Under the pieces are notes generated by a model. The model was not told the origin of the DNA, searched no databases, and saw nothing but the letters and a program-made list of their open reading frames with translations. Positions 1-64,000 of a stretch of DNA of 64,000 nt are shown piece by piece. The stretch spans positions 186,001 through 250,000 of the IMG/VR virus record IMGVR_UViG_3300033995_001164. One strand, written 5' to 3'. A program made the translations under genes and the position numbers. The first letter of the stretch is position 1. Each line of letters starts with the position of its first letter.

Positions 1-711
1 AAACAATTAATAACAACACAAGATTTTTCATTATTAACTAAATCGGACACAATTAAATTCATTAACGCATTTATTAAAAAATGTAATGATAAAAGTCCTT
101 CAATTGGGGGAGTTGTAACTTTTTCATCTAATGCTCAAGACACCAATTTCCCAATATTTTTTAGACCATCAAATTCAATGTATTCATTAATTAATTCAAC
201 CTCATCTAGCATTGAATCAATTAATATTTCTCAAATATATAAAGAGGTTAAATTAAACTCTGCAGACCCAGGAGGTTATGGATTTATTTATGTTAAAGGT
301 AAAGTGACTTTACGTACTCCTTTAGTTCCTGTTAAAGTAGTTGTCCCACAAGATACTTATATTAGTACAGAGTCAACATATGGCGCTATTGGTGCGGATA
401 AATTATATTTGTTGTCTCATCTATCTCAAATACCGGGTAAATCAAAAATAAATTTTGATAATACATTATATGGAATTGATACTAAAAAATTCGCAGATGA
501 CATTGAACCTAATACTTCAAGTATGGTTAGAGGTGAAGAACTTTTAGAATTAATCAGTTTAATTGTTAGATTCTTGGTTAGTCACACACACGCTTATCCA
601 GGATTACCCCCTGTTAATGTCACTCAAGATGGTTCTAACGTTGCAAACATACTTACTGAAATGCAAAATGCCTATACTAAAATACTTAATGAAAATATTC
701 GACTTAATTGA
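1..711 (+). CDS. Baseplate central spike (gp5/gpV-like), C-terminal part, 5'-truncated by the window
   Basis: Frame is open from base 1 into the 178..711 ORF. The C-terminal SHTHAYPGLPP has the HxH tip motif typical of phage spike proteins. Confidence 0.55.
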   Translation, partial: KQLITTQDFSLLTKSDTIKFINAFIKKCNDKSPSIGGVVTFSSNAQDTNFPIFFRPSNSMYSLINSTSSSIESINISQIYKEVKLNSADPGGYGFIYVKGKVTLRTPLVPVKVVVPQDTYISTESTYGAIGADKLYLLSHLSQIPGKSKINFDNTLYGIDTKKFADDIEPNTSSMVRGEELLELISLIVRFLVSHTHAYPGLPPVNVTQDGSNVANILTEMQNAYTKILNENIRLN

Positions 712-732
712 TATTTATAATTAAAAAGATAG

Positions 733-2235
733 ATGTCAATTTTAAGGTCTTATATAGATAAAAACAATACCATTATTTCAAACTCTTATGTTAATACAGG
801 AAGGAACCCTGTTATTGAGTTAAATTTTGGTGCTTCTGATTTAATTGTTCCAAACTTTGGGTATACGAGATTCATCTTCGATTTAGATTTATCTTTACTA
901 CGTCAAAACATTCAATCGGGTGTAATCTCAACAGGTTGTACTACCGGAATGACACATACATTAAACATGACTAATACCTCTTCATTTGATAACGAATTAT
1001 TAAATACTTTCATGTCAAACGAAAGAAGAAGGGCAACCTCATTTGATTTAATCCTATTTAGAATCCCTGAGATTTCCGGAACTACCGGAGGACCTCAACT
1101 ATGGGATGAAGGTGTTGGATTTGATTATAGTGATTTTAATGTTAGTAAAGGAACCTCAAATGGTTCTTCAACCCCACTTACCTATGTTGATAGTCGTGCA
1201 TATTCGTCAAGACCATCTAACTGGTTTCAAACAACCACAATAGATAATTGGTCTCAACCGGGAATATATGACAACACTAATCAAGGGGTTGTTAATTATT
1301 CGGGATTAACTATTGTTAGTCGACAACATTTTGAATTAGGTAATGAAGACTTATATATGGATATGTCCGCCGAAATTAATGGAGTGTTAAATGGAAGTAT
1401 CACAGGAGTTACCGGGTGGGGATTGGCGTATCTCCCTCAAATTGAGAATATTTCAGGTCTTACCGATAGTTATAGTGTTGCATTCTTTTCAAGACAAACC
1501 CAGACGTTTTACCAACCATTCCTACAAACAACATATAATGATTTAATTCAAGACGATAGAAATCAATTTCTAAAAAACCAAGTTAATAAACTTTATCTAT
1601 ATATCTACCAAAATGGGAATTTTGTAAATTTAGATAGAAACCCTATTGTAAACGTTTATACTCGAGATAATTCACTTTGGTCAGGTGCGACCGGATTAAC
1701 TTCTTGTCTAATTACAAAAGGAATATATGAAGTCACTATTCCTAATGTATTTTCAGGATGTGCCGCCCCATGTGTTTTTTACGATGTATGGTCAAACCTT
1801 TCAATAAATGGACAAGGAATACCAAATGTAGAAAATCAATTTATTCTCCAAGAATATACTTCAGGAATACAAATTGGGTCAACATCTAAGGAGCCTCAAA
1901 AATATGGATTTAATTTTTATGGTATATTACAAAATGAAAATATCCTTAATACCGACATCAGGAAAGTTGGGGTAACCATTAAAAAGGCGTATACCGCTCA
2001 ACAAATGTTATTAGATGTTTCTTCATATTATCGAGTATATGTAAAAGAAGGGACGACTGAAGTTTTAGTTCAAGATTGGACCCCAATTAATAGAACACCG
2101 AATGAATATTATTTTATGTTTGACATGAGAGATAAAATACCAAATCAATATTATGTTGATATTCAAGTAAATACATCAGGTGAAAAAGACACCTATAAAA
2201 AACAATTAACCTTTAATATTGTAAATCACAAGTAA
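733..2235 (+). CDS. Putative virion structural protein (500 aa, beta-rich, Ig-like C-terminus)
   Basis: Long ORF rich in T/G/N/S, next to the spike gene and preceded by the ATATTTATA late-type motif at 711-719. Confidence 0.5.
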   Translation: MSILRSYIDKNNTIISNSYVNTGRNPVIELNFGASDLIVPNFGYTRFIFDLDLSLLRQNIQSGVISTGCTTGMTHTLNMTNTSSFDNELLNTFMSNERRRATSFDLILFRIPEISGTTGGPQLWDEGVGFDYSDFNVSKGTSNGSSTPLTYVDSRAYSSRPSNWFQTTTIDNWSQPGIYDNTNQGVVNYSGLTIVSRQHFELGNEDLYMDMSAEINGVLNGSITGVTGWGLAYLPQIENISGLTDSYSVAFFSRQTQTFYQPFLQTTYNDLIQDDRNQFLKNQVNKLYLYIYQNGNFVNLDRNPIVNVYTRDNSLWSGATGLTSCLITKGIYEVTIPNVFSGCAAPCVFYDVWSNLSINGQGIPNVENQFILQEYTSGIQIGSTSKEPQKYGFNFYGILQNENILNTDIRKVGVTIKKAYTAQQMLLDVSSYYRVYVKEGTTEVLVQDWTPINRTPNEYYFMFDMRDKIPNQYYVDIQVNTSGEKDTYKKQLTFNIVNHK

Positions 2236-2680
2236 TGAATAAAATAGTTAAACTAACGGAATCCGATTTAAATAGAATCGTAAAGAAAGTTCTTAAAGAA
2301 CAAGAAGTTGCTGATTATATGTTTTTTAGTAATCTTCAACAAATTAAAAGACAATGTGAAGTCTTATTAGAAATGGACCCTCAACAAATCGATGAAATTA
2401 TTAATGAAGGGGGGCATGATTGGGCGGATGACCATGTAACTGAAGCCAAAAATAATATGGACCAAGTATTTGATTTTTTAATGAATGAAACCAAAAAAGA
2501 ATATATCGATTATGAGGAGGTAAACGAAGGTAAAAAAAAAATGTTGCAACCAATAAAAAATTATGGAAACAATCTTTAGATTGGGCGAGGCAACGATATG
2601 ACGTTTGTCCTAGCGCTTATTGTAATGGTGCTGCCGTCAAACGATACAATTCTAAGGGGGGTAAATGGAAAAAAGAGTAA
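2235..2680 (+). CDS. Leader-bearing virion protein that extends past a -1 frameshift at A10 (2532-2541)
   Basis: N-terminus is MNKIVKLTESDLNRIVKKVLKEQ. The 0 frame stops at 2579; the -1 frame 2540..2680 reads NVATNKKLWKQSLDWARQRYDVCPSAYCNGAAVKRYNSKGGKWKKE, resembling a small conserved phage domain. Confidence 0.6.
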
Positions 2681-2750
2681 TAATACTCTTTTTTTTCCGT
2701 AAAAAATTACATACTTAGACACTTTACCCAAAAACCATATATTTATATAT

Positions 2751-3659
2751 ATGGAAACAAAATATTGTAAAAAATGTGATAATTTTATCCCTATCGGTGA
2801 ATTTCATCAATCACAAAATTCTTCATTGTGTAAATACCATCATAATGAGATTGGTAGAAATAATAAAAAAAAATATCGAAAAGACCCGAAAAACAAAGAA
2901 AAAGAGAGATTAAACTATCACGAAAGAAAAGTTAGACTATGGGCAAATTATCTCCTATCCTCAACCAAAAAAAGAAATTATGAAAATAATTTAACTGTTG
3001 AAGATATTTTAGAGATATATAACAAACAAGAGGGTAAATGTTATTGGTTTAAAATCCCTTTAATCCCTTCAACTATTAAAAAACACCCTCAAAAACCATC
3101 TTTAGATAGAATAGATGGGTTAAAAGGTTATACAAAAGAAAATGTTGTATTATCCTGTTATGCTGCTAATATCGGAAGAAATGAAACTTCAAGTGAAATT
3201 TGGTCTGATTTTTTAGAGGTCTTGTTTAATGGTGTTAATAAAACTGAAAAAAAGATAAATAACGAAGTAATTAAATTAAATAAAAAAATTGAGGAAACCG
3301 ATGACAGGGACGAGTTCGCAATTTATGATGAAAATTTAAATTGTACTGTAGTTAAAAATTTAAATCAATATGCTAGAGATAATAATATTAGCGTAAATAC
3401 TATACATTCAAGTCGGAAAAAAATAAATAGAGTTATTCAAAAAGGATTAATTATATTAAATCGAAGTAAAAAAGAGACCGTGGAAAAACGAATGTATCTA
3501 TTAACATCACCAAACGGTAATAAATACACGGTTCAATCATTACGAAAATTTTGTAATGAAAACAACCTTAATGATAGTGCATTACAAAAAGTGGGAAAAG
3601 GAGAAATTAAACATTATAAAGGTTGGGGATGTGAATATGTGACAAAAATTTTAATTTAA
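2751..3659 (+). CDS. Homing endonuclease (His-Me/HNH-like core, NUMOD-like C-terminal repeats)
   Basis: N-terminal CxxC; CYW...PSLDRID..KGYTKENVVLSC...N core; basic C-terminal DNA-binding repeats. Confidence 0.7.
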   Translation: METKYCKKCDNFIPIGEFHQSQNSSLCKYHHNEIGRNNKKKYRKDPKNKEKERLNYHERKVRLWANYLLSSTKKRNYENNLTVEDILEIYNKQEGKCYWFKIPLIPSTIKKHPQKPSLDRIDGLKGYTKENVVLSCYAANIGRNETSSEIWSDFLEVLFNGVNKTEKKINNEVIKLNKKIEETDDRDEFAIYDENLNCTVVKNLNQYARDNNISVNTIHSSRKKINRVIQKGLIILNRSKKETVEKRMYLLTSPNGNKYTVQSLRKFCNENNLNDSALQKVGKGEIKHYKGWGCEYVTKILI

Positions 3660-3718
3660 AAAGTTTGGTGTATTCAAAAAAATATGTTTACCTTTGTCGA
3701 GTTAAAACACGATAAACT

Positions 3719-4117
3719 ATGAGGCATTTTTTTAGAAAAACGAGATTAAAAATTTACTTGAAATTTAGGGGGATTACCCGAATTAAAATGTCGTCTGTTG
3801 ATAAGAATGAGATAAAATCTTCTGCGATTTGTCGGCGTTTAATATCTCACCCGGATTCTAAATTTTTAATTGCTCCATTATCCCATAAAAGATATATTAA
3901 AAACGACCCATTAGGGATGTTTATTGTTTTATCAAACAATAGAATTAACATCACTAATCACATATATAACTATGATGTTAATTTAAGTCCAGCAATTTCC
4001 GATAAATTAAACGATATGTTTGATAATAAAGTTGAATTGTTAAGACAAACTTTTGAAACTGAAATTAAAAGTCAAATTAAGCATTCTCTTACCACAATAC
4101 TTGAAAAACTTATGTAG
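3719..4117 (+). CDS. Hypothetical protein
   Basis: 132-aa ORF with upstream TACCTTTG host-type promoter element. Confidence 0.6.
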   Translation: MRHFFRKTRLKIYLKFRGITRIKMSSVDKNEIKSSAICRRLISHPDSKFLIAPLSHKRYIKNDPLGMFIVLSNNRINITNHIYNYDVNLSPAISDKLNDMFDNKVELLRQTFETEIKSQIKHSLTTILEKLM

Positions 4118-4553
4118 ATAGTTGTTCTTTAATCACTTTTAAAATTAAACCTCTTAATGATTCATTTTGAGGTTTTTTTATTGGGGTTTTAATTAATCTT
4201 TTTTTAGTCCCATTCCACACCGATTCTGACTCTTTAATTGGATTACCACTTAAAGTGGGATTAACAGCGGAACCCTCTTCATCATTCTGACCTCGGTAAC
4301 TTTGTTTTTGTTTCATTAACAAATGAGACATTTTTTTAGTCTTAGACTCTATCTCTTTTCTTTTTTGGGGGGTTTCCTTATAATCTCCATCCGCCTCTTC
4401 ATAAGCCAATTCTGCATTTGTATAGTGGTAAACTTCATCAGTAAATGGGTCTAATTGTTTTTTTTCCCATATTTGAGGGGCTAAAACAATTGGTGTTTTA
4501 TAATTTCCGGAACTTCCGGAACCTGTTGCTTCATTTATTCTATTTTTTTTCAT
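4110..4553 (-). CDS. Hypothetical protein, probably virion-associated
   Basis: Likely start MKKNRINEA at 4553, with the TATTTATA motif about 10 nt upstream. Confidence 0.55.
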   Translation of the reverse strand: MKKNRINEATGSGSSGNYKTPIVLAPQIWEKKQLDPFTDEVYHYTNAELAYEEADGDYKETPQKRKEIESKTKKMSHLLMKQKQSYRGQNDEEGSAVNPTLSGNPIKESESVWNGTKKRLIKTPIKKPQNESLRGLILKVIKEQLST

Positions 4554-4585
4554 ATACTTAACTATAAATATACAATTAAAGAATA

Positions 4586-4831
4586 ATGGAACAAGAAAGA
4601 CAACCACTAGGGTTATTATTTGATAGCGTGGGATATAACTCCCCTGAAGATGTTGATAGATTAATAGATGACATGACTATTGAACAATCTTTTTATATCT
4701 TAACTCAATCGTTACACTATGTTCATAGTTCTCGATTATTTACGATGCAAGAAACTGAATTAGTTTCAAAATCGTTAAGGATACTACATAAAGTAATGTC
4801 GGGTAATAATGAATCAGAAACAACTGAATAA
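4586..4831 (+). CDS. Hypothetical protein
   Basis: 81-aa ORF followed by a terminator hairpin. Confidence 0.55.
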   Translation: MEQERQPLGLLFDSVGYNSPEDVDRLIDDMTIEQSFYILTQSLHYVHSSRLFTMQETELVSKSLRILHKVMSGNNESETTE

Positions 4832-4860
4832 AAAAAAAAAGGTCTCACGGGACCTTTTTT
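4831..4860. terminator. Bidirectional intrinsic terminator
   Basis: AAAAGGTC-TCACGG-GACCTTTT flanked by A and T tracts, between convergent genes. Confidence 0.7.
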
Positions 4861-4867
4861 TATTTAA

Positions 4868-5716
4868 TTATAGTTTGTTTCCACAAGAAGGACAAAATTT
4901 AAAATTACTTTTTGTTTTGACCCCGCATTCCGTACAGTAATTTCTTATGTCAGAACTTGTTTTGTTTTTAGTACTCAAAGGTTGTATTTGAATTCGAATC
5001 TGATGAGACGCATAATACTCAAATTCTTTATTTGAGTTTTGAAAATGTTGATTTGTTTTTTCACCCTTTTCAACTCTTCCGGTTTCAATACTTTTACTTA
5101 TTGGGGTTTGGGATGAATTGTAAAATGCCGTATTAGTTATACCGGCAGTATTAGTTATACCGGCAGTATTTATGACCCCACTAACATTTGACGATGTGTT
5201 AAATGCCGTTGAAGAAATGCCATTAGTGAAAGTTGAACTACCACAAGTCCCAAAAATTGAATTATCTGTTGTTGTTGAAATAAAGGTTGGATTGTATGTA
5301 CTATTCAATTGATTTAGATTGGTGGTACCGTAACGATAATTATTACTCAATGTTAAATGGTTATTTCGTTTCTCATTGTAGAACTCAATTCGTATGTCCC
5401 CGTTTAAGGCAATTGCCGATTGATTTTCCGAAGTATTATTAACAGTGTAGGTACTGAACTGAAATTTGTTATTTGTGTCGAAGAAACGTTCTAAAAACAC
5501 TCTTTCTCCGGGTCTTAAAACTAAACCACTTTGTGAGATATAATCACCATGTAATTTTATTTTACAAAGAATAGTGTTTTGGGTTGGATTATGAATTTCG
5601 AATTCAAAATTGTCATTGTCTTCCATGAAGACTACGTGTCCGTTATAAACTTTTAGACGCGATTTTTTCTTAGTGATGTGAGCATTTGGTTTGCTCACCG
5701 CAGTTGTGTAATTCAT
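4868..5716 (-). CDS. Hypothetical protein with C-terminal zinc ribbon
   Basis: Ends in CTECG...FKFCPSCGNKL (two CxxC). Confidence 0.65.
   Translation of the reverse strand: MNYTTAVSKPNAHITKKKSRLKVYNGHVVFMEDNDNFEFEIHNPTQNTILCKIKLHGDYISQSGLVLRPGERVFLERFFDTNNKFQFSTYTVNNTSENQSAIALNGDIRIEFYNEKRNNHLTLSNNYRYGTTNLNQLNSTYNPTFISTTTDNSIFGTCGSSTFTNGISSTAFNTSSNVSGVINTAGITNTAGITNTAFYNSSQTPISKSIETGRVEKGEKTNQHFQNSNKEFEYYASHQIRIQIQPLSTKNKTSSDIRNYCTECGVKTKSNFKFCPSCGNKL
5130..5165. repeat. 18-nt tandem duplication (GITNTA x2 in the protein)
   Basis: gtattagttataccggca occurs twice in tandem. Confidence 0.8.
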
Positions 5717-5888
5717 TTTACTTAATTTTATAATAGTTAATGACTATGTTACTGATACCTTTGTGTCCGTGAATACTCTAAAGTCAAATTGACTCGGGAC
5801 CAATAATCTAAAATCTATTAATAAATATATCTGAAAAAATTTTGCAGTGAAGTAAAAAATATTTATTTTTGTAGGAAATATTTAAATT

Positions 5889-6143
5889 ATGAAAAAGTTA
5901 TTATTATTGATTCTACTTATGGGAAGTTTATCGTCATTTTCACAAGTAAAGAAAAAAACCCCTAAACCCAAAAATTTGGATAAAGAGGTTAATCTTTCTT
6001 TAGATTCACTTTCCAAAATTTATAAAAAAAATGTTCTTGTGGTAAAAACATTTATTATAAATGACACATTAAAAAGATATATTGGGTACATTAAAGATGA
6101 TAAATTATACCACGAATTGATTGAAGTAAAACGTATTAACTAA
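5889..6143 (+). CDS. Small exported hypothetical protein
   Basis: MKKLLLLILLMGSLSSFSQ is a Bacteroidota-style signal peptide. Confidence 0.55.
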   Translation: MKKLLLLILLMGSLSSFSQVKKKTPKPKNLDKEVNLSLDSLSKIYKKNVLVVKTFIINDTLKRYIGYIKDDKLYHELIEVKRIN

Positions 6144-7269
6144 TACAACGCCCAATTAAACCATATCCTGTTTTAATTTTATCCGTACCTATTGGGGAAA
6201 ATACTTTAACTTTTTTATCCCCTGATGGTGAGTCAAATGGTATGGTAATGCCTTTATTAGATAAATTATAAATAACAAACTCAGTCTGACCTTGTTCTAT
6301 CATTCTTTTCATCTTCAACAATGGTGGTCCAATTTCATCACCTGATTTTTGATACTGAATTGAATTTGAGTTATTTAATAATTGTCTAACCAAATCATTA
6401 TAATCAGTAACTGTTATTGTTAAAATCTTACTTCCTGAAACGGCCACTGAATTATTAATTTTTAATTTAGTTAAGAAAAAAACAGATAATGGAGTATATT
6501 TCCAATCTTTATATTTGCTAACCTCACTTGTGATATAACCAGTGTCTGTTTCAATGTTACCATCATTTGTCGTGATAATTAACCTATCAGGTATTTGGCC
6601 TGGAGTAAATACCATTTCCCCTTTACCATTCAAGAACTCATCAGTTAAAACATAATTTAATTTTGGGTCTCCCTGACCTGCATTAATTCCTAAATTAAAA
6701 TTACATTTTGTACCTCCACCTTTAATATCAAAGGTTACAAATTGTTCTTGACGATATTTTTTAATTAAATCAGGATTTCTATTATCCCCTTTTGTTTTAT
6801 CATATGGGGTTGACCCTATTTTAACATCTGATTCGGATTTTGGAGTGTTAATTGTTAAAACATTCTTTTTTATTAAATCAGGAAATATTTCATCAAAATA
6901 TTTTTTAACGGAATTAGCCCTTGCCAAACCTAAACTACCTTTAGTCTCAAAACCTTTAGGGTTTGTAACATTAGATTCTCCGGATGAAATATTCACAACA
7001 AATTGACCACCGCCAGAATTTTTAATAAACTCTTCTATTTTAGGTTTTAATGATAATATAACATTTTTAACTTTTTCAGAATCATACTCACCAAATCCAA
7101 AATTATTTCCAATATTTTGAGTTGGGAAAGTTTTTTGTACGGGTGTGTTATTAATATTTTTTGAAATTAATTGTTCGTTAATTAAATATAAATTTTTAGT
7201 CGCACTTTCATGTAAATTAAGAATTCTATTTCTTTCATCCTTGTTAATATCCCAAGTTTGTTTAATCAT
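6136..7269 (-). CDS. Leader-bearing head protein with OmpA-like domain
   Basis: Leader ERNRILNLHESATKNLYLINEQ; SGES...SLGLARANSVKKYF resembles the OmpA-like peptidoglycan-binding motif. Confidence 0.5.
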   Translation of the reverse strand: MIKQTWDINKDERNRILNLHESATKNLYLINEQLISKNINNTPVQKTFPTQNIGNNFGFGEYDSEKVKNVILSLKPKIEEFIKNSGGGQFVVNISSGESNVTNPKGFETKGSLGLARANSVKKYFDEIFPDLIKKNVLTINTPKSESDVKIGSTPYDKTKGDNRNPDLIKKYRQEQFVTFDIKGGGTKCNFNLGINAGQGDPKLNYVLTDEFLNGKGEMVFTPGQIPDRLIITTNDGNIETDTGYITSEVSKYKDWKYTPLSVFFLTKLKINNSVAVSGSKILTITVTDYNDLVRQLLNNSNSIQYQKSGDEIGPPLLKMKRMIEQGQTEFVIYNLSNKGITIPFDSPSGDKKVKVFSPIGTDKIKTGYGLIGRCIS

Positions 7270-7364
7270 TTTTATTTTTAATTATAAATAGTTTAAATTA
7301 TCTTATTAATTTTATTTTGTGAATTACCATAATATCATTATCTTTGTACTCTAAAATAATAGAT

Positions 7365-7967
7365 ATGAAAAAAAAAATTTTATTATTCGTTATTGGTGTT
7401 CTAAGTTTAGTTTCAGAATCTTGTATCTCCCAAAAATTTAAAAATGGTGATATCATATTCCAAACATCAAAATCGTCTCAAAGTAAAATGATTCAAATTA
7501 TTACCGAATCAAAATTAACTCATTGTGGTATAATTTTTTATCAAAACGGAAAACCTTACGTATTTGAAGCGGTTCAACCTGTAAAAATAACACCTTTACA
7601 AAAATGGATTAGTCGTGGTTTTAATGAAAAATATATTGTATCTAGAGTTAAACTCCCATTAACTAATAATCAATTAAAGGAAATGTACGGATATTCCAAA
7701 TCTTTACTTGGTAAAAATTATGATATTAAGTTTGAATGGTCGGATAAAAACATGTATTGCTCAGAATTAGTTTATAAAGTATTTGTTGCTGGAGACCGAT
7801 TTATTGGACGAGCAAAAAAATTCTCCGATTACAACTTAAACAATAAAATTGTTAAAGACGCAATCAAGAGAAGATATGGGGATTCTATTAATCTAAATGA
7901 AATGGTTATTACACCTGTTGATATATATCAAAGTTCTGAACTTAATACAATATACGATAATTACTAA
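7365..7967 (+). CDS. YiiX/YebB-like permuted papain (NlpC/P60) amidase
   Basis: GDIIFQTS...THCGII...YDIKFEWSDKNMYCSELVYK (His before Cys); signal peptide; TATCTTTG promoter upstream. Confidence 0.85.
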   Translation: MKKKILLFVIGVLSLVSESCISQKFKNGDIIFQTSKSSQSKMIQIITESKLTHCGIIFYQNGKPYVFEAVQPVKITPLQKWISRGFNEKYIVSRVKLPLTNNQLKEMYGYSKSLLGKNYDIKFEWSDKNMYCSELVYKVFVAGDRFIGRAKKFSDYNLNNKIVKDAIKRRYGDSINLNEMVITPVDIYQSSELNTIYDNY

Positions 7968-9094
7968 ACTTGGAAGAAACTATCTGATTGGTCTTTAAAA
8001 CTATTTACCACTGAAATTGGGGTTGGGAAACAAAAAGACCCCGTTTGAATCCCTCCTGATTTAGCTACATCACGATTGAACGTACCACAATTAGCGTCCT
8101 CGTCACCAATAGAGAAATCAAGAGCACTGTATTCTCTTTGCTTTACCGATGCATAATCAATTGCCCCGGATGGGTTTGGTAATTTAACGACCGCAACAGT
8201 CATTGACATTGTTGGTCCCGGTGGATAAGTTTTTTGTTTTGCCAATTTTGATACTTGTTTAGGGTTTAGTAGTTGACCATCTTTAATTTTACCTACTCTA
8301 CCTAATGGGTGGGATAACACTTTACCATACCCTTTTTTAGAACCAGGGTATCTACCAAATTCATAACAAGTTGCATTACCGTCCGGTGATATTATAATAC
8401 AACCACCGTGACCTAATTTACCATAAGTACCTTCTTTACCACCACCTGACGTAACTCTAACTAAAGAACCAAGTAATTGAGATAAACCACTTTTCCCATC
8501 AATTTTAGGTTGATATTCGGGGAATGCCCATATTAACATAAACCCACCGTTTTTTGACGGTGAAGTTACTTTATTAGTTTTATTACCTTTAATCTTATCT
8601 AATCTTCTATCTTTCCCTAAACTAACTCTAGTATTATCAATTTCGGTTGGATTTAATTCCGGTTTAAGTTTAAATTTATCTGAACCTATAGATGTCTGAG
8701 TTTTTTTCTTTACTGGTTGTACTTTAGTTTGACCAACAACGGGAGGTGTTACTGTGTTTATAACAGGAATTTTTTCATTATATATTTTACCCTTTATTGA
8801 ATTAATTGACTTAGGGTTATTTGCTAAGACCCAATTAGGGTTGTCCCCATCCGACGATTTAGCGTAATAATAATCATTCCCCATTTTACCGTAAACATAA
8901 GGGTCTCCCACATTACCTTTTTTGATTATGGCTCCTTGAGTGTTTTGAAGATTTTGAGGACCAACTTGTGGTTGTGTGGGTAGTCCCATATCTAAAGTAG
9001 GTTGTTCGGATAAATATTGTCTTTTAGTCGCAGACTCGTGAAGATTTAAAATTCGGTCTTTTTCTTCATTATTAATTAAAAATAAATTATTCAT
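7964..9094 (-). CDS. Leader-bearing head protein with putative permuted papain-like C-terminal domain
   Basis: Leader EEKDRILNLHESATKRQYLSEQ; GHGGCIII...YEFGRY...ANCGTF. Confidence 0.45.
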   Translation of the reverse strand: MNNLFLINNEEKDRILNLHESATKRQYLSEQPTLDMGLPTQPQVGPQNLQNTQGAIIKKGNVGDPYVYGKMGNDYYYAKSSDGDNPNWVLANNPKSINSIKGKIYNEKIPVINTVTPPVVGQTKVQPVKKKTQTSIGSDKFKLKPELNPTEIDNTRVSLGKDRRLDKIKGNKTNKVTSPSKNGGFMLIWAFPEYQPKIDGKSGLSQLLGSLVRVTSGGGKEGTYGKLGHGGCIIISPDGNATCYEFGRYPGSKKGYGKVLSHPLGRVGKIKDGQLLNPKQVSKLAKQKTYPPGPTMSMTVAVVKLPNPSGAIDYASVKQREYSALDFSIGDEDANCGTFNRDVAKSGGIQTGSFCFPTPISVVNSFKDQSDSFFQV

Positions 9095-9095
9095 A

Positions 9096-9545
9096 TTATT
9101 TTGGTGTTGAAACTGTTGTTGGAATTTGTGGTGCGTTAATTTGTGGTGCCGGTTGTTGTGTAGTTTCGGCGGGTTTTAAATCTGATTCAACGGGTTTAAG
9201 TTGTAATTTGTTGATTGCGACAATATTTTTATAAATTGCATTTGCTGTTTTTGGACCATATAAACCATCAGCAATTAATCCCGATTGAAATTTATCGTTT
9301 AATAATTGTTGTAATACCTGAACTCTTGGATTTTTAACCCCCATTTTAATTGGTTGAACGTTATTTGTTGGAGGTGGTGGTGTAGGCGCCACAGGTGTCT
9401 CAGGTGTGGTAGTTGTGGTTGCGGGTACTGCAGTTGTAGGTGCGGCAACCGGAGTTGATTGTTCTGAAACAACAATACCTCTTTTATACCCTAATAGGTA
9501 TTTCATATTTTCAATCTCTTCTGATATAATTTTTTTCATCTCCAT
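9096..9545 (-). CDS. Leader-bearing protein with peptidoglycan-binding domain
   Basis: MGVKNPRVQVLQQLL...IADGLYGPKTANAI matches PG_binding_1 pattern; leader ends VVSEQ. Confidence 0.7.
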   Translation of the reverse strand: MEMKKIISEEIENMKYLLGYKRGIVVSEQSTPVAAPTTAVPATTTTTPETPVAPTPPPPTNNVQPIKMGVKNPRVQVLQQLLNDKFQSGLIADGLYGPKTANAIYKNIVAINKLQLKPVESDLKPAETTQQPAPQINAPQIPTTVSTPK

Positions 9546-9549
9546 AATA

Positions 9550-10188
9550 TTATTGGCTTAACAAATCAATCATTTTTTCAACATTAAGAGAATCAAGATT
9601 ACCTGTTTGGTTTTGACCTAACAATTTTTGAATTTCCTTGGTTGTTCTTTGAGTTTGTTGTGTTATTTGTTGTCTTCTTTGTTGAATCTTTTGTTGTTGA
9701 ACCATTTTAGGGTCAACTACTTGTGTTTTTGTTTTCGTTGCCGGTTTTTCTTTTTTAGGGTTTGTTATTGGTGTTGTTGAAGTCACCTTAAATGTTCCTT
9801 TATTTAACCAATCACCAGTTTTTGATATATCGGCAGTACTTTGAATTCCTATCGATTTTAAATGGGCGATAATTGATTTCATTCCCGGAACATCAATTGT
9901 CTCCCCATTAATCATAGAAGGTATATCGGAATATCCACCACCTTGTAACGCTAATTGAGCATTTACTGCATTATATGTTGGTATGTCCTTAATTTGAGAT
10001 ATCCAAGCAGGTAGTCCTGATGTTAAAGTTGTGTTTGTTCCAGGTCCACGAAAACCGGCGTATAAGTTTCTAGCAATTTTTTGAGCCTCAGTTTCTTGTT
10101 CTGTTAAGTATTGTTTCTTCGCAGCACTTTCGTGAATACTTAAGATTCTATTTTTTTCCTCTTCATCCAAGAAATATAATTTTTCCAT
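9550..10188 (-). CDS. Leader-bearing head protein, weak annexin-like repeat
   Basis: Leader EEEKNRILSIHESAAKKQYLTEQ; IARNLYAGFRGPGT resembles the start of an annexin repeat. Confidence 0.45.
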   Translation of the reverse strand: MEKLYFLDEEEKNRILSIHESAAKKQYLTEQETEAQKIARNLYAGFRGPGTNTTLTSGLPAWISQIKDIPTYNAVNAQLALQGGGYSDIPSMINGETIDVPGMKSIIAHLKSIGIQSTADISKTGDWLNKGTFKVTSTTPITNPKKEKPATKTKTQVVDPKMVQQQKIQQRRQQITQQTQRTTKEIQKLLGQNQTGNLDSLNVEKMIDLLSQ

Positions 10189-10218
10189 AAAATATTTTAT
10201 TTATAAATATCCAATATT

Positions 10219-10899
10219 TTATAATAATTTATTTGACTTACGAATATTCTCCTCACCCCACATCGGTTGGAGATTGTTTAACGACCAACATCTCATAAAC
10301 TCATCATCTCCCATCTCTTGAATATTAAAAGAAGTGATTGGTAGTTTATGGTCAACATGCCAAATCCCATAATTATCCCAAGTCATCGTGTCCGTGAATT
10401 GTTTTTCTAAATGATTAATTAATTCTTCCGGTGTATATTGTAGGATGTCAAAGTAATGACCGTATTTATCCACATTACTTTCTTTTAAGACTGTGTAAAT
10501 GGCGGTTCTGAAATTAGATATTAGTTTATATAATGGGTCTGAGTCTTTACGGTTTTTTTCATAATCACGTTTGGTTTTTCTCCACTTATCAACATTTTCA
10601 GTCCTCCATTTTTTATGATATTCTGTTAAATATTCTCTATTTTTTTCAGACCATTTTTTGTGATATTCTAATTTTTTTTCTTTATGTTTGTGATAAGTTC
10701 GTTTATCTGATTCTTTTTTACCACCAAGAAATCTTCTACCGGATGGGCCCATTATAACTCCATTTTCTTTTAATACTCTTAAAATTGTTGGTTTACTAAT
10801 TCCCGTTTTTTCAGAAATAGTATGTGAACCTAAAAGGTCTTGATTATACATTTTAAGTATATTTTTTAACTCCTCTTCTGTTGGTATAAATTTTTTCAT
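10219..10899 (-). CDS. HNH homing endonuclease
   Basis: WHVDHKLPITSF...CWSLNNLQPMWGEENIRKSN; N-terminal HTH-like segment; sits directly downstream of the capsid gene. Confidence 0.75.
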   Translation of the reverse strand: MKKFIPTEEELKNILKMYNQDLLGSHTISEKTGISKPTILRVLKENGVIMGPSGRRFLGGKKESDKRTYHKHKEKKLEYHKKWSEKNREYLTEYHKKWRTENVDKWRKTKRDYEKNRKDSDPLYKLISNFRTAIYTVLKESNVDKYGHYFDILQYTPEELINHLEKQFTDTMTWDNYGIWHVDHKLPITSFNIQEMGDDEFMRCWSLNNLQPMWGEENIRKSNKLL

Positions 10900-10955
10900 A
10901 TAATATAAATATACAACAATTATACCAAAAAACCGATTATTGAAAATAAAGGAAT

Positions 10956-10982
10956 AAAAAAAGGGACATATAGTCCCTTTTT
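10956..10982 (-). terminator. Terminator after major capsid gene
   Basis: AAAGGGAC-ATATA-GTCCCTTT hairpin with A/T tracts. Confidence 0.7.
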
Positions 10983-11004
10983 ATTAAATATTTTAAGATT
11001 TTGA

Positions 11005-12792
11005 TTATCTCAATTCTCTTAAATCGAATGTTCTAACACCATCAACAGTAATTCTTCCGTAAAATCTGTTGTTCACCATTTTTTTCGCGTAACGAGTCAT
11101 TATACCTTTAATCGGTGTAAAGTTGAATGGGTTGTACATTGTTGGAGTTAATTGTAATGGTACGTATGGTGCGTAGATGTATCCTGTGTCTAACAATGAT
11201 GTTCCTTTGTGTCCCATTAACACTTGGTTTGGTGGGAAGTAAGGGTCACGGTAAACTTGGTAACGTCCTGCAAGAGTACCAACTCTTTCAATACCCATGT
11301 TGTATTGGTCTTGCTCAGGAGAAGCATTTGATACGTGGAAGTATTCTAAATCGTCAAAGATAGCAGAGATTTCAGAAGAAACAACAATCCAGTTAGCTCC
11401 ACCTCTTAATGTAGATTTGTGGATTTGAGCAGAGATTTGGTTAATCGCTGTAATAAGCGTTTGGTTCCAGTCTTTTTGAGTATAAGGAACAGCAGAAGAA
11501 CCTAAACGTTTCCAACCATTGTAATCCCATCTCAAGTTCCAAGCAGCACCTTTACGTAAATCTCTTAAGATTTCACGGTCAATTTCTGCCGCCACTTGCT
11601 CAGATAATAAAGCTGTTAATTCAGCTTCAGCATCGATGTTGTGGAATGCAGCAACGTCTTGTGCCATTTCAGGAGACCATTGTGCTCTTAATTTTCTTTC
11701 TGTTACAGAAACAGTAACTGACATAAGGTCAAAAGAAACCTCACCAATTTTATCTTCAAACTCTAAGTTTTTGTAGATTTTATAAGATGCGGTGAATGCA
11801 GCATCATTAGCAGTTGAAGATGAGAATGTTGAACCTGTGTAACCGTCCATTGAACCACCACAAGTAATACAAACTGGTACTTGTAAGTCAACCTCTAAGT
11901 AGATTTTACCTTGAGCATCACATACGTTGTCATATTGACCACCTCCTGTTTTACTATCAGGGAATACTAATGTAGAGTTATTATTTCCGTATTCAACAAT
12001 ACCTTTACCATATTTTTGAGTTACAACTCTAAATAAATAAGGGTTATTTACGTTAGCCGCAGTTGTTGGGTTACCAGCAGCGCCTTTAATAGTTAAATCA
12101 GCTAAGAAAGATTCGTTATCCATTGGTTGACCGTCAGGACCGATTAATTTACCTGCTCCATCAGATGCGAAACCTGACATAACGATTAATACTTTTCTGT
12201 AATCAGATGTTCCATATCCTGAAACAACTAATTGGTCTCCAGCCCACGCAACAGTTGCAACAGACGCAGTAATAGCGGAAAATTGTCCTTTTGAATAGTC
12301 ATATAAACCTGGTGGGTCTAAAGCTGGTTCATTACCTTCATAGAATCTGTCATAAAGGTCTTTTGTATTATTGTAGTCATATCCACTGTTTGGTGTTTGA
12401 CCTTCAGTTGCATTTGGTGCTCCGTAAGGTGCGTAGTGAGCTCCCGGAGTTTCGTATGCTTGAATGTTTGGTACGAAGTAGAATAATTTACCAATTGGTA
12501 AGTTCATTGCTTGTACTGAAACGATGTCGTTAGATAATAATTTAGAGAATACTCTTCTAACGATTGGGAAAACCACTGTTTCAAATGCACCTGTATCAGA
12601 TGTAGATGATGCTTCGTTAATTAAATACGATGCTTGGTTTTCATATAATTGTGCAACGTTTTCTCTCATGTGACCTTTAAGACCCTCTAAGAATCCTAAT
12701 TTATCCCATTTGTTGATTGTGTCTTCTTTGATAACTTTAAGGTGTTTTAACCCGATGTTACCAACTAATCCTGATTCTAATAATGCTCCCAT
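11005..12792 (-). CDS. gp23: Major capsid protein, T4 gp23 family
   Basis: FPIVRRVF...VSVQAMNLPIGKLFY, VTERKLRAQWSPEMAQDVAAFHNIDAEAEL, YAPYVPL...PIKGIMTRYA. Confidence 0.95.
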   Translation of the reverse strand: MGALLESGLVGNIGLKHLKVIKEDTINKWDKLGFLEGLKGHMRENVAQLYENQASYLINEASSTSDTGAFETVVFPIVRRVFSKLLSNDIVSVQAMNLPIGKLFYFVPNIQAYETPGAHYAPYGAPNATEGQTPNSGYDYNNTKDLYDRFYEGNEPALDPPGLYDYSKGQFSAITASVATVAWAGDQLVVSGYGTSDYRKVLIVMSGFASDGAGKLIGPDGQPMDNESFLADLTIKGAAGNPTTAANVNNPYLFRVVTQKYGKGIVEYGNNNSTLVFPDSKTGGGQYDNVCDAQGKIYLEVDLQVPVCITCGGSMDGYTGSTFSSSTANDAAFTASYKIYKNLEFEDKIGEVSFDLMSVTVSVTERKLRAQWSPEMAQDVAAFHNIDAEAELTALLSEQVAAEIDREILRDLRKGAAWNLRWDYNGWKRLGSSAVPYTQKDWNQTLITAINQISAQIHKSTLRGGANWIVVSSEISAIFDDLEYFHVSNASPEQDQYNMGIERVGTLAGRYQVYRDPYFPPNQVLMGHKGTSLLDTGYIYAPYVPLQLTPTMYNPFNFTPIKGIMTRYAKKMVNNRFYGRITVDGVRTFDLRELR

Positions 12793-12833
12793 TTTAAAAT
12801 ATTTTGTTTTTGATTTTTATTTATTTATTTTGA

Positions 12834-14336
12834 TTACCCTAATTTACTCATTAAATCTTTCATTCTAAGGAATTGAGGATTTTCATAAGTTTTTGATTCA
12901 AGTAGAGTAGTCGATGAACCTGTAGATACTGTTTTTTGAATTTTGTTTCCTACTGATTCACTAATTGATTTTTTAATTTCTGGTTTAGATAATTCACCTT
13001 TAATTGACTGATAAAGATTTTTAGATTCTTTTAAAGTTTCAACATCGTCAAATCTTCTTAAGATATTAATTTTCTCTTTTTTAGTAGTCGAATGTTCAGT
13101 GAACAATCTTGTTGCGTAAGCTAAGTTTGAATTAAATATTGCAACTTCATTAAGTTTTTCTCTGAAAACATTTAACGCTTTTCTATACTCTTCATTTTTC
13201 TCTCTTAACAACGAAACTTCTTCAGTAGATTCTTTATAAACTTTATTACGATTTGGTGTAATACCTTTTCTTAATCCTCTACCTTCTTTGGAACCCATTC
13301 CATAAGTGTGGGCAGCTTCTTTAGTTTCCTCTTTTTCAAAAGCTTTTCTTTTTAAAGTGTCACCTTGTTTAGTAGTGTAATCTTTATCACCTTTAAAGGT
13401 TTTAGATTTATCACCCTTATTCATTCCGTAATCACCTTCTTTTGTTTCTACCTTAACAACTTTGGATTTTCCCCCCATATTTGCCCCTGCTTTGTATTCG
13501 AATTTAGGTTTACCTGTCCCTACTGATTTAGGCCCTTGTTTTCTTTTTTCATTGAATCCTCCAGCCACTTTTTTAATTTCAGTTTTACCTGGTCCATTTC
13601 CAATTCCAACACCTTTAGGTTTGATTGTTGATTTCGCTTCTCTCACAGCTCTTCTTGAATTGTAAGACTCTTCTAAATCCTCTTCTTCGTCGTCCATCAT
13701 GTCATCTTCAAATTCGATTTCAAACATAATTTCTTCATCATCTTGGTCTAAATCGATGTCATTCGTACTACCACCCGCAAAAATCGCATCAAGTACGTCA
13801 TCTGTAGTTTGGTCATCCATTTCACCTAATTCATCAAATTCCATGTCGTCCTCTTCGTCTAACATTTCCTCTTCTTCTTCAGATTCCCCAAGTTTAACAA
13901 GATACTCAGAGTCATTATCGTTATCAGTTAAATGAATGTCATTACCGTCTTTTTGAACTATAATACCATCTTTTTCACCCATAGCTTTAAACACTTTAAG
14001 AATTTCTTCGTCAGAAGCTCCTGTTAAGTCAATTGGACTTTCATCAGAATCCATGTCCATGTCAAAATCCATGTCCATATCATCTTCATCTTCGTCTTCA
14101 TTATCAATGTCCATATCTAAGTCGATGTCTTCTTCATCAGAATCCATATCGTCTTCCACATCCATATCTAATTCAATCCCGTCTTCTTCTTGTTCAGAAA
14201 GAGATTCTTTTACTAGCTGATTGATTTCTTCCTTCATAGTTGAAGCAAGTATTCCTTTTGCGTTTTCGGCTATAGCTTCTTCAACTTGTCTCATTTGAAT
14301 AAGTGCCTCCTGTACTAATTTATTATTTTCTTGCAT
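12834..14336 (-). CDS. Prohead core scaffolding protein (gp22-like)
   Basis: Very acidic middle, coiled-coil C-terminus (LNEVAIFNSNLAYATRLF); lies between protease and capsid genes. Confidence 0.7.
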   Translation of the reverse strand: MQENNKLVQEALIQMRQVEEAIAENAKGILASTMKEEINQLVKESLSEQEEDGIELDMDVEDDMDSDEEDIDLDMDIDNEDEDEDDMDMDFDMDMDSDESPIDLTGASDEEILKVFKAMGEKDGIIVQKDGNDIHLTDNDNDSEYLVKLGESEEEEEMLDEEDDMEFDELGEMDDQTTDDVLDAIFAGGSTNDIDLDQDDEEIMFEIEFEDDMMDDEEEDLEESYNSRRAVREAKSTIKPKGVGIGNGPGKTEIKKVAGGFNEKRKQGPKSVGTGKPKFEYKAGANMGGKSKVVKVETKEGDYGMNKGDKSKTFKGDKDYTTKQGDTLKRKAFEKEETKEAAHTYGMGSKEGRGLRKGITPNRNKVYKESTEEVSLLREKNEEYRKALNVFREKLNEVAIFNSNLAYATRLFTEHSTTKKEKINILRRFDDVETLKESKNLYQSIKGELSKPEIKKSISESVGNKIQKTVSTGSSTTLLESKTYENPQFLRMKDLMSKLG

Positions 14337-14482
14337 GAAAAATTATTGTTATTTTCATTATAAATATTACCAAAAACAAAAAAAGTTTATTTTATCTAAC
14401 TAATAGACAAAATAAACTTTAATTTAGTGCAAAAAAAAGTAGTCGAATACGACTACTTTTTGTTTATTGATGATTAAATCAG

Positions 14483-14692
14483 TTATTGAATAACCTCATC
14501 AATTTTACTTTCAGAGACTGCGGTTATTCTCCACTCGTGTGTGAACCCCTCATATTTTTTTGTAACCTTGGCCTCAACATCTGTTACTGAATACCCTTCT
14601 ACAAGTTTTTCTTCTCTGATTTTTCTAATTTTACCTGTATTCTCATCAGGTAAGTCGTACTGAATTTTTGCTACGAAATACTTTTCTTCCAT
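14483..14692 (-). CDS. DUF4494-like small protein
   Basis: ENTGKIRKIREEKLVEGYSVTDVEAKV resembles the Bacteroidota DUF4494 pattern. Confidence 0.55.
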   Translation of the reverse strand: MEEKYFVAKIQYDLPDENTGKIRKIREEKLVEGYSVTDVEAKVTKKYEGFTHEWRITAVSESKIDEVIQ

Positions 14693-14699
14693 GTGTTTT

Positions 14700-15416
14700 T
14701 TATTTTCCTAAAAAGTCGTTTAATTTTTTCATTAAATCAACTGACTTCTCAACATAATCGTCTTTTTGTTTATGTTTTTTTTCTTCGTCTAAATTTTCCT
14801 CATATTTTTCTCTATCATCCGCATTTGAAAATAAATAAGCTCCCGGTGTGGACGGTGACGATACTAAGTCAAAACAGATTAATTCAAAATCTTCCTGAAC
14901 TTCATTTCTTTCTCCAACTTTTTTTAACGACCCAACCCCTCTTGATGATATACCTAAGGTTACTCCTTGTCTCATTAAGTTCGCTGCTATATCCCCTTTT
15001 GTGGATACAACTCCTGATTCGTGAAAACCCGGAGAAGTTAATAATTTTAGTTTTCCCATTAAAATATTTCGGTCCCACCATATTTCAGTGATAATATGGG
15101 ATACTCGGTCTAAATCGATTAAAGATGACTCAGGGTGGTTTAATTCGGATGTTGATAAACCTTTGTTAATTGTTTTTTGATAATTGTCCGCTTCTCTTCT
15201 TAATATCTTTTCAGGGTATGAACGACCATTTCTATTTGGTGTATCGTATTTTTGTAAAACAGCATAAAATTCAAATGGGTTTCTATAATCCATGTCTTTA
15301 GCTTCTTGTAAAACTTTTTCATTATGTTTGTCTTTAGGAGACACCCAACCGGCATCCGCTTCAACTAATATACCATGTCCTACTTCAGTCGCTTCTAATA
15401 TTCTTAATTGTTTCAT
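14700..15416 (-). CDS. gp21: Prohead core protease, T4 gp21 family
   Basis: NRNGRSYP, ELNHP, LGISSRGVGS, DLVSSPSTPGA motifs. Confidence 0.92.
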   Translation of the reverse strand: MKQLRILEATEVGHGILVEADAGWVSPKDKHNEKVLQEAKDMDYRNPFEFYAVLQKYDTPNRNGRSYPEKILRREADNYQKTINKGLSTSELNHPESSLIDLDRVSHIITEIWWDRNILMGKLKLLTSPGFHESGVVSTKGDIAANLMRQGVTLGISSRGVGSLKKVGERNEVQEDFELICFDLVSSPSTPGAYLFSNADDREKYEENLDEEKKHKQKDDYVEKSVDLMKKLNDFLGK

Positions 15417-15453
15417 TAATTCTTTTTAAGATAAATATATCGATTATGGTACT

Positions 15454-15894
15454 TTACAAGGATTCCTCTTTTTTTGTAGTAGAAAATTCAAAATATTTAT
15501 TGGTGGTAATATTATTATTAAAGATTGATTGGACAATATTTTTTACAGAATTTTTAATTTCTACGGATTTGAAATCAAATTCATTTGTGGTATATAAATT
15601 TATTTCTAAATTAAAAAATGATTTTTTTCCATGAGAAATGCCACTTGTCCTTAAGTCTAAATCAACAATACTTTTATCTTGGAAGATATTGGTATCAATT
15701 GATTTATAGACGGAATGTTTTATTTCTCTACTTAAATTAGAAACTATCCGATTCCAATTGTCATATTCATCTTTGGGGTTTACCCATGATTGAATGTTTA
15801 TGTATATTGATTTTAAATTTTTCGAATCTACTGTTCCGTAAACCGATTTAATTGGAGCGTATAAGTTTAATTTTACACTTTTTCCTTTTTTCAT
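15454..15894 (-). CDS. Hypothetical protein
   Basis: 146-aa ORF in the head operon. Confidence 0.6.
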   Translation of the reverse strand: MKKGKSVKLNLYAPIKSVYGTVDSKNLKSIYINIQSWVNPKDEYDNWNRIVSNLSREIKHSVYKSIDTNIFQDKSIVDLDLRTSGISHGKKSFFNLEINLYTTNEFDFKSVEIKNSVKNIVQSIFNNNITTNKYFEFSTTKKEESL

Positions 15895-16026
15895 TAATGT
15901 TTTTCATTATAAATGTTTATTGATTATAGTGAAAATATAAGTTAAATTATAATTGATGTCAAAAAAAAAGTGTTTCTACTAATTGAATAGTAAAAACACT
16001 TATCTTTTTTGATAAAATATGTTAAA

Positions 16027-16725
16027 TTAAATAGATTCTTCTAAACTTTTAAGTTTTAAAAAATTCATTTGGTCGAACTTTTCATCCCCCAATCTATCAA
16101 TTGTTTCGGAGATTTTTGTTTTTATTTCAAACTCTTGTTCCTTTTCTAAAATCACTTTTAATTTACTAATAGTGGTTTCACGTAAAACTTCAAATTTGGT
16201 TTCAAGTGATTTAGTATCTTCGGATATTAGTTGGAAAAATTCTTTTTTTGTTGTTTCATCTAAATTATCAATATATCCTCTTAATGTTTGGTTAGCAATA
16301 CTAACCATTGATTTAATTGGTATATTAATTGACCCTTTAACTACTTTTTTATTTTCTTTTAAAACATTAATTATTTGTTTCTTAACTGTTAATCTTTCGA
16401 TTAAGTCCAACTTATTGGAATAAACTAAAGTATCTAAATCCTCGTAATTATTTTTAACGGATTCAATTAATGATTTAGGTAATTTTATTGTCGGTAAAAT
16501 TTTATGTAACAGATTAATACCTTCTTCTAAGAATTCTTTAGCATCCTGTTCAGATAAACCTTGAGGAGTACTTAATTGGTCATATAAAGCATAGGCTTTC
16601 GACATAGATTTATTGTTCAATACATTATGTTTGAACTCTCTTAGAGATTTTTTAAAATCTTTCTCGTCATTATATGACTCAAGTAGATTTTTTTCGATTA
16701 TGGATTTTAGGTTTCCGAAGGTCAT
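16027..16725 (-). CDS. Hypothetical head-associated protein
   Basis: 232-aa helical ORF directly downstream of portal; late-type motif upstream. Confidence 0.6.
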   Translation of the reverse strand: MTFGNLKSIIEKNLLESYNDEKDFKKSLREFKHNVLNNKSMSKAYALYDQLSTPQGLSEQDAKEFLEEGINLLHKILPTIKLPKSLIESVKNNYEDLDTLVYSNKLDLIERLTVKKQIINVLKENKKVVKGSINIPIKSMVSIANQTLRGYIDNLDETTKKEFFQLISEDTKSLETKFEVLRETTISKLKVILEKEQEFEIKTKISETIDRLGDEKFDQMNFLKLKSLEESI

Positions 16726-16750
16726 TATATGTAATTTTATTAAATAAATA

Positions 16751-19567
16751 TTAGGAATTTAGTAACTTATCCAATTCTTTTGAAATTTCTCCTAAAGATT
16801 CTTGTCCATGACCTAAATTAATCATTTGAGCCCCTTCTATTAAGTTATTCTCAACCAACATATTTAAGTTATTAATTCGAGATTCCGGGGTTATTTCCGC
16901 TTCTCCTCCGACTGGTGGAGGTGGAACTGTTTCTTCCCCTGCCGGTGGTAATTCTTCGCCGCCTAAATCGGAGGTTTCAAATTCTCCCCCGCCAAATGAT
17001 GGAGGTGGTTCAGATGTTTCAGTTGAAGCTGTTTGGGTTCCTCCTGAGGTACTACCATAAAGTTTATCGATATTATCAAATAAACCTGTTTTAGTGATAA
17101 CCGTAGCAGTTGCCTTAAGCTCTTCCCCTACCGCTCTTTCAATTCTTTGTTGTTGTAAATCCAAACGAACTTCTTCATCTGACCATCCAAAAATATGTTT
17201 CTTAGCCCATGTTGCTGAAGTCGCTTGAATACCATTTCCTGGGTCCGCAACTAAATCTTTGTATAATAAAACTTTTTCTTTCCAAACGTCAATTTTTAAT
17301 AAATCTGCTTGGGTTGATGGATTACTTAATCCTAATGTGAAATTATCCAATTCGTCTTCAAATCCTAATAAAAATAAATGGACGATTGCAATTTTATTTA
17401 ATTCTGCAACCATACTTTTTTGAATTCTATTAATTGTTCTAGCAAAACGAATATCTTGTAAAGATAAATTTTTACCATCTCCTACAACTTCTTCAAAACC
17501 TAAAAATGCTTTAGGTACACGAAGAGCTGTTAATAGTTTCTTTTGGATATATTCAATATCGGCAATTTCTGAAAGGTTGGTCGCCCCTGGTAATGTAGTA
17601 ATCGGGTCAGGTGCTGAAGGGTCTCTAACTGGGATGAAATAATCTTGGTCTACCGCCATTTGGTTAAACCTCATGTCAACATTACCTGTTTTATTATCTA
17701 CAACCTGTTCTCTTTTAAATTTATTTGCAACTCTTTGTACGTATGCCTCGACATCGTCATCGTTCATATTACCAACAAATACTTTAAACATTCTTCTTTC
17801 AGGTGCTCTTGATGTACGATAAATTAACATCGCATCTTCTGATAGTAATAATTGTTTCCAAATTCTTCTTGCTTTCTCTAACATAGAAGTACCATAAGGA
17901 AGTTTTCTGTCGTCACCTAATAATCTAAAATGACCAATTTCCCATGTTTGGAATTCCATGTTTTTAATCTTCCAAGTAAAATGAAGAGATTTTTTGTCTT
18001 TATCTAATTCTTTAGTTATGTCAGTCGATATTTTTGCACTTACCCCTACTTCATGTCTTTCAATCTCGATTGTTGGTAATTGTTGAACACCTACAATTCC
18101 TTTTTCAGGGTCTAATTTTAAAAAAATAAAGTTATCACCATACTTGCAAGTGTTTCTTGTCCACATTGGTAGGTTAGTGTTAATGTCAAGTGAGTTATTA
18201 AACAAGTCGGCTAATACCCCTTTTATTCTGTTTGACTCTGAATAAATTTGTAATATAAACCCATCTTCATTTGTTGTGGTTGATTCTTCCGCATAAATGT
18301 CTAACGCTGCTGATATTTCAGGAGTGTTATGGGAAAATATAGTATCTGTTGCAAAGTTTTTATATCCGGGAACTGTTAAATCATAAACAGGAATAACTCC
18401 ATTAGGTTCTATTGACACTATTTTATGATTCAAATTAATTGAAGACCCCACACTTTTTGACGTAGAGTATTTTGATTTTTCAATACCATAAGCGTCGAGG
18501 AATGTTGACCAATCTTTGTAACCGGAATTTGTAATATCTCTTTGTAATTTCCTGTATGAAACATTCAACTTTAAAGATGTTTTTTTCAAAGATTTCTCAA
18601 TTCTCGCCGTTTCAATGATATTGTCAAAAGGTATCGAAAAATATGCTGGATTTTTATTACCTTTACGTTTTCCACCCCAAGTCATTTTACCTTTACGTTT
18701 GGCAACTTCAGACATTTTTAATCTATACTCAGGATTAGACCATAATTTTTCATTATTCAATCTTGCATGATATGCTCTATGTTCTGAAATATCCATAATT
18801 AATAAATTTTCAGGAAGATTATTTTTCCCATTAAAATCAATATGGTGTACTTCTTCGTTGTCTTTTATTTCTACTTCATTATACCATTTTGCAATTAAAC
18901 TATGTTCTGATACCCACCCATGGTGTCCTTCATCTTTATTGCAAGTGTAAACCCAATTATAGTTTTGGTTATTATAAAATGATTTACGATAAAACGGCAT
19001 CATAGAATCCCCGTCTTTGAGGTTCATAACTCTCTCAAATGACCCATCTCTTTTCATTAATTGGTGTTCCCATGTTGTGATAATAAATGAACCATCGTCA
19101 AAAATAACTTTATATGTCATTTCATCTCGAGTGTAATGTGCATTTCGAGCCTTTGAGGGTACGACTTTTTTCAAATTGTGGTCATACGAATAAGTGATAA
19201 ATTCGTAATCTCTGCCTTTGTCAGCAAGTTCTTTTATGGTTATAAAACCATCAGGAGTTGCTATTTTTGTGTCTCCGGCGATGCAATATTCCATACTTTC
19301 ATAATCGTATTGTGCCGATAATCTTGACGGTTCATAATATATTGCCTGAGAATATAAATTATTCTCAACTTTTGCCCATTGATTGGTTAAATAAAAGGTT
19401 TGTTGCGCCTGTAACTTTTCTTTCTCGTATTCTTCTTTACTTTTGGTACGTAGTAATTCCTTTTTATCAAACTTAAAAGTTGGATAATCTTGGTTTAATT
19501 GAGAATTAGGCCCAAATGTTTGGGATAATCTCTGCCATACCGTCATATTATTTTGTTGTTCGCTCAT
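16751..19567 (-). CDS. gp20: Portal protein, T4 gp20 family, interrupted by an intein
   Basis: TPEISAALDIYAEE, PYGTSMLEKARRIWKQLLLSEDAMLIYRTSRAPERR, DYFIPVR, DIEYIQKKLLTALRVPKAFL. Confidence 0.93.
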   Translation of the reverse strand: MSEQQNNMTVWQRLSQTFGPNSQLNQDYPTFKFDKKELLRTKSKEEYEKEKLQAQQTFYLTNQWAKVENNLYSQAIYYEPSRLSAQYDYESMEYCIAGDTKIATPDGFITIKELADKGRDYEFITYSYDHNLKKVVPSKARNAHYTRDEMTYKVIFDDGSFIITTWEHQLMKRDGSFERVMNLKDGDSMMPFYRKSFYNNQNYNWVYTCNKDEGHHGWVSEHSLIAKWYNEVEIKDNEEVHHIDFNGKNNLPENLLIMDISEHRAYHARLNNEKLWSNPEYRLKMSEVAKRKGKMTWGGKRKGNKNPAYFSIPFDNIIETARIEKSLKKTSLKLNVSYRKLQRDITNSGYKDWSTFLDAYGIEKSKYSTSKSVGSSINLNHKIVSIEPNGVIPVYDLTVPGYKNFATDTIFSHNTPEISAALDIYAEESTTTNEDGFILQIYSESNRIKGVLADLFNNSLDINTNLPMWTRNTCKYGDNFIFLKLDPEKGIVGVQQLPTIEIERHEVGVSAKISTDITKELDKDKKSLHFTWKIKNMEFQTWEIGHFRLLGDDRKLPYGTSMLEKARRIWKQLLLSEDAMLIYRTSRAPERRMFKVFVGNMNDDDVEAYVQRVANKFKREQVVDNKTGNVDMRFNQMAVDQDYFIPVRDPSAPDPITTLPGATNLSEIADIEYIQKKLLTALRVPKAFLGFEEVVGDGKNLSLQDIRFARTINRIQKSMVAELNKIAIVHLFLLGFEDELDNFTLGLSNPSTQADLLKIDVWKEKVLLYKDLVADPGNGIQATSATWAKKHIFGWSDEEVRLDLQQQRIERAVGEELKATATVITKTGLFDNIDKLYGSTSGGTQTASTETSEPPPSFGGGEFETSDLGGEELPPAGEETVPPPPVGGEAEITPESRINNLNMLVENNLIEGAQMINLGHGQESLGEISKELDKLLNS
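18326..19285 (-). mobile_element. Intein (320 aa) with HNH homing endonuclease in the portal
   Basis: Starts CIAGDTKIATPDG (block A) and ends VYDLTVPGYKNFATDTIFSHN followed by Thr; internal EVHHIDFNGKNNLPENL. Confidence 0.92.
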
Positions 19568-19606
19568 GATTTAAATTTACTTATTTCCTCAGTAATATAA
19601 ATAGTA

Positions 19607-21364
19607 TTACCCGCCAAATAACCACCCGTATTTTTGATAGTCTTCTCTCGTTGACCCCTGATTCATTGGATGTTGTCTACCCATTTGAGGCACCATCGGG
19701 TTAAAGAATTCTGAGGAGTTTTTATTTTCAGTCACAGCTGTCGACCAAGAGTTTAACATTGCTCTTGTGTGATTAGTAACTTTTTCTAGTGATTGGAATG
19801 ATTTCTCAGCAACATATATTGCCATAGCAATACTCATTATACAATCATCGTGATGCATTTTTTGGTGGTCAGGTCGTCCATTAATATAAACAAATGTGTT
19901 CATTTCATTATACAAACGACTCGAATAAATTCTAAACTTATGTCTCATCGCTTCTTCAAACGAGGCTATAATTTGAACCCTTTTTGAGTTAAAGTTAATT
20001 CCCGGGATTTTTTCATTTATTTTTGGGTCGTATTTCCATTTATTGGTCATATCAACACCATCAACATATAATCCACCTTGGTAATTCATTTCTTGGAGTT
20101 TTCTTGCGGTTGCAACTCCCATACCACCAGTTAAATCAACAACACAAAAGGCGCTATACATGGTTCCCCATTTATAAGCTATTTCTGCCAATACATCTGG
20201 TGGAATTTTTCCAACATATTCCAATACTTGTTCACGGGCGTCAAAATCAATTATTTCAATACTTGAGAAATCTTCGGAATCTCCTCGAGATACATCAACA
20301 CCCATTACATATTTATGACCATTTTCCGGTTCTTTCCATATCCAAAGACCTCCACCCATCATTTTAGCCTGCGGGTCTTTAACTTGGTTTTTAGAAATAT
20401 CTTGCATCATATCCGAATCAAATACATTATCTCCGGAACCTAAAAAGTTACATTCTAACTCTTGTGCAACTTTACGTCTATCATATTTTAATTTCTTAAC
20501 CATCCCTTCAAACCATGATGAACATGGTTTATACCCTTGTTCTATATAGTTTGTCACTATTGAATGGTCTCTTTCAAATGGGTTAGGCGTTGATAGGTTA
20601 ATTACAACCTCATCAAGATTATATTCTTCACGATTTAATAAGAAATGGACTAAGTCATTTGTTTTCACCATATATAAATCTTTTGTATATCGTGGGTCAC
20701 GATGCCAAAACATTTCAGTCACTTTGAAGTCATTCATACCTCTAAGTGATTGGTCATAAATTTCATAGTAGATTGGGTCGTATCCGTTAGGTGTGGAAAC
20801 AACTATAACCTTACCCCCTGTGGATAAGGATGCCATACAAGCAGCCCAAAAATCTCCATCCGCCTCAATATAAGCCGCCTCATCAAATATCAGAATAGTT
20901 GGGGTATAACCCCTAAGAGCATCTCGAGAGGTTGCAACTGCTTTAACTTCACATCCATTAGTTAGTTTAAAGTGACGTTGAGCATTTTTTTCTTGAGAGA
21001 ATCCAACACCAACCCACGCGGGCCATTGTTCAGTAAACCCTCTAACTTTATTAGCCATCTCCACCGCAGTATCTAACTTGTTGGCAATGATTAATATTTT
21101 TTCAGGTTTAGTTTTTTTTGCAAAGGCCAATTTTTTTGATGCCCAAGCGGCAGTTACGGTCGATACACCCGCTTGTCGATACTTTAGTGCAACATTTTCA
21201 TTGTGATTATCATAATCCTCAATAAGTGTAATTTGGTCGGGGAATAGGTCTAACGGTACGTATTTTGAGACCGTATTATCGTATGTCTGTAAATAAGTAC
21301 GAAGTGCGTAGGGAGTATTCCTCATGCACTTCGTTACTTCAATAATTAATTGTTCTTTATTCAA
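19607..21364 (-). CDS. gp17: Terminase large subunit, T4 gp17 family
   Basis: KYRQAGVST (Walker A), ILIFDEAAYI (Walker B), STPNG, GVDVSRGDSEDFS nuclease motif. Confidence 0.93.
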   Translation of the reverse strand: MNKEQLIIEVTKCMRNTPYALRTYLQTYDNTVSKYVPLDLFPDQITLIEDYDNHNENVALKYRQAGVSTVTAAWASKKLAFAKKTKPEKILIIANKLDTAVEMANKVRGFTEQWPAWVGVGFSQEKNAQRHFKLTNGCEVKAVATSRDALRGYTPTILIFDEAAYIEADGDFWAACMASLSTGGKVIVVSTPNGYDPIYYEIYDQSLRGMNDFKVTEMFWHRDPRYTKDLYMVKTNDLVHFLLNREEYNLDEVVINLSTPNPFERDHSIVTNYIEQGYKPCSSWFEGMVKKLKYDRRKVAQELECNFLGSGDNVFDSDMMQDISKNQVKDPQAKMMGGGLWIWKEPENGHKYVMGVDVSRGDSEDFSSIEIIDFDAREQVLEYVGKIPPDVLAEIAYKWGTMYSAFCVVDLTGGMGVATARKLQEMNYQGGLYVDGVDMTNKWKYDPKINEKIPGINFNSKRVQIIASFEEAMRHKFRIYSSRLYNEMNTFVYINGRPDHQKMHHDDCIMSIAMAIYVAEKSFQSLEKVTNHTRAMLNSWSTAVTENKNSSEFFNPMVPQMGRQHPMNQGSTREDYQKYGWLFGG

Positions 21365-21378
21365 GAGTTGTTTTTTGG

Positions 21379-22680
21379 TTATTTAGGTCTCGATATACCT
21401 AAACTACCCAAGAAATCATCTAATCCATCGTCGTCATCTTCGTCATCAGATTCAATCCCTTCTTCTTCTTTGTAGTTTTCAAACTCTTCTTTCATTTTAA
21501 TAGCCTCTTTCATGATTTCTTTAAATCTTGAAGTTGCTTTTGATACTTTTGAAGAGTCTTCAGAGATTGCATTTCCAATAATGTCTAAAAATTCTTGAGC
21601 TTCAATTTGGTATAAAACAGTATGAAACCAGTTTATCAAACCTTTATTTTCAGGTTCGTATATATCATCAGGTAAAGCAAACCTAATTCGTTCAACAATT
21701 TCAGGACCGATTCTTAGTTGCATTGGTTCATTACTCAATACATCTGTTTGTCCCATAACTTTTTGAGCCATTTCAGGGTCTTTTGGTAATCCATGTCTAC
21801 CTTTGGCTTCTTCTAAACCTTTAATAATTTCATGACATAAAATAGGGAAAATCATACCAAATGCTTTGATTACAGTATCAGGAGTTTCTTCCCCTTCTTC
21901 TCCTTCTTCACCATCTTCATCATCATTACTACCTAACTCAACTTTACCTGCAACTCCTTGACCTGTTTGACTCATCATTTCAATCATTTGTTCCATACTA
22001 AAATATAGGAAGTCATTAATTGCCATAATCCCTAAATAATCTCTATAAAGAGATGGGTCAATTTCATCAAGTCTTGCCTTAATATCCGGTTTTTGGAACA
22101 TATAATGTCCTTTCTTTGCGGCACCTTGAATAATTGCGTTGATGATATTTCTTTTATGTTTTTCTAATTCAAAAATTTCATCCTTAGTTAAATCCTCAAC
22201 CTCAAAAGATGGGATTTCAATTCCTTCTTCTTTTTCTTCTTCATCCTCCTCTTCCTCTTCAGGTTTCATTCTAAAGTTTGAAGTATCTATTGGTTCTCGA
22301 TTTAAATAAGCTTCAATTTTATACCAATCATCAGGAACTTCAGATTCTTCTAAAGATGCATCAATAGCCAATTGTTCTAACTCGTCTCTATGAGCGGCCT
22401 CAATTCTCATGATGTTTGGTAATTTTCTCATCATTTCTTGGTATATCATACCTTGAGTTTGTTGAGAACTTAAATTTTCAATACCTGTAACTTCACTTAA
22501 TTTTTCCGCAACTTTTTGGAAACGATTACTAATTAATCTTTGAACATCACCTTCTTTCTTTTTCATTGCAGGATTCTGAGCGTATAACCCCTCAGGACTT
22601 GCAAGTTTTCTTTCCAAATTTGGGTCCATTCTTTCAGGTCTATTCCCGTAATCTAATTGTTCTTTAATTTTCTTTGCCAT
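21379..22680 (-). CDS. Hypothetical acidic head-region protein
   Basis: 433-aa ORF in operon with terminase; starts MAKKIKEQ. Confidence 0.6.
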   Translation of the reverse strand: MAKKIKEQLDYGNRPERMDPNLERKLASPEGLYAQNPAMKKKEGDVQRLISNRFQKVAEKLSEVTGIENLSSQQTQGMIYQEMMRKLPNIMRIEAAHRDELEQLAIDASLEESEVPDDWYKIEAYLNREPIDTSNFRMKPEEEEEDEEEKEEGIEIPSFEVEDLTKDEIFELEKHKRNIINAIIQGAAKKGHYMFQKPDIKARLDEIDPSLYRDYLGIMAINDFLYFSMEQMIEMMSQTGQGVAGKVELGSNDDEDGEEGEEGEETPDTVIKAFGMIFPILCHEIIKGLEEAKGRHGLPKDPEMAQKVMGQTDVLSNEPMQLRIGPEIVERIRFALPDDIYEPENKGLINWFHTVLYQIEAQEFLDIIGNAISEDSSKVSKATSRFKEIMKEAIKMKEEFENYKEEEGIESDDEDDDDGLDDFLGSLGISRPK

Positions 22681-22682
22681 TA

Positions 22683-23519
22683 TTATTTTTCTAAGATTTG
22701 CATAATTACATCCATGATTTTATCTTTAGCTTCTTCCGGAGAAGGTCTATTAGCCTTTGGGGCTGGATTAACACCAGGGTTTGGATTTTTACCCGGATGA
22801 CTTGGTCTTGTTCCCGGTTTTGTTGTCGGTTTCACTCTTGTTGGTGCAACTTCAGTATCTCCTTTAGCTTTTGGGGCTGGATTAACACCAGGGTTTGGAT
22901 TTTTACCCGGATGACTTGGTCTTGTTCCCGGTTTTGTTGTCGGTTTCACTCTTGTTGGTGCAGGTGCCGTTTCGGCCTCTGTAAGATATTTAACAAGTTC
23001 ACCTTTAGTAATTCTTGGAGGTAAATTTCTCTCTACTATTTTCATAATTTCATTTTCAAGGAACAAAGATACAACATTTTTTCCTTCCCCCAACTGTTTT
23101 TTTACAGATTGTACACATCTTTCAAATTTTCTTGTTTTTTTTGGACCAACTTGTGCATGACAAATAGCCCATGGGTTTGATTTTCCTGTTTTTTCAGTTT
23201 CAAAAATACCCATTCCATCGTCGGTCGCATCAGGGTCTTTAGTGACATTAAGAGTTTCATCTTCTTCAATTTCCCCTTCCGCTGCAACCGCAATTGTTTT
23301 TTTAGTGACAGGGTCTGTTTTAACAGCGTAACCTTTAGGTGCTGAAGGTAAGCTCCCCCCTTGAGGTCCTATCTCGTATTTTGTAGTTTGTTTTTGAACT
23401 ACTTGTTCATTCACAAGCTTACTGTGTAACACATTAATTTGAGATTCAGTTAAATTACTGACAGTTTTTGACGATAGTCCTTTTTCAATAAGCTCTAATG
23501 CTTTCGTATTAATTTTCAT
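22683..23519 (-). CDS. Leader-bearing protein with Pro/Thr-rich repeats
   Basis: Likely start MKINTK at 23519; LTESQINVLHSKLVNEQ leader; NPWAICH...FERCV segment. Confidence 0.55.
   Translation of the reverse strand: MKINTKALELIEKGLSSKTVSNLTESQINVLHSKLVNEQVVQKQTTKYEIGPQGGSLPSAPKGYAVKTDPVTKKTIAVAAEGEIEEDETLNVTKDPDATDDGMGIFETEKTGKSNPWAICHAQVGPKKTRKFERCVQSVKKQLGEGKNVVSLFLENEIMKIVERNLPPRITKGELVKYLTEAETAPAPTRVKPTTKPGTRPSHPGKNPNPGVNPAPKAKGDTEVAPTRVKPTTKPGTRPSHPGKNPNPGVNPAPKANRPSPEEAKDKIMDVIMQILEK
22756..22962. repeat. Direct repeat, 93 nt identical, period 114 nt (38 aa)
   Basis: 22756-22848 equals 22870-22962; encodes APTRVKPTTKPGTRPSHPGKNPNPGVNPAPKA twice. Confidence 0.9.
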
Positions 23520-23904
23520 AAATAACTTTCTTTTCAAATTCTAATAACAAATCTTTTTCATAAAGTTTGTCTTTTATTTCTTGTTCCGGAGTTCCGAATC
23601 TAAATACCATTCTTTTTTTGATATTATCATCGTCCGATTCCCAGGCTAATGCGATAACATCATCCATTGCATCTGTTATGGAAAAAAAATCGGAGTTTTG
23701 AATCAATTCCAATTTTACATCAGTATCTCTCAAAACTCCTACTTTTTTAATATATTTTAAATCAGGTGGTTGAGGGTATCCATTAGATGGACGATTGTCC
23801 CACGATTCGCCCCACACATCCAAATTATTAGAAAATATGAATTCGTAAAGATTGTCTCCTTTATAATTAGGACCTAAACCATTTACGTAAATCAAATAGC
23901 TCAT
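23509..23904 (-). CDS. Hypothetical protein
   Basis: 131-aa ORF translationally coupled to neighbours. Confidence 0.6.
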   Translation of the reverse strand: MSYLIYVNGLGPNYKGDNLYEFIFSNNLDVWGESWDNRPSNGYPQPPDLKYIKKVGVLRDTDVKLELIQNSDFFSITDAMDDVIALAWESDDDNIKKRMVFRFGTPEQEIKDKLYEKDLLLEFEKKVIYEN

Positions 23905-25409
23905 GATAATAACCCTTCAGGTGTGATTTTAATTTCTTTTCCTTTATTTTCAAAAATTAAATTATTTTTGTTTGTTTTCCCAATAATTTTAGCTGATGAA
24001 TTTTCTTCTAAAAATTTTTGAGAAGCTAATTCTTGTTCAATAGTTTCTGTTAATTTAATAACCGATTTCATTTGTCTTCTAACATCAGTAATTGATTTTG
24101 TTTTTTTCGATGCAGTTTTCTGTCTATTTTCAACAATTTCTTTTTTAGAAACTTCAAAATATCTTGACAATACTTTATCTACTTTGGATTCTCCAAAGAT
24201 ACTATCAAAGATTGCCCCATTACCTAAACTAGGTTTTTTAGTTCTAACTTTGAATGGTTTTCCCCCTGATAATTGTTTATATCTATTAAACCATTTTTCA
24301 CCTTGGTCTCCATTTCCAAACCATCTAGTATCACCGTGTTTTTCTTTAAATGAAGGAAAATCATGAACTTCTTCTTCATCATAATCAAAGTCAAAATCAC
24401 CACTATAGTTAACATCATCATTGTCATACCAATTCTCATCATCAAATGAACCAAATTTATTGCCTTTACTTGACTTACGAGTATATGGTTCACTTATTTC
24501 ATCAGAATTTATATCAACACCATCATAGAAAAACTCATCCAATTCACCTTCCATTGGAATGTCCATGTCAGATTGAATATCTTCAACTTCACTATCATCA
24601 GTGAAATCCTCACCATCCATGTCATCTCCACCTAAATCTTCAGTTTCATCTTCAAATTTAGATAAAATATCTTCTCTATCTTCTTCACTTAATTCACTTA
24701 AATCAAATGAAGATAGTACCATATTGATAACATATTTAATATTCTCAGAAGTCAAACCTTCCTCACTTTCTAATGTTCTGATTTTTTGAGTTAATTTACC
24801 TGTTAACTTTTGGATTGTTTTAAAAGTTACTTGTCCGTTAGAACCACCCTCATCTTCAATATCCGTATCAACATTAGTATCGATTTCAGTGTCTATACCC
24901 ATATCATCTTCCATACCCATATCATCTTCCATACCTATATCATCCATTGGGGATGGAGGTAATTCCGGTGTCGGAACCGATGGTGGTGCAGAAGGGGTTT
25001 CAGCAGGTGACGGCATATCCATTTGAGGTTTTGGGGTTTTCAAGGTGAATTTTTTTTGTTCACCATAAAGAGACAAACCTTCTTCATTTTCATTAAGTCG
25101 ATTTAACTCACCCGCAACAAGATTTAACCTTTTGAATGCTTGAGAATATGAAGAATAGTATTTTCTATTTTTCATCGGCTCAATATAATCAGTTTCAGAT
25201 TCTGAAATTGTTTTTTTAATAATATACCCTTGTCTCTCTTTAACAATTTCATATTTATTACCATCTGCAAGACCAATAGAATATTCTGATTTCGCAGTTT
25301 CATTTATACGGTTTGGTATTACTTCGTTAAAACGAGCAATTTCCATTATTCTTTTTAGTTTTTGGTCCCCTGTTAGTTTTTCACTACCAATTGGTTTTAA
25401 ATTTCCCAT
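23901..25409 (-). CDS. Hypothetical acidic virion protein
   Basis: 502-aa ORF with D/E-rich and Pro-rich tracts, inside the head operon. Confidence 0.6.
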   Translation of the reverse strand: MGNLKPIGSEKLTGDQKLKRIMEIARFNEVIPNRINETAKSEYSIGLADGNKYEIVKERQGYIIKKTISESETDYIEPMKNRKYYSSYSQAFKRLNLVAGELNRLNENEEGLSLYGEQKKFTLKTPKPQMDMPSPAETPSAPPSVPTPELPPSPMDDIGMEDDMGMEDDMGIDTEIDTNVDTDIEDEGGSNGQVTFKTIQKLTGKLTQKIRTLESEEGLTSENIKYVINMVLSSFDLSELSEEDREDILSKFEDETEDLGGDDMDGEDFTDDSEVEDIQSDMDIPMEGELDEFFYDGVDINSDEISEPYTRKSSKGNKFGSFDDENWYDNDDVNYSGDFDFDYDEEEVHDFPSFKEKHGDTRWFGNGDQGEKWFNRYKQLSGGKPFKVRTKKPSLGNGAIFDSIFGESKVDKVLSRYFEVSKKEIVENRQKTASKKTKSITDVRRQMKSVIKLTETIEQELASQKFLEENSSAKIIGKTNKNNLIFENKGKEIKITPEGLLS

Positions 25410-25432
25410 CGTATATTAATTTGTTTTTGTTT

Positions 25433-25639
25433 TTAATTATTTAGTCCGTTAAAACCTCCAAGAGCGATTGCACTCAAATCGGTTACGGTATTCCCTGTAA
25501 GACCTGTTGATGTCGACATAGCAACTGGATGTGGTGCAACTCCATTTGCTGGCCCTCCAACATTAATAGACCCGCCACTAAAATTACCTAATATACCAAC
25601 TGAGTACTCATATTGAGAATTAACACTAATTTCCGCCAT
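25433..25639 (-). CDS. Small Gly-rich hypothetical protein
   Basis: 68 aa; TATTTATA motif about 12 nt upstream. Confidence 0.55.
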   Translation of the reverse strand: MAEISVNSQYEYSVGILGNFSGGSINVGGPANGVAPHPVAMSTSTGLTGNTVTDLSAIALGGFNGLNN

Positions 25640-25692
25640 TTTTTTTTTATTTATAAATATATGAATATTAACAATTATTGAAAATTTAGTAC

Positions 25693-26424
25693 CTAATCCT
25701 CAATTTTTCTTTCAATAGATAGTTTTTTATCTGTCCCTTTATTAATCGAATCGAATAATTTTTTAACATGTCCTGACCTTCTTAGGTATTTAAACACTAA
25801 ATTTTCGTAAGATAGTTCTCCGCCATCATCCAATCCTGATTGACGATATTTTTTTAATTTATCTTTAATTGATTCAAGAATTTTAATGTCCCCATTCTCA
25901 ACGGAAGTATCAATTTTCTCAGTCCAATTTTTGATTTTATCTTCAAGAGCTTTTTTATTTATTTCTAAATTTGTTTTTTTTGGAACATTAATCCATTCAT
26001 TATTCATAATAGAGTATACTCCTGAACTAATATGGGGTTCTTCGGCGTCTTGAGCATATAATTCCACATCATAACCAAAGATTTTAATGTTATGATTTAT
26101 ATTAAAAAGTTGTTTTTTTAAATTGAAAAGTTCTTTGTATAATTCATCCTCGTCTCCGTATTCATCCATATCCACAATAACATGTAAATCAAAATCTGAA
26201 AATTCAGACCAATTAAAATTTGATAATGAACCGGTTAGAACGACATCTTCAACAAATACATTATCACCCAAATAATCTACAAACTCTTCGGCGATACGCT
26301 CAAGGGCTTCTTTAACCTTAGGAATCATAGTCGCCTTCTTCGGGTTATCCGGATTTTCCCATACTTTTGGGTTAAGGGTTTCTTTAATAGAAAAACTATT
26401 AAGTATTTGTTGGAATTTACTCAT
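25693..26424 (-). CDS. Nucleotidyltransferase, Pol-beta superfamily
   Basis: LTGSLSNFNWSEFSDFDLHVIVD (GS...DxD) and third acidic residue in YDVELYAQD. Confidence 0.8.
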   Translation of the reverse strand: MSKFQQILNSFSIKETLNPKVWENPDNPKKATMIPKVKEALERIAEEFVDYLGDNVFVEDVVLTGSLSNFNWSEFSDFDLHVIVDMDEYGDEDELYKELFNLKKQLFNINHNIKIFGYDVELYAQDAEEPHISSGVYSIMNNEWINVPKKTNLEINKKALEDKIKNWTEKIDTSVENGDIKILESIKDKLKKYRQSGLDDGGELSYENLVFKYLRRSGHVKKLFDSINKGTDKKLSIERKIED

Positions 26425-26435
26425 TATTATAAATA

Positions 26436-26678
26436 CTACGCTTTCTTATACTTGTAGGCTTTTGATATTTCTGTTACAAAAAATTTTCCTTGGGATTCTG
26501 CAGCCCTAAATTTAGTGTATGTTTGGTGTGGAACTTCATCATACTCATACTTCAATCCATTGTTAAATTCAACAACTAATTTTTTTGTTTCAGTATCGTA
26601 TTCTGTTCTTTTAATGTTTGACGATTTAATTTCATTAATAATCTTCGTCCCCTTGATTTCCTCTCTCGTAATCCCCAT
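26436..26678 (-). CDS. KTSC domain protein
   Basis: SSNIKRTEYD...LVVEFNNGLKYEYDEVP..TY..F..AESQGKFF. Confidence 0.9.
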   Translation of the reverse strand: MGITREEIKGTKIINEIKSSNIKRTEYDTETKKLVVEFNNGLKYEYDEVPHQTYTKFRAAESQGKFFVTEISKAYKYKKA

Positions 26679-26967
26679 CGCTTAGTGGTGTTAGTTCGTT
26701 TATGTTTTGTAATATAGGTGTTAAATAACTAGTGAAGTCATTCCAATCTACATCAAAACCTAAGTCTTTTACCTGTTGAAATAAAGCTTTTTGTTCATCA
26801 CCAAAATTATGATATAATTTCATTAAACGATTTTCGTAATACGGTGGTTTTTCTAAATCTTTTTCACTCCATCCTTGAGATTGAAAATATTGTCTAATTT
26901 CAAGATATAATTCACTTAATCGTTGTAAACCAACGCTACTATTTAAAAATTTTTCAAATGGTTTCAT
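26635..26967 (-). CDS. Hypothetical protein
   Basis: Likely start MKPFEKFL at 26967; late-type motif upstream. Confidence 0.5.
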   Translation of the reverse strand: MKPFEKFLNSSVGLQRLSELYLEIRQYFQSQGWSEKDLEKPPYYENRLMKLYHNFGDEQKALFQQVKDLGFDVDWNDFTSYLTPILQNINELTPLSDGDYERGNQGDEDY

Positions 26968-27027
26968 ATTAATAAATATGGTGTATATTAGAATAAGAAA
27001 CCCCACCGGTGAGGGTGGGGTTTGATT

Positions 27028-27408
27028 TTAAAGTTTTAATTTTTTTAATTCATCACGAATTTCAATTGACCGTTCAAAGTTATGGTCTTTAATTGATTGT
27101 TTTAATTCTTCTTCAAGTTTAGAGATAGATTCTTGATTAGTTTCCATTTTTCTGATTTGGTCTCTAATCTCAACCGCTTTCTCAAAGTCTTCATTTTCGA
27201 TTGCCAACTCAAGTTGTCGTTTTAAACCATTACTACCTTTAGGTGTTTTTGGTTCTGAACTTCTATAGAATGAAGTCACTTTTATCGTACCATCTTCAGA
27301 TACTCTTGTTTCTGATTTCCATTCCCCTAACTGAGAAGAATCAAACTGAGAGAACATATTATCAAATTCTCTCAAAATGTCATTAAAATTTTTTCTGTTT
27401 CCAAACAT
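27028..27408 (-). CDS. Protein with two UvrB/UvrC (UVR) motifs
   Basis: LELAIENEDFEKAVEIRDQI and LKQSIKDHNFERSIEIRDEL. Confidence 0.85.
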   Translation of the reverse strand: MFGNRKNFNDILREFDNMFSQFDSSQLGEWKSETRVSEDGTIKVTSFYRSSEPKTPKGSNGLKRQLELAIENEDFEKAVEIRDQIRKMETNQESISKLEEELKQSIKDHNFERSIEIRDELKKLKL

Positions 27409-27578
27409 AATTTTATTTTTTAATTCAAATTTATTTTATACCTTTGTATTATTCAAATAATATACCAAACCAAAAAATATGTCAATATGTCAGGTTAAAA
27501 AAAACTTACTGACAATTTGTCTAAAAATTAGGATAAGAATAAAATTTGATACACCTTTGTAAAATAAAATTAGAAACT

Positions 27579-29594
27579 ATGAACGACTTAATGGACGACA
27601 ACGACAAATCAGGGAACAAAGCACAAAAACAAGCTATGGATACAAACACACCTGTATTAGACAACTTCAGTAGAGATTTAAATAAACTAGCTGAGGCGGG
27701 TAAATTAGACCCGGTTATTGGTAGAGATGCCGAGATTTTGAGAATCGCACAAATCCTTTCTCGTAGAAAAAAGAATAACCCTATTATCATAGGTGAACCC
27801 GGATGTGGTAAAACCGCATTGGTTGAAGGTTTGGCTATGAAAATTGTGAGTGGAGAATGTCCAAGAAACTTAGTGGACAAAAGAATCGTGAACCTTGATT
27901 TAACTTCAGTTGTTGCTGGTACAAAGTATCGTGGACAATTTGAGGAAAGAATGAAAGTGATTATCGAGGAACTTAGTGCTAATCCAAATATCATTGTGTT
28001 TATCGATGAGATTCACACATTGGTTGGTTCCGGTAATTCTTCAGGTTCAATGGATGGTTCAAACATCTTCAAACCGGCACTTGCCCGTGGAGAGGTTCAA
28101 TGTATTGGTGCGACAACTCTTGATGAGTTCCGTAAGAACATTGAGAAAGACGGAGCCTTGGAAAGAAGATTCCAAAAAGTAATTGTGGAGCCATCCACAG
28201 TTGAAGAAACAATCGAAATCCTTAAGAATGTTCGTGATAAATACGAATCATACCACAAAGTGTTGTATAGTGACGAAGTTGTGGAAACTTGTGTTAAGTT
28301 GGCTGACCGTTACATCACCGACCGTGAGTTCCCGGATAAAGCATTTGACATCTTAGATGAGGTTGGTGCTCGTATGCAAACCGAGATTAAAGTTCCTGAT
28401 GTTATTGAGGAATTAAAAAAGAAAGCCGCTGAGATTAAGATTGAAAAAATGGAAGTGGTTAAAAAACAAAACTACGAACAAGCAGCACAACTTAGAGATA
28501 AGGAGAAAAAGTTATTGATTAAACTTGAGGCGGAAAAAGATAAGTTTGCAAAACAAATGGATTTGGAGAAACAAACTATTGTTCTTGAAACCGTATATCA
28601 AGTTGTGTCAAGTATGACTAAAATCCCTGTGAGTAAAATGGATGCTGATGATTCCAAAGCGTTGATGAATTTAGATAAATCAATCATGGGTAAAGTGATT
28701 GGTCAGGATGCTGCTGTTGTTAAGATTGCAAAATCAATCAAGAGAAACCGTTTGGGTATCAAAGACCCTAACAGACCTATTGGTTCATTTATTTTCTTAG
28801 GTTCAACCGGTGTTGGTAAAACTCACTTGGCCAAACAATTAGCTAAAGAGATGTTTGGAACAGAAGATTCACTTATCCGTGTGGATATGTCAGAATACCA
28901 AGAGAAACACACCATCTCTAAATTGGTTGGAGCACCTCCGGGATATGTTGGTTACGAAGAAGGAGGTTTATTAACTGAGAAAGTTAAAAACAAACCATAT
29001 TCTGTAATCTTATTTGATGAGGTTGAAAAAGCTCACAAAGATGTTTTCACGGTATTACTTCAAATATTAGATGATGGACACGTAACCGATAGTTTAGGTA
29101 GAAAGATTAACTTCAAGAATACCTTAATCATCCTTACATCTAACTTAGGTGTTAAGAAATTACAAGACTTCGGTACTGGTATTGGATTCTCTAATAACTC
29201 TTACGCCGACGAAGAAGCTAAGAAAGAAATCTTGATGAAAGAGATGAAGAATTTCTTTTCTCCTGAGTTCATTAACCGTATTGATGACACTATTGTCTTT
29301 AATTCATTAACTCCTGAAGATATCGATAAAATCACCGATATTGAGTTAAAGAAATTAATGACTCGTCTTGGTGAGATGAAATACACCGTAACCTACGATG
29401 ATGAGGTTGTTAAATACCTATCTAAAATTGGATACGATGAAGTATATGGTGCAAGACCATTGAAGAGAGCAATCCAAGACAAAATTGAGGATTTGTTATC
29501 CGAAGAAGTATTAACCGGTAAAATGGTTGAGGGTAAATCCTACCAAATCAAAATGAAGGGTGAGGACATCACAATTCAGAAAAAAGGAAAATAA
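27579..29594 (+). CDS. clpC: ClpC-type AAA+ unfoldase lacking the N-terminal Clp-repeat domain
   Basis: GEPGCGKT/DEIH and GSTGVGKT/DEVEK ATPase modules, single UVR M-domain, TGIGF ClpP-docking loop. Confidence 0.9.
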   Translation: MNDLMDDNDKSGNKAQKQAMDTNTPVLDNFSRDLNKLAEAGKLDPVIGRDAEILRIAQILSRRKKNNPIIIGEPGCGKTALVEGLAMKIVSGECPRNLVDKRIVNLDLTSVVAGTKYRGQFEERMKVIIEELSANPNIIVFIDEIHTLVGSGNSSGSMDGSNIFKPALARGEVQCIGATTLDEFRKNIEKDGALERRFQKVIVEPSTVEETIEILKNVRDKYESYHKVLYSDEVVETCVKLADRYITDREFPDKAFDILDEVGARMQTEIKVPDVIEELKKKAAEIKIEKMEVVKKQNYEQAAQLRDKEKKLLIKLEAEKDKFAKQMDLEKQTIVLETVYQVVSSMTKIPVSKMDADDSKALMNLDKSIMGKVIGQDAAVVKIAKSIKRNRLGIKDPNRPIGSFIFLGSTGVGKTHLAKQLAKEMFGTEDSLIRVDMSEYQEKHTISKLVGAPPGYVGYEEGGLLTEKVKNKPYSVILFDEVEKAHKDVFTVLLQILDDGHVTDSLGRKINFKNTLIILTSNLGVKKLQDFGTGIGFSNNSYADEEAKKEILMKEMKNFFSPEFINRIDDTIVFNSLTPEDIDKITDIELKKLMTRLGEMKYTVTYDDEVVKYLSKIGYDEVYGARPLKRAIQDKIEDLLSEEVLTGKMVEGKSYQIKMKGEDITIQKKGK

Positions 29595-29598
29595 TAAG

Positions 29599-29626
29599 AA
29601 AGGGGGATGAAAATCCCCTTTTTTTT
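29599..29626. terminator. Bidirectional terminator
   Basis: AGGGGGAT-GAAA-ATCCCCTT followed by a T tract, between convergent genes. Confidence 0.7.
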
Positions 29627-29632
29627 ATATGG

Positions 29633-29974
29633 TTAATTGTCGGAATATGACTTCCAAATAGTCCTTGTAGTTGATAATGGTTCTATGACAATATCAACAT
29701 CTAAATTATATGAATTTTGGAACCATACTGCAACCATCTCTTTAGTTTCCAACCACGGTTTATTAAACATTTTCATAATGAAAGTTATAATACTATCATC
29801 AAGTCCGAGTCTACCGTATTTTTCATAATATTCCATAACAACATCACCATTTTTCATAAAATAATAAAGGTCAGGATAATCAACAGAAACTTTGTGTTTT
29901 AACCCTCCATATTCATCTTCCAACCACTTGTTGATTAGACTATCAACCCTATTTTCGTTAATTAATATTTTCAT
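29633..29974 (-). CDS. Hypothetical protein with leader-like N-terminus
   Basis: Starts MKILINE; late-type motif upstream. Confidence 0.55.
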   Translation of the reverse strand: MKILINENRVDSLINKWLEDEYGGLKHKVSVDYPDLYYFMKNGDVVMEYYEKYGRLGLDDSIITFIMKMFNKPWLETKEMVAVWFQNSYNLDVDIVIEPLSTTRTIWKSYSDN

Positions 29975-30025
29975 ATTAATAAATACCCTAAAACAAAAAA
30001 GAAACCATTTGGTCTCTTTTATATT

Positions 30026-30868
30026 TTAGAAGAATCTGTGATTATATCTTGGAATCTCAACTACTTCTTTGTAGTGTAACTTATTCCCAAGTTTTTCAAT
30101 CATTTGTCTTCCCATTTCAATCCCTTTGAAAACATCCTCAATCACCACATATTCGTTTGGTGTGTGGTAATCGTAATACCCAATTGAAAAGTTGATACAA
30201 GAAAAACTAAATTTACTTCTCAACGCATAAACATCAGTATATGGATGAACCATGTATTGCATATCTTCGTTATGCATCCCTTCGGTTAATACTTGGTCAC
30301 AAACTTCAAAGAATTCTGACTCTCTATCAAATAAATCTTGACTGAAACATTTTTCGGTAATCATCCAGTTCTCCGGAGCGTCAAATTGAATTCCATAACC
30401 AACATTAGTGAAGAATTCAGGGTCAGCCTTTTTGGAACCGTGACATCCGGTTTCTTCAGATACAAAGAAAGTGGCTTTTAAATTTGGTAATTCTTTTAGT
30501 AATTTTAAACAAGCAAATACTCCACATTTATCATCACCACCGATTCCGGTTGGTAATCCATGTAAGTTGTAAGCTTTCAACGAATCTTTAATCTCACCTT
30601 GAGCATTAGGTAATTGTTCTTCATGAACTATTATATTGTCTAATCTGTGGACTGTGTCAGTATGTGCAATAACACAAGGGAAGTAAAAGTCCTCAGGAAG
30701 TGTTTCAAGTTCTTGTTTGGTTGCATAAACATTTTTGTGTTCATCAACATAATGTTCTATATTGTTTTCGGTCAACCAATTCTGTAAAAATTCAACCATT
30801 AGGTCTTCTTTATAAGTTACGGTTGGAACACTAAGAACTTCTTTTAGTAATAATATATCGTTTGTCAT
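30026..30868 (-). CDS. Zinc exopeptidase, M20/M28/M42 clan
   Basis: IAHTDTVH, GGDDKCG, EETGCHGS, YHTPNE metal-binding motifs. Confidence 0.85.
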   Translation of the reverse strand: MTNDILLLKEVLSVPTVTYKEDLMVEFLQNWLTENNIEHYVDEHKNVYATKQELETLPEDFYFPCVIAHTDTVHRLDNIIVHEEQLPNAQGEIKDSLKAYNLHGLPTGIGGDDKCGVFACLKLLKELPNLKATFFVSEETGCHGSKKADPEFFTNVGYGIQFDAPENWMITEKCFSQDLFDRESEFFEVCDQVLTEGMHNEDMQYMVHPYTDVYALRSKFSFSCINFSIGYYDYHTPNEYVVIEDVFKGIEMGRQMIEKLGNKLHYKEVVEIPRYNHRFF

Positions 30869-30885
30869 GGGACAAAGGTAATAAA

Positions 30886-32025
30886 TTAATACATGTCATC
30901 CAAATTAAATAAGGTATTTTGATATAAAAAATTGTTAAATTCTTCTTCTTCCAATTCAAGTTTTTTAAATAATCCGGTATCTTTAGTTTTGACAATTAAT
31001 TTAACTGACATATTACCCGGATTAAACGATTCAATTTGAAAAATAATATTGTCGTCTTTAGGGGTTTCATACCAAGTTTTTAATTTATATTTAGATACAA
31101 CTCGGTTTCTAAATTCAACAAAGTCTTGAATTGTATATTCTTCGTCACTTTTTTCATCTAATTTTTCAATAATCTTTTCAAATTGTCTTGTAACCTCATT
31201 ATTAAATGATACTGAATCGAAATATTGTTCATCTTGAAACTCGTAAATTTTCTCATACCAACCACCAGGAGTTGACCCTCCAAAAGACTTATTTATTATT
31301 TTTGTAACAATCTCTTTGGCATTAGAATTAAATAAATTTAGTTGTAACGCACCCAAATATAAATCGGCAAGAGTGATTTCCACTTCATCCATATTGTAAT
31401 TAAGGTTAATACCATTTTCCTCTAACGGTTTATTAAATTCATCTTCGATTGCCTTTTTTGCGACAGTATTCATTTCGTGCTCTTTTTCAGATTGAAAATC
31501 CCCGAGGATATAATCAATTTCATTAGGAAATAAATCAAGTAACATTTCGGATAATTCTTGTCTGTATTCTTCACTCTCGAGATTAAATTCTTTTTCAGGT
31601 AATATTGTGGATGCGATGTCCTTAAGAGTTTCTTTATTCTCATCGTTCAATTCATAATACACATTGTACCCTTCTTTAAAATCTTGTTCTATTTGATATG
31701 AATCTTGAAAATCATATCCATTGTATGAATTAATAGCTTGCATGAACCAAACATCTGATTCGTCCATGTCAATTTCTTCTAAAAATTCTTTATCATCTTC
31801 AAATTTAATGGTTATAATAGATTGACCTAAAGGTTCCTTAGTTTGAATATAGTCTATAGTATTATCGATATTATATAACTCGTCAGTACTAATTCTACCT
31901 TTAGAAAAATTTCTAAGACCGACAACTAAGTTCTTATCTTCCTCTTTTTCAGTGTCTTGCTCTGTCTGTATGACCCTTCTGATAATATGATTAAGGTCTG
32001 ATTCAGTTAATTTTATTACTTTCAT
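30886..32025 (-). CDS. Leader-bearing acidic protein
   Basis: Likely start MKVIKLTESDLNHIIRRVIQTEQ at 32025. Confidence 0.55.
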   Translation of the reverse strand: MKVIKLTESDLNHIIRRVIQTEQDTEKEEDKNLVVGLRNFSKGRISTDELYNIDNTIDYIQTKEPLGQSIITIKFEDDKEFLEEIDMDESDVWFMQAINSYNGYDFQDSYQIEQDFKEGYNVYYELNDENKETLKDIASTILPEKEFNLESEEYRQELSEMLLDLFPNEIDYILGDFQSEKEHEMNTVAKKAIEDEFNKPLEENGINLNYNMDEVEITLADLYLGALQLNLFNSNAKEIVTKIINKSFGGSTPGGWYEKIYEFQDEQYFDSVSFNNEVTRQFEKIIEKLDEKSDEEYTIQDFVEFRNRVVSKYKLKTWYETPKDDNIIFQIESFNPGNMSVKLIVKTKDTGLFKKLELEEEEFNNFLYQNTLFNLDDMY

Positions 32026-32056
32026 TAAAATGATTTTACAATAAATACTTTTTTTG

Positions 32057-32087
32057 TTTGGAATTTCAATATTTATGTTTATCTTTG
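32057..32087 (+). promoter_or_regulatory. Bacteroidota sigma70-type promoter for tmRNA
   Basis: TTTG (32057-60), 19-nt spacer, TATCTTTG (32080-87). Confidence 0.75.
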
Positions 32088-32101
32088 TACCATAATAATA
32101 G

Positions 32102-32511
32102 GGGGATGAAATGGAATTGACTGACATATCTACTTATTTAGGGCACGTAGTGAGAAGTTTCCTATCACTTAAATCTATGGATGACAAAATTATAAATGGC
32201 AACATTTTAAACAAAATGGCTCTAGTAGGTCTTGTACGTCAAGATGAGCTTGTGAACGTAGCGTAAGCAAACACACATTGGGGTCGACGGATATATGTAC
32301 CTTGCAACAGAAATATCTTAAGGTGTGATACCACCCGAAGAGTGTCAAGGTCTCGTTTGAGGGTCTACCTATTAAAGTGAACCTCCCACAGTTGTAGGTA
32401 ATGATGGAAAAATTAAAACCTTCTTATTTGTCAGTTGAGAATTAATTGAATAAACGTGTAGACCTAAACACTTAGGATGGACAACACCCGATTTCGAAAT
32501 CGGCATCTCCA
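32102..32511 (+). ncRNA. ssrA: tmRNA; tag reading frame 32198-32266 encodes (A)GNILNKMALVGLVRQDELVNVA
   Basis: 5' GGGGATG pairs with 3' CATCTCC-A including the G3.U70 pair; GGAATTGAC D-loop; GGAC...TTCGAA T-arm; resume context ATAAAT-GGC. No encoded CCA. Confidence 0.9.
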
Positions 32512-32520
32512 CTTTAATAA

Positions 32521-32553
32521 AAAAAAAATCCATCATATGATGGATTTTTTTTT
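32521..32553 (+). terminator. Terminator after tmRNA
   Basis: AAAATCCATCAT-ATGATGGATTTT inverted repeat with T tract. Confidence 0.7.
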
Positions 32554-32616
32554 TATTAATTTTCTAAAATCATATCATTATATCCATTTTTTTTATTTAT
32601 ATTTGCAAGATAAAAT

Positions 32617-33348
32617 ATGCGTGAAATGAAAGGTAAATTAAAGAAAATAGATGATAAGTGGGTTGTTGAATACTCCGGTATTTCATATAGTGGTGGCAAT
32701 CCAAAACAATTAGGTAGTTACACCAAAAAAGTATGTAAAAAAACTTTACCATTACACCCCAATTTTATTACAATGACAGATTATGTTTGGGTTAAAGGAT
32801 ACAAATTTTACGATGGTTATGAAGTTGAATTTACCGAAGTATTGGTTAATTCTATAGGTAGAGAAGTTGACCCAAATAATTTAGGTCAAAATCACTCAAA
32901 ATGTATATGGTATGCCAGACCCTCTTTATCGGAAAAAGAAGATTTGGGTTATACAACCAAAATGGGAATTGGGGTTAGTGATGAGATGGTTCGAGCAACT
33001 ATGATTCCAAAAGAATATTTTGGAAAAGAAGAACAAAAACAACATCTAATTGATATGATGAAGGATGATGAAGAATTGGGGTTGTATGAACAAATCGACC
33101 AAAATAATCCTGTTACAAAAGGTAGTACTGCTTTAGTAAAAAAAATCAAATTTGAGGATGTCTTCAACGATGAGAAAAGAGAAGGGGTTAAAAGAGTAAT
33201 TCATCAACATAAAGTTTTAAAAGATTTAAGTTTAGTCAATCCCGCCCATTTACAAATGACAAGTAATGGTCATGGAGAATTCCCTGATAGTTATAAATTA
33301 ACTGAAAAAGGTATTCAATATATTATTGAACAATTAAATAAAGAGTAA
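32617..33348 (+). CDS. Hypothetical protein
   Basis: 243-aa ORF after a TATATTTG promoter element; first of a run of coupled small ORFs. Confidence 0.55.
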   Translation: MREMKGKLKKIDDKWVVEYSGISYSGGNPKQLGSYTKKVCKKTLPLHPNFITMTDYVWVKGYKFYDGYEVEFTEVLVNSIGREVDPNNLGQNHSKCIWYARPSLSEKEDLGYTTKMGIGVSDEMVRATMIPKEYFGKEEQKQHLIDMMKDDEELGLYEQIDQNNPVTKGSTALVKKIKFEDVFNDEKREGVKRVIHQHKVLKDLSLVNPAHLQMTSNGHGEFPDSYKLTEKGIQYIIEQLNKE

Positions 33349-33351
33349 GGA

Positions 33352-33765
33352 ATGGGTGAGAACAAAAAACCAAGAGTATATCATTCAAAAATATTAGAAG
33401 ATGTATTATCAAACATTACTCCGGAAGAGTTGGAATCAACTGAAATTGAAATGAGAAATATGGGGTATGAAGAGACCTATACCAATAAAGAAATTAGAAC
33501 TTGGTGGTTAAACCAAACTGAGGGAAGAAGACGAGATATGGTTCGGGAATACTTCAAAGGTGGTAATAGTGAAAGAATCAACACATTATACGGCATTATG
33601 CCGGAAGAAATGGAGGAAATATATAACATTAATGTTGATGTTATTATAATGGATTGGGAAGAAATCTTATTTGATTTTATAGATTTTTACCCGTGTCAAT
33701 TACCTGACGAATTATTTGAATGGTTGGATAATAATTACGAAATACCAAAGAAAAAAAATGGTTAA
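33352..33765 (+). CDS. Hypothetical protein
   Basis: Coupled ORF. Confidence 0.55.
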   Translation: MGENKKPRVYHSKILEDVLSNITPEELESTEIEMRNMGYEETYTNKEIRTWWLNQTEGRRRDMVREYFKGGNSERINTLYGIMPEEMEEIYNINVDVIIMDWEEILFDFIDFYPCQLPDELFEWLDNNYEIPKKKNG

Positions 33766-33865
33766 ATGTTATCAACATATTGATACCACATCTGATGAAT
33801 GGTGTTGGAAATGTCAGGGATTAACCGATAATGAGAGGTTTAATTCAACTAAAATAATAAATAAG

Positions 33866-34366
33866 ATGGAAAAGATTAAAATAATATTCCTTGATATCGA
33901 TGGAGTTCTTAATGTTTACTCCCACGACCACGATGAGTTTGGTAGTCAATTTCAACCCCAATTTGTTAATAACCTTAAACGAGTTATTGAAGAAACGGGT
34001 GCCAAGATTGTAATATCATCAACTTGGAGATATGGTGGATTACAGAGGATGAAAGATATGTGGGAAAAGAGGAACTTACCTGGTGAGGTGATTGATATCA
34101 CACCGGATTGTACTTACTTACATAATGAAGGTTTATTTGAATGGATAGATGAAGTTGAAAGAGGTCACGAAGTACAATATTGGTTGGATGAACATCCTGA
34201 AGTGGAAAGATATGTTATCTTAGATGATGATAACGATTTCTTACCCCACCAACGAGGTAATTTTGTTAGAACGGCAAACAATATCAATCATCCGGATGCG
34301 TTGGACATCGGATATGGATTAACGAATGAATGTACAAACAAATCAATTAGAATATTAAACGTGTAA
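33866..34366 (+). CDS. HAD-family phosphatase (Swiss-Army-Knife RNA-repair-like)
   Basis: IIFLDIDGVLN, IVISSTWR, RGHEVQYWL...YVILDDD. Confidence 0.85.
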   Translation: MEKIKIIFLDIDGVLNVYSHDHDEFGSQFQPQFVNNLKRVIEETGAKIVISSTWRYGGLQRMKDMWEKRNLPGEVIDITPDCTYLHNEGLFEWIDEVERGHEVQYWLDEHPEVERYVILDDDNDFLPHQRGNFVRTANNINHPDALDIGYGLTNECTNKSIRILNV

Positions 34367-34370
34367 TAAG

Positions 34371-34781
34371 ATGATAACAAAAGAAAAGTATTTAGATTTA
34401 ATTAAAACTAAAGAAGTGGTAGAAAATAGAGCGTATGAGGTATCAACTCTATTAAATAAATTAAATTCGTCAATGTGGGGAATGTATTCAGATTCCGGAG
34501 AGATGTATTTTTATGATGATTCAGTTTCATTAAACACTCACGATTATTTTAGAGGAAGTTATGATTCAACGTCAATGGACTTTAATTCGGATTATTTGTT
34601 TATGTCGGATGATGAAATTATAGAAGATGCTAATAGAATAATTGAATTTGACAAAGAAAAAACTAGACAAATTAAAGAGAATAAAGACAAATTATTAATA
34701 GAACAAACAGAAGAAAAAGAGAGAATAGAGTATGAGCGTCTAAAGAACAAATATCATAAACTTGAACCAAATGGAAAATAA
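34371..34781 (+). CDS. Hypothetical protein
   Basis: Coupled ORF. Confidence 0.55.
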   Translation: MITKEKYLDLIKTKEVVENRAYEVSTLLNKLNSSMWGMYSDSGEMYFYDDSVSLNTHDYFRGSYDSTSMDFNSDYLFMSDDEIIEDANRIIEFDKEKTRQIKENKDKLLIEQTEEKERIEYERLKNKYHKLEPNGK

Positions 34782-34786
34782 TTAAT

Positions 34787-34939
34787 ATGTTCAAGAAATT
34801 ATTCAAGAAGTTCTCTGATGTTAAATGTAACCATTCATTTATTATGGAAGAGGTGTGGGACCTTGAGAAAGACCCGGTTTGTACCAAATGCGGTAAACCA
34901 ATAAGTGAATTAACCCCTAAAGTTAAAAAGAAAAAATGA
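34787..34939 (+). CDS. Small Cys/His protein (50 aa, not in the ORF track)
   Basis: MFKKLFKKFSDVKCNHSF...VCTKCGKP; its stop overlaps the next ATG (ATGA). Confidence 0.5.
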   Translation: MFKKLFKKFSDVKCNHSFIMEEVWDLEKDPVCTKCGKPISELTPKVKKKK

Positions 34940-35193
34940 AAACACACACAAAAGGAAGCGTAATTGTTGAGGAGATTAAAATTGGTGATATTCATTATGA
35001 ATATGACTATGGTATGGGAATTAAATGTCAAGTAACAACCTTACCAAGAATAAACGAGTCAGGTCAATATGAATGGGAAAGTGAAAATATGAAAACAGGT
35101 AAAACAATCAATTATTTGGTTGACCCAAAATATTCACATTACTCCGCAAATCTTTATGATTATGAAGCGTATAAAGTTAATACCTACATATAA
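34936..35193 (+). CDS. Hypothetical protein
   Basis: Coupled ORF. Confidence 0.55.
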   Translation: MKTHTKGSVIVEEIKIGDIHYEYDYGMGIKCQVTTLPRINESGQYEWESENMKTGKTINYLVDPKYSHYSANLYDYEAYKVNTYI

Positions 35194-35194
35194 G

Positions 35195-35371
35195 ATGAGA
35201 GAAACATTTACAATAGATGAGATTAGGAAGTACATCCTATCACAGGATAGTTTGGGAGATGTTCTATACAATTTAAGTTCTTCTAAAATATTTGAAGCAA
35301 ATGAATTAGAAGATGATGAATTGGATTGGGACGATTTAGATGATAATGAAATTAGAGAAACGTATCGATAA
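35195..35371 (+). CDS. Hypothetical protein
   Basis: Likely start MRETFTIDEIRK. Confidence 0.45.
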   Translation: MRETFTIDEIRKYILSQDSLGDVLYNLSSSKIFEANELEDDELDWDDLDDNEIRETYR

Positions 35372-35556
35372 TGAAAGAAAAAATAAAATTAAGAATTAAT
35401 TTATTTTATGTATTTTTGCAATGGTGTTGTTTAGTACCAAGTGAGATTAAAGAACATTGGGATGATATGAATCGTAGATATTATAATGAGACAGACCCTG
35501 AAATGTTAAAAATATTTAAAGAATTAGAAGATAAATGGGAAGAGAAAATTGATTAA
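35371..35556 (+). CDS. Hypothetical protein
   Basis: Coupled ORF. Confidence 0.5.
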   Translation: MKEKIKLRINLFYVFLQWCCLVPSEIKEHWDDMNRRYYNETDPEMLKIFKELEDKWEEKID

Positions 35557-35980
35557 TAATAAAGAAATGGAAAAAGAGACATTTGAAGAATACTTACAGA
35601 GATTAAAAGACAGACGCACCGAAGGAGATTACAAATACAGTGATGAGGATTTTAAAAACTACATTTACCATATTATTGATTGTTATGAAAAGAATATTAG
35701 TGTTTATGAATGTCTTGAATTTATGTATTTTATAGTAAGAGAGCCCATCCAAGAATTGGGAGTACTGGAAGTACCGATGCCTATATCAAAACAAGAAACA
35801 CTTCCCGAATTAGTCAACATACCAATGATGGTTAGTATGGATGGGAAAAATTGGGAAAGAAGAAATGTAATTGCATTGTCAAAAGGAATCTATATTACCT
35901 CTGAAGGAAGAAAAACGTGTTTACATACAGAAGAGGAATTTGAATCAATCGATTATTGGAAATTTGCTAAACCTATTTAA
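35549..35980 (+). CDS. Hypothetical protein
   Basis: Coupled ORF. Confidence 0.5.
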   Translation: MINNKEMEKETFEEYLQRLKDRRTEGDYKYSDEDFKNYIYHIIDCYEKNISVYECLEFMYFIVREPIQELGVLEVPMPISKQETLPELVNIPMMVSMDGKNWERRNVIALSKGIYITSEGRKTCLHTEEEFESIDYWKFAKPI

Positions 35981-35982
35981 TT

Positions 35983-36270
35983 ATGGTAAATTTTGAAAAC
36001 TTACAAGAAGGGTGGGTTAAATTTTCACGAATACCTTGTGTTGAAGGATGTATTGATGTTTGGTATGGTGATTGTGCTTATAACCCAAATAGTGAAATTG
36101 AACCTCGTTGGAACCTAAACTCATTCACAACATTTATTAGATTAAATGGTGAAGGAGAATGGTTTCCAAACGGATATAGAAAAGGAATTAAAGGGTTTGC
36201 CGGAGAAATGGATGAAGTTGCAACATCACAAGAAATTTGGGACGAAATAAGTAAATGCAATGAAGAATGA
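35983..36270 (+). CDS. Hypothetical protein
   Basis: Coupled ORF. Confidence 0.5.
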   Translation: MVNFENLQEGWVKFSRIPCVEGCIDVWYGDCAYNPNSEIEPRWNLNSFTTFIRLNGEGEWFPNGYRKGIKGFAGEMDEVATSQEIWDEISKCNEE

Positions 36271-36518
36271 ATAAAGTAAAAATAACAGACATATCACAAC
36301 TAGTGGAAGGTCAATTAGATATTGATGTTGTTCGTCAATTCTATTTAGAGGTTTTGTATTGTGTTGTGGAGGATTATAGAAGTATAAACGACATTAACGA
36401 TATTGTTAATGATTTATCACCCCTCCCGGAAAAAAAGTTAGAACATTTCAAAATACATTTGGAAGGTTTTGTTGATGATTTAATTTATGATGGTGTAATA
36501 ACGAAAGTTCAAAAATGA
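36267..36518 (+). CDS. Hypothetical protein
   Basis: ATGA-coupled ORF. Confidence 0.5.
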   Translation: MNKVKITDISQLVEGQLDIDVVRQFYLEVLYCVVEDYRSINDINDIVNDLSPLPEKKLEHFKIHLEGFVDDLIYDGVITKVQK

Positions 36519-36910
36519 TGAAAGGGATTATAAAAGTTAGAAGTTTTGATTCATTAAAAAAATTGAATTACAAACGAGCAAAAGGGAAAAGTATAAACAT
36601 TAAATCGTTGGATACCTCAACTAGTGAATCAATTATAACTTTAGAGAAATTAGGTCTTTTAACTCCTGAATTGTTATGGGAGTTAGTTGAAAGACGAAAA
36701 TATCTCTGTATTGAAGAACATAAATTAGAATGGGTAATACGAGCCAGAGAAAAAAACTTACCTCTATTTGCTGAAGATATAGATAAGTATGTTAATCATT
36801 TTTCAGACGTTAAATTAGCGGTTTTAAGAATCCCGTATGAAATAAGAATAATACCTAAGTATAGAACTTACATTTGGAAAAAAGAAATTGGAGAAATAGA
36901 TGGAAACTAA
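36515..36910 (+). CDS. Hypothetical protein
   Basis: ATGA-coupled ORF. Confidence 0.5.
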   Translation: MMKGIIKVRSFDSLKKLNYKRAKGKSINIKSLDTSTSESIITLEKLGLLTPELLWELVERRKYLCIEEHKLEWVIRAREKNLPLFAEDIDKYVNHFSDVKLAVLRIPYEIRIIPKYRTYIWKKEIGEIDGN

Positions 36911-37487
36911 AAAAATATTGTTTTTGGATAATGATGGGGTAATCTGTCTCTCCAATAATTGGGGTGGGAGAACCAAAAAATGGGATAAGTATAAAAAACT
37001 TAATCCCGAGGCGACCAGTGATACTACGGCGCCCGTCGATGTGAGGTTTGATGATTTTGATAAAAAGGCCATCAAAGTATTAAATCAAGTATTAGAAGAG
37101 ACCGGAGCGGAAATCGTTGTTTCCTCTGATTGGAGATTACACGCAACATTAGAAGAAATCGGAGAATACTATCTCTCTCAAGGAATCTTAAAAGCTCCAA
37201 TTGCATTTACCAAACGATACATCGGTTGTGATAAACCTGATGAGTTTGAATGGGTTAGAAGAACAATGTACGAACAACAAAGATGTATAGAAGTTAGACA
37301 ATATCTAACCGACCATCCTGAAGTTACACATTGGGCTTGTATCGATGATTTAGAGTTAGGTGAAAAAGATACTCACGATAGAGAACAAAAGTGGGGTTTA
37401 TCCAACTTCGTTCACACGCCAAGAATGAATGAAGGAATTAAACAATCAGGCATTAAAGAAAAATTATTACAATACCTGAATGACTGA
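36900..37487 (+). CDS. Second HAD-family phosphatase (Swiss-Army-Knife-like)
   Basis: ILFLDNDGVI, IVVSSDWR, EVRQYLTDHPEVTHWACIDD. Confidence 0.8.
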   Translation: METKKILFLDNDGVICLSNNWGGRTKKWDKYKKLNPEATSDTTAPVDVRFDDFDKKAIKVLNQVLEETGAEIVVSSDWRLHATLEEIGEYYLSQGILKAPIAFTKRYIGCDKPDEFEWVRRTMYEQQRCIEVRQYLTDHPEVTHWACIDDLELGEKDTHDREQKWGLSNFVHTPRMNEGIKQSGIKEKLLQYLND

Positions 37488-37498
37488 TATTTATCAGT

Positions 37499-38020
37499 AT
37501 GATTCAATACTTCACAGAAATCCTTAAAACATTTTCAACAGCCCAACGTATTTGGGCTTTGATTATTTTATGTATATCCGTATTTTTAATAACATTCGGT
37601 TCAGATATAATTGACGCGTTAAAACCGGACTTCACACAACAGAATTTGGTAATTAAGAGACAAAGAACTATGATTACATCTCTGAATACCCAATTAGACA
37701 GTTTGACCTTCAGAGTTAATGATTTGACTCAAGAAGTGATTGATGGACAATCGGAATGTTCTTATAAAAGGATAGAAAGAGAAAAGGAGATTATTACTCA
37801 AATTGATGAGTTAGAAAAGATAATAAGAAATATGAATCCTCGTACAATGGTTAAAAACCCTCGTGTATTGGCAATGAAACGAACTAATGATACTATTGAG
37901 GTCGATACAATAAGAGTTATTCCGGATGAAAATACAGAATCAATTATGGAAGATAATACTGAACTCGCAATATCGGCGTTACATGAGTTGAAAAATAGGA
38001 TTAAAAATAAGAAATATTAA
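37499..38020 (+). CDS. Membrane-anchored coiled-coil protein (possibly lysis/spanin-like)
   Basis: One N-terminal hydrophobic helix then coiled coil; late-type motif upstream. Confidence 0.45.
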   Translation: MIQYFTEILKTFSTAQRIWALIILCISVFLITFGSDIIDALKPDFTQQNLVIKRQRTMITSLNTQLDSLTFRVNDLTQEVIDGQSECSYKRIEREKEIITQIDELEKIIRNMNPRTMVKNPRVLAMKRTNDTIEVDTIRVIPDENTESIMEDNTELAISALHELKNRIKNKKY

Positions 38021-38025
38021 TTTAT

Positions 38026-38388
38026 ATGAGTCAAGTTAAAGTATCTGCTAAACGACATTTAGCAAAAACAATAAGTTATCGAATAATCAGTACTGTAATT
38101 GGTTTTTTAATAATGTGGGTAATATCCGGTTCTATTAAAATTGGCGCAGCCTTTGGAATTGCGGAATTAATTTATAAGCCAATACAATATTATATTCATG
38201 AAAGAGTTTGGTATAGATGGATTACTTTTGGTTTGATTAAATCTATTCCGGTTAAGGAAAAAACTAAAAGAGTTTTTAAAAAGACTTATCATACACCACC
38301 TTTACAAGAACCAAGAGTTATTAAAGAAGAGGAACAACCAACACCTGAAATCAAAAGATTAACATATAGTAAGAAATCCGACAATTAG
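38026..38388 (+). CDS. DUF2061 membrane protein
   Basis: RHLAKTISYRIIST...YYIHERVW pattern. Confidence 0.8.
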   Translation: MSQVKVSAKRHLAKTISYRIISTVIGFLIMWVISGSIKIGAAFGIAELIYKPIQYYIHERVWYRWITFGLIKSIPVKEKTKRVFKKTYHTPPLQEPRVIKEEEQPTPEIKRLTYSKKSDN

Positions 38389-38428
38389 TCGGATTTTTTT
38401 TTTATCTAATAATGAGGTATTTATTATT

Positions 38429-39067
38429 ATGAATGAATTTAATAAAATAACTCGAACATATAATATCATTTCTGATATGAAAAAAAATAAAGTAACTGAG
38501 GCAACCGACATTAATGGTGTTGACGAATTAGTTTACAATCCTGTAACAAAAAAAGGCGGGGAGATAGGATACGGATATGACAATGGACAACGAAAAGAAG
38601 GGATGACTTGGTCCGGTCATGAAAATCATTTACACATAGGTTTTACCGACCGTAATGCCGCAATAGCAATCATAGATAAAGCACATTCGATGGGATTAAA
38701 AACTACTGAAAACCCATACGCAAAAAAAGACCCTAATAATAAAGTTGACAATGTTCACACAGGGGGGAGTTTACATTACAAAAATTTTCCGGGAACTCCG
38801 ACAGTTGGGATGGCTGTTGATATTAGTGGTAACCAAATTAAAATTACGGAATTAATTAAATGGATAGAATCTAAATATTCTAAAGAGTCAAGTTCCTCAT
38901 CAATAGACTCAAAAACCGGGACTGAAACCCCATCAGAAGAAGATGGTTATTTATCAAATTGGGCGGGTAATGTAGCTAAAACGATAATGCCGGTAGGAAC
39001 ATCAATCGATGTTCGTTCAATGGTTGGTCTTAAAGAAGAAATAGATAGGATTAAAAAATTATTATAA
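38429..39067 (+). CDS. Putative zinc peptidase-like virion protein
   Basis: HENHLHIGF and SLHY...MAVDI motifs; C-terminal LKEEIDRIKKLL; late-type motif upstream. Confidence 0.45.
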   Translation: MNEFNKITRTYNIISDMKKNKVTEATDINGVDELVYNPVTKKGGEIGYGYDNGQRKEGMTWSGHENHLHIGFTDRNAAIAIIDKAHSMGLKTTENPYAKKDPNNKVDNVHTGGSLHYKNFPGTPTVGMAVDISGNQIKITELIKWIESKYSKESSSSSIDSKTGTETPSEEDGYLSNWAGNVAKTIMPVGTSIDVRSMVGLKEEIDRIKKLL

Positions 39068-39118
39068 AAAAAAACCATCTTTAATGATGGTTTTTTTTTT
39101 ATATTTAATAATCTATTT

Positions 39119-39583
39119 TTATTTTAAAAATCTTAACTTATATACTGTGGAAAATATCAGTTCCTGAACTGTATCAATTTGGTTTTGGATGAACGATTCT
39201 TTAACACCTTTTCTTGCATTATCAATCATTGTATCTAATGATTTGAAATAATTAATCACTTGTTCAGAACTCTTGTAGTCCTCGGTTTTAATTGAATCGT
39301 AATTTTTAATAACATCGTACTTACCTTGGTAACTTTCAATAATACCATCTACCAATGTATCAATCCCTTCATAGTATCCTTGTAATGCCTTATGTTCAGA
39401 ATACGATTTGGTTTGTAAATGAAAAATGTGAACTTGAGTTTGTGAATGTAGTAATGTTGATACCATATTTTTAAACCCTGAATTACTTTTAGTGTTCGTA
39501 TTTTCTTCTTTTTTACTTTCTTGTTCACTTAATCTCATTGCCTTAAAGAGCATTTCTTTGGTCATTGTTATTTTATCGTTCAT
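39119..39583 (-). CDS. Ferritin/Dps-like protein (DUF5856-like)
   Basis: HIFHLQTKSYSEHKALQGYYEGIDTLVDGIIESYQG four-helix pattern; leader ends RLSEQ. Confidence 0.7.
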   Translation of the reverse strand: MNDKITMTKEMLFKAMRLSEQESKKEENTNTKSNSGFKNMVSTLLHSQTQVHIFHLQTKSYSEHKALQGYYEGIDTLVDGIIESYQGKYDVIKNYDSIKTEDYKSSEQVINYFKSLDTMIDNARKGVKESFIQNQIDTVQELIFSTVYKLRFLK

Positions 39584-39615
39584 AATTTACTATTTTTGTT
39601 TAGCAATAAATATCA

Positions 39616-40020
39616 TTAGTTTATCAATTGTAATAATATATACGATAATTTATATCCGGTGAACGCCCCAAGAGCGGATGGAATTGGGAAAACAATTAAC
39701 TGTCCCAAATCAGTAACATATTTGGGACGATTAACTATTTTACCCATGAAGAAGTAATAAGTTAAATACCCTAAGAATACTGCAATATCTGCCCTTGTCG
39801 AAATAAACACTACAAGCGTAGCACCAAGGAATCCAAATATAAAATTATCTCTTACTCCTTCGAATATTTCACGACGAGTTGCGGTTTTATATTCCTTAAC
39901 TATTTTCTTAATTTTGGTCTTCCTTTGTTTAAAGAAATTTGGATTTAATTCTTCATTTTCCATCATCCAATATATTAGGGTAATACAATAATGTCGGATT
40001 CTTTTTTTGAATGTCAACAT
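39616..40020 (-). CDS. Membrane protein
   Basis: Three hydrophobic segments. Confidence 0.55.
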   Translation of the reverse strand: MLTFKKRIRHYCITLIYWMMENEELNPNFFKQRKTKIKKIVKEYKTATRREIFEGVRDNFIFGFLGATLVVFISTRADIAVFLGYLTYYFFMGKIVNRPKYVTDLGQLIVFPIPSALGAFTGYKLSYILLQLIN

Positions 40021-40561
40021 CCGGATAAAGTTTACTAAACTCCATCACATTGAATTTTTGAGTGATTAAATGGAACCCATTTTTAGTGGGAATCACTTTT
40101 TCAACTTTACTCCCAACTGGCTGAATCTCCATAAGGTCCATGGTAATGTCCCTCAAGAATTTTTTATCCTTAGTGTCGATATCGATAATCCATCTCTTTT
40201 CCTGAGTTTTAATTTGTCCAACAACTGAATCAAATAACCCTTTTTGGACCTGAGCACCATTCTTAATCCTTTGGGCCAAGGTTGACAACATCTCCAATGA
40301 TACATCTCGGTGATTTTGTTTTTGAACATGGATATACGCTCGGGCTTTAAACATCTCACAAAGTTGTTTAATCTCATCATACCTTTTATCAAGGTATTCA
40401 AGACTATCGACGCAGTAAGTTTTAATAGTTCTCACTGATTGGTGATTATCTCTCTCCCCTTCAGGTTGGTCTTTTTTCCTTTTGAATACATACAACATAT
40501 AGAAGTCTCCCGGTTCGGAAAAATTTAATAAGGATTTTACTACGTCAATATTATCTATCAT
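39953..40561 (-). CDS. Hypothetical protein, possibly AEP (primase-polymerase) fold
   Basis: RWIIDID and PTKNGFHL resemble AEP motifs I and II. Confidence 0.45.
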   Translation of the reverse strand: MIDNIDVVKSLLNFSEPGDFYMLYVFKRKKDQPEGERDNHQSVRTIKTYCVDSLEYLDKRYDEIKQLCEMFKARAYIHVQKQNHRDVSLEMLSTLAQRIKNGAQVQKGLFDSVVGQIKTQEKRWIIDIDTKDKKFLRDITMDLMEIQPVGSKVEKVIPTKNGFHLITQKFNVMEFSKLYPDVDIQKKNPTLLYYPNILDDGK

Positions 40562-40566
40562 ATCTT

Positions 40567-41112
40567 TTATTTATTATCCATCCAATCAATTTTAGGACAG
40601 TATTTGTTATATTTTGCCTTTGCGAATTCCACCACCAAATAAGTTTTTTCTTCTTTTGGTTCACTCCATATTCTCCGACCATTCTCATCGTATTTTATCT
40701 TACGTTTTCGGTTCCGGTCTTTAAGAGCTGTAACACCTTCAATAACCCCAATCATAATTGATGCCATCCATAATATAGCACCTATTGTTCCCATAAAATC
40801 ATAAAAACTATCTTTAGTTGGTAATATAAAAAACCAACCAATAAATGACAACATGCAAAAGATGAAGAACAATAAAAAATAAAACAACACTCCAATCCCA
40901 ATACGCTTTCCGGTACTATTATCATTATATTCGTAATCTTTATCATAAAGTTCCATAACAATCGATGGAAGACCAACCAAAGAATAAGGGATTAACACTA
41001 ACCAAGCTAACACCAATTTCCAAAAATAAGGACATAAGTTGTTTGGTAAAACATTTGTTCCGTAGAACCATCTGTACAGTTTTGAACTGATTGAATTCGA
41101 ATTTAATTTCAT
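40567..41112 (-). CDS. Membrane protein
   Basis: Three hydrophobic segments; host-type promoter upstream (41128-41157). Confidence 0.6.
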   Translation of the reverse strand: MKLNSNSISSKLYRWFYGTNVLPNNLCPYFWKLVLAWLVLIPYSLVGLPSIVMELYDKDYEYNDNSTGKRIGIGVLFYFLLFFIFCMLSFIGWFFILPTKDSFYDFMGTIGAILWMASIMIGVIEGVTALKDRNRKRKIKYDENGRRIWSEPKEEKTYLVVEFAKAKYNKYCPKIDWMDNK

Positions 41113-41214
41113 ATTTTTATATTTTTGACAAAGATAATACTTTTTTTCATTACACCAAATAAAAAACCCCCAAATTAAAAATAATCTGAGGGTTTTTATA
41201 ATCCTTATTTTTTT

Positions 41215-41520
41215 TTATTCCATAAAATCGTTGTCATCGTAATCAAATTCACCAACTTCAGTGCCACCCATTTTTGTTCCATATGGGATGTCTTTTGGGT
41301 GAGATTCGTAACCTAATTCTTCACCATAAGAATTTGGGTGAAATCCAAGTCCGTGTTGGTAGGTACCAACAATTTTACCGGTTTCAATGTCTTTTACTAA
41401 TCTTTCAGGTCGTTTTTTGGTGGTTTCATAATGAGATTGTTCTGAAATAACCTTTCCTGATTTATACCCAAAAAGGTATTTTATATCACCTAATTCTTCA
41501 GTTAATATTTTCTTATCCAT
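41215..41520 (-). CDS. Leader-bearing protein
   Basis: Leader ILTEELGDIKYLFGYKSGKVISEQ, paralogous to that of 9096..9545. Confidence 0.6.
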   Translation of the reverse strand: MDKKILTEELGDIKYLFGYKSGKVISEQSHYETTKKRPERLVKDIETGKIVGTYQHGLGFHPNSYGEELGYESHPKDIPYGTKMGGTEVGEFDYDDNDFME

Positions 41521-41553
41521 TTTAATTGTTTTAATATAAATATAACGTATAAT

Positions 41554-41581
41554 AAAAAACCCCCAAGTTTCCTCGGAGGTT
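41554..41581 (-). terminator. Terminator at the end of the tRNA operon
   Basis: AACCTCCGAG-GAAA-CTTGGGGGTT-TTTT on the minus strand. Confidence 0.75.
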
Positions 41582-41694
41582 ATATGTAGGGTTGCCGGGT
41601 ACCTAAACTGATTAACGACAATCAGACCATCGTTCGCGACCTGTAAGAGTCCAACGACTGATATTATACTATACTTACACTCAAATATCTATTG

Positions 41695-41767
41695 TGGCCC
41701 CGGAGAATTACGATATCCCGACTTCTACATTATGAGTGTAGCACTCTAACCTCTGAGTTACGAGACC
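41695..41767 (-). tRNA. tRNA-Ile2 (CAT), atypical T-arm
   Basis: GGTCTCG/CGGGGCC-A; CTACA-CTCATAA-TGTAG; T-arm GGGAT-ATCGTAA-TTCTC. Confidence 0.75.
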
Positions 41768-41858
41768 TTAAATTAGGTTTTGGTGTAAACACCCTACACG
41801 ACTTTAACCTAAAAAGTACACTGAGTAATTTAAAACCCTCAGCGGTTTAATTGTTAAC

Positions 41859-42089
41859 CTATTGGTGGTGTTTTATATACCGACCAAACTTATCCACCCT
41901 CACAGAGAGTTTCTCCAATCTAAAGTTCCATTCTTTGAACTTTCCTAAGCCCGATTTTACTCTTGCTTGTTTAATCGCAGATTCTTCTGCCTTCTCACGT
42001 CCGTCTTCTGTTGTTTCAACAAAAAACGTGGGAGCCTGAACACCGTTTCTAACGGGAACTACTCTCCAAATTCTCAATTTCTGAGTCAT
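41859..42089 (-). CDS. Hypothetical protein
   Basis: 76-aa ORF. Confidence 0.5.
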   Translation of the reverse strand: MTQKLRIWRVVPVRNGVQAPTFFVETTEDGREKAEESAIKQARVKSGLGKFKEWNFRLEKLSVRVDKFGRYIKHHQ

Positions 42090-42173
42090 AAATTTTAGCT
42101 AATAGCTAAAACTATGTGGAGTTCGGATTTTGGTTTTTCATATTGATAATTTACACATTTTCTAATTAAAAGA

Positions 42174-42277
42174 AATATTAAACATATGGTGGTCTATCAC
42201 CTCACATTTTCAACGGGTCCAATTTTATGTGTGCCTCACTGGTTTACTTCTGCAATGTCACTTTAATGTTTAATATT
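42174..42277 (-). ncRNA. Candidate structured RNA, 104 nt
   Basis: Perfect 12-bp closing helix AATATTAAACAT/ATGTTTAATATT; internal CACAT/ATGTG and GGTG/CACC helices. Confidence 0.45.
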
Positions 42278-43073
42278 ACTTATTTTGGACAATTTTTATC
42301 ATTTCCATAATCCCATAATTTTTACACCATTTTCTAACCGCATTATCACTAACATTATAATGACGACCAACGGATGTAAATGTCTTGTGTTTCTCAAAAA
42401 TTTCCAATAATTCAGGAACTTTTGGGATTATGTTATTTATTCTTTTTCCTTCATAATAACACTCAATAGAACAATATTTTTTACTTTTTCCAGTATATTC
42501 TCCGTTACAAGTTAAACATTGTTTAATTTCTTTTTCCTTTGGTGGTAATTTAACTAACTCGGCATTTGTTAAATTATTTAACCACTCTATGGATGGTTCT
42601 GATTTTTTTGTTTTTACATTTTTACCTCGATAATTATTAGTCATAGCGTGACAATTAGGGCATAATATTTGTAAATTATTTAATCTATTATCATTTGAAT
42701 CACCATTTATATGATGTAATTCTAATTTAATTGGTTGTTCCATCCATTGTGATAATCCACAACATTCACAGGTTTTAGTTTTTAACCCGTCTTCAATTAA
42801 TCGTTTTCTTAAATTATGACTCCCATAAACAGAACCTTTAATTAATATTTTATCCAAACTCATTGGTGGGATAACTTTTCTATATCTATCACCCTGATTC
42901 CAACCTTGTCCGGTAAAATGGGATGTATCAATATTAAATTCTGTAATTTTATTTCTGAGTGTTTTATAATTTCCACCAGCAGCAATAATCCCTAATTTTT
43001 TACAAACTTCAGATATTGACAACGATTCTTTAATAACTTGTTCTAAACTCTCTTTTGTGTGTTTATATTTCAT
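42276..43073 (-). CDS. HNH homing endonuclease
   Basis: CECCG...LELHHINGDSNDNRLNNLQILCPNCHAMT; HTH-like termini. Confidence 0.9.
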   Translation of the reverse strand: MKYKHTKESLEQVIKESLSISEVCKKLGIIAAGGNYKTLRNKITEFNIDTSHFTGQGWNQGDRYRKVIPPMSLDKILIKGSVYGSHNLRKRLIEDGLKTKTCECCGLSQWMEQPIKLELHHINGDSNDNRLNNLQILCPNCHAMTNNYRGKNVKTKKSEPSIEWLNNLTNAELVKLPPKEKEIKQCLTCNGEYTGKSKKYCSIECYYEGKRINNIIPKVPELLEIFEKHKTFTSVGRHYNVSDNAVRKWCKNYGIMEMIKIVQNK

Positions 43074-43150
43074 AATGTTCCTTTATTATAAATATCTCGA
43101 ACCTACACAAAGTTTAAGTTTTTTAATTATTTTTTACGATTACCTTTTTG

Positions 43151-43235
43151 TACCCGGAGAGGGACTTGAACCCTCAACCCCCTTACGGAGGACTAGATTT
43201 TAAGTCTAGCGTGTATACCATTCCACCACCCGGGT
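43151..43235 (-). tRNA. tRNA-Leu (TAA)
   Basis: CTAGA-CTTAAAA-TCTAG; long variable arm; canonical T-arm. Confidence 0.95.
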
Positions 43236-43240
43236 AGTTG

Positions 43241-43316
43241 TTGATAAGGTGGGTTTCGAACCCACGGACTCTCGGCAGTTACCCACCGAGTGTTTCGCCA
43301 ACAAAACTTCTTACCA
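43241..43316 (-). ncRNA. tRNA-like RNA 1 with GNRA hairpin in place of the anticodon loop
   Basis: TGGTAAG/CTTATCA-A acceptor, GTTT/AAAC D-stem, GTGGG-TTCGAAA-CCCAC T-arm; central CTCGGTGG-GTAA-CTGCCGAG. Confidence 0.7.
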
Positions 43317-43327
43317 ATCCTTCCACC

Positions 43328-43528
43328 AATGAGATTATTTTGGTGTAGATGTCCACAGTTTTTCTATTCAAAACCCATCGCGTCTTACCGCTTAAAAGTC
43401 AACAACTACTCGGAGGGATTGTTGTCAGTTCCCTTTATTCCGACAGACCCCCTCTGTAAAACCGTATGAGGCGTCAGCTACATCATTATTTCGAACGATG
43501 CCAAATCATTGAGTATCTCTATCTCATT
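43328..43528 (-). ncRNA. Candidate structured RNA, 201 nt
   Basis: AATGAGAT/ATCTCATT closing helix and several internal hairpins; no ORF. Confidence 0.45.
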
Positions 43529-43531
43529 TGT

Positions 43532-43619
43532 TGTTAGAACAGGAATCGAACCCGTGCTCTGCCGAAGATACCCCACTTTCGTGAATCGACGACCAAATAC
43601 TACCACTATATCATCTAAC
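43532..43619 (-). ncRNA. tRNA-like RNA 2
   Basis: GTTAGA/TCTAAC-A acceptor, AGTGGTAG D-loop, ACGGG-TTCGATT-CCTGT T-arm; central GTCGA/TCGGC helix bearing TTCAC-GAAA-GTGGG. Confidence 0.6.
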
Positions 43620-43624
43620 AATTG

Positions 43625-43698
43625 AGGTTCCTGTCAGAATCGAACTGACTCTATTCGGGGTTACAAAACCCGTGCACCACCTTTTATGCGTAGGAACC
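43625..43698 (-). tRNA. Atypical tRNA, tentatively Thr (TGT)
   Basis: GGTTCCT/AGGAACC-T; CGGG-TTTTGTAAC-CCCG (U31.C39 mismatch); canonical T-arm. Confidence 0.55.
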
Positions 43699-43751
43699 CT
43701 GTTGCAGAGTATTTTTTTTAAGTAGAAGTCAACTCTGTCTCTTAAACTACT

Positions 43752-43811
43752 AAAAGAAACTGTCCAAGGTCTATCCTGCTTTCGCTGTCCAGATTTTTCT
43801 CTGTTTCTTTT
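43752..43811 (-). ncRNA. Candidate small structured RNA, 60 nt
   Basis: AAAAGAAAC/GTTTCTTTT closing helix; GC-GAAA-GC hairpin; TGGACAG occurs twice. Confidence 0.35.
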
Positions 43812-43812
43812 A

Positions 43813-43905
43813 ACATCATCACTTCGGCCACATTGGGAGAACCGCAGTTCCCACGTTGTTTAAGGAGGTAGTTTGGCGGTGTATCACACCGAGTTATGAT
43901 AATGT
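43813..43905 (-). ncRNA. Candidate structured RNA, 93 nt, with ACCTCCTTA loop
   Basis: 10-bp closing helix with two G.U pairs on the minus strand; CGGTG/CACCG and GGGAAC/GTTCTCC hairpins. Confidence 0.45.
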
Positions 43906-43910
43906 ATTTG

Positions 43911-43984
43911 TACCCCCGGTGAGAGTCGAACTCACAAAACTCTTCATCCTAAGTGAAGCGGCTTTCCCGTTTGCCCACGAGGGT
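43911..43984 (-). tRNA. tRNA-Leu (TAG) without long variable arm
   Basis: CTTCA-CTTAGGA-TGAAG; only 74 nt. Confidence 0.8.
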
Positions 43985-43991
43985 ATTATTG

Positions 43992-44064
43992 TATCCTTAT
44001 CGGGATTCGAACCCAAACGACAAATTTAGAAGATTTGTATGCCAATCCATTACATCATAAGGAC
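43992..44064 (-). tRNA. tRNA-Arg (TCT)
   Basis: CAAAT-CTTCTAA-ATTTG; cloverleaf intact. Confidence 0.9.
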
Positions 44065-44077
44065 GTTTTTTTTTTTG

Positions 44078-44151
44078 AGACGATAGTCGGTCTCGAACCG
44101 ACCTTATTCCACATTGGAAGTGTGGTGCCATACCTACTAGGCGATACCGTC
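44078..44151 (-). tRNA. tRNA-Gly (TCC)
   Basis: CCACA-CTTCCAA-TGTGG; U73. Confidence 0.92.
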
Positions 44152-44230
44152 ATTTTTTGGGTAGATTCAGACTAGTACTGTCTACCGGGACCTCAAGTTT
44201 GAATTTCTTCAGGGAATTGAGACACATTCG

Positions 44231-44302
44231 TAGCAGGTGCTGGATTCGAACCAACGACCTAGAGGTTATGAGCCTCCCGAGCTACCTCTGCTCTAACCTG
44301 CA
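44231..44302 (-). tRNA. Initiator tRNA-fMet (CAT)
   Basis: 1.72 mismatch, GAGC/GCTC D-stem, GGAGG-CTCATAA-CCTCT. Confidence 0.85.
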
Positions 44303-44318
44303 ATTTATTTGTTTTTAG

Positions 44319-44394
44319 TAGCGAAGTACAGGTACCGCCCCTGTCTTATGTCAAGTTTATGAGACTTGCGGAAACTCTATGCCCCCCACTCGCG
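44319..44394 (-). tRNA. Atypical CAT tRNA (fMet-like acceptor, non-canonical T-loop)
   Basis: CGCGAGT acceptor with a bulge and C1.U72; CAAGT-CTCATAA-ACTTG; ACAGG-GGCGGTA-CCTGT. Confidence 0.6.
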
Positions 44395-44410
44395 ATGTAT
44401 TATTTAATTG

Positions 44411-44486
44411 CGGTCCCGGAGGGTTTCGAACCCTCATTTTAGAGCAGTGACAGTGCAATTCCCCTACCAATGGGGCTCACAAGACC
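44411..44486 (-). tRNA. tRNA-Asp (GTC)
   Basis: GCA-CTGTCAC-TGC (weak stem); G73. Confidence 0.85.
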
Positions 44487-44586
44487 AAAATTTTCAATTC
44501 AAAGGTGACTATCCTATAACAATTGAAGGAGAAAGAACCGTGTTTCCCGGGTAGTGACTTCCCGTATTCTGTCTTTCTGTTTTTTG

Positions 44587-44660
44587 TGGAACTGACGGGG
44601 GTCGAACCCGCATACCTTCTCGTTGCAAACGAGCTATTCAGCCAATTGAACTACAGCCCC
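44587..44660 (-). tRNA. tRNA-Ala (TGC)
   Basis: G3.U70 pair; CTCG-TTTGCAA-CGAG. Confidence 0.92.
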
Positions 44661-44724
44661 AATTATTCGTCTTTCCGAATCGTCAACATTGTGTAATTAG
44701 GGGACACGTTGCTCATAACCCTTG

Positions 44725-44796
44725 TACTGCCACGGAGAATCGAACTCCGATTTTATGGATGAAAACCATATATCCTGACCGTTAGATGATGGCAGC
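44725..44796 (-). tRNA. tRNA-Glu (TTC)
   Basis: TATGG-TTTTCAT-CCATA. Confidence 0.92.
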
Positions 44797-44842
44797 TTAT
44801 GAATAACCAATATTTCAATTAACTTGTTTCTTTTTGATGGTA

Positions 44843-44873
44843 CAAAGATAATGCTTTATTTCATTCTACCAAA
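44843..44873 (-). promoter_or_regulatory. Bacteroidota sigma70-type promoter for the tRNA sub-operon
   Basis: Minus strand TTTG-GTAGAATGAAATAAAGCAT-TATCTTTG (19-nt spacer). Confidence 0.75.
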
Positions 44874-45102
44874 CTTTACTCTTCTTTTTTTTCTTCTTCG
44901 ACTAAAACATTTTTTAATCCGTAGGTTACTCCCAATATCGGTGAGTAATCCATAACCAACTCTTCTCTAATCATACCTGTTATTATTATTTTTAGTTATT
45001 GTATCAATATATTTTTTACCTGCGAGTATCAATACCAGTAAACATACCAACAATCCACCCATTATGACCAATATTTGTTCTCCTGTATATTCTTCCATAA
45101 CT

Positions 45103-45345
45103 TTAATTTGATTTTCTCCAATTATTGGTGTTATAAATACAAAATTGTGAACCCACTTGGGCGTTTCTCCAATCATTCGGGTATAGATAAAATAATTTAT
45201 CATCTCCGGTACATTCATTTCTAATTACAACAGAATAATCTCTCACTCTATTACTAATTACTAGCCCACAATTACAACTCACATATCCATCAACAGAACA
45301 AGATAAGAATAGTGGGATGGACATAATTAAAATTAATTTTTTCAT
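45103..45345 (-). CDS. Small putative lipoprotein
   Basis: MKKLILIMSIPLFLSC lipobox-like; promoter at 45363-45394. Confidence 0.6.
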   Translation of the reverse strand: MKKLILIMSIPLFLSCSVDGYVSCNCGLVISNRVRDYSVVIRNECTGDDKLFYLYPNDWRNAQVGSQFCIYNTNNWRKSN

Positions 45346-45599
45346 AATCCTTTTATTTGTTACAAAGGTAATACATTATTTCATTCTACCAAATAAAAAC
45401 AAAAAAAAAATCCACCTTTTTTGAAGATGGATTTTTAAATATTTTTTTTTACTTAAATATATATCATACCATCTCCTTCCAAGTCGTATCTCTACCCTCA
45501 GTTCCCGCTATCGTAAGTAATATGTTTAAAGTTTGCATTTTCTGTGTTATTGTAATTTCTAATAAATATACACCTTTTTATAAAAGTGTCAAGTATTAA

Positions 45600-45986
45600 T
45601 TATTTATTTTCTATAAGTTCATCTAAAACAGCCGGAATGTATTGTTTAAACAATTTAATTGCATTCATTTTAAGTTCAATCATTTCCTTAATATTGTCAG
45701 ATAATTTTTTAATCTTATCGTATTCATCCGGAGTTAATAAGAACACTTCTTTTGGTATAGTGTTATATGTCTTCCCTATAATTGGACTTGTTATTTCAAT
45801 AATATTGGTATCTCCATCGTAATAATACGGTGTTAACCCCTGAGACTTAAATTTAAGTAAACTCATTGGAGTTATATCAAAATCTAATATTTTTCTATTC
45901 TCCGGAAGTTTTGGTTTATCCATCATTTCTTTGTGTTGGTTTAATATATCGTCTTTTTCTTCTTCGGTAATTATAAATTTTCTCAT
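45600..45986 (-). CDS. Leader-bearing protein
   Basis: MRKFIITEEEKDDILNQHK; late-type motif upstream. Confidence 0.6.
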   Translation of the reverse strand: MRKFIITEEEKDDILNQHKEMMDKPKLPENRKILDFDITPMSLLKFKSQGLTPYYYDGDTNIIEITSPIIGKTYNTIPKEVFLLTPDEYDKIKKLSDNIKEMIELKMNAIKLFKQYIPAVLDELIENK

Positions 45987-46127
45987 ACTAATAAATATCT
46001 TAACATAATGAATTACTATTCAAATACATTTTTTTTTAAACCGGTATAGATAATATTGTTTTAACAATTATCGGAAATGGATAATTTCTTCGAGGTGAAG
46101 GTATTTTAATCATAAGTAATATTATTA

Positions 46128-46325
46128 AAAAAGTTTAACAACCCCGCCCTCGGGTCGTAGCGGGCTACATGGGAATTCCGGAATTCGTCGTGTTCGTCAC
46201 CGGCGTACTAGTCCTTATCTATCCTTTACCGTATTACTACGGTGCTACTATTGGGAGGTCACCCCTATCAACACGCTAGTCCATTAATTTTTTAGAGTAT
46301 GGACACCCCGGTTGTTAAACTTTTT
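46128..46325 (-). ncRNA. Candidate structured RNA, 198 nt, GC-rich
   Basis: Perfect 16-bp terminal inverted repeat AAAAAGTTTAACAACC/GGTTGTTAAACTTTTT; internal CCGTA-GTAA-TACGG, GTCCAT/ATGGAC and GTAGC/GCTAC hairpins. Confidence 0.55.
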
Positions 46326-46387
46326 ATTTACATTCACCGTATTTCTACGGCGATTATCGCCGGTATTCACCGTATCGATAAATTTTG

Positions 46388-46528
46388 TGGGTAACAGGGG
46401 ATTCGCACCGAGAGCCTTGACATATCTTTTTTTCTAGAAATATTACAATACATTGTACTCCAATTAACCTTATTCTCTGACACCACCCTCACCGAATGGC
46501 CCGATTCGCTACACCGGAAAGGTTACCC
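46388..46528 (-). ncRNA. tRNA-like RNA 3 (141 nt, weak T-arm)
   Basis: Perfect GGGTAAC/GTTACCC-A acceptor-like helix; GG-TGCGAAT-CC T-loop-like segment. Confidence 0.4.
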
Positions 46529-46536
46529 AAATAATT

Positions 46537-46687
46537 AAAAACAGACAGAATGATTCTCCGATATTTACGTCTTAGGGGACTAGACGGGCATCATACCCGT
46601 GTTTACCCTCGGCGGTCTCTTGGTTTGGTTGATTACTCCGAACCTCACATCCGTATTACCACTGACTTAAGTTATGTGTCTGTTTTT
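46537..46687 (-). ncRNA. Candidate structured RNA, 151 nt
   Basis: 11-bp AAAAACAGACA/TGTCTGTTTTT closing helix; GGGTA/TGCCC and CGTCT/AGACG hairpins. Confidence 0.5.
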
Positions 46688-46688
46688 G

Positions 46689-46855
46689 TGGAATATTTGG
46701 GATTCGAACCCATGCCTCGCACCGTCTGATGCTTGCACATCCTTATGTGCTTTTATCCCTTTTTTTTGTAAAACAACAGACGGCTTTGAAGTACATCCAC
46801 ACCAACAATTATGACCGACTTCACCTTATGTGGAAGTTTAGTTTTACAATATTTC
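46689..46855 (-). ncRNA. tRNA-like RNA 4 (167 nt)
   Basis: GAAATAT/ATATTCC-A acceptor; TGGG-TTCGAAT-CCCA T-arm; 7-bp CCGTCTG/CAGACGG helix enclosing a long insert. Confidence 0.6.
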
Positions 46856-46921
46856 TTCGGGAGAGACCCTCAAGGGGTCACCTAACGGAATTATACCCTT
46901 AAATCACTCTCCGTCTTCTTG

Positions 46922-46992
46922 CACGTTTGATAGGTCTCGAACCCATACAAATTCTTTTGGAGAGAATTATGCTACCATTACATCACAAACGT
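46922..46992 (-). tRNA. tRNA-Trp (CCA)
   Basis: ATTCT-CTCCAAA-AGAAT; G73. Confidence 0.92.
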
Positions 46993-46993
46993 A

Positions 46994-47641
46994 TTATTTT
47001 AACCATTTTCTAATGGCGTTATCACTAACACCATATTTACGACCTGTTCCTTTATACCCAAGATTAATTACATCTTGTTTTATTTGTTCTATGGATGGTC
47101 TCTCAACTTTTCTATTTTGTTTATTTGTACATTTGATACATTTATCACTTTTTTTATCTTTTGTACCACCACACTCACAATGGTATTTAATTTTATTAGA
47201 TTTCCCGGAATATGTGCTAGTTTGGGAGTGACAATTAGGACATAAAAATCTTAAATTTTCTATTCTATTGTCATTATTAACCCCATTAATATGGTCTAAA
47301 TGTAGGCTAATATTTTTACCATTCCATTCCCCATTATTGCCACATTCGACACATTTATACTCAAGTAAATTTTTCTTTAATATTCTATTTTTAATTTTAC
47401 CTCTCGCAAATGTTGAATCTTTAACAAAAACGTCCTCGTCTAATCTAACTTCTTTAGGTCCTGTACCATAATAATTATATTTAGGAATCTCTAAACCCAA
47501 TTTAATAATTCTGTCTTTAATATTTCTATAACCACCCGACCCATTTGGTGATAAATTAAATAATAAAATAACCTCTCTCATTGATTTTGAATTATTTAAT
47601 ATTTCAAATAATTCTTCTTTTGTTACAGTTTTTAAATTCAT
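46994..47641 (-). CDS. HNH homing endonuclease
   Basis: CVECG...LHLDHINGVNNDNRIENLRFLCPNCHSQT; same C-terminal YGVSDNAIRKW as 42276..43073. Confidence 0.9.
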   Translation of the reverse strand: MNLKTVTKEELFEILNNSKSMREVILLFNLSPNGSGGYRNIKDRIIKLGLEIPKYNYYGTGPKEVRLDEDVFVKDSTFARGKIKNRILKKNLLEYKCVECGNNGEWNGKNISLHLDHINGVNNDNRIENLRFLCPNCHSQTSTYSGKSNKIKYHCECGGTKDKKSDKCIKCTNKQNRKVERPSIEQIKQDVINLGYKGTGRKYGVSDNAIRKWLK

Positions 47642-47711
47642 ATACTTTATTTTAATATAAATATCTTAAAAAACTAAAAAGGGTCACCATAACCTATGTT
47701 TCACCAAAAAT

Positions 47712-47872
47712 AATAACATAATTTTTTGTAGTCCCCCGCCGGGTAACCCCCCTACTTTTTCACACAACCCGGATGCCTCCGAATCTAATTTTCTATTTCA
47801 CCTCTTACTAAGAAACGCGTTTTCCATTCAGAGATTCAAGCCGATTTTCGCGAGTTAAAAAACTATGTTATT
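47712..47872 (-). ncRNA. Candidate structured RNA, 161 nt
   Basis: 16-bp closing helix with one G.U pair on the minus strand; CCGGGT/ACCCGG and CGCG/CGCG helices. Confidence 0.5.
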
Positions 47873-47874
47873 TG

Positions 47875-47944
47875 AGGTCTCGGGGGGAATCGAACCCACT
47901 CTATTAGTTTTGCAGACTAACCGGTCGCCACGACCAACAAGACC
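47875..47944 (-). tRNA. tRNA-Cys (GCA)
   Basis: TTAGT-CTGCAAA-ACTAA; U73; short D-arm. Confidence 0.9.
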
Positions 47945-48017
47945 ATTTAACCTACGACCTAAAGAACAGGAATTGTATCCATATCATTCTATGAGCACTG
48001 TAGGTTTTCTATTTTAA

Positions 48018-48089
48018 AAAACACCCGGACTGACCTTTTCTCCCTTGTCTGTACGTGTTATCCGGCCGTGACTACGTAGCGGGTGTTTT
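48018..48089 (-). ncRNA. Candidate small structured RNA, 72 nt
   Basis: AAAACACCC/GGGTGTTTT closing helix and CCGGA/TCCGG. Confidence 0.35.
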
Positions 48090-48254
48090 AATAAATCACA
48101 CATCCATCAAGATTGGGATAATTAGAAGGGCTATTTATTTTCAAACTATTTCATTCCTCCCTAAAACTAACTTACTCAACAAACATAACACTTCTTGTAG
48201 TGTTACATTTTCTAACTTTAACGCTGTTTGTCTTTCTATGTGTAAATTTAATTT

Positions 48255-48641
48255 TTATGTGTCAATTCCAAAAAACTCCTTACCGGTTGATTCTTGTAAT
48301 CCATACATATATTCTTCCGCTTCTTCTTCAGAATCAAAATACGTGCTATGTGATGTCTTATCAGATAAATTAACGGTTATTTGAGATTTTTGTCGAATTT
48401 CTTTAGTTTCTTCATTGATAAGATACCATTTGTATTCACTTAAATATTCCGTAGTTCTTCGGTTTATTCCGGAATTATAATTACTCCACCCTTCAGGTGT
48501 TTCTTCTGTCATACCATACTTAATCCCTAAAAATGTTTTAGGTTTTGATGGTACTTTATCAAACCACTTATAACCTGTTTCTTTTTCCGGTTGGAAACTC
48601 ATTGACGCCACTCTATCTACTTGGAAATAATATCTACCCAT
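48255..48641 (-). CDS. Hypothetical protein
   Basis: 128-aa ORF. Confidence 0.55.
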   Translation of the reverse strand: MGRYYFQVDRVASMSFQPEKETGYKWFDKVPSKPKTFLGIKYGMTEETPEGWSNYNSGINRRTTEYLSEYKWYLINEETKEIRQKSQITVNLSDKTSHSTYFDSEEEAEEYMYGLQESTGKEFFGIDT

Positions 48642-48801
48642 ATTTGTTTATTTAATATCTTCTCTAAAATATGACATCTCAACATTGTATAATTCACAAA
48701 TTCTTTCTGTGGACATTTTGGAGAATAAACTTCCCAAACAATGGATAAAATATCCATCAATAAACCACTTTAATCTTTGTTTTGCTTCGTATTCTGTCAT
48801 C

Positions 48802-49044
48802 TTAATATCCTATTTCATCTTTAATCTTCCATTGTTCATCAATGGGGATTCTTTCAACCCTTTCAACCGGAACAAATCCGTCCAATCTTTTTTCTTTAAC
48901 ATCCTCAAAATGTTCAATGGTGTCCAAATAAAACCCGAACTGATATCGAATGTATTGGAACTTTTCACCATCCCAATATGCCATGTGGTTGTTTCTACAG
49001 AAACCATTATACCACCCTTCAACCATATCTTTTTTTAATATCAT
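48802..49044 (-). CDS. Hypothetical protein
   Basis: 80-aa ORF after host-type promoter (TACCTTTG near 49096-49103). Confidence 0.55.
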   Translation of the reverse strand: MILKKDMVEGWYNGFCRNNHMAYWDGEKFQYIRYQFGFYLDTIEHFEDVKEKRLDGFVPVERVERIPIDEQWKIKDEIGY

Positions 49045-49142
49045 AATTTCTATTTTTAATCCTCTTACACCAAGAGTTAATCTTTAATTTTTTTACAAAG
49101 GTAGGAATAAATTTTTAACCAACCAAATTAAAAATTAGAAAA

Positions 49143-49305
49143 TTATATAGGAAGTTTTACTTTACTTAAAATATTATTTGAAACGTGAGTATAAACTTTC
49201 TAAGAAAGGTTTAACATGCGATAAATAATTATTTCCAGTTTTAGGGGAGTAGTTCAGATATATAAACTTTTCTTCACAAATCTTTATAATTTTTTGGTTT
49301 TTCAT
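49143..49305 (-). pseudogene. Internally deleted tyrosine recombinase (integron-integrase-like)
   Basis: N-terminal MKNQKIIKICEEKFIYLNYSPKTGNNYLSHVKPFLESL (SAM-like YS..T...Y motif) is joined out of frame to C-terminal YTHVSNNILSKVKLPI (catalytic-Tyr motif). Confidence 0.75.
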
Positions 49306-49340
49306 AATATAACTTACTAATAATTAATGTTTTACACAAT

Positions 49341-49369
49341 ATTACATATATAACATAGTTATGTGTAAT
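49341..49369 (+). other. attI-like site
   Basis: GTTATGT core at 49358, just upstream of the integrase start; its flank is complementary to the R'' of the first attC. Confidence 0.55.
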
Positions 49370-49385
49370 AAAATAAAAATTATGA

Positions 49386-49598
49386 TTATCCTATATCACA
49401 TTTGGTTATTAATCCTTTATCAATCTCCAAGTTTATTCTATCAAATCGTAAATCCATTGTGATTACATAATTATTAGAATCTTCTCTTGTTATTCTAACT
49501 TTATAATCATTTTCTTTACATAATTCTGTTCCTGATTCTTTATTCATTCCGATTAAAGATTCTAATAATTCATTACTTCCGTTTCTATTTCGTCCCAT
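49386..49598 (-). CDS. Cassette 1 gene: peptidase-inhibitor I78/potato-inhibitor-like protein
   Basis: VITMDLRFDRINLEIDKGLITKCDIG matches the TMDyr.dR...D...I....G pattern. Confidence 0.6.
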   Translation of the reverse strand: MGRNRNGSNELLESLIGMNKESGTELCKENDYKVRITREDSNNYVITMDLRFDRINLEIDKGLITKCDIG

Positions 49599-49632
49599 AA
49601 TTTTAAATTTGTATAATTTTTATTTTACATAC

Positions 49633-49686
49633 ACATAACAAATGATAAACAACATTAAAACGATTGTTTATCATCGGACGTTATAA
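49633..49686 (+). mobile_element. attC site 1 (54 nt)
   Basis: ACATAAC-AA-ATGATAAAC-loop-GTTTATCAT-CGGAC-GTTATAA. Confidence 0.8.
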
Positions 49687-49701
49687 AACATTAAAACGAT
49701 T

Positions 49702-49831
49702 TTATAACAAAGTATAAAAGAAATGCTCCAAAAGTTCGACATTGGAAATCCTCTGTTACGGAGTTGAACCGCATCTACCTTGCAAGATAGTTGTTACACA
49801 ACCGCACTTCTTTTATACTCAATCGTTATGT
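49702..49831 (+). mobile_element. attC site 2 (130 nt), closing an ORF-less cassette
   Basis: TTATAAC-AA-AGTATAAAAGAA...TTCTTTTATACT-CAATC-GTTATGT. Confidence 0.8.
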
Positions 49832-49846
49832 TTAATTTTAAGAAAT

Positions 49847-50116
49847 TTATTTGTTTTTTAATTTGTCTTGAAGTATTTTGTTTACATCAAATTTAGTCCA
49901 AGAAGTTTGTTCTTCAAGTGGTTTTCGTTCTGTTGGTGGCGTTGGTACATCATCAATAACCATATAGTGACTAAATGTTAAATGAGACAAACTTCTTCCC
50001 ATTTGTCCTTTCAATTTACTTGGAAACATATGACCATTTGTTCTATTTACCCACCAACAAAATAATTCTTCATTTGGTAAATCTTGTTCTGAATTTATCT
50101 CTATCCATTCTTTCAT
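49847..50116 (-). CDS. Cassette 3 gene: DUF551-like hypothetical protein
   Basis: Likely start MKEWIEINSEQDLP; ends with SHYM...PTPP pattern. Confidence 0.5.
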   Translation of the reverse strand: MKEWIEINSEQDLPNEELFCWWVNRTNGHMFPSKLKGQMGRSLSHLTFSHYMVIDDVPTPPTERKPLEEQTSWTKFDVNKILQDKLKNK

Positions 50117-50155
50117 ATAATATATTTTTAAGTTGTATAAATTTTTTAAAACTAA

Positions 50156-50209
50156 ACATAACAAAGTGTAAAAAACATTAAAACAATTTTTTACACCCAA
50201 CCGTTATGT
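50156..50209 (+). mobile_element. attC site 3 (54 nt)
   Basis: ACATAAC-AAA-GTGTAAAAA-loop-TTTTTACAC-CCAACC-GTTATGT; loop nearly identical to attC1. Confidence 0.8.
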
Positions 50210-50226
50210 GTAATAAAAAACTAAAA

Positions 50227-50451
50227 TTAAACTACCTCAACTTTATACAGTGTTCTATTATCGAAGTTTTCTTTTGAAAACCCCTTTATTACATCATTAT
50301 TTTTGTGTGAAATTGTTTCAATGTCATCTATGTTGTTTTTGATGTCATTCAGTGTTTTACTCAATCTACTCCAGTAAATTTGTTCACACAAAAATAAACC
50401 AGTCCATTGTAGGTTTTTCAAAATAAAATCTGTTAATTTAGTTCGTTTCAT
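50227..50451 (-). CDS. Cassette 4 gene: hypothetical protein
   Basis: 74-aa ORF between attC3 and attC4. Confidence 0.55.
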   Translation of the reverse strand: MKRTKLTDFILKNLQWTGLFLCEQIYWSRLSKTLNDIKNNIDDIETISHKNNDVIKGFSKENFDNRTLYKVEVV

Positions 50452-50489
50452 ATATTTAAAAGTTTAATTTTTTTACGTTTTTTACATAC

Positions 50490-50512
50490 ACATAACAAGG
50501 TGTATATGTAAT
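50490..50512 (+). mobile_element. Truncated attC site 4 (left arm only)
   Basis: ACATAAC-AAGGTGTATA with no right arm; same upstream TTTACATACACATAACAA as attC1. Confidence 0.55.
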
Positions 50513-50517
50513 AATTT

Positions 50518-50703
50518 TTACAAAGATACGATTATATTCCTACTCCGGAGTGTTTTTCTTAAAAGAGATAATCTTTTTCTATGATTGACATATTGGTCAC
50601 CATCATTAGCTTTATGTCCTTTAAAAATTGATTCAGTTATCTCACATTCCAATTTAATAATTTCACTTATTAGCTCTTCTGTTGTTAAATCACTCTCAAT
50701 CAT
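50518..50703 (-). CDS. Hypothetical protein
   Basis: Coupled ORF. Confidence 0.5.
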   Translation of the reverse strand: MIESDLTTEELISEIIKLECEITESIFKGHKANDGDQYVNHRKRLSLLRKTLRSRNIIVSL

Positions 50704-51023
50704 ATTTTCTCAAATTCGTCTTCAAATCCGTACCATTCCTCACCTTCTTCATCTTCGTACCAATATGTGTATGCCCGGTCGTATTTATGCCAATCAATTC
50801 TAGTCAATTCAACCTCATTTCCACTATTTTTATCTCTAACCACATTACCAACTTGAAATGCTTGTGGTACGTAATCATTGATTGTTTCACTTTTAATAAT
50901 CAATTCTCCAACACTTTTAACCTCATCAGTTTGGATATTGGTATAGTTTCCTTCGGATGATAATTCCCACCCATTGTCATACAACCAATTCGTAAAATCT
51001 AAAATTTCGTTTTCTAATAACAT
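50700..51023 (-). CDS. Hypothetical protein
   Basis: ORF after a TATCTTTG promoter element near 51046-51053. Confidence 0.55.
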   Translation of the reverse strand: MLLENEILDFTNWLYDNGWELSSEGNYTNIQTDEVKSVGELIIKSETINDYVPQAFQVGNVVRDKNSGNEVELTRIDWHKYDRAYTYWYEDEEGEEWYGFEDEFEKI

Positions 51024-51063
51024 AATATATCAGTTTTTGTGGGGACAAAGATACTACGATTTT

Positions 51064-51339
51064 TTAATCTACCAAATTTTTATCTTTATTTTCCAAATAT
51101 TTTCTTGACTCACTACACATTTTTTCCAAAACCTCTAATGATTTGAGATTCTTAAAGATGATTGTTAGAATTTCCTCACTTTCACCACCTAACACATCAA
51201 CACCAACCTCATTCGGTTCTGACAATGAATCAATCGTAATGAATGGTAATTTAACACTGTTCTCAATTCCCATTCCAAATGATAATTCACCATCTCCGGC
51301 CACAATAACTCTCTCACGTTGTTTTTTTACTTCTGACAT
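51064..51339 (-). CDS. Hypothetical protein
   Basis: 91-aa ORF. Confidence 0.55.
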   Translation of the reverse strand: MSEVKKQRERVIVAGDGELSFGMGIENSVKLPFITIDSLSEPNEVGVDVLGGESEEILTIIFKNLKSLEVLEKMCSESRKYLENKDKNLVD

Positions 51340-51344
51340 AATAT

Positions 51345-52187
51345 TTAATTTTCTGTTTCTAATCTTTTAATAACGTCCTTAATATTAATATATGATGTTA
51401 AAATTGTTGGTAACCCAAGAAGAGCATTACAAAAATCAAACATATATCTATAAGTTGAGAATACACTTCCCACACTCACCTTATTGTACATTACGTAGTA
51501 TGTTAATAATGCTGTCACACTTCCATAAACAATACCTTGAATCCAAATTGAAAACTTAGCATCAATACTTGACATTTTAAGTGATAAGAACTGACCTCTC
51601 TTTAATAAATTATTAATTGAGGCAATTTTTCTTGTACCAATCACATCAGTTTGTTCTTCAGACAAATCATTATATTTACTTGTAATGTTGGCAATTTTTG
51701 GTGAATAATATGCTGTTGCCCCCAAGATTAATATTGTTGTAATAATCAAGAATCCAACAATCGGTAAACTTACCATTGCCAAGAAGTAGATGGCGCCAAC
51801 CAAACCAATAATCGTCTGTATTACCAATAACATATCTCGTTCAAAAAACAGGACAATATAGTGCATTAAGGTTAATCTTCCGTTGATTTTTGTTGTCTCA
51901 ACATCATTATCAAGTTGATTACTTGTTTCAATAGAGGCAAATCTCCTATAAATCCCGGAGAATACTTTAGTGTCATAAATTTTACTGATGTACCCGAAGA
52001 ACATAATTGATGCAAATGTAGAAACCAAATACCATATGTATGAATAATCTTTGGTAATTAAGTGGTCAATTGCATTACCCAAAACTTTGGGATACATAAC
52101 CATCAATATCGCATTAATCATGAACAATGAATATGAAAATATTATTGATTTCCAATTCTCACTAAACATTATTTTTAACTTATCCAT
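51345..52187 (-). CDS. ABC-transporter-type six-helix transmembrane domain, no ATPase
   Basis: Six hydrophobic helices; YPKVLGNAID, YDTKVFSGIY, GSVFSTYRYMFDF patterns. Confidence 0.7.
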   Translation of the reverse strand: MDKLKIMFSENWKSIIFSYSLFMINAILMVMYPKVLGNAIDHLITKDYSYIWYLVSTFASIMFFGYISKIYDTKVFSGIYRRFASIETSNQLDNDVETTKINGRLTLMHYIVLFFERDMLLVIQTIIGLVGAIYFLAMVSLPIVGFLIITTILILGATAYYSPKIANITSKYNDLSEEQTDVIGTRKIASINNLLKRGQFLSLKMSSIDAKFSIWIQGIVYGSVTALLTYYVMYNKVSVGSVFSTYRYMFDFCNALLGLPTILTSYINIKDVIKRLETEN

Positions 52188-52256
52188 ATCTTATCTTTTT
52201 TGATTTTGACAAAGATACAACTAAAATTTAATCTACCAAATAATTATGAATTTTCT

Positions 52257-52484
52257 TTAAATTGTTTTCCAAGTCTTTTTAATGGTTTTTGAAAAGTTAA
52301 CAATTTTTTGACAGTCTTCACAATTTACATTTTCATTTGTTTTTACAAATTGACCACAAGTCATAAAATCCCCATCAAGTGTTAAACCACATAAAGTGTA
52401 ATCACTTCCAACCGGTGATGTAAAATGAATTTCATTTTTGAATATATCATCACCATTACCAATGAATTTTATTTTATTTGACAT
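52257..52484 (-). CDS. Small Cys/His (zinc-finger-like) protein
   Basis: H...CG...C...CEDC spacing. Confidence 0.5.
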   Translation of the reverse strand: MSNKIKFIGNGDDIFKNEIHFTSPVGSDYTLCGLTLDGDFMTCGQFVKTNENVNCEDCQKIVNFSKTIKKTWKTI

Positions 52485-52687
52485 TATTCCTCACTTTTTT
52501 TAGGTCCCTTGAAATCACAATCAAGACAAACGTATCTCTGTTCTTCAATGCTCCAATCCATATTATAATGTTGACATTCCTTAGGTTTTAAATATTTTTG
52601 TTGTTTCTTGTATTCCGACACCACTTTAAGTGCTGTTTTATACTGACTTTCTGTTATCATAGTTAAAAGAATAAGTAGGGTCTCCAT
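52484..52687 (-). CDS. Small zinc-ribbon protein
   Basis: ECQH...YVCLDC. Confidence 0.45.
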   Translation of the reverse strand: METLLILLTMITESQYKTALKVVSEYKKQQKYLKPKECQHYNMDWSIEEQRYVCLDCDFKGPKKSEE

Positions 52688-53172
52688 TCATCAGGGATTT
52701 CGTGATGAACTTGTTTCATTAACATCAAGTAATGAGGTCTCCTTGGTTGAGGAATTTCCTTACCGTATTCCTCCAACGTCAAATTGGACTTCTCACCGTT
52801 ACACCTTCTACAAGCGGTAACTAAGTTGTCCCAACTGTCTTTCCCCCCCTTAGATTGGGGTATTACGTGGTCCAAAGTTAGCGTCTTTCTATTATTGTCT
52901 CCACAATATACACACTCAAAGTTATCTCTACGATAAACATTCTCTCTACTTAAAGGAACTTTTTGAATTATCTGATTCACATATTTGTAGACCCGAATAA
53001 TTGAAGGTTTTTTGATATCCAATTCAGGATTCACTAATTTGAATGATTCCGGATGTTCATTTATAACGTCAGCATTACCCTTATAAGAAATGACGAAAGC
53101 CCTCTCTGTGGAAATAATACTCCTCGCCATAAAACTTGAATCCAAAACCAAAGTTTTTTGGTAACTACTCAC
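52663..53172 (-). CDS. HNH endonuclease (McrA-like)
   Basis: RENVYRRDNFECVYCG...TLDHVIPQSKGGKDSWDNLVTACRRCNGEK. Confidence 0.9.
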   Translation of the reverse strand: MSSYQKTLVLDSSFMARSIISTERAFVISYKGNADVINEHPESFKLVNPELDIKKPSIIRVYKYVNQIIQKVPLSRENVYRRDNFECVYCGDNNRKTLTLDHVIPQSKGGKDSWDNLVTACRRCNGEKSNLTLEEYGKEIPQPRRPHYLMLMKQVHHEIPDEWRPYLFF

Positions 53173-53206
53173 GACTATTAATTTTTAATTAAACATTTTT
53201 TTTTTG

Positions 53207-53277
53207 TTCCCCCAAATGGTACTGGCCCATTTTCCCGATATTAAAAGTATCGTGCTTCACCTTAAAGCTTTAGGGGA
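53207..53277 (-). tRNA. tRNA-Lys (TTT), non-canonical T-loop
   Basis: CGATA-CTTTTAA-TATCG; AATGG-GCCAGTA-CCATT. Confidence 0.8.
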
Positions 53278-53360
53278 TTATTGAGCTCATTTTGTTTTGT
53301 TATTCGGCTCAAAATATAAGTAATTTGAGATTAATAATCAAACTTTATGAGCCACATTTG

Positions 53361-53433
53361 TCGGTCAGGTGGGTATCGAACCCACTACCTTTCGCGTATC
53401 AGGCGAATGCTCTACCGATTGAGCTACTGACCG
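53361..53433 (-). tRNA. tRNA-Ile (GAT)
   Basis: TTCGC-CTGATAC-GCGAA. Confidence 0.95.
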
Positions 53434-53438
53434 AATTG

Positions 53439-53510
53439 TTAGGGTGGAGAGGGTCGAACTCTCCGCTTCCTGCCTCCAATGCAGGCTTCTCACCCCGAGA
53501 ATACACCCTA
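53439..53510 (-). tRNA. tRNA-Pro (TGG)
   Basis: CCTGC-ATTGGAG-GCAGG. Confidence 0.88.
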
Positions 53511-53524
53511 ATATATTTTTTTTG

Positions 53525-53609
53525 TAGAGAATATGGGATTCGAACCCATACCCCCATTTAAGGAGGGACACATTAGCAGTGTGTTCTGATACCGTTACAG
53601 CAATTCTCT
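53525..53609 (-). tRNA. tRNA-Ser (GCT)
   Basis: ACACA-CTGCTAA-TGTGT; long variable arm. Confidence 0.9.
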
Positions 53610-54389
53610 TTTTGAATAATTAACAATAAATTCTGATTTACCTGTTTCAGTTATTTCTTCGTGTATTTCACAATGACAATTACTACAAACCAAAACACAT
53701 TTATCAACCTCTTTTTTCATTTTTTCTTCTGAATAATTTTTACCCCCTATAGTAAAATCTTTTTCATCAGGATTGATATGGTGAAATTGTAAGGCGTTCA
53801 TAGATTTACTATAACCACATCTCTGACAACAACCACCTTTATACTCAACTAATCTTTTTTTTCTATTTTTACGACATCTAACTACGTGTTCAACAGAACT
53901 TTTCCTACGTTCAATCGCGGTTTGAGTTTTGACCTCAACAATACTACTAATAATCTTTCTACCAACTCCTAATATTTCACTAACTTTTCGGATGCTACCA
54001 ATTTTGTCATATAATTCTTTTATTTTTTTTATAAAATCCTCATCTTTAAATCTTAATTCATTTTTATTTTTATTAAGATTAAAAATTTTACAAATTCTGA
54101 TTACTTTATCTTGACTAATATTAACTTGGGGAAAAATACTTTTATATGTTTCACCATTTTGTTTTAAATTAATAATTTTATCAATTACCGATTTGTCAAT
54201 TAGTTTTAAAAAATCTTCATCATTTATTGTTGTTGTTTTATAATTTTCGTGAACACCTCCCATACCATTTTTATTAATATGATATGAAATAACACCGACG
54301 CTACAACCCAATATATTTTTAATATTTGTAATACTATATCCTTCTAACCTCAATTTTAATATTGAATCTTTTAATTTTTCTGTTTCCAT
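53595..54389 (-). CDS. HNH-type homing endonuclease with multiple HTH-like segments
   Basis: GGCCQRCGY...LQFHHINPDEKDF...EVDKCVLVCSNCHCEIH; stop codon lies inside tRNA-Ser. Confidence 0.85.
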   Translation of the reverse strand: METEKLKDSILKLRLEGYSITNIKNILGCSVGVISYHINKNGMGGVHENYKTTTINDEDFLKLIDKSVIDKIINLKQNGETYKSIFPQVNISQDKVIRICKIFNLNKNKNELRFKDEDFIKKIKELYDKIGSIRKVSEILGVGRKIISSIVEVKTQTAIERRKSSVEHVVRCRKNRKKRLVEYKGGCCQRCGYSKSMNALQFHHINPDEKDFTIGGKNYSEEKMKKEVDKCVLVCSNCHCEIHEEITETGKSEFIVNYSKRELL

Positions 54390-54449
54390 TTACTTAATTT
54401 GTTTATTAATAAATATATCAAAAATATTGAAAAGTTCAAGTTTTTTTTG

Positions 54450-54522
54450 TGTCCCCAAGAGGATTCGAACCCCTATTCTATCTGTCGTAAAGATAAGTCC
54501 TTTCCAGTTGAACGATGGAGAC
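54450..54522 (-). tRNA. tRNA-Arg (ACG)
   Basis: TATCT-TTACGAC-AGATA. Confidence 0.9.
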
Positions 54523-54579
54523 AATTTGATGTCTTTCCATCAGTCATCCCTATTATTTGGTAAGGGTGGAACATCCTTG

Positions 54580-54722
54580 TGGTCAGGACAGGTCTCGAAC
54601 CTGTACGATTGAAAAGACCAATTTTACTCGGTTCTTCGGGATGGTCAACATATTTAATGTGATGTCTCACGGCCCGATTAATCAATCACCCATTACGCGT
54701 CTACCAATTCCGCCACCTGACC
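54580..54722 (-). ncRNA. tRNA-like RNA 5 (143 nt, Leu-type D-arm)
   Basis: GGTCAGG/CCTGACC-A; TGGCGGAATTGGTAGACGC; ACAGG-TTCGAGA-CCTGT; about 90-nt insert with no 7-nt anticodon loop. Confidence 0.75.
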
Positions 54723-54726
54723 AATT

Positions 54727-54825
54727 TGAGGTTGAGAATTCCTCTGTGTCATAGAGAACTTATACTCTAGTTTTTAGTACCCCTCATCTCACAACGGTTT
54801 GCGTACCGTATCGGGAATAACACAT
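54727..54825 (-). ncRNA. Pseudoknotted RNA motif, copy A
   Basis: Shares ends and an internal GTGAGAT with copy B; P1 TGTGTTA/TGACACA; 3' hairpin GAGG-AATTCTCAA-CCTC. Confidence 0.6.
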
Positions 54826-54829
54826 TTCG

Positions 54830-54967
54830 AATTAAAGGTAGGACTCGAACCTACGACCTGATTTCCTTTTCCACTTAGTTCGGTATTGGATGTGACTCCG
54901 TCCCTTATTCGTTGTTTTTCTCTTTCGAGTTAGGTATGTCTGTTCTAACCAACTGAACTACTTTAAT
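54830..54967 (-). ncRNA. tRNA-like RNA 6 (138 nt)
   Basis: ATTAAAG/CTTTAAT; TAGTTCAGTTGGTTAGAACA D-arm; AGGTC-GTAGG-TTCGAGT-CCTAC; about 80-nt purine-rich insert replaces the anticodon arm. Confidence 0.75.
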
Positions 54968-54969
54968 TT

Positions 54970-55072
54970 TGAGGTTGAGAACTCCTCGTGTTGTGCAAAT
55001 ATAGACATAAATCCTTTAAAATTTATAATCTCACCCGACTATTCCATTCCCCTCCCACCGGGAACAACACAT
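54970..55072 (-). ncRNA. Pseudoknotted RNA motif, copy B
   Basis: P1 GTGTTGT/ACAACAC; GTGAGAT; GAGG-AGTTCTCAA-CCTC. Confidence 0.6.
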
Positions 55073-55086
55073 TTACCATTACTGAT

Positions 55087-55208
55087 AGTATCTTTATGTA
55101 AATTAGAGATATTCTATTCCAGACTTACCTGGACTTCTGTATTATATTTCAGAAACTTTTAAGGTTTCACCTCTATCTGATTGTCCCAGATTAATTTACA
55201 AAGATACT
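55087..55208 (-). ncRNA. Candidate multibranch RNA, 122 nt
   Basis: About 17-bp closing helix plus four short hairpins (ATCTG/CAGAT, AGG/CCT, TTCTG/CAGAA, TCCAG/CTGGA). Confidence 0.5.
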
Positions 55209-55224
55209 TAATATTTACCAATTT

Positions 55225-55428
55225 TTATTTCCATTGAGTTTTTCGGTTATACTTCCAAGTTTTGTGTTCTCTATATTTGTGAGAGAACTGACCTTTTCTG
55301 TAATGAACACCCTCGTCCCAATATGGTGGGTATTCAAACTTTAACCAAATCAATCTATAATCTTTTGAACAAGTCGCCTTGTTCAATTTCATTCTGTTTG
55401 TGTTTACACTCATAATCTCTGAGTCCAT
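55225..55428 (-). CDS. Small basic hypothetical protein
   Basis: 67-aa ORF within the RNA operon. Confidence 0.5.
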   Translation of the reverse strand: MDSEIMSVNTNRMKLNKATCSKDYRLIWLKFEYPPYWDEGVHYRKGQFSHKYREHKTWKYNRKTQWK

Positions 55429-55483
55429 TGTTTAGTGGACCTCAAAGATTGTCTAATACCTTTTTCATAATATTTTAATTAAG

Positions 55484-55557
55484 TGTGAAAGGTGGGACTC
55501 GAACCCACAATCTCCTGGACCACAACCAGACGCTTTACCAATTCAGCTACAATCACC
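55484..55557 (-). tRNA. tRNA-His (GTG)
   Basis: CTGG-TTGTGGT-CCAG; encoded G-1; two U.U mismatches in the acceptor. Confidence 0.85.
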
Positions 55558-55572
55558 ATGTACTTTATTTTG

Positions 55573-55646
55573 CTCTCCAGCTAGGACTTGAACCTAGGAC
55601 TCTCGTATTAACAGTACGATGCTCTAACCAACTGAGCTACTGAAGA
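55573..55646 (-). tRNA. tRNA-Asn (GTT), canonical
   Basis: TCGTA-CTGTTAA-TACGA; U1-A72, G73. Confidence 0.95.
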
Positions 55647-55710
55647 ATTTTTACCTTACTTCCCCGGCTTAACGGACCGAGTGCCATATAGGAGGTGTAA
55701 GGTGACCTCG

Positions 55711-55782
55711 AGGACCGGGGGAATTTCGAAATCCCGACCCGCAGACTAACAACCTGCCGCTCTTCCTCTGAGCTACCAATCC
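55711..55782 (-). tRNA. Second GTT tRNA, atypical
   Basis: GCAGG-TTGTTAG-TCTGC; G1-C72, U73, U53.U61. Confidence 0.7.
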
Positions 55783-55932
55783 GATTTTGACCACTATGTT
55801 ATTTTGCGAACGTATGAAGCTCGTATCATTATTAAGTCATAGTAGTCCAAGGCGTTACGCATCCATCTGTAACTTTACTTTTCTTGAGTCCCGGTAAGGC
55901 CTTACCAACTCTGGGAACGATTACCTCGTTTG

Positions 55933-56005
55933 TGTGTCCTACAGGAATCGAACCTGTTCCTTTCGCTCTTCAGGCGGACGTACGCACCAGCTATACGAAA
56001 GACAC
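55933..56005 (-). tRNA. tRNA-Phe (GAA)
   Basis: CGC-CTGAAGA-GCG; cloverleaf intact. Confidence 0.9.
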
Positions 56006-56008
56006 AAT

Positions 56009-56163
56009 TATAATAATGTTGGAGTACCCGTCTCGCTCCAATCTTAAGTGCTTAATCGTAGTTTTACGAGGCCCTCGGCACATTCCCTTTTCAGGGGGGT
56101 GATGATTTCTTTGACCTATCCTGAATTGTCGACATCCGATGGATAGAGAAAACCATTATTATA
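56009..56163 (-). ncRNA. Candidate multibranch RNA, 155 nt
   Basis: TATAATAATG/CATTATTATA closing helix; four internal hairpins. Confidence 0.45.
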
Positions 56164-56164
56164 G

Positions 56165-56245
56165 TGGAAAATAGTGGACTCGAACCACTCCCGTGAGGAC
56201 CTGATTTACAGTCAGGGTGCCGTATCCGAACGACTTTTATTTTCC
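56165..56245 (-). tRNA. tRNA-Tyr (GTA)
   Basis: CCTGA-CTGTAAA-TCAGG; variable arm. Confidence 0.92.
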
Positions 56246-56250
56246 TTTTG

Positions 56251-56321
56251 TACCTCGTGATGGTTACGCTCCACCGCCATTTGTATGTAAAACAAATACG
56301 CTCCTATTACGCCAACGAGGT
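56251..56321 (-). tRNA. tRNA-Val (TAC), non-canonical T-loop
   Basis: TTTGT-TTTACAT-ACAAA; GGTGG-AGCGTAA-CCATC. Confidence 0.8.
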
Positions 56322-56327
56322 AAATTG

Positions 56328-56399
56328 TACCGATGGGTGGGATTGAACCACCGACACCTTCCGTATGAAAGAAGTGCTCTACCACTGAGCTACATCAGT
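56328..56399 (-). tRNA. Elongator tRNA-Met (CAT)
   Basis: CTTCT-TTCATAC-GGAAG; paired 1-72. Confidence 0.85.
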
Positions 56400-56453
56400 A
56401 TTGTGGTGGACATAGGCTCATCACCTACTCGTGGGTTTCCACCGAACCCCTTG

Positions 56454-56525
56454 TTACCCCTAATGGAATCGAACCACTCCCGCATGGACCAAAACCATGT
56501 GTACTAACCGATATACGAAGGGGCA
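56454..56525 (-). tRNA. tRNA-Gln (TTG)
   Basis: CATGG-TTTTGGT-CCATG; U1-A72. Confidence 0.92.
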
Positions 56526-56536
56526 AAATATTTTTT

Positions 56537-56622
56537 AGTTAAAGAACGGTTACCACAATTACGTTCGCCTCGGCTTCACTCCGAACATTCTTTTTTGGGT
56601 GTGGATTAAACTATTTAACTAA
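56537..56622 (-). ncRNA. Candidate small structured RNA, about 86 nt
   Basis: TTAGTTAAA/TTTAACTAA closing helix; CCACA/TGTGG and GTTCG/CGAAC helices. Confidence 0.4.
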
Positions 56623-56626
56623 CCCG

Positions 56627-56709
56627 CGGAGGAGACAGGATTCGAACCTGCAACCCGTTTCCGAGCGACGGTTTTCAAGACCGCTCGACAACCAACTGTC
56701 CACTCCTCC
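56627..56709 (-). tRNA. tRNA-Ser (TGA)
   Basis: GCGGT-CTTGAAA-ACCGT; long variable arm; G73. Confidence 0.95.
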
Positions 56710-56759
56710 ATTTTTCTTACCAATATGTCAAATAACTAATTCCTTTATTTTTGATGGGA

Positions 56760-56790
56760 CAAAGGTAATCCTTTTTTTGTTTCTACCAAA
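56760..56790 (-). promoter_or_regulatory. Bacteroidota sigma70-type promoter heading the tRNA region
   Basis: Minus strand TTTG-N19-TACCTTTG. Confidence 0.75.
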
Positions 56791-56799
56791 CTTTTTTGT

Positions 56800-56834
56800 A
56801 AAAAAAAATCCCGAACTTTTTGAGTTCAGGATTT
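56800..56834 (-). terminator. Terminator upstream of the tRNA promoter
   Basis: ATCCTGAAC-TCAAAAA-GTTCGGGAT-TTTTTT on the minus strand. Confidence 0.65.
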
Positions 56835-57222
56835 AGGTTATATTTTATGTTTAACTTTTATATTGTCGTTAAATCATTTAATAAACTATCTGAACTTGTA
56901 TGCGAAATACGCGGATACGAACAATTACTAAACTGTTGGTTCCAAATCGAGACATTCATATGTTTATTACTATTTTTCATTTTTCTTTTTTTTTTTAGGT
57001 ATTTCTACCTGTGTTTTTAATAACTATTACAAACTTACGAAAAGTTTAAAAACTTGTCAATATTTTTTCTGATAATTTTATTAATTCTTCTTGGAGGTAT
57101 TCTTCCATCCACTCAGCTATTTTACTGTTGGTATCAGCGTAGGCTCCAAATTCAGTGAAATGTTCCTCTTGTTTTTTATCTAAAAAAATTTTTGCATTTA
57201 AATAATTCATTTTCTTTTTTTT

Positions 57223-57933
57223 TTAAAAATTTGTTTCAAATAATGTATTTGAATCGTTTTCTTCAATATTTTCAGTGTGATATAAAGTGACGGTATTATC
57301 ATTAAAGTTAAACATAAAATACCCTTCACCACCTTCATTATTTTCCCAACCACCAAAATTATTTGATAATACAGTATAACAAAAATCTTCCATAAGACTT
57401 GGGACTGACTCATTAATCTCGTCAAAACTACCATCAAGGGAACCGTCATCACCACCACCATTATAACGAGCGGTTAATATACCATCTTCAGGGATTTCAA
57501 CATTATTAGATGATAATTCATCCCTAAATGAATCCATATCCACTTCATCCCCTTCAAAATCAACCTCAGATTTACCACCAACATCATAATAACTGTAAAT
57601 TTGTCTTATAGTTAATTCTCTATTTCTTGTGTCAAAATCTATTAAAAAATCGTGGTAATTAATTCCCTCAATGTCAGGAAAAGAATAACTACCTGATGAA
57701 TCTAAATAATTAAAAATTTTCTGTAATATTTCAATAAATCCTGATGGAATATCTAAAGTTGAGTTATAATCAAAATTAGTTACATATTCCCACTCAATAT
57801 TACTGATTTCTGATTTGTTATCCCATTCATTAGCTTCAATTCTAATTTCAACAACTTTCTGTCCCATTGATTGGACATATCTCGAAACTCTTTCTAAATA
57901 TTTTTTCTCTTCCGGTGTTAATAATTCATTCAT
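57223..57933 (-). CDS. DUF6878-like protein
   Basis: ARYNGGGDDG...GGWENNEGGEGYF pattern. Confidence 0.55.
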   Translation of the reverse strand: MNELLTPEEKKYLERVSRYVQSMGQKVVEIRIEANEWDNKSEISNIEWEYVTNFDYNSTLDIPSGFIEILQKIFNYLDSSGSYSFPDIEGINYHDFLIDFDTRNRELTIRQIYSYYDVGGKSEVDFEGDEVDMDSFRDELSSNNVEIPEDGILTARYNGGGDDGSLDGSFDEINESVPSLMEDFCYTVLSNNFGGWENNEGGEGYFMFNFNDNTVTLYHTENIEENDSNTLFETNF

Positions 57934-57944
57934 ACTAATAAATA

Positions 57945-58292
57945 TTAGTCTTCTAGTTTAAGTGTCTTTAACATCCATAATGGACGTGTTTTTTCTCTAA
58001 TATTGTCAACCCACTCTTTCGCAGTTGGTATATAATTATTACAATCTTCTCTAACATGTTGCTCTCCAATATATCGGGTGTAGACAATTTTCCCATCACT
58101 ATTTAGGAATTCTGAACCAAATCTTTTTTCCATCTCAAAGATTCCTTCTGAGTGATGTCTCCATATTCTATGTAATGAATCCGCATACCATGATTTGGTT
58201 TCATCCATCCATTCATGTAAATGAGTGTAATCTTCCGGTTTTCCTCCAAATTTCTTTGCCGAGGATTTTGAATGTAAATTTGGGTGAGCCAT
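57945..58292 (-). CDS. DUF6915-like His-rich protein
   Basis: MAHPNLHSKSSAKKFGGKPEDYTHLHEWMDETK...HRIWRHH...GEQHVREDC. Confidence 0.7.
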   Translation of the reverse strand: MAHPNLHSKSSAKKFGGKPEDYTHLHEWMDETKSWYADSLHRIWRHHSEGIFEMEKRFGSEFLNSDGKIVYTRYIGEQHVREDCNNYIPTAKEWVDNIREKTRPLWMLKTLKLED

Positions 58293-58296
58293 AAAG

Positions 58297-58551
58297 TTAA
58301 AGTCTATTTGAAATGTTTTTGATAATCATTTCCTCATCGTTTGTTAACATTAGTCGGGACTTCATTAATTTACTCATAATAACACTCCATTCCTCATCTA
58401 AAAGGTTATGGTGTCTGTTGGATGTGATTGGTCCCCCATCTAAATATCCTTCCTCAATAAGGATATCGACTAATTCTTCAATATCTGAATCCCGACAATT
58501 TTCAACATATTCGGAGGGTTCAATGTTAACATAGGTACTAAAGTTTGGCAT
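58297..58551 (-). CDS. Hypothetical protein
   Basis: 84-aa ORF with host-type promoter upstream. Confidence 0.55.
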   Translation of the reverse strand: MPNFSTYVNIEPSEYVENCRDSDIEELVDILIEEGYLDGGPITSNRHHNLLDEEWSVIMSKLMKSRLMLTNDEEMIIKNISNRL

Positions 58552-58796
58552 AATATTTTAATTTAATTTCGACAAAAATATAAAATAAAATTGATACTAC
58601 AAACTATTTTGAAGATATTTATTAATATGATGATGACCAATTATAAATTGGGACTTTTGGAAATCATACAAATATGAGAAGGGTTGTGTTATTAGGATTG
58701 GAAACCTTATACAATCGAATAATTTAACATTTAAAAAGGGGTCTACCCCTTTTTTTTATTACCAAAATTTATTAGATTTAAAAAAAAACTTATTAT

Positions 58797-59120
58797 ATGG
58801 AAAATTACACAAACCCTGAGACGGGAGAAACAACACAAGACGTTCAAGATTTACTTAATGCATCATTAATTTTTGCAAGAGCATTGGGTCTTATTTTTAA
58901 AGAGGGTGAGGGAATTGTTGTTGATATTAAAGGAGACATTAAATTAAATGACGGTTCTAAAAAAGTAATTGTTTTTGGTCATAACGACCAAATTCACATA
59001 TACAAATGTGAAGAAGATTTAGAAGAAGGAACGGCTGTTAGTATGAATAATGATGAAGTTGACCCATCAAATATTGATGTTGTTGATTCAGAAATTATAT
59101 CTCCAACTGAAGAAAATTAA
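58797..59120 (+). CDS. Hypothetical acidic protein
   Basis: 107-aa ORF. Confidence 0.55.
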   Translation: MENYTNPETGETTQDVQDLLNASLIFARALGLIFKEGEGIVVDIKGDIKLNDGSKKVIVFGHNDQIHIYKCEEDLEEGTAVSMNNDEVDPSNIDVVDSEIISPTEEN

Positions 59121-59128
59121 AATTATAT

Positions 59129-59160
59129 TTTGGTGAATCAATTATTTTTATATATCTTTG
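59129..59160 (+). promoter_or_regulatory. Bacteroidota sigma70-type promoter for clpP
   Basis: TTTG-N20-TATCTTTG. Confidence 0.7.
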
Positions 59161-59176
59161 TCAAAAATTAAAACAT

Positions 59177-59920
59177 ATGAACGTAGGACAAGAATTTCAA
59201 AATTATTACACAAAACATTTAGGTAAACCATCTTTGGATTTACATAACTTCAACAATCACATTCAAAACTCGATGACTCCATATATTTTAGAGGAAAGAG
59301 AGATGAGAGTAACTCAAATGGATATTTTTTCTCGTTTGATGATGGATAGAATTCTTTGGGCTTCGGGTCCGGTTGACGATAGAATGGGTGATATTATACA
59401 ATCACAACTTATCTTCTTAGATAATTTGGATAAGAAAAAAGATATCAATTTATATCTACAAACTCCGGGTGGTAGTGTATTAAGTGGTTTAGGTATTAGA
59501 GATACTATGAACTTCATCAATGCCGATGTTGCAACCACAAATATTGGTATGTGTGCGTCCATGGGTTCGGTATTACTATCTTCAGGGGCAAAAGGTAAAA
59601 GGGAATCTTTAATTTTTTCAAAGGTTATGACTCACATGGTGTCTCACGGAACACAAGGGAATGTTCAAGACACTAGAATTGGTCAACTTGAAGCTGAAAA
59701 ATATAACTACTTGTTATTTAAAATATTAGCTGAGAATTGTGGTAAAACATTTGAACAAATGTTAGAATCATCAAGAAATGACAAATGGTTTAATTCAGAT
59801 GAAGCGTTAGAGTTTGGATTAATTGATAAAATTATCGGTGTTGAGAAAAATCAATCAATGACTGATATGATGATTGGTTTTGATGAGTATTATGAGAAAG
59901 AAATTCTTAAAAGAAAATAA
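59177..59920 (+). CDS. clpP: ATP-dependent Clp protease proteolytic subunit
   Basis: DIFSRLMMDRI, TPGGSV, CASMGS (catalytic Ser), VMTH (His), RNDKWF (Asp). Confidence 0.92.
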   Translation: MNVGQEFQNYYTKHLGKPSLDLHNFNNHIQNSMTPYILEEREMRVTQMDIFSRLMMDRILWASGPVDDRMGDIIQSQLIFLDNLDKKKDINLYLQTPGGSVLSGLGIRDTMNFINADVATTNIGMCASMGSVLLSSGAKGKRESLIFSKVMTHMVSHGTQGNVQDTRIGQLEAEKYNYLLFKILAENCGKTFEQMLESSRNDKWFNSDEALEFGLIDKIIGVEKNQSMTDMMIGFDEYYEKEILKRK

Positions 59921-60032
59921 GAATAAGTGTTAAATGAAAAAAGAAGGTATTACTACCTTCTTTTTTTTTTAGATAAGATAAACACCCCCTTGTTTTTAAA
60001 AATCTAATTTATATAATAGAGTTTTATATCTA

Positions 60033-60689
60033 TTATGTTGTAACCACAGGTTTAATTTTATTATAAACATCTGTCGCTTTTTTGTTAAAACCATTAAACA
60101 TTCCACAAACTATTCCGGATAATTGATTTTCTAAACTTGAGATAAATGCGGTGTCTTTAACGGCGCCTCCCAAAGCATTTCTTAAGAATGAATACCCTTG
60201 ACCTTCAAGTCCAGCTTTTTCTCCTAACATTTGAACAACCGCCTCAGATAATGATTCAGCAATTAATTTAGTTAATTCTTTACAATCTTTAAGAGCTAAA
60301 GCTAATCTTCTTGGGTCTGAAACTATAAATGATGTTATTGCATTTGTAAAAAAATTACTTAACCCTAACTTTCCAACTAAAGATTTAACCATTGGTTCAA
60401 CAACTGTTTGAGCAATTCCACTCAAAGCATTACTCCCAAATAATTTTCCTAAAACGTCCATCAATTGTTCGTTTAAGATTTTATTCTCACTTAAAAAATT
60501 AATCTCTTCAAGAAGAGAATAAGCAATTTTTTCTTGTTTCTTTTTAGGTAATTTATTAAAATTTTTAATATTATCTTCCGATTCAACAATCATTAATATT
60601 CTACTTCTAACTAAATTCTCTTCAATTAAAGTTTTTTCTTGATTATCTTTCGCTTCTAATATCGCTCTTTTTATTTGTTTTTCTAACAT
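60033..60689 (-). CDS. Hypothetical protein, probably virion-associated
   Basis: MLEKQIKRAILEA leader-like start; in operon with leader-bearing genes. Confidence 0.55.
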   Translation of the reverse strand: MLEKQIKRAILEAKDNQEKTLIEENLVRSRILMIVESEDNIKNFNKLPKKKQEKIAYSLLEEINFLSENKILNEQLMDVLGKLFGSNALSGIAQTVVEPMVKSLVGKLGLSNFFTNAITSFIVSDPRRLALALKDCKELTKLIAESLSEAVVQMLGEKAGLEGQGYSFLRNALGGAVKDTAFISSLENQLSGIVCGMFNGFNKKATDVYNKIKPVVTT

Positions 60690-60699
60690 AACTTATTGA

Positions 60700-61623
60700 T
60701 TATTTCAATCTCCATTTAGCGTCTTCACCATAAGATAATGGCCCACCCGTTCCACCTCTTAATGTTTTAATATAATTGTCAACAATACTAAAAACTCCAC
60801 CCCATTTACCGTTAAATTGGTTGGCACAAGCCTGAACTTGAGATTTTAATGAATCAAATTGACTTTGAGGTATGTCTTCTCTTTTAGTTTTCCAATAATC
60901 ATAATATTGTTTCACTTTATCTCGACACACTTTTTTATCTTGTTCTCCGGCAGCTGGTTTATACATGATTAAACCTCCAGGGAAATATTGTTCACTACCT
61001 TGAACATTAACTTTTTGATAAGTCCCAGATGCTAATTGTTCAGGGGTTAGTTTTTCAACATATCCTTCGTTTTTTATCCATTGATTGATAAAAGCTTGTT
61101 GTTCCGGAGTATAACCACCTTGTTTTGCAGTATTAACCTTTAATTTATATAAATCGTATTTTGGATGTTTTTGGTATAATTGAGAAAGTTCTGTATCTGT
61201 TACGGCAATGTCAGCTCTTTTTTTCCATCCGTATTGTTCCAATTCTCTTGCAATGTCAGTATCTACTGTTGCTTTTTGAGATGCTTGTGTCGCTTGTTGA
61301 GAATCCATTTGAGCAATCTTATCACATTTCCAATTACCACTTTTACTTCCATCTCTAAATTTATAAGTCATATCACCATAAAAGTCGATTTCTTTACCAC
61401 TTTTAGTAGTTGCACGATAAACAAATTTAGTTTTATCAGGATTTGTAAATAATTGACCATTAATTAAACATCCCGCAGCTTTAGCCTTTCTTAATATTTC
61501 TTCACCCGTGTTTGAAACTGGCGTGACAGGTACAATAGGTTGTATTTGTTCCTTCATCAATGATTTGTGCATTGATAAAATTTCATTCTTTTCGGATTCT
61601 TCTATAATATATCTTTTCTTCAT
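60700..61623 (-). CDS. Leader-bearing protein
   Basis: MKKRYIIEESEKNEILSMHKSLMKEQ. Confidence 0.6.
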   Translation of the reverse strand: MKKRYIIEESEKNEILSMHKSLMKEQIQPIVPVTPVSNTGEEILRKAKAAGCLINGQLFTNPDKTKFVYRATTKSGKEIDFYGDMTYKFRDGSKSGNWKCDKIAQMDSQQATQASQKATVDTDIARELEQYGWKKRADIAVTDTELSQLYQKHPKYDLYKLKVNTAKQGGYTPEQQAFINQWIKNEGYVEKLTPEQLASGTYQKVNVQGSEQYFPGGLIMYKPAAGEQDKKVCRDKVKQYYDYWKTKREDIPQSQFDSLKSQVQACANQFNGKWGGVFSIVDNYIKTLRGGTGGPLSYGEDAKWRLK

Positions 61624-61631
61624 TTTTAAAA

Positions 61632-62696
61632 TTAAGTATTAATCAATGATAATGAATCGTCCGCATCTGCTTGAACTGAGAATTCATCTGTTTGTGGTTT
61701 AACCGGTTGTTTAGATGCACAGATTTTTGTAACATCAGCATCAGTAAATGAGGTAAACCCTTTAGATGCTAACGCGGCTTTAGTCTTTTTACCAAATTTT
61801 CCGTCAGGAGTTAATCCTAAACATCCTTGAACTTTTGCAATTGTATTTGATTTACATCCATAGGAATAAGTTCCTGAACATGGTTTGTAAGTACTTTTAC
61901 CGGGTGTTTTACCACCTGTTTTATTACCACCTCCGCCACTACTAGTGTCTTTAATAGTTAATAAAGAATCCTCAACACAATTTCTAATTGGTCTGTATAT
62001 TTGTTTCCATTCAGACTCCGAATCAATGTCGATATCTAAATCATCAAATAAATCACCACTATCGGAATGTGCGTTATAATATTTAACTAACGCACAGAAA
62101 TCAGATGCAGTACCGGATTCTAATTTTTTGAATGCTCCAAATAATTTTTCTTCATCAGTTCCTCCTTGAAATCCGTAACTATCATTAACAATTGCGTCTT
62201 CAATATCATCAGTAATTGAACGTAAATCAGTATCTTGTAATTTTCGTTGTAATTTGGCAATTTTAATACCCTCAGATGAACACATTTCAAACATTTTTTT
62301 CACTTTGTTCATTCCCGTATCTTTTGTTACAAACCAATAAACTAATGGTAGTAACGCAAGTCCGGCTGCTCCTCCTACAATTGCTCCAGCTGCTGTCGCC
62401 CCAACCCCAAGAGATGATAACGCACCTACTAATCCCGTACCTTGTGACGCGGCAATTGCAGTTGCACCAGCGATTTTAGGTAACGCAACCCCCGCAGCCC
62501 CTAAAGCACCCGACGCACCTAATCCTGCTCCCGCAGCGGCTCCTAATCCAGCTCCTGCAACGGTTGGTGACACGTATTGTTCTTCAATAATTCCAATTTC
62601 TTTTTTATTTTCGTTCAGAGTTTTTGACATATCGTAAGACATCATCAATTTAACTCTTTCTAACGCCTCCGCCGGGCTATATTTTGGTTGTACCAT
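61632..62696 (-). CDS. Leader + Gly-zipper/hydrophobic + annexin-like + PG-binding protein
   Basis: AGAGLGAAAGAGLG...LALLPLVYWF; GGTDEEKLFGAF...YYN...GDLFDDLD; GCKSNTIAKVQGCLGLTPDGKFGKKT. Confidence 0.55.
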   Translation of the reverse strand: MVQPKYSPAEALERVKLMMSYDMSKTLNENKKEIGIIEEQYVSPTVAGAGLGAAAGAGLGASGALGAAGVALPKIAGATAIAASQGTGLVGALSSLGVGATAAGAIVGGAAGLALLPLVYWFVTKDTGMNKVKKMFEMCSSEGIKIAKLQRKLQDTDLRSITDDIEDAIVNDSYGFQGGTDEEKLFGAFKKLESGTASDFCALVKYYNAHSDSGDLFDDLDIDIDSESEWKQIYRPIRNCVEDSLLTIKDTSSGGGGNKTGGKTPGKSTYKPCSGTYSYGCKSNTIAKVQGCLGLTPDGKFGKKTKAALASKGFTSFTDADVTKICASKQPVKPQTDEFSVQADADDSLSLINT

Positions 62697-62729
62697 CTTT
62701 AAAGTATTTTAATTATAAATATGTTGTTA

Positions 62730-62978
62730 TTACCAAATCTGATTAGCAGCACCTCGGGTTAATCCAGTTTGCCATTTTTGACCTGATTTCATTAGTGGAT
62801 TTGCTTTACCTCGAGTTAATGTATATGTATCTTCCCATTTAGGTATTGACCCTCCACCACCTCCAGATGAGGGAGTTGATGCCGCAGCATCGTCTTGTTC
62901 TTCCATTTCTTCCCTTGGTTCACTATCTGAAGTGTATTTTTTAAAGAAGTCGATAAGTGCATTAATATCTCTAACCAT
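62730..62978 (-). CDS. Hypothetical virion-type protein
   Basis: EMEEQDDAAA...KWE...TRGKANPL...W.TGLTRGAANQI internal repeat. Confidence 0.55.
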   Translation of the reverse strand: MVRDINALIDFFKKYTSDSEPREEMEEQDDAAASTPSSGGGGGSIPKWEDTYTLTRGKANPLMKSGQKWQTGLTRGAANQIW

Positions 62979-63010
62979 TTTTAATATTTTTTTGTTATTT
63001 AAATAAATAG

Positions 63011-63337
63011 TTAATAAAACTCATTTTTTGGTAATTGGAGTGGGTTAATTAAATAATATTCATTTAAGAATATGATTAGTTCATCTTCATCTAATTCGAT
63101 TGTCTCATGTTCAAAAATTCCCCCTTCAAAATCGTCCTCATCATCTCCGAAAAAATCGAATGTTTCTGTGACAAGGTCAAATCCGTATTCCTCAACAATA
63201 CTATAATCGATTGTGTCATTTCTTAACACATCTTCTTCATCATCTATAGTTCTAAATGATACCTCAATCATATTAGTCTCTCCGTTCAAATAATATGATA
63301 TAATTTCTTTAATTTCCATAATAACTTTTATAAACAA
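63011..63337 (-). CDS. Hypothetical acidic protein
   Basis: 108-aa ORF. Confidence 0.55.
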   Translation of the reverse strand: MFIKVIMEIKEIISYYLNGETNMIEVSFRTIDDEEDVLRNDTIDYSIVEEYGFDLVTETFDFFGDDEDDFEGGIFEHETIELDEDELIIFLNEYYLINPLQLPKNEFY

Positions 63338-63385
63338 ATATGTTAAAATATCTCAAAAGACAATATTTTTATCACTAAATCGCAT

Positions 63386-63412
63386 AAAAAACCCCTCCGG
63401 TTAGAGGGGTTT
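63386..63412 (-). terminator. Intrinsic terminator
   Basis: AAACCCCTC-CGGTTA-GAGGGGTTT. Confidence 0.65.
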
Positions 63413-63424
63413 ATTAAATTAGTT

Positions 63425-64000
63425 TTAAAGTTTAATATCACCACCAACATTAATCATTTTTCTTATTTCGTTTTCATTATGTTTTTTAGATAATGGTGTT
63501 TGCATAATATTTAAATTTTCTCCCACACTTTTTAATTCACCAAAAGTCTTAATTGGGCAATTTTGGATAAATAAATTTTCTACCGATTCTAATTTCCCCA
63601 AAGACTTTAAATTAAGGCAATTCATAATTCTTATATATTTTGCCGATTTTATATTACCCAAAGATTCTAAATTAGGACAATGTTGGATATCTATCATTTC
63701 GGCGAATGTTACAACACCTAAATTTTCAATTGATGTCTCAGAAATCACTAAAATATTTACATATTTTAACATATTTAATGATTTTAAATTAGGACAATTA
63801 CGAATTTCTAACGATGTAACACTTTTTAAGTTTTCTAAAGATTTAAAATTACAATTATTTAATACAAGTCTTCCATCAACTGATGTTAAATCACCTAAAG
63901 TATTGGTTGAGTTAAGAATTAAATCTCCTTTAGACCCATCTTTAATATATTTTTGTATTTTCTTTTGTTCAGCGATTTGATGATTTTTAGAACGTTCCCC
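63425..64000 (-). CDS. Leucine-rich-repeat protein, 5'-truncated by the window
   Basis: Frame open to base 64000; repeats such as CPNLKSL, LESLGNIKSA, LKSLGKLESV, IKTFGELKSV. Confidence 0.75.
   Translation of the reverse strand, partial: GERSKNHQIAEQKKIQKYIKDGSKGDLILNSTNTLGDLTSVDGRLVLNNCNFKSLENLKSVTSLEIRNCPNLKSLNMLKYVNILVISETSIENLGVVTFAEMIDIQHCPNLESLGNIKSAKYIRIMNCLNLKSLGKLESVENLFIQNCPIKTFGELKSVGENLNIMQTPLSKKHNENEIRKMINVGGDIKL

What the first reader, a model, noticed from the sequence alone, without database searches (positions are those of the whole stretch)
54727..55072. Two-copy pseudoknotted RNA with internal covariation
Two diverged copies of about 100 nt flank tRNA mimic 6. Conserved: the 5' ATGTGTT.TTCCCG, an internal GTGAGAT, and a 3' hairpin GAGG-A(A/G)TTCTCAA-CCTC. 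P1 shows compensatory change (A-T to G-C and T.G to T-A), and the invariant TGAGA can pair with the loop TCTCA to form a pseudoknot. The interiors differ completely. I do not recognise it as a known ribozyme or riboswitch; self-cleavage that frees neighbouring RNAs is one testable idea.
Basis: seen in the sequence. Interest (0 to 1): 0.75.

Follow-up and report, generated by a model that had tools for sequence, protein, structure and literature searches.

The report
Phage pseudoknotted RNA module beside tRNAs
The two ~100-nt repeats are real copies of a previously undescribed, phage-only structured RNA (a three-way junction locked by a loop-loop pairing) that sits as a spacer in front of tRNAs and also forms the core of an abundant, stable non-coding RNA of the crAss-like phage phi14:2; what it does is still unknown.

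Summary
Observation confirmed. Both copies lie on the minus (tRNA) strand of a 309-kb lake jumbo phage, 3-5 nt upstream of insert-bearing tRNA-like genes. No Rfam 15 family matches. Two exact-motif scans of IMG/VR plus a covariance model recovered more than 100 distinct homologues, 1-3 per complete phage genome and essentially none in cellular genomes.

The shared core is P1 (GUGUUG/CAACAC), P2 (a hairpin whose loop carries UGAGAA), a hypervariable P3, and a downstream UUCUCA that pairs with the P2 loop. Pairing is 92% against 40-59% for slid controls. Compensatory changes occur in P1, P2, P4 and the loop-loop pairing, with 31 G.U against 5 A.C.

There are two architectures. Type 1, as in this window, presents UUCUCA in a 3' hairpin (P4). 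In 54 of 76 distinct copies it abuts a tRNA, a tRNA-like gene or another copy. Type 2 embeds the same core in a 150-476-nt RNA. This includes the long intergenic region of Cellulophaga phage phi14:2, which was reported as highly transcribed, early and stable.

Window copy B also carries the type-2 5' domain, so it is about 255 nt long.

Best reading: a stable structured RNA module released from tRNA-array transcripts by tRNA end-processing. Self-cleavage is untested and has no support here. Function is unknown.

The parts
55073..55222 (-). 5' extension of copy B. It is homologous to the 5' domain of the large (type-2) RNA: a degenerate H1, the long hairpin H2 (UUUGUAAAU...AUUUACAUAAAG), the AUAC linker and hairpin H3 (CUAUC-AGUAAU-GGUA).
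   Evidence: Alignment with L017, L050, L110, L097, L083 and L066. The block of ~30 nt just 5' of the core is invariant.
54968..55072 (-). Copy B core (type 1). P1 is 55070-55065 with 54993-54988. P2 is 55064-55060 with 55051-55047, loop 55059-55052. Variable P3 is 55046-54994. P4 is 54987-54984 with 54974-54971, loop 54983-54975. A 3-nt AAA spacer follows.
   Evidence: Model R1 scores 81 bits, E 3.8e-14. The MFE fold recovers P1, P2, P3 and P4.
55053..55057 (-). Copy B, P2-loop strand of the loop-loop pairing (UGGGA). It pairs with UCUCA at 54980-54976 through one G.U. A second candidate, UGAGA, lies in P3 at 55033-55029.
   Evidence: Positional homology with the family P2 loop.
54976..54980 (-). 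Copy B, P4-loop strand of the loop-loop pairing (UCUCA).
54830..54967 (-). Insert-bearing tRNA between the two copies: tRNA-Leu(UAA)-like with 50 extra nt at position 37/38.
   Evidence: Rfam tRNA, 43 bits. ARAGORN in intron mode.
54723..54825 (-). Copy A (type 1, variant with an expanded P2 loop). P1 is 54823-54818 with 54751-54746. P2 is 54816-54813 with 54783-54780. An inserted hairpin lies at 54809-54794 inside the P2 loop. P3 is 54779-54753. The linker A is 54745. P4 is 54744-54741 with 54731-54728, loop 54740-54732. A 5-nt AAAUU spacer follows.
   Evidence: Model R1 scores 50 bits, E 1.4e-7. The same variant occurs in L005, L007 and L018.
54787..54791 (-). Copy A, UGAGA in the P2 loop. 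It pairs with UCUCA at 54737-54733.
   Evidence: The sister copy L005:259-361 carries UAAGA with UCUUA (compensatory).
54733..54737 (-). Copy A, P4-loop strand of the loop-loop pairing (UCUCA).
54578..54722 (-). tRNA-like gene directly downstream of copy A. Its acceptor, D and T arms are of the conserved 'GTCAGG...CCTGAC' type, with a ~95-nt non-canonical centre.
   Evidence: Sequence. 25 homologous contexts. A 127-nt metatranscriptome contig of depth 171 covers 54595-54721 and ends at the predicted 5' end.

Best explanation
The repeats are two members of a phage-specific family of structured non-coding RNAs.

Shown:
- The conserved core is a three-way junction. P1 closes it, P2 carries a UGAGAA loop, and P3 is a free-length variable arm.
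- A downstream UUCUCA pairs with the P2 loop.
- In the tRNA-linked form (type 1, both window copies), UUCUCA sits in the loop of a short 3' hairpin (P4). That hairpin ends 3-7 nt before the first base of a tRNA or tRNA-like gene. The 5' end often starts 3-5 nt after the previous tRNA.
- The same core is the centre of a free-standing 150-476-nt RNA (type 2).

Inferred:
- The element is transcribed as part of the polycistronic tRNA-array RNA.
- It is cut out by the ordinary tRNA end-processing enzymes: RNase P at its 3' side and RNase Z or RNase E plus exonucleases at its 5' side.
- It then persists as a compact, stable RNA that acts in trans, most probably as a specific binding platform for a protein or another RNA.
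- It is neither a self-cleaver nor a mere leader.
- The phi14:2 long intergenic transcript, reported as early, abundant and unusually stable, is the type-2 member of this family.

The partner and the benefit to the phage are unknown.
For: Family and structure:
- 33 and more than 120 IMG/VR loci were found from two independent exact motifs. The model gave 39 + 81 matches.
- 92.2% of cells pair, against 40-59% when partners are slid. The covariation score is 0.070 against a shuffled 0.054 (0 of 500 shuffles reach it), with 5 pairs changed on both sides.
- P4 switches from GAGG/CCUC to AAUG/CAUU (L101, L116) and to AAGG/CCUU (L063).
- P2 is replaced by AGUAAG/CUUACU in L020 and by UCAC/GUGG in phi14:2 while the loop is kept.
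- The core helices hold 31 G.U against 5 A.C, which places the structure on the tRNA strand.

Context:
- Of 76 distinct type-1 copies, 35 are followed by an ARAGORN-called tRNA at 1-7 nt (mode 5). At least 13 are followed by the GTCAGG-type tRNA-like gene, and 6 by another copy.
- 11 follow a tRNA 3' end within 8 nt.

Autonomy of the module:
- L101 is a lone copy followed by a hairpin plus U-run.
- Type-2 RNAs have no adjacent tRNA.
- There are 1-3 copies per complete genome.

Expression:
- Metatranscriptome contigs cover the element and its neighbours.
- The phi14:2 type-2 RNA (KC821624 about 2914-3360) lies in a 685-bp gap between rightward genes.
- Drobysheva et al. (bioRxiv 10.1101/2020.03.07.982082) report two long intergenic regions at that end of the genome. 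They are transcribed rightward, more strongly than most genes, early and without later decline, with function undetermined.
Against: - No experiment or read-level data shows the processed ends of the element or that it accumulates. The RNA data available were assembled contigs from related phages.
- Mapping the phi14:2 'g004-g005' region onto the type-2 RNA rests on gene order, because the paper's coordinate table was not available.
- The fixed short spacing to the tRNA 5' end would equally fit a cis-acting leader.
- Covariation is limited because the sequence is very conserved. Part of the set was also ascertained with exact motifs that fix either P4 or P1/P2.
- No partner has been identified.
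Confidence: 0.5

Rival explanations
1. Cis-acting pre-tRNA leader or spacer. The folded module insulates neighbouring tRNAs during co-transcriptional folding. It may also present the short AAAUU linker to RNase P, or block exonucleases, so that phage tRNAs mature efficiently. On this reading it has no function after excision.
For: The distance from the P4 end to tRNA +1 is constant (4-6 nt in 32 of 35 called cases). The A-rich linker ends in U. The element is frequently sandwiched between two tRNAs.
Against: The same core exists in free-standing type-2 RNAs and in lone or tandem type-1 copies with no tRNA behind them. A pure spacer would not need near-invariant helix sequences and a conserved loop-loop pairing across very different phages. 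Most tRNAs in the same arrays lack it.
Confidence: 0.2
2. Self-cleaving ribozyme. The module cuts at one of its borders and thereby frees the flanking tRNAs, as theta (minimal HDV-like) ribozymes are proposed to do for tRNA 3' trailers.
For: It sits within a few nt of tRNA ends, as theta ribozymes do (bioRxiv 10.1101/2023.06.13.544163). It has a pseudoknotted fold. The large type-2 form has many conserved unpaired nucleotides.
Against: No match to any ribozyme family in Rfam 15, even at E up to 10. In type 1, nearly all conserved positions are base-paired, and the junction nucleotides are few and variable. The topology is not the nested double pseudoknot of HDV-like ribozymes. RNA-library contigs run uninterrupted across both borders, though this is weak evidence because contigs cannot show absence. 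The type-2 RNA of phi14:2 is reported as a long, stable transcript.
Confidence: 0.12
3. DNA-level element: inverted-repeat ends of a small mobile or recombination element, or a protein-binding or promoter site in the array, with no RNA structure.
For: Conserved ends with a variable interior. HNH homing endonuclease genes are interspersed in the array. The 5' domain of copy B looks like an insertion relative to close relatives.
Against: Variation in the helices is strand-specific: 31 G.U against 5 A.C, and 14 against 0 in P1. There are compensatory changes in four helices. There are only 1-3 copies per genome, always on the tRNA strand. Promoter-like matches are at chance level.
Confidence: 0.04

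Closest known systems
Stable small RNAs encoded inside phage tRNA clusters (phage T4 species 1 and species 2 RNAs, rnaC and rnaD; from my own knowledge)
   Same: Non-tRNA structured RNAs co-transcribed with phage tRNAs and presumably released by the tRNA-processing machinery. Their function is unknown.
   Different: No sequence similarity was found in the GenBank phage collection, which should contain T4. Here the fold is a defined three-way junction plus loop-loop pairing, shared by more than 100 uncultured phages and one crAss-like isolate.
GOLLD and ROOL large ornate RNAs (Rfam families; cryo-EM in bioRxiv 10.1101/2024.12.08.627333)
   Same: Phage or prophage-borne, often next to tRNA genes, with variable expansions around a conserved core. 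Kissing loops are important. Function is unknown.
   Different: No Rfam match. This family is much smaller (about 80-130 nt for type 1, 150-476 nt for type 2). Oligomerisation is only a hypothesis here.
Theta (minimal HDV-like) ribozymes next to phage tRNAs (bioRxiv 10.1101/2023.06.13.544163)
   Same: Small structured RNA within about 5 nt of phage tRNA ends, and pseudoknotted.
   Different: Theta ribozymes have the nested double pseudoknot and catalytic C of HDV-like ribozymes and lie 3' of the tRNA they process. This element has a different topology, is anchored to the 5' end of the following tRNA, and shows no detected ribozyme signature.
   Same: A three-way-junction RNA carrying two mutually complementary loops.
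   Different: No sequence relation and no link to a packaging motor. Intermolecular pairing is untested here, and the type-2 form can make the same pairing within one molecule.
Flavivirus exoribonuclease-resistant RNAs (xrRNA; from my own knowledge)
   Same: A three-way junction whose hairpin loop pairs with a single-stranded stretch just 3' of P1, followed by another hairpin. This matches the type-2 layout.
   Different: Here the first arm (P2), not the last arm, makes the long-range pairing. There is no evidence of a 5'-end-threaded ring or of nuclease resistance. The setting is bacterial and phage.
Long non-coding RNAs of Cellulophaga phage phi14:2 (Drobysheva et al., bioRxiv 10.1101/2020.03.07.982082)
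   Same: The type-2 member lies in a long intergenic region at the left end of phi14:2. This most likely is one of the two reported abundant, early, stable transcripts.
   Different: That paper reports transcription only, without structure, family or function. The tRNA-linked type-1 form of this window was not described.

Membership tests
Any Rfam 15 family (including hammerhead, HDV-like, twister, twister-sister, pistol, hatchet, hairpin, GOLLD, ROOL, HEARO, RNase P, T-box, 6S) | Covariance-model match at or near the family's gathering score | tested here: not met
   There was no hit over either copy at gathering score or at E up to 10. There was none over type-2 RNAs in L050 or phi14:2 or in 14 other loci.
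tRNA | Cloverleaf with D, anticodon and T arms enclosed by the acceptor stem | tested here: not met
   ARAGORN and the Rfam tRNA model call the neighbours but not the element. The 3' hairpin lies outside P1, and its loop (NUUCUCA) lacks the T-loop consensus.
HDV-like / theta ribozymes | Nested double pseudoknot (P1, P1.1, P2, P3, with or without P4), with cleavage at the 5' end of P1 and a catalytic C in J4/2 | tested here: not met
   The segment after the P1 5' strand forms a local hairpin (P2) instead of pairing with the 3' end. There is no Rfam HDV match.
HDV-like / theta ribozymes | Site-specific self-scission in vitro | not testable with these tools
   This needs a transcription and cleavage assay.
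New family defined here (model R1) | P1 GUGUUG/CAACAC, a P2 hairpin with a UGAGA(A) loop, a variable P3, and a downstream UUCUCA complementary to the P2 loop | tested here: met
   Copy B scores 81 bits and copy A 50 bits. All four features are present at the coordinates given under parts.
Type-2 large RNA (phi14:2-type) | 5' domain (H1 loop AAACAUUGA, H2, AUAC, H3) plus core, plus 3' domain (H5, H6 ACCCU.../...AGGGU, GCUAA tail) | tested here: inconclusive
   Copy B has the 5' domain (H1 degenerate) and the core, but its 3' domain is replaced by P4 plus a tRNA. Copy A has the core only. Neither is a full member. No full type-2 RNA was found in this genome.
   Complementary loops are present and co-vary within the same element (L005:259-361). 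Whether they pair in cis or in trans cannot be decided here.
UG27 reverse-transcriptase ncRNA arrays (bioRxiv 10.64898/2026.09.22.753630) | Array of ~150-nt units beside a reverse transcriptase and two accessory genes | tested here: not met
   The neighbouring ORFs are HNH endonucleases, an ABC-membrane-like protein and a DUF6878 protein. No reverse transcriptase was found. There are only 1-3 copies per genome.

The most novel reading that the evidence does not exclude
In the tRNA-linked (type-1) form the two complementary 7-9-nt loops cannot reach each other within one molecule if P1, P2 and P4 are all formed. By ideal A-form geometry, the P2 / loop-loop / P4 stack is about 16 bp long, while its two ends are tethered to the two ends of the 6-8-bp P1.

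It would form closed dimers with two equal 23-bp rods (P1+P4+kiss+P2), or rings. On this reading it would be a self-assembling RNA scaffold. It could bundle pre-tRNAs or, after excision, build an RNA-only particle akin to ROOL and GOLLD. The type-2 RNA, with a 7-nt single-stranded linker, would make the same pairing in cis.
Probability: 0.2. Interest if true: 0.85.

Novelty: new variant of a known kind. Interest (0 to 1): 0.66.

Why it matters
Phage tRNA arrays are usually annotated as tRNAs plus junk spacers. Here a spacer turns out to be a conserved, covarying RNA fold. It is shared by more than 100 uncultured phages of very different genome sizes (4-362-kb contigs) and by a cultured crAss-like phage.

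In that cultured phage, the larger version lies in the genome region whose long intergenic transcripts were reported as highly abundant and persistent (the exact mapping is inferred from gene order). That gives an orphan, highly expressed crAss-like phage lncRNA a defined conserved core, a covariance model and a tractable host-phage pair (Cellulophaga baltica / phi14:2) for genetics.

It also adds a new family to the small set of ornate phage RNAs linked to tRNA genes (GOLLD, ROOL, theta ribozymes, T4 species 1/2). If the loops pair between molecules, it would be a natural self-assembling RNA module.

Tried and rejected
- **Rfam.** Gathering and permissive scans of the window, of 14 related loci, of L050 and of phi14:2 found nothing over the element.
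- **BLAST of the window element plus 5' domain against 50,697 GenBank phages.** No match. With a type-2 query, only phi14:2 matched.
- **Genome scan of 185,579 prokaryote species with the 5' motif.** There were 114 exact hits, which is consistent with the number expected by chance. Of the 80 loci returned, only 6 are real by the model, all on MAG contigs that look like mis-binned phage. The family is therefore not a cellular RNA.
- **Protein partner by synteny.** The 62-aa basic ORF that ends 1-170 nt upstream has no Pfam or PHROG hit. It is confined to the window's own clade, so I rejected it as a general partner.
- **Coding reading of the conserved AUG at the 5' end.** Rejected because the AUG is not conserved (UUG, AAG, ACG and CCG also occur) and interior lengths vary freely.
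- **Promoter and terminator scan.** At chance level.
- **Thermodynamic significance.** z-scores are only -0.7 to -1.4.
- **Alternative P2 with a GAGA tetraloop (CCUU-GAGA-AAGG).** This is possible only in one sequence variant and is not conserved.
- **RNA-seq.** Only assembled metatranscriptome contigs of related phages were available, with no read-level ends.
- **Relation to UG27 RT ncRNA arrays.** Rejected, since there is no RT nearby.
- **Literature search by literal motif.** Found nothing relevant.
- **Classifying the phage with a 354-aa ORF against GenBank phages.** No match.

Full report
**Where it is.**
The window is bases 186001-250000 of a 309,177-bp IMG/VR virus record that CheckV rates complete. 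DNA runs holding it are lake-water metagenomes. The region is a dense minus-strand array of tRNA genes: 23 by ARAGORN, 24 by Rfam, plus a tmRNA elsewhere in the window. HNH endonuclease ORFs are interspersed in it.

The finding lies on that same minus strand. Copy B is 55072..54968. It is followed after 3 nt by a 138-nt tRNA-Leu(UAA)-like gene that carries 50 extra nt at position 37/38 (54967..54830). Copy A is 54825..54723. It starts 4 nt after that tRNA and is followed after 5 nt by a tRNA-like gene with a ~95-nt non-canonical centre (54722..54578).

**Checking the observation.**
The two copies align with conserved 5' and 3' blocks and unrelated interiors. The 3' hairpin motif occurs exactly twice in the window and in the whole genome, against 0.17 expected in the window.

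Two details need correction:
- The 'invariant GTGAGAT' is at non-homologous positions in the two copies. It is in the P2 loop in copy A and in the variable arm in copy B. Copy B's true P2 loop reads UGGGA and can still pair with UCUCA through one G.U.
- Copy B extends about 150 nt further upstream.

Single-sequence folding recovers P1, P3 and P4, but the energies are not exceptional. Neither copy matches any Rfam 15 family, even at E up to 10.

**The family.**
An exact scan of IMG/VR for the 3' hairpin gave 33 loci. About 28 of them carry the 5' motif at the right distance.

A covariance model built from 25 distinct seeds (R1) scored 39 and 81 matches in these loci. In total there are more than 100 distinct sequences. 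Complete genomes hold 1-3 copies.

In one genome per prokaryotic species, the 5' motif gave 114 exact hits, no more than expected by chance. Of the 80 loci returned, only 6 are true matches, all on metagenome-bin contigs. The family is therefore essentially confined to phages.

**The fold.**
The core has four parts:
- P1 is GUGUUG/CAACAC, often extended by one pair.
- P2 is a 4-5-bp hairpin whose 7-9-nt loop contains UGAGA(A).
- P3 is an arm of free sequence and length.
- After the P1 3' strand comes a UUCUCA complementary to the P2 loop.

On 68 distinct model-aligned sequences, 92.2% of cells pair, against 40-59% when partners are slid by 1-3 columns. The covariation score exceeds all 500 column shuffles. 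Five pairs show changes on both sides.

Specific compensations are as follows:
- P1 pair 6 occurs as G-C, A-U, C-G and G.U.
- The fifth P2 pair occurs as C-G or U-A.
- P2 is wholly replaced, with its loop kept, in L020 (AGUAAG/CUUACU) and in phi14:2 (UCAC/GUGG).
- P4 GAGG/CCUC is replaced by AAUG/CAUU (L101, L116) and by AAGG/CCUU (L063).
- The loop-loop pairing pairs in 95% of cells, mostly unchanged or with G.U. One copy (L005:259-361) has UAAGA with UCUUA. Its tandem neighbour has UGAGA with UCUCA, so each loop matches the partner in its own element.

The core helices hold 31 G.U against 5 A.C, and 14 against 0 in P1. This places the structure in RNA read from the tRNA strand and argues against a DNA-level inverted repeat.

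One caveat applies. Conservation is so high, and ascertainment by exact motifs so direct, that the covariation evidence is real but modest in amount.

**Two architectures.**

*Type 1* includes both window copies. UUCUCA sits in the loop of a short hairpin, P4, which ends in an A-rich 3-7-nt linker. Of 76 distinct type-1 copies:
- 35 are followed by an ARAGORN-called tRNA of many identities, at 1-7 nt (mode 5);
- at least 13 are followed by a 'GTCAGG...CCTGAC' tRNA-like gene;
- 6 are followed by another copy;
- 11 follow a tRNA 3' end within 8 nt.

*Type 2* has the same P1-P3 core followed by AAAUGAG-UUCUCA-GCAAGUA, without a P4 hairpin. It is embedded in a larger RNA of 150-476 nt with these parts:
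- a 5' hairpin H1 with the invariant loop AAACAUUGA;
- a long variable hairpin H2;
- a conserved AUAC linker;
- hairpin H3, in which five of six pairs covary;
- variable hairpin H5;
- hairpin H6;
- a GCUAA tail.

L101 and L116 are intermediates in which the type-2 linker AAAUG has acquired a complementary CAUU.

Window copy B is a hybrid with the type-2 5' domain, the core, and then P4 plus a tRNA. Copy A is a bare core with a 16-nt hairpin inserted in the P2 loop. That variant is also seen in L005, L007 and L018.

**Link to a cultured phage.**
The only GenBank phage found with the family is Cellulophaga phage phi14:2, a crAss-like phage of the Steigviridae. Its type-2 RNA (record about 2914-3360) fills most of a 685-bp gap between rightward genes. 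The only annotations there are three 34-39-codon (105-120-nt) ORFs on the opposite strand.

Drobysheva et al. reported two long intergenic regions at this end of the genome. They are transcribed rightward, more strongly than most genes, are present from the earliest time point, and do not decline later. Their functions were 'to be determined'. By gene order, the first region is the type-2 RNA. The second contains a tmRNA-like gene scoring 46 bits against a cut-off of 47. I could not see the paper's coordinate table, so this mapping is an inference.

In freshwater, estuarine and marine metatranscriptome assemblies, contigs from related phages cover the element together with its neighbours. The invariant block just 5' of the core reaches the highest summed depth of the stretch in three of the four runs laid. 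A 127-nt contig of depth 171 ends at the predicted 5' end of the downstream tRNA-like RNA. These are contigs, not reads, so they show presence and not processing.

**How it most likely works.**

Shown:
- The fold.
- The phage restriction.
- The fixed placement between tRNA genes.
- The existence of the same core in free-standing RNAs.

Inferred:
- The element is made as part of the tRNA-array transcript.
- It is released by RNase P, which cuts at the 5' end of the following tRNA, and by the 3'-end machinery of the preceding tRNA.
- It then acts as a stable structured RNA.

The near-invariance of helix sequences suggests sequence-specific recognition by a protein or RNA partner rather than structure alone. 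This is clearest in the P1 5' strand, whose partner strand drifts through wobble-compatible changes. I give this reading 0.5.

The main rival is a purely cis-acting leader or insulator for tRNA maturation (0.2). It explains the spacing but not the free-standing forms.

Self-cleavage (0.12) remains possible, especially for the large form, which has many conserved unpaired nucleotides. However, nothing here supports it. There is no similarity to known ribozyme classes, and there is no conserved unpaired core in type 1.

A DNA-level element is unlikely (0.04).

**A geometric point (inference, not computed).**
The loop-loop helix should stack on both P2 and P4, giving a stack of about 16 bp. In type 1, the two ends of that stack are attached with 0-1 nt linkers to the two ends of the 6-8-bp P1. 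They cannot span it if all helices are regular.

Type 2 avoids the problem with a 7-nt single-stranded linker.

Type 1 may therefore pair loop-to-loop between molecules. A reciprocal dimer would give two equal rods of P1+P4+kiss+P2, about 23 bp each. Alternatively, type 1 may alternate between conformations. This is the most novel reading not excluded by the evidence, and native gels with loop-swap mutants can test it directly.

**Comparison with known systems.**
The element works most like the stable non-tRNA RNAs of phage tRNA clusters (T4 species 1 and 2) and like GOLLD and ROOL, which are ornate phage RNAs beside tRNAs of unknown function. It is a member of none of them by sequence or model. 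It shares a neighbourhood with theta ribozymes but not their fold. It shares a design principle, a three-way junction plus two complementary loops, with phi29 pRNA, and a layout with xrRNAs. These last three comparisons are resemblances recalled from knowledge, not tests.

**Verdict.**
This is a real, previously undescribed structured RNA family. It is not in Rfam 15, and the searched literature contains no description beyond the phi14:2 transcription note. I rate it as a new family within the known kind 'tRNA-linked structured phage ncRNAs of unknown function'. Its interest is moderately high because it is widespread, highly expressed in a culturable model, and structurally well defined.

Noticed in passing
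window 54578-54722 (-); also L003, L006, L007, L009, L011, L012, L025, L046, L067-L069, L088, L091 and others: A family of tRNA-like genes with near-invariant acceptor (A/GGTCAGG...CCTGACT/C), D arm (GCGGAAUGGUAGACGC) and T arm. The anticodon and variable region is replaced by a hypervariable 40-130-nt segment. ARAGORN either misses them or calls them with arbitrary 'introns' and identities.
   Followed up: partly
window 54830-54967 (-): A tRNA-Leu(UAA)-like gene with a 50-nt insertion at the canonical 37/38 position. This is far too short for a group I intron. Several related phages have tRNAs of 99-110 nt (L050, L097, L116).
   Followed up: partly
window 55225-55413 (-): A 62-aa lysine/arginine/tryptophan-rich ORF with no Pfam or PHROG match. 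In close relatives its stop codon directly abuts the element. It is conserved at 95-100% only within this phage clade.
   Followed up: yes
L154:3356-3827 (KC821624 about 4031-4502); L074:2254-2658; window 32102-32514 (+): Phage-encoded tmRNA genes. In phi14:2 the tmRNA-like gene (46 bits, just under Rfam's cut-off of 47) fills the second long intergenic region. In L074 a tmRNA starts about 90 nt after the type-2 RNA.
   Followed up: partly
window 53595-54389, 52663-53172, 46994-47641, 42276-43073 (all -): Four HNH endonuclease-type ORFs, some with HTH domains, are interspersed among the tRNA genes. This suggests homing-endonuclease traffic in the array.
   Followed up: partly
window 43240-43316 (-): ARAGORN calls a tRNA with a four-base anticodon (GUAA) next to tRNA-Leu(UAA).
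   Followed up: no
window 54523-54577 (-): The 55-nt spacer between the tRNA-like gene and tRNA-Arg(ACG) ends in the same AAAUU linker as the element and can close a GAUGU/ACAUC stem. It does not match model R1.
   Followed up: no
L044, L086, L098, L057, L018 (directly 3' of the type-1 element): A conserved block, AUUAGUGAACUUCGGUACCCAUACCGCUGACGAUGGGCUA, follows the element in place of a tRNA. It may be another unannotated structured RNA.
   Followed up: no
L009, L084, L099, L105, L041, L091, L053 (5' flank of type-1 copies): A conserved flank, CUAUCAACAA(C/U)A, lies directly before UUGUGUUG. It resembles the 5' strand of hairpin H3. It could also pair with the P1 5' strand as an alternative hairpin.
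   Followed up: no
L050:4100-4130; L074 about 2020-2040: T-arm-like hairpins (for example ACAGG-UUUGAAU-CCUGU) occur inside the variable expansions of type-2 RNAs.
   Followed up: no

What the first reader, a model, noticed from the sequence alone, without database searches (positions are those of the whole stretch)
61632..62696. Annexin-like repeat fused to a glycine zipper and a peptidoglycan-binding domain
After the leader come a long Gly/Ala hydrophobic stretch, a segment like an annexin repeat (GGTDEEKLFGAF...Y....GDLFDDL) and a PG-binding domain. A weaker annexin-like segment is in 9550..10188. Annexins bind membranes in a Ca-dependent way (established). Inference: an ejected head protein that bridges peptidoglycan and inner membrane to help form the DNA conduit.
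Basis: partly seen in the sequence, partly recalled or inferred. Interest (0 to 1): 0.6.

Follow-up and report, generated by a model that had tools for sequence, protein, structure and literature searches.

The report
Phage annexin-repeat, peptidoglycan-binding membrane protein
A 309-kb freshwater jumbo phage encodes a protein that joins a cleavable-looking leader, a glycine/alanine-rich membrane segment, one true annexin repeat and a cell-wall-binding domain, which shows that annexin repeats occur in phages and points to a protein delivered to the host envelope.

Summary
Residues 44-123 are an 80-residue segment that is 54% Gly+Ala and nearly uncharged. It ends in a conserved transmembrane helix.

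Residues 152-238 are a single annexin repeat. The protein itself misses Pfam Annexin, but a profile of 129 relatives hits PDB annexins (E 2.4e-38) and 60 of the 129 hit Pfam Annexin. The AlphaFold model (pLDDT 89.5) superposes best on annexin I domain 1 (Z 7.4, 2.1 A, 73/73 residues). The most conserved positions are the GT of the Ca loop, the acidic ligand D223 and W230.

Residues 273-330 are a divergent PG_binding_1-like domain. The "weaker" segment in 9550..10188 is supported only by profile-profile comparison (89%).

The "ejected head protein" reading is inference with circumstantial support:
- At least 15 ORFs of this phage share interchangeable N-terminal leaders ending in (L/I/V)-x-E, the T4 gp21 cleavage motif.
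- The phage has a gp21-type protease.
- Leader cargoes are wall-directed (LysM, PG-binding, TseH-like amidase) and lack signal peptides, whereas the endolysin has no leader.
- A co-varying Cys pair suggests an oxidising location.

The protein is a new phage-borne variant of the annexin family.

The parts
61632..62696 (-). Whole gene, 354 aa (P0001), including the stop codon
   Evidence: more than 613 homologues
62580..62696 (-). N-terminal leader, residues 1-39. It is an amphipathic helix (type A leader, ...ALERVKLMMSYD..SKTLNEN...) ending in I-E-E|Q, with a second L-N-E site at residues 27-29.
   Evidence: A11, L12, L17, M19, Y21, D22, E29, N30, E39 and Q40 are invariant. Leader HMM E 1.3e-18. 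The [LIVMFY]xEQ motif is enriched 67 against 6 expected.
62328..62567 (-). Gly/Ala-rich, nearly uncharged hydrophobic segment, residues 44-123, with G-x3-G-x3-G motifs at 48, 52 and 104
   Evidence: 54% G+A, one Lys; composition conserved but sequence variable
62328..62396 (-). Conserved transmembrane helix, residues 101-123 (Pro kink, YW belt, followed by TKD)
   Evidence: hydropathy 1.8; invariant L116, P117, L118, Y120, W121
61941..62327 (-). Central seven-helix domain, residues 124-252: two extra N-terminal helices plus the annexin repeat
   Evidence: AF2 pLDDT 89.5, pTM 0.84; 132 clusters of relatives at 50% identity
61983..62243 (-). Single annexin repeat (helices A-E), residues 152-238
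   Evidence: VIA Z 7.4, rmsd 2.1 A, 73/73 residues to annexin I domain 1; profile-to-PDB annexins
62151..62174 (-). AB loop with G-G-T-D-E-E (residues 175-182). It is the annexin GxGT Ca-loop carrying a 6-residue insertion peculiar to this clade.
   Evidence: G179 in 117/129 and T180 in 126/129; insertion seen in the HMM alignment
62022..62036 (-). D-x-D-x-D in the D-E loop (residues 221-225). D223 aligns with the bidentate acidic Ca ligand of annexins.
   Evidence: D221 110, D223 124, D225 107 of 129; alignment to the annexin 'D/E-TSG' position
61881..61940 (-). Gly/Lys/Thr-rich linker, residues 253-272
   Evidence: pLDDT below 50; variable among homologues
61707..61880 (-). Divergent PG_binding_1-like domain with four invariant Cys, residues 273-330
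61635..61706 (-). Variable acidic tail, residues 331-354
9898..10083 (-). Degenerate annexin-like segment (residues 36-97) of the 212-aa protein at 9550..10188. That protein also has a type D leader and a C-terminal PG_binding_1-like half-motif.
   Evidence: hhalign probability 89.4%, E 2.1e-6; MMP-propeptide and annexin sub-threshold hits
14700..15416 (-). gp21-type prohead serine protease (Peptidase_S77), the candidate enzyme for leader removal
   Evidence: PF03420 E 1.4e-22
6136..10188 (-). Block of four leader-bearing genes just downstream of the capsid gene: 6136..7269, 7964..9094 (TseH-like), 9096..9545 (PG-binding-like), 9550..10188
60033..63337 (-). Tightly packed same-strand gene run that holds the target: 63011..63337, 62730..62978, target, 60700..61623 (type D leader), 60033..60689. 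The first three are syntenic in a related contig.

Best explanation
Shown. The gene encodes a modular envelope-directed protein of a T4-like, roughly 309-kb freshwater jumbo phage. Its parts, in order, are:
- a hydrophilic N-terminal leader;
- an 80-residue Gly/Ala-rich hydrophobic segment ending in a conserved transmembrane helix;
- a seven-helix domain whose core is one true annexin repeat, with the Ca-loop GT, the acidic ligand position (D223) and a D-x-D-x-D loop conserved;
- a flexible linker;
- a divergent PG_binding_1-like domain.

Inferred. The leader works like a T4 capsid-targeting propeptide. It takes the protein into the prohead, and the phage's gp21-type protease removes it after I-E-E39. 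This leaves the Gly/Ala segment at the new N-terminus. On infection the protein leaves the virion and reaches the periplasm. There the hydrophobic N-terminus inserts into a membrane, the annexin repeat binds phospholipid head groups through Ca2+, and the C-terminal domain holds peptidoglycan. The protein would thus tether wall and membrane at the entry site. Whether it lines or only stabilises a DNA conduit is open.
For: Domains:
- The annexin call rests on the family profile against PDB annexins, Pfam Annexin in 60 of 129 relatives, the AF2 model at pLDDT 89.5 and annexins on top of two unbiased structure searches.
- Ca-site positions are the most conserved columns.
- The PG-binding call rests.
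- The hydrophobic segment is described.

Leader and packaging:
- At least 15 ORFs of this genome carry leaders of four interchangeable types. The same leader types head the annexin domain in other phages.
- Leaders end in [LIVMFY]-x-E-Q in 67 of 122 family representatives against 6 expected. The rest have (L/I/V)-x-E at the same place.
- T4 gp21 cuts after L/I-X-E, and 10-19-residue N-terminal propeptides target proteins into the T4 head (PMC9026906).
- The phage encodes Peptidase_S77. Its capsid protein has a T4-like I-N-E|A site.
- Four leader genes lie directly beside the capsid gene.
- Leader cargoes are wall-directed and lack signal peptides: TseH-like amidase, PG-binding-like and LysM. 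The canonical endolysin (PG_binding_1 + GH19) has no leader.

Location:
- C139 and C201 co-vary: 108 sequences have both, 7 have neither, 6 have one. Four more Cys are invariant in the C-terminal domain. Together these suggest an oxidising compartment.
- The flank on the annexin side of the hydrophobic block is the more positive one. This argues against ordinary insertion from the cytoplasm with the C-terminus outside.
Against: - There is no direct evidence of virion association, cleavage or ejection.
- No cultured relative exists and no PHROG family matches.
- The gene lies in a run flanked by metabolic genes, not in the main structural module.
- The leader is 40 residues, longer than T4's 10-19, and shows no detected sequence similarity to T4 capsid-targeting sequences.
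- (L/I/V)-x-E is a short motif.
- Packing a protein with an 80-residue hydrophobic segment inside a T4-type head has no precedent known to me.
- The protease-leader complex prediction gave no answer.
- Ca2+ and lipid binding are inferred from conserved residues only. P0001's AB loop carries a 6-residue insertion and reads Q-G-G-T rather than G-x-G-T.
- The disulfide is inferred from covariation, not from model coordinates.
Confidence: 0.5

Rival explanations
1. The protein is a membrane protein made in the infected cell. It is inserted by the host machinery with the leader in the cytoplasm and the annexin and PG-binding domains in the periplasm. It would tether membrane to wall for superinfection exclusion, lysis timing or envelope stabilisation, as T4 Sp, Imm and RI do, and would never be packaged.
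For: A long hydrophobic segment could act as a signal anchor. Conserved Cys and a PG-binding domain fit a periplasmic location. The gene lies outside the main structural module.
Against: Charge bias puts the more positive flank on the annexin side, contrary to an N-in/C-out topology. Many relatives have the same leader and annexin domain with no hydrophobic segment and no signal peptide, so they could not reach the periplasm this way. This reading also does not explain the conserved (L/I/V)-x-E end of the leaders.
Confidence: 0.25
2. The protein acts on the cytoplasmic face of the membrane. The annexin repeat binds the inner leaflet to organise a membrane-bound phage process, and the PG_binding_1-like fold has a role other than binding wall.
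For: The positive-inside rule places the annexin side in the cytoplasm. Relatives without a transmembrane segment or signal peptide are cytoplasmic by default. Eukaryotic annexins are cytosolic (PMC10882027 abstract).
Against: The Cys pair co-varies and four Cys are invariant in the C-terminal domain. Other proteins with the same leaders carry LysM, PG-binding and TseH-like amidase domains, which have no substrate in the cytoplasm. Cytoplasmic free Ca2+ is low (general knowledge).
Confidence: 0.1
3. The protein is a tail- or baseplate-associated entry protein, in the manner of a tape measure or tail tip, rather than a head-internal one. It would be released with the tail tube to insert into the inner membrane, like T5 Pb2.
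For: Gly/Ala-rich hydrophobic segments and wall-directed domains are typical of ejected tail proteins (general knowledge). It has the same envelope-directed domain logic as the best explanation.
Against: This reading does not account for the leaders shared with genes beside the capsid gene or for the protease-type motif. At 354 aa the protein is far too short for a tape measure of a jumbo myovirus. No similarity to tail proteins was found.
Confidence: 0.08
4. The annexin likeness is chance, produced by a helical, acidic, low-complexity segment.
For: P0001 alone has no Pfam Annexin hit. Foldseek E-values are about 1. VIA Z-scores are below 8.
Against: The family profile hits every repeat of many annexins, with the best single repeat at E 1e-6. 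60 of 129 relatives hit PF00191, the best at 4.4e-9. Annexins fill the top of two searches of 48,161 chains. The conserved columns coincide with the annexin Ca site.
Confidence: 0.02

Closest known systems
Bacterial single-domain annexins (Cytophaga hutchinsonii and other Bacteroidota; Kodavali et al. 2014, PMC3894181)
   Same: Both have one annexin repeat, sometimes with transmembrane segments and extra domains. Both occur in aquatic Bacteroidota-associated settings, and their similarity to eukaryotic annexins is remote but significant.
   Different: This protein is encoded by a phage; the 2014 survey found no annexins in viruses. It is fused to a leader, a Gly/Ala membrane segment and a PG-binding-like domain. 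Two extra N-terminal helices are probably pinned by a Cys pair. It has a D-x-D-x-D loop instead of D/E-T-S-G. The close clade is absent from 185,579 species genomes.
Eukaryotic annexins (for example annexin A1 domain 1, A5, A6; Pfam PF00191)
   Same: Both have the five-helix repeat fold, the GT of the AB Ca loop, and an acidic ligand at the equivalent D-E loop position.
   Different: This protein has a single repeat rather than a four- or eight-repeat disc, and its AB loop carries a 6-residue insertion. It is membrane-anchored and probably extracytoplasmic. Identity is 15-20%.
T4 internal proteins IPI-III and Alt with capsid-targeting sequences, processed by gp21
   Same: Both have an N-terminal propeptide ending in L/I-x-E. 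Both phages have a gp21-family protease, and many unrelated cargoes share the propeptide.
   Different: Here the leaders are 22-60 residues in at least four sequence types, with no detected similarity to T4's. The cargoes are directed at the envelope rather than the cytoplasm. Packaging and cleavage are untested.
Ejected channel-forming proteins of other phages (T7 gp14/15/16, P22 gp7/16/20, T5 Pb2)
   Same: They combine membrane-inserting segments with a wall-directed module in proteins delivered at entry (general knowledge).
   Different: No sequence or fold relation was found. Those proteins carry muralytic enzymes, not a wall-binding domain plus an annexin repeat.
PG_binding_1 cell-wall-binding domains of endolysins (phiKZ gp144, Burkholderia AP3 endolysin)
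   Same: The fold matches at Z 5.4-5.6 and the D-G-x-F-G-x-x-T motif is shared.
   Different: No catalytic domain is attached. Four invariant Cys are present. The match is below Pfam's threshold for P0001 itself.

Membership tests
Annexin (PF00191) | Direct match of the protein to the Pfam Annexin model | tested here: not met
   No hit at E <= 10 for P0001 or its central domain. PF00191 searched over the whole phage genome did not hit this gene.
Annexin (PF00191) | Homology to annexin repeats shown through the protein's own family | tested here: met
   The profile of 129 relatives hits annexin VI at E 2.4e-38, all repeats matched, best single repeat 31.7 bits. 60 of 129 relatives hit PF00191, the best at 4.4e-9.
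Annexin (PF00191) | Five-helix (A-E) repeat fold of about 70 residues | tested here: met
   The AF2 model has pLDDT 89.5. The best of 48,161 chains is annexin I domain 1 (Z 7.4, rmsd 2.1 A, 73/73 residues), and 9 of the top 11 are annexins or annexin fusions.
Annexin (PF00191) | Type II Ca site: G-x-G-T loop plus an acidic residue about 38 residues downstream | tested here: inconclusive
   G179, T180 and D223 are near-invariant, and D223 aligns with the annexin ligand. However, P0001 reads Q-G-G-T with a 6-residue loop insertion. Metal binding was not measured.
Annexin (PF00191) | Core of four (or eight) repeats | tested here: not met
   One repeat per protein, and only one significant match in the genome. 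This resembles bacterial single-domain annexins.
Annexin (PF00191) | Ca2+-dependent binding of acidic phospholipids | not testable with these tools
   Needs a liposome assay.
PG_binding_1 (PF01471) | Pfam match above the curated cut-off | tested here: not met
   13.2 bits against a cut-off of 23. 7 of 23 close homologues reach E <= 0.01.
PG_binding_1 (PF01471) | Family profile and fold match to solved PG-binding domains | tested here: met
   Profile hits: 7rum endolysin E 2.9e-4, then 1lbu and 5nm7. Fold hits: Z 6.1 (4xxt), 5.8 (SleB), 5.6 (AP3 endolysin), 5.4 (phiKZ gp144).
PG_binding_1 (PF01471) | Binding of peptidoglycan | not testable with these tools
   Needs a sacculus pull-down.
T4-type capsid-targeting propeptide | N-terminal propeptide ending in L/I-x-E, with a gp21-family protease in the same genome | tested here: met
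   I37-E38-E39 and L27-N28-E29 are present. The motif is conserved across the family. Peptidase_S77 is encoded. The rule is taken from PMC9026906.
T4-type capsid-targeting propeptide | Incorporation into proheads and cleavage during maturation | not testable with these tools
   No cultured relative exists. The complex prediction gave no answer.
Glycine-zipper membrane segments (Pfam Gly-zipper families) | Match to a Gly-zipper Pfam model | tested here: not met
   No family at E <= 10 for residues 1-130. Only the G-x3-G-x3-G motif and the composition are present, so 'glycine zipper' is a description here, not a family membership.

The most novel reading that the evidence does not exclude
This T4-like jumbo phage, and a large uncultured clade around it, uses a set of interchangeable protease-removable leaders to load its head with a suite of envelope-acting cargo: an annexin-repeat tether, LysM and PG-binding proteins, a TseH-like amidase and an LRR protein. 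It injects this cargo into the host periplasm, as an effector delivery system inside a capsid. The annexin protein, with its Gly/Ala N-terminus exposed by cleavage in the manner of a viral fusion peptide, would insert into the inner membrane and use Ca2+ to clamp membrane to wall around the DNA entry site.
Probability: 0.3. Interest if true: 0.8.

Novelty: new variant of a known kind. Interest (0 to 1): 0.6.

Why it matters
Annexins were long held to be eukaryotic, then found in a few bacteria, and a dedicated survey found none in viruses. Here a large family of at least 132 clusters at 50% identity, mostly viral, carries a single annexin repeat with its Ca-site residues conserved. In this phage the repeat is wired to a membrane segment and a wall-binding domain.

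If the leader is a capsid-targeting propeptide, uncultured T4-like jumbo phages package envelope-directed proteins. That would change the picture of how large myoviruses cross the envelope. It would also supply a sequence signature (leader plus L/I-x-E) for finding ejected proteins in metagenomic phage genomes.

The isolated 124-330 fragment is small, well predicted and directly testable for Ca2+-dependent lipid binding and peptidoglycan binding.

Tried and rejected
- Direct Pfam and PHROG scans of P0001 and its pieces gave nothing usable beyond a weak PG_binding_1 hit.
- A profile of close homologues only (A2) found no annexin in the PDB. Diversity was needed.
- PF00191 searched over the genome gave only a 12-bit hit elsewhere, and control genomes give the same kind of hit.
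- Foldseek against the PDB gave E-values of about 1, although its high-probability rows are annexins.
- megablast and tblastn against 50,697 phage records found no match for the region, for P0001 or for the TseH-like neighbour. A type B leader protein matched only an uncultured 642-kb phage.
- No PHROG family matches any of the 129 relatives.
With the close alignment it found 5 viral contigs and no convincing match in species genomes.
- Context look-ups of two distant relatives gave short contigs of unannotated genes.
- The T4 late-promoter word TATAAATA is not enriched: 19 matches against 12 +/- 4 expected. The sigma-70 and terminator scan was at chance level.
- The complex prediction of prohead protease with the leader gave no answer, which is neither support nor evidence against.
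- The protein atlas feature search could not be reached, twice.
- The 98-aa ORF at genome 282251..282547 has a short 14-bit match to helices B-C of the family profile. I judged it too short to call.
- No other genetic code was needed.

Full report
**Context.** The window is bases 186001-250000 of a 309,177-bp IMG/VR virus record rated complete, with 31.6% G+C. It carries T4-type head genes:
- a Gp23 capsid protein at 11005..12792;
- a Gp20 portal with an intein at 16751..19567;
- a large terminase at 19607..21364;
- a Peptidase_S77 prohead protease at 14700..15416.

The nearest capsid proteins in cultured phages are those of Flavobacterium and Microcystis phages, at about 42% identity over about 56% of the query. 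The other near match is an uncultured 484-kb phage. Near-identical DNA occurs in at least 24 lake-water metagenome runs from 2020-2024. This is therefore a recurrent freshwater jumbo myovirus. Its host is not known; a Bacteroidota host is only a guess from these neighbours.

**The gene.** ORF 61632..62696 on the minus strand encodes 354 aa. It has more than 613 homologues at 60-87% identity in metagenomes, all unnamed. An alignment of 23 of them shows four things:
- The N-terminal 40 residues are conserved and end in an invariant E39-Q40.
- A Gly/Ala-rich stretch follows, variable in sequence and length.
- A conserved transmembrane helix covers roughly residues 101-123.
- The central domain (residues 124-252) is almost invariant, and the C-terminal domain has four invariant Cys.

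**Hydrophobic segment.** Residues 44-123 hold 24 Ala and 19 Gly out of 80, with a single charged residue and three G-x3-G-x3-G motifs. Only the last 23 residues reach classic transmembrane hydropathy. No Pfam glycine-zipper model matches, so "glycine zipper" describes the composition here and is not a family membership.

**Annexin repeat: sequence evidence.**
- P0001 does not hit Pfam Annexin at any threshold.
- A profile of close homologues sees no annexin in the PDB.
- An exhaustive profile search found 132 clusters of relatives at 50% identity.
- A profile of 129 of their domain segments puts annexins at the top of the PDB list. Annexin VI scores E 2.4e-38 with all repeats matched, and the best single repeat scores 31.7 bits at E 1e-6.
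- 60 of the 129 relatives hit PF00191 on their own, the best at 4.4e-9.
- P0001's clade carries a 6-residue insertion in the AB loop, which explains the direct miss.

**Annexin repeat: structure evidence.**
- With this alignment AlphaFold2 gives pLDDT 89.5 and pTM 0.84.
- A search of 48,161 chains that does not depend on Foldseek ranks annexin I domain 1 first (Z 7.4, rmsd 2.1 A, all 73 residues aligned, protein residues 152-238). Nine of the top eleven are annexins or annexin fusions.
- The earlier low-confidence full-length model had already given annexins as its top four.
- Foldseek E-values are not significant, but its high-probability rows are annexins.

**Ca-site residues.** The four most conserved columns of the family are G179, T180, D223 and W230. 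G179-T180 is the GT of the annexin Ca loop. D223 aligns with the acidic residue that closes the type II Ca site. D221 and D225 are also conserved, giving D-x-D-x-D. Calcium and lipid binding remain inferred.

**PG-binding domain.**
- The signal is weak for P0001 alone.
- The family profile hits PG_binding_1-bearing structures at E 2.9e-4.
- 7 of 23 homologues hit PF01471.
- The fold matches PG-binding domains of an amidase, SleB, the AP3 endolysin and phiKZ gp144 at Z 5.4-6.1.

**The second segment.** The 212-aa protein at 9550..10188 is not significant against the annexin family HMM. A profile of its own 35-member family aligns to it with hhalign probability 89%, E 2e-6, over 62 columns. Its C-terminus resembles the PG_binding_1-like propeptide of matrix metalloproteases. 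It probably has the same logic, leader plus degenerate annexin-like repeat plus PG-binding motif, without the membrane segment.

**The leader.** P0001 is one of at least 15 ORFs in this genome whose N-termini match leader HMMs of four types. In other phages the same leader types head the annexin domain, with or without a hydrophobic segment, so the leaders are interchangeable modules.
- They end in [LIVMFY]-x-E-Q in 67 of 122 full-length representatives, against 6 expected by shuffling. The remainder have (L/I/V)-x-E at the same place.
- T4 gp21 cleaves after L/I-X-E, and short N-terminal propeptides target internal proteins into the T4 head (PMC9026906).
- This phage's capsid protein has a T4-like I-N-E|A site, and the acidic scaffold-like protein has L-S-E-Q.
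- Four leader genes lie just downstream of the capsid gene.

**Leader cargoes.** The cargoes identified are a TseH-like amidase, PG-binding-like domains, LysM and LRR. None has a signal peptide. The canonical endolysin (PG_binding_1 + GH19) has no leader.

**Location.** Three observations bear on where the protein acts:
- C139 and C201 co-vary across the family: 108 sequences have both, 7 have neither, 6 have one.
- The flank of the hydrophobic block on the annexin side is the more positive one.
- Together these favour delivery to an oxidising compartment by a route other than insertion from the cytoplasm.

**Limits.**
- All of the location and packaging argument is circumstantial.
- The gene run that holds P0001 is flanked by metabolic genes.
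- No cultured relative or PHROG family exists.
- The protease-leader complex prediction gave no answer.
- I could not read model coordinates to check the Cys-Cys distance.

**Novelty.** A 2014 survey of bacterial annexins found them mainly in Bacteroidota and none in viruses (PMC3894181). The paper searches run here turned up no report of a phage annexin. The nearest ESM Atlas fold clusters are 57-85% viral, and one has 32% of its members in Pfam Annexin. BFVD holds one 801-aa protein from an uncultured Caudovirales phage with this domain. The finding is thus a new, phage-borne variant of the annexin family with a new architecture.

**Confidence.** Confidence in the domain identification is about 0.95, and in head packaging with proteolytic processing about 0.5. 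Confidence in a role at the DNA entry site is about 0.3.

Noticed in passing
window 16751..19567 (-): The T4-type portal gene (938 aa) carries an intein: Intein_splicing PF14890, E 2.3e-11, residues 109-414, ahead of the Portal_T4 match at 414-803.
   Followed up: no
window 27546..29594 (+): The phage encodes a ClpB/Hsp104-type double AAA+ protein (AAA_2 E 4e-68, AAA_lid_9, ClpB_D2-small).
   Followed up: no
window 7964..9094 (-): A 376-aa protein has a type D leader and a TseH-like domain (PF25218, 34 bits, over the cut-off), which is a type VI secretion effector family. It has no signal peptide and lies next to the capsid module.
   Followed up: partly
whole genome G000; window 2235..2579, 6136..7269, 7964..9094, 9096..9545, 9550..10188, 30886..32127, 45600..45986, 60700..61623, 61632..62696, 63425..64780: At least 15 ORFs share N-terminal leaders of four sequence types (A..KLMMxYD..SKTLxEN; B..RLTESDLxRIVKRV; C: MKHILNNLSxEEKN; D..EEKNRILxxHES), each ending in (L/I/V)-x-E, mostly followed by Q.
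   Followed up: partly
G000:C1:29954-30301 (-), = L002:2464-2811: A 115-aa protein consists of a type B leader followed by a LysM domain (PF01476, 26 bits, over the cut-off).
   Followed up: partly
G000:C1:287125-287286 (-): A 53-aa ORF consists only of a type C leader (HMM E 8e-36). In other phages this leader is followed by the annexin domain, so this may be a remnant or a split gene.
   Followed up: no
window 11005..12792 (-): The capsid protein is 595 aa, but Pfam Gp23 matches mainly residues 332-580, and tblastn to relatives comes in two pieces covering about 56%. This suggests a large insertion or a divergent N-terminal half.
   Followed up: no
window 12834..14336 (-): A 500-aa extremely acidic protein lies just upstream of the capsid gene. 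It is scaffold-like by position, and its N-terminal helix ends in L-S-E-Q at residues 46-49.
   Followed up: no
window 10219..10899 (-): A 226-aa gene sits between the capsid gene and the leader genes. By eye it has an HNH-like C-terminus (..HVDHKLP..N..) and is possibly a homing endonuclease. No Pfam family was found at E <= 0.01, and it weakly matches the type D leader HMM.
   Followed up: no
G000:C1:265997-266809 (+), = L011:16997-17809: The canonical endolysin has PG_binding_1 (E 1.5e-11) plus Glyco_hydro_19 (E 1.4e-9) and no leader.
   Followed up: partly
window 60000..64000: Near-identical DNA is present in at least 24 lake-water metagenome runs from 24 studies, 2020-2024. No RNA run holds it.
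   Followed up: no
window 62730..62978 (-) and 63011..63337 (-); L007 6429..7576: Two small genes lie upstream of the target: an 82-aa protein with a Gly run and a basic C-terminus, and a 108-aa very acidic protein. Both keep their order in a related viral contig at 81% identity.
   Followed up: no
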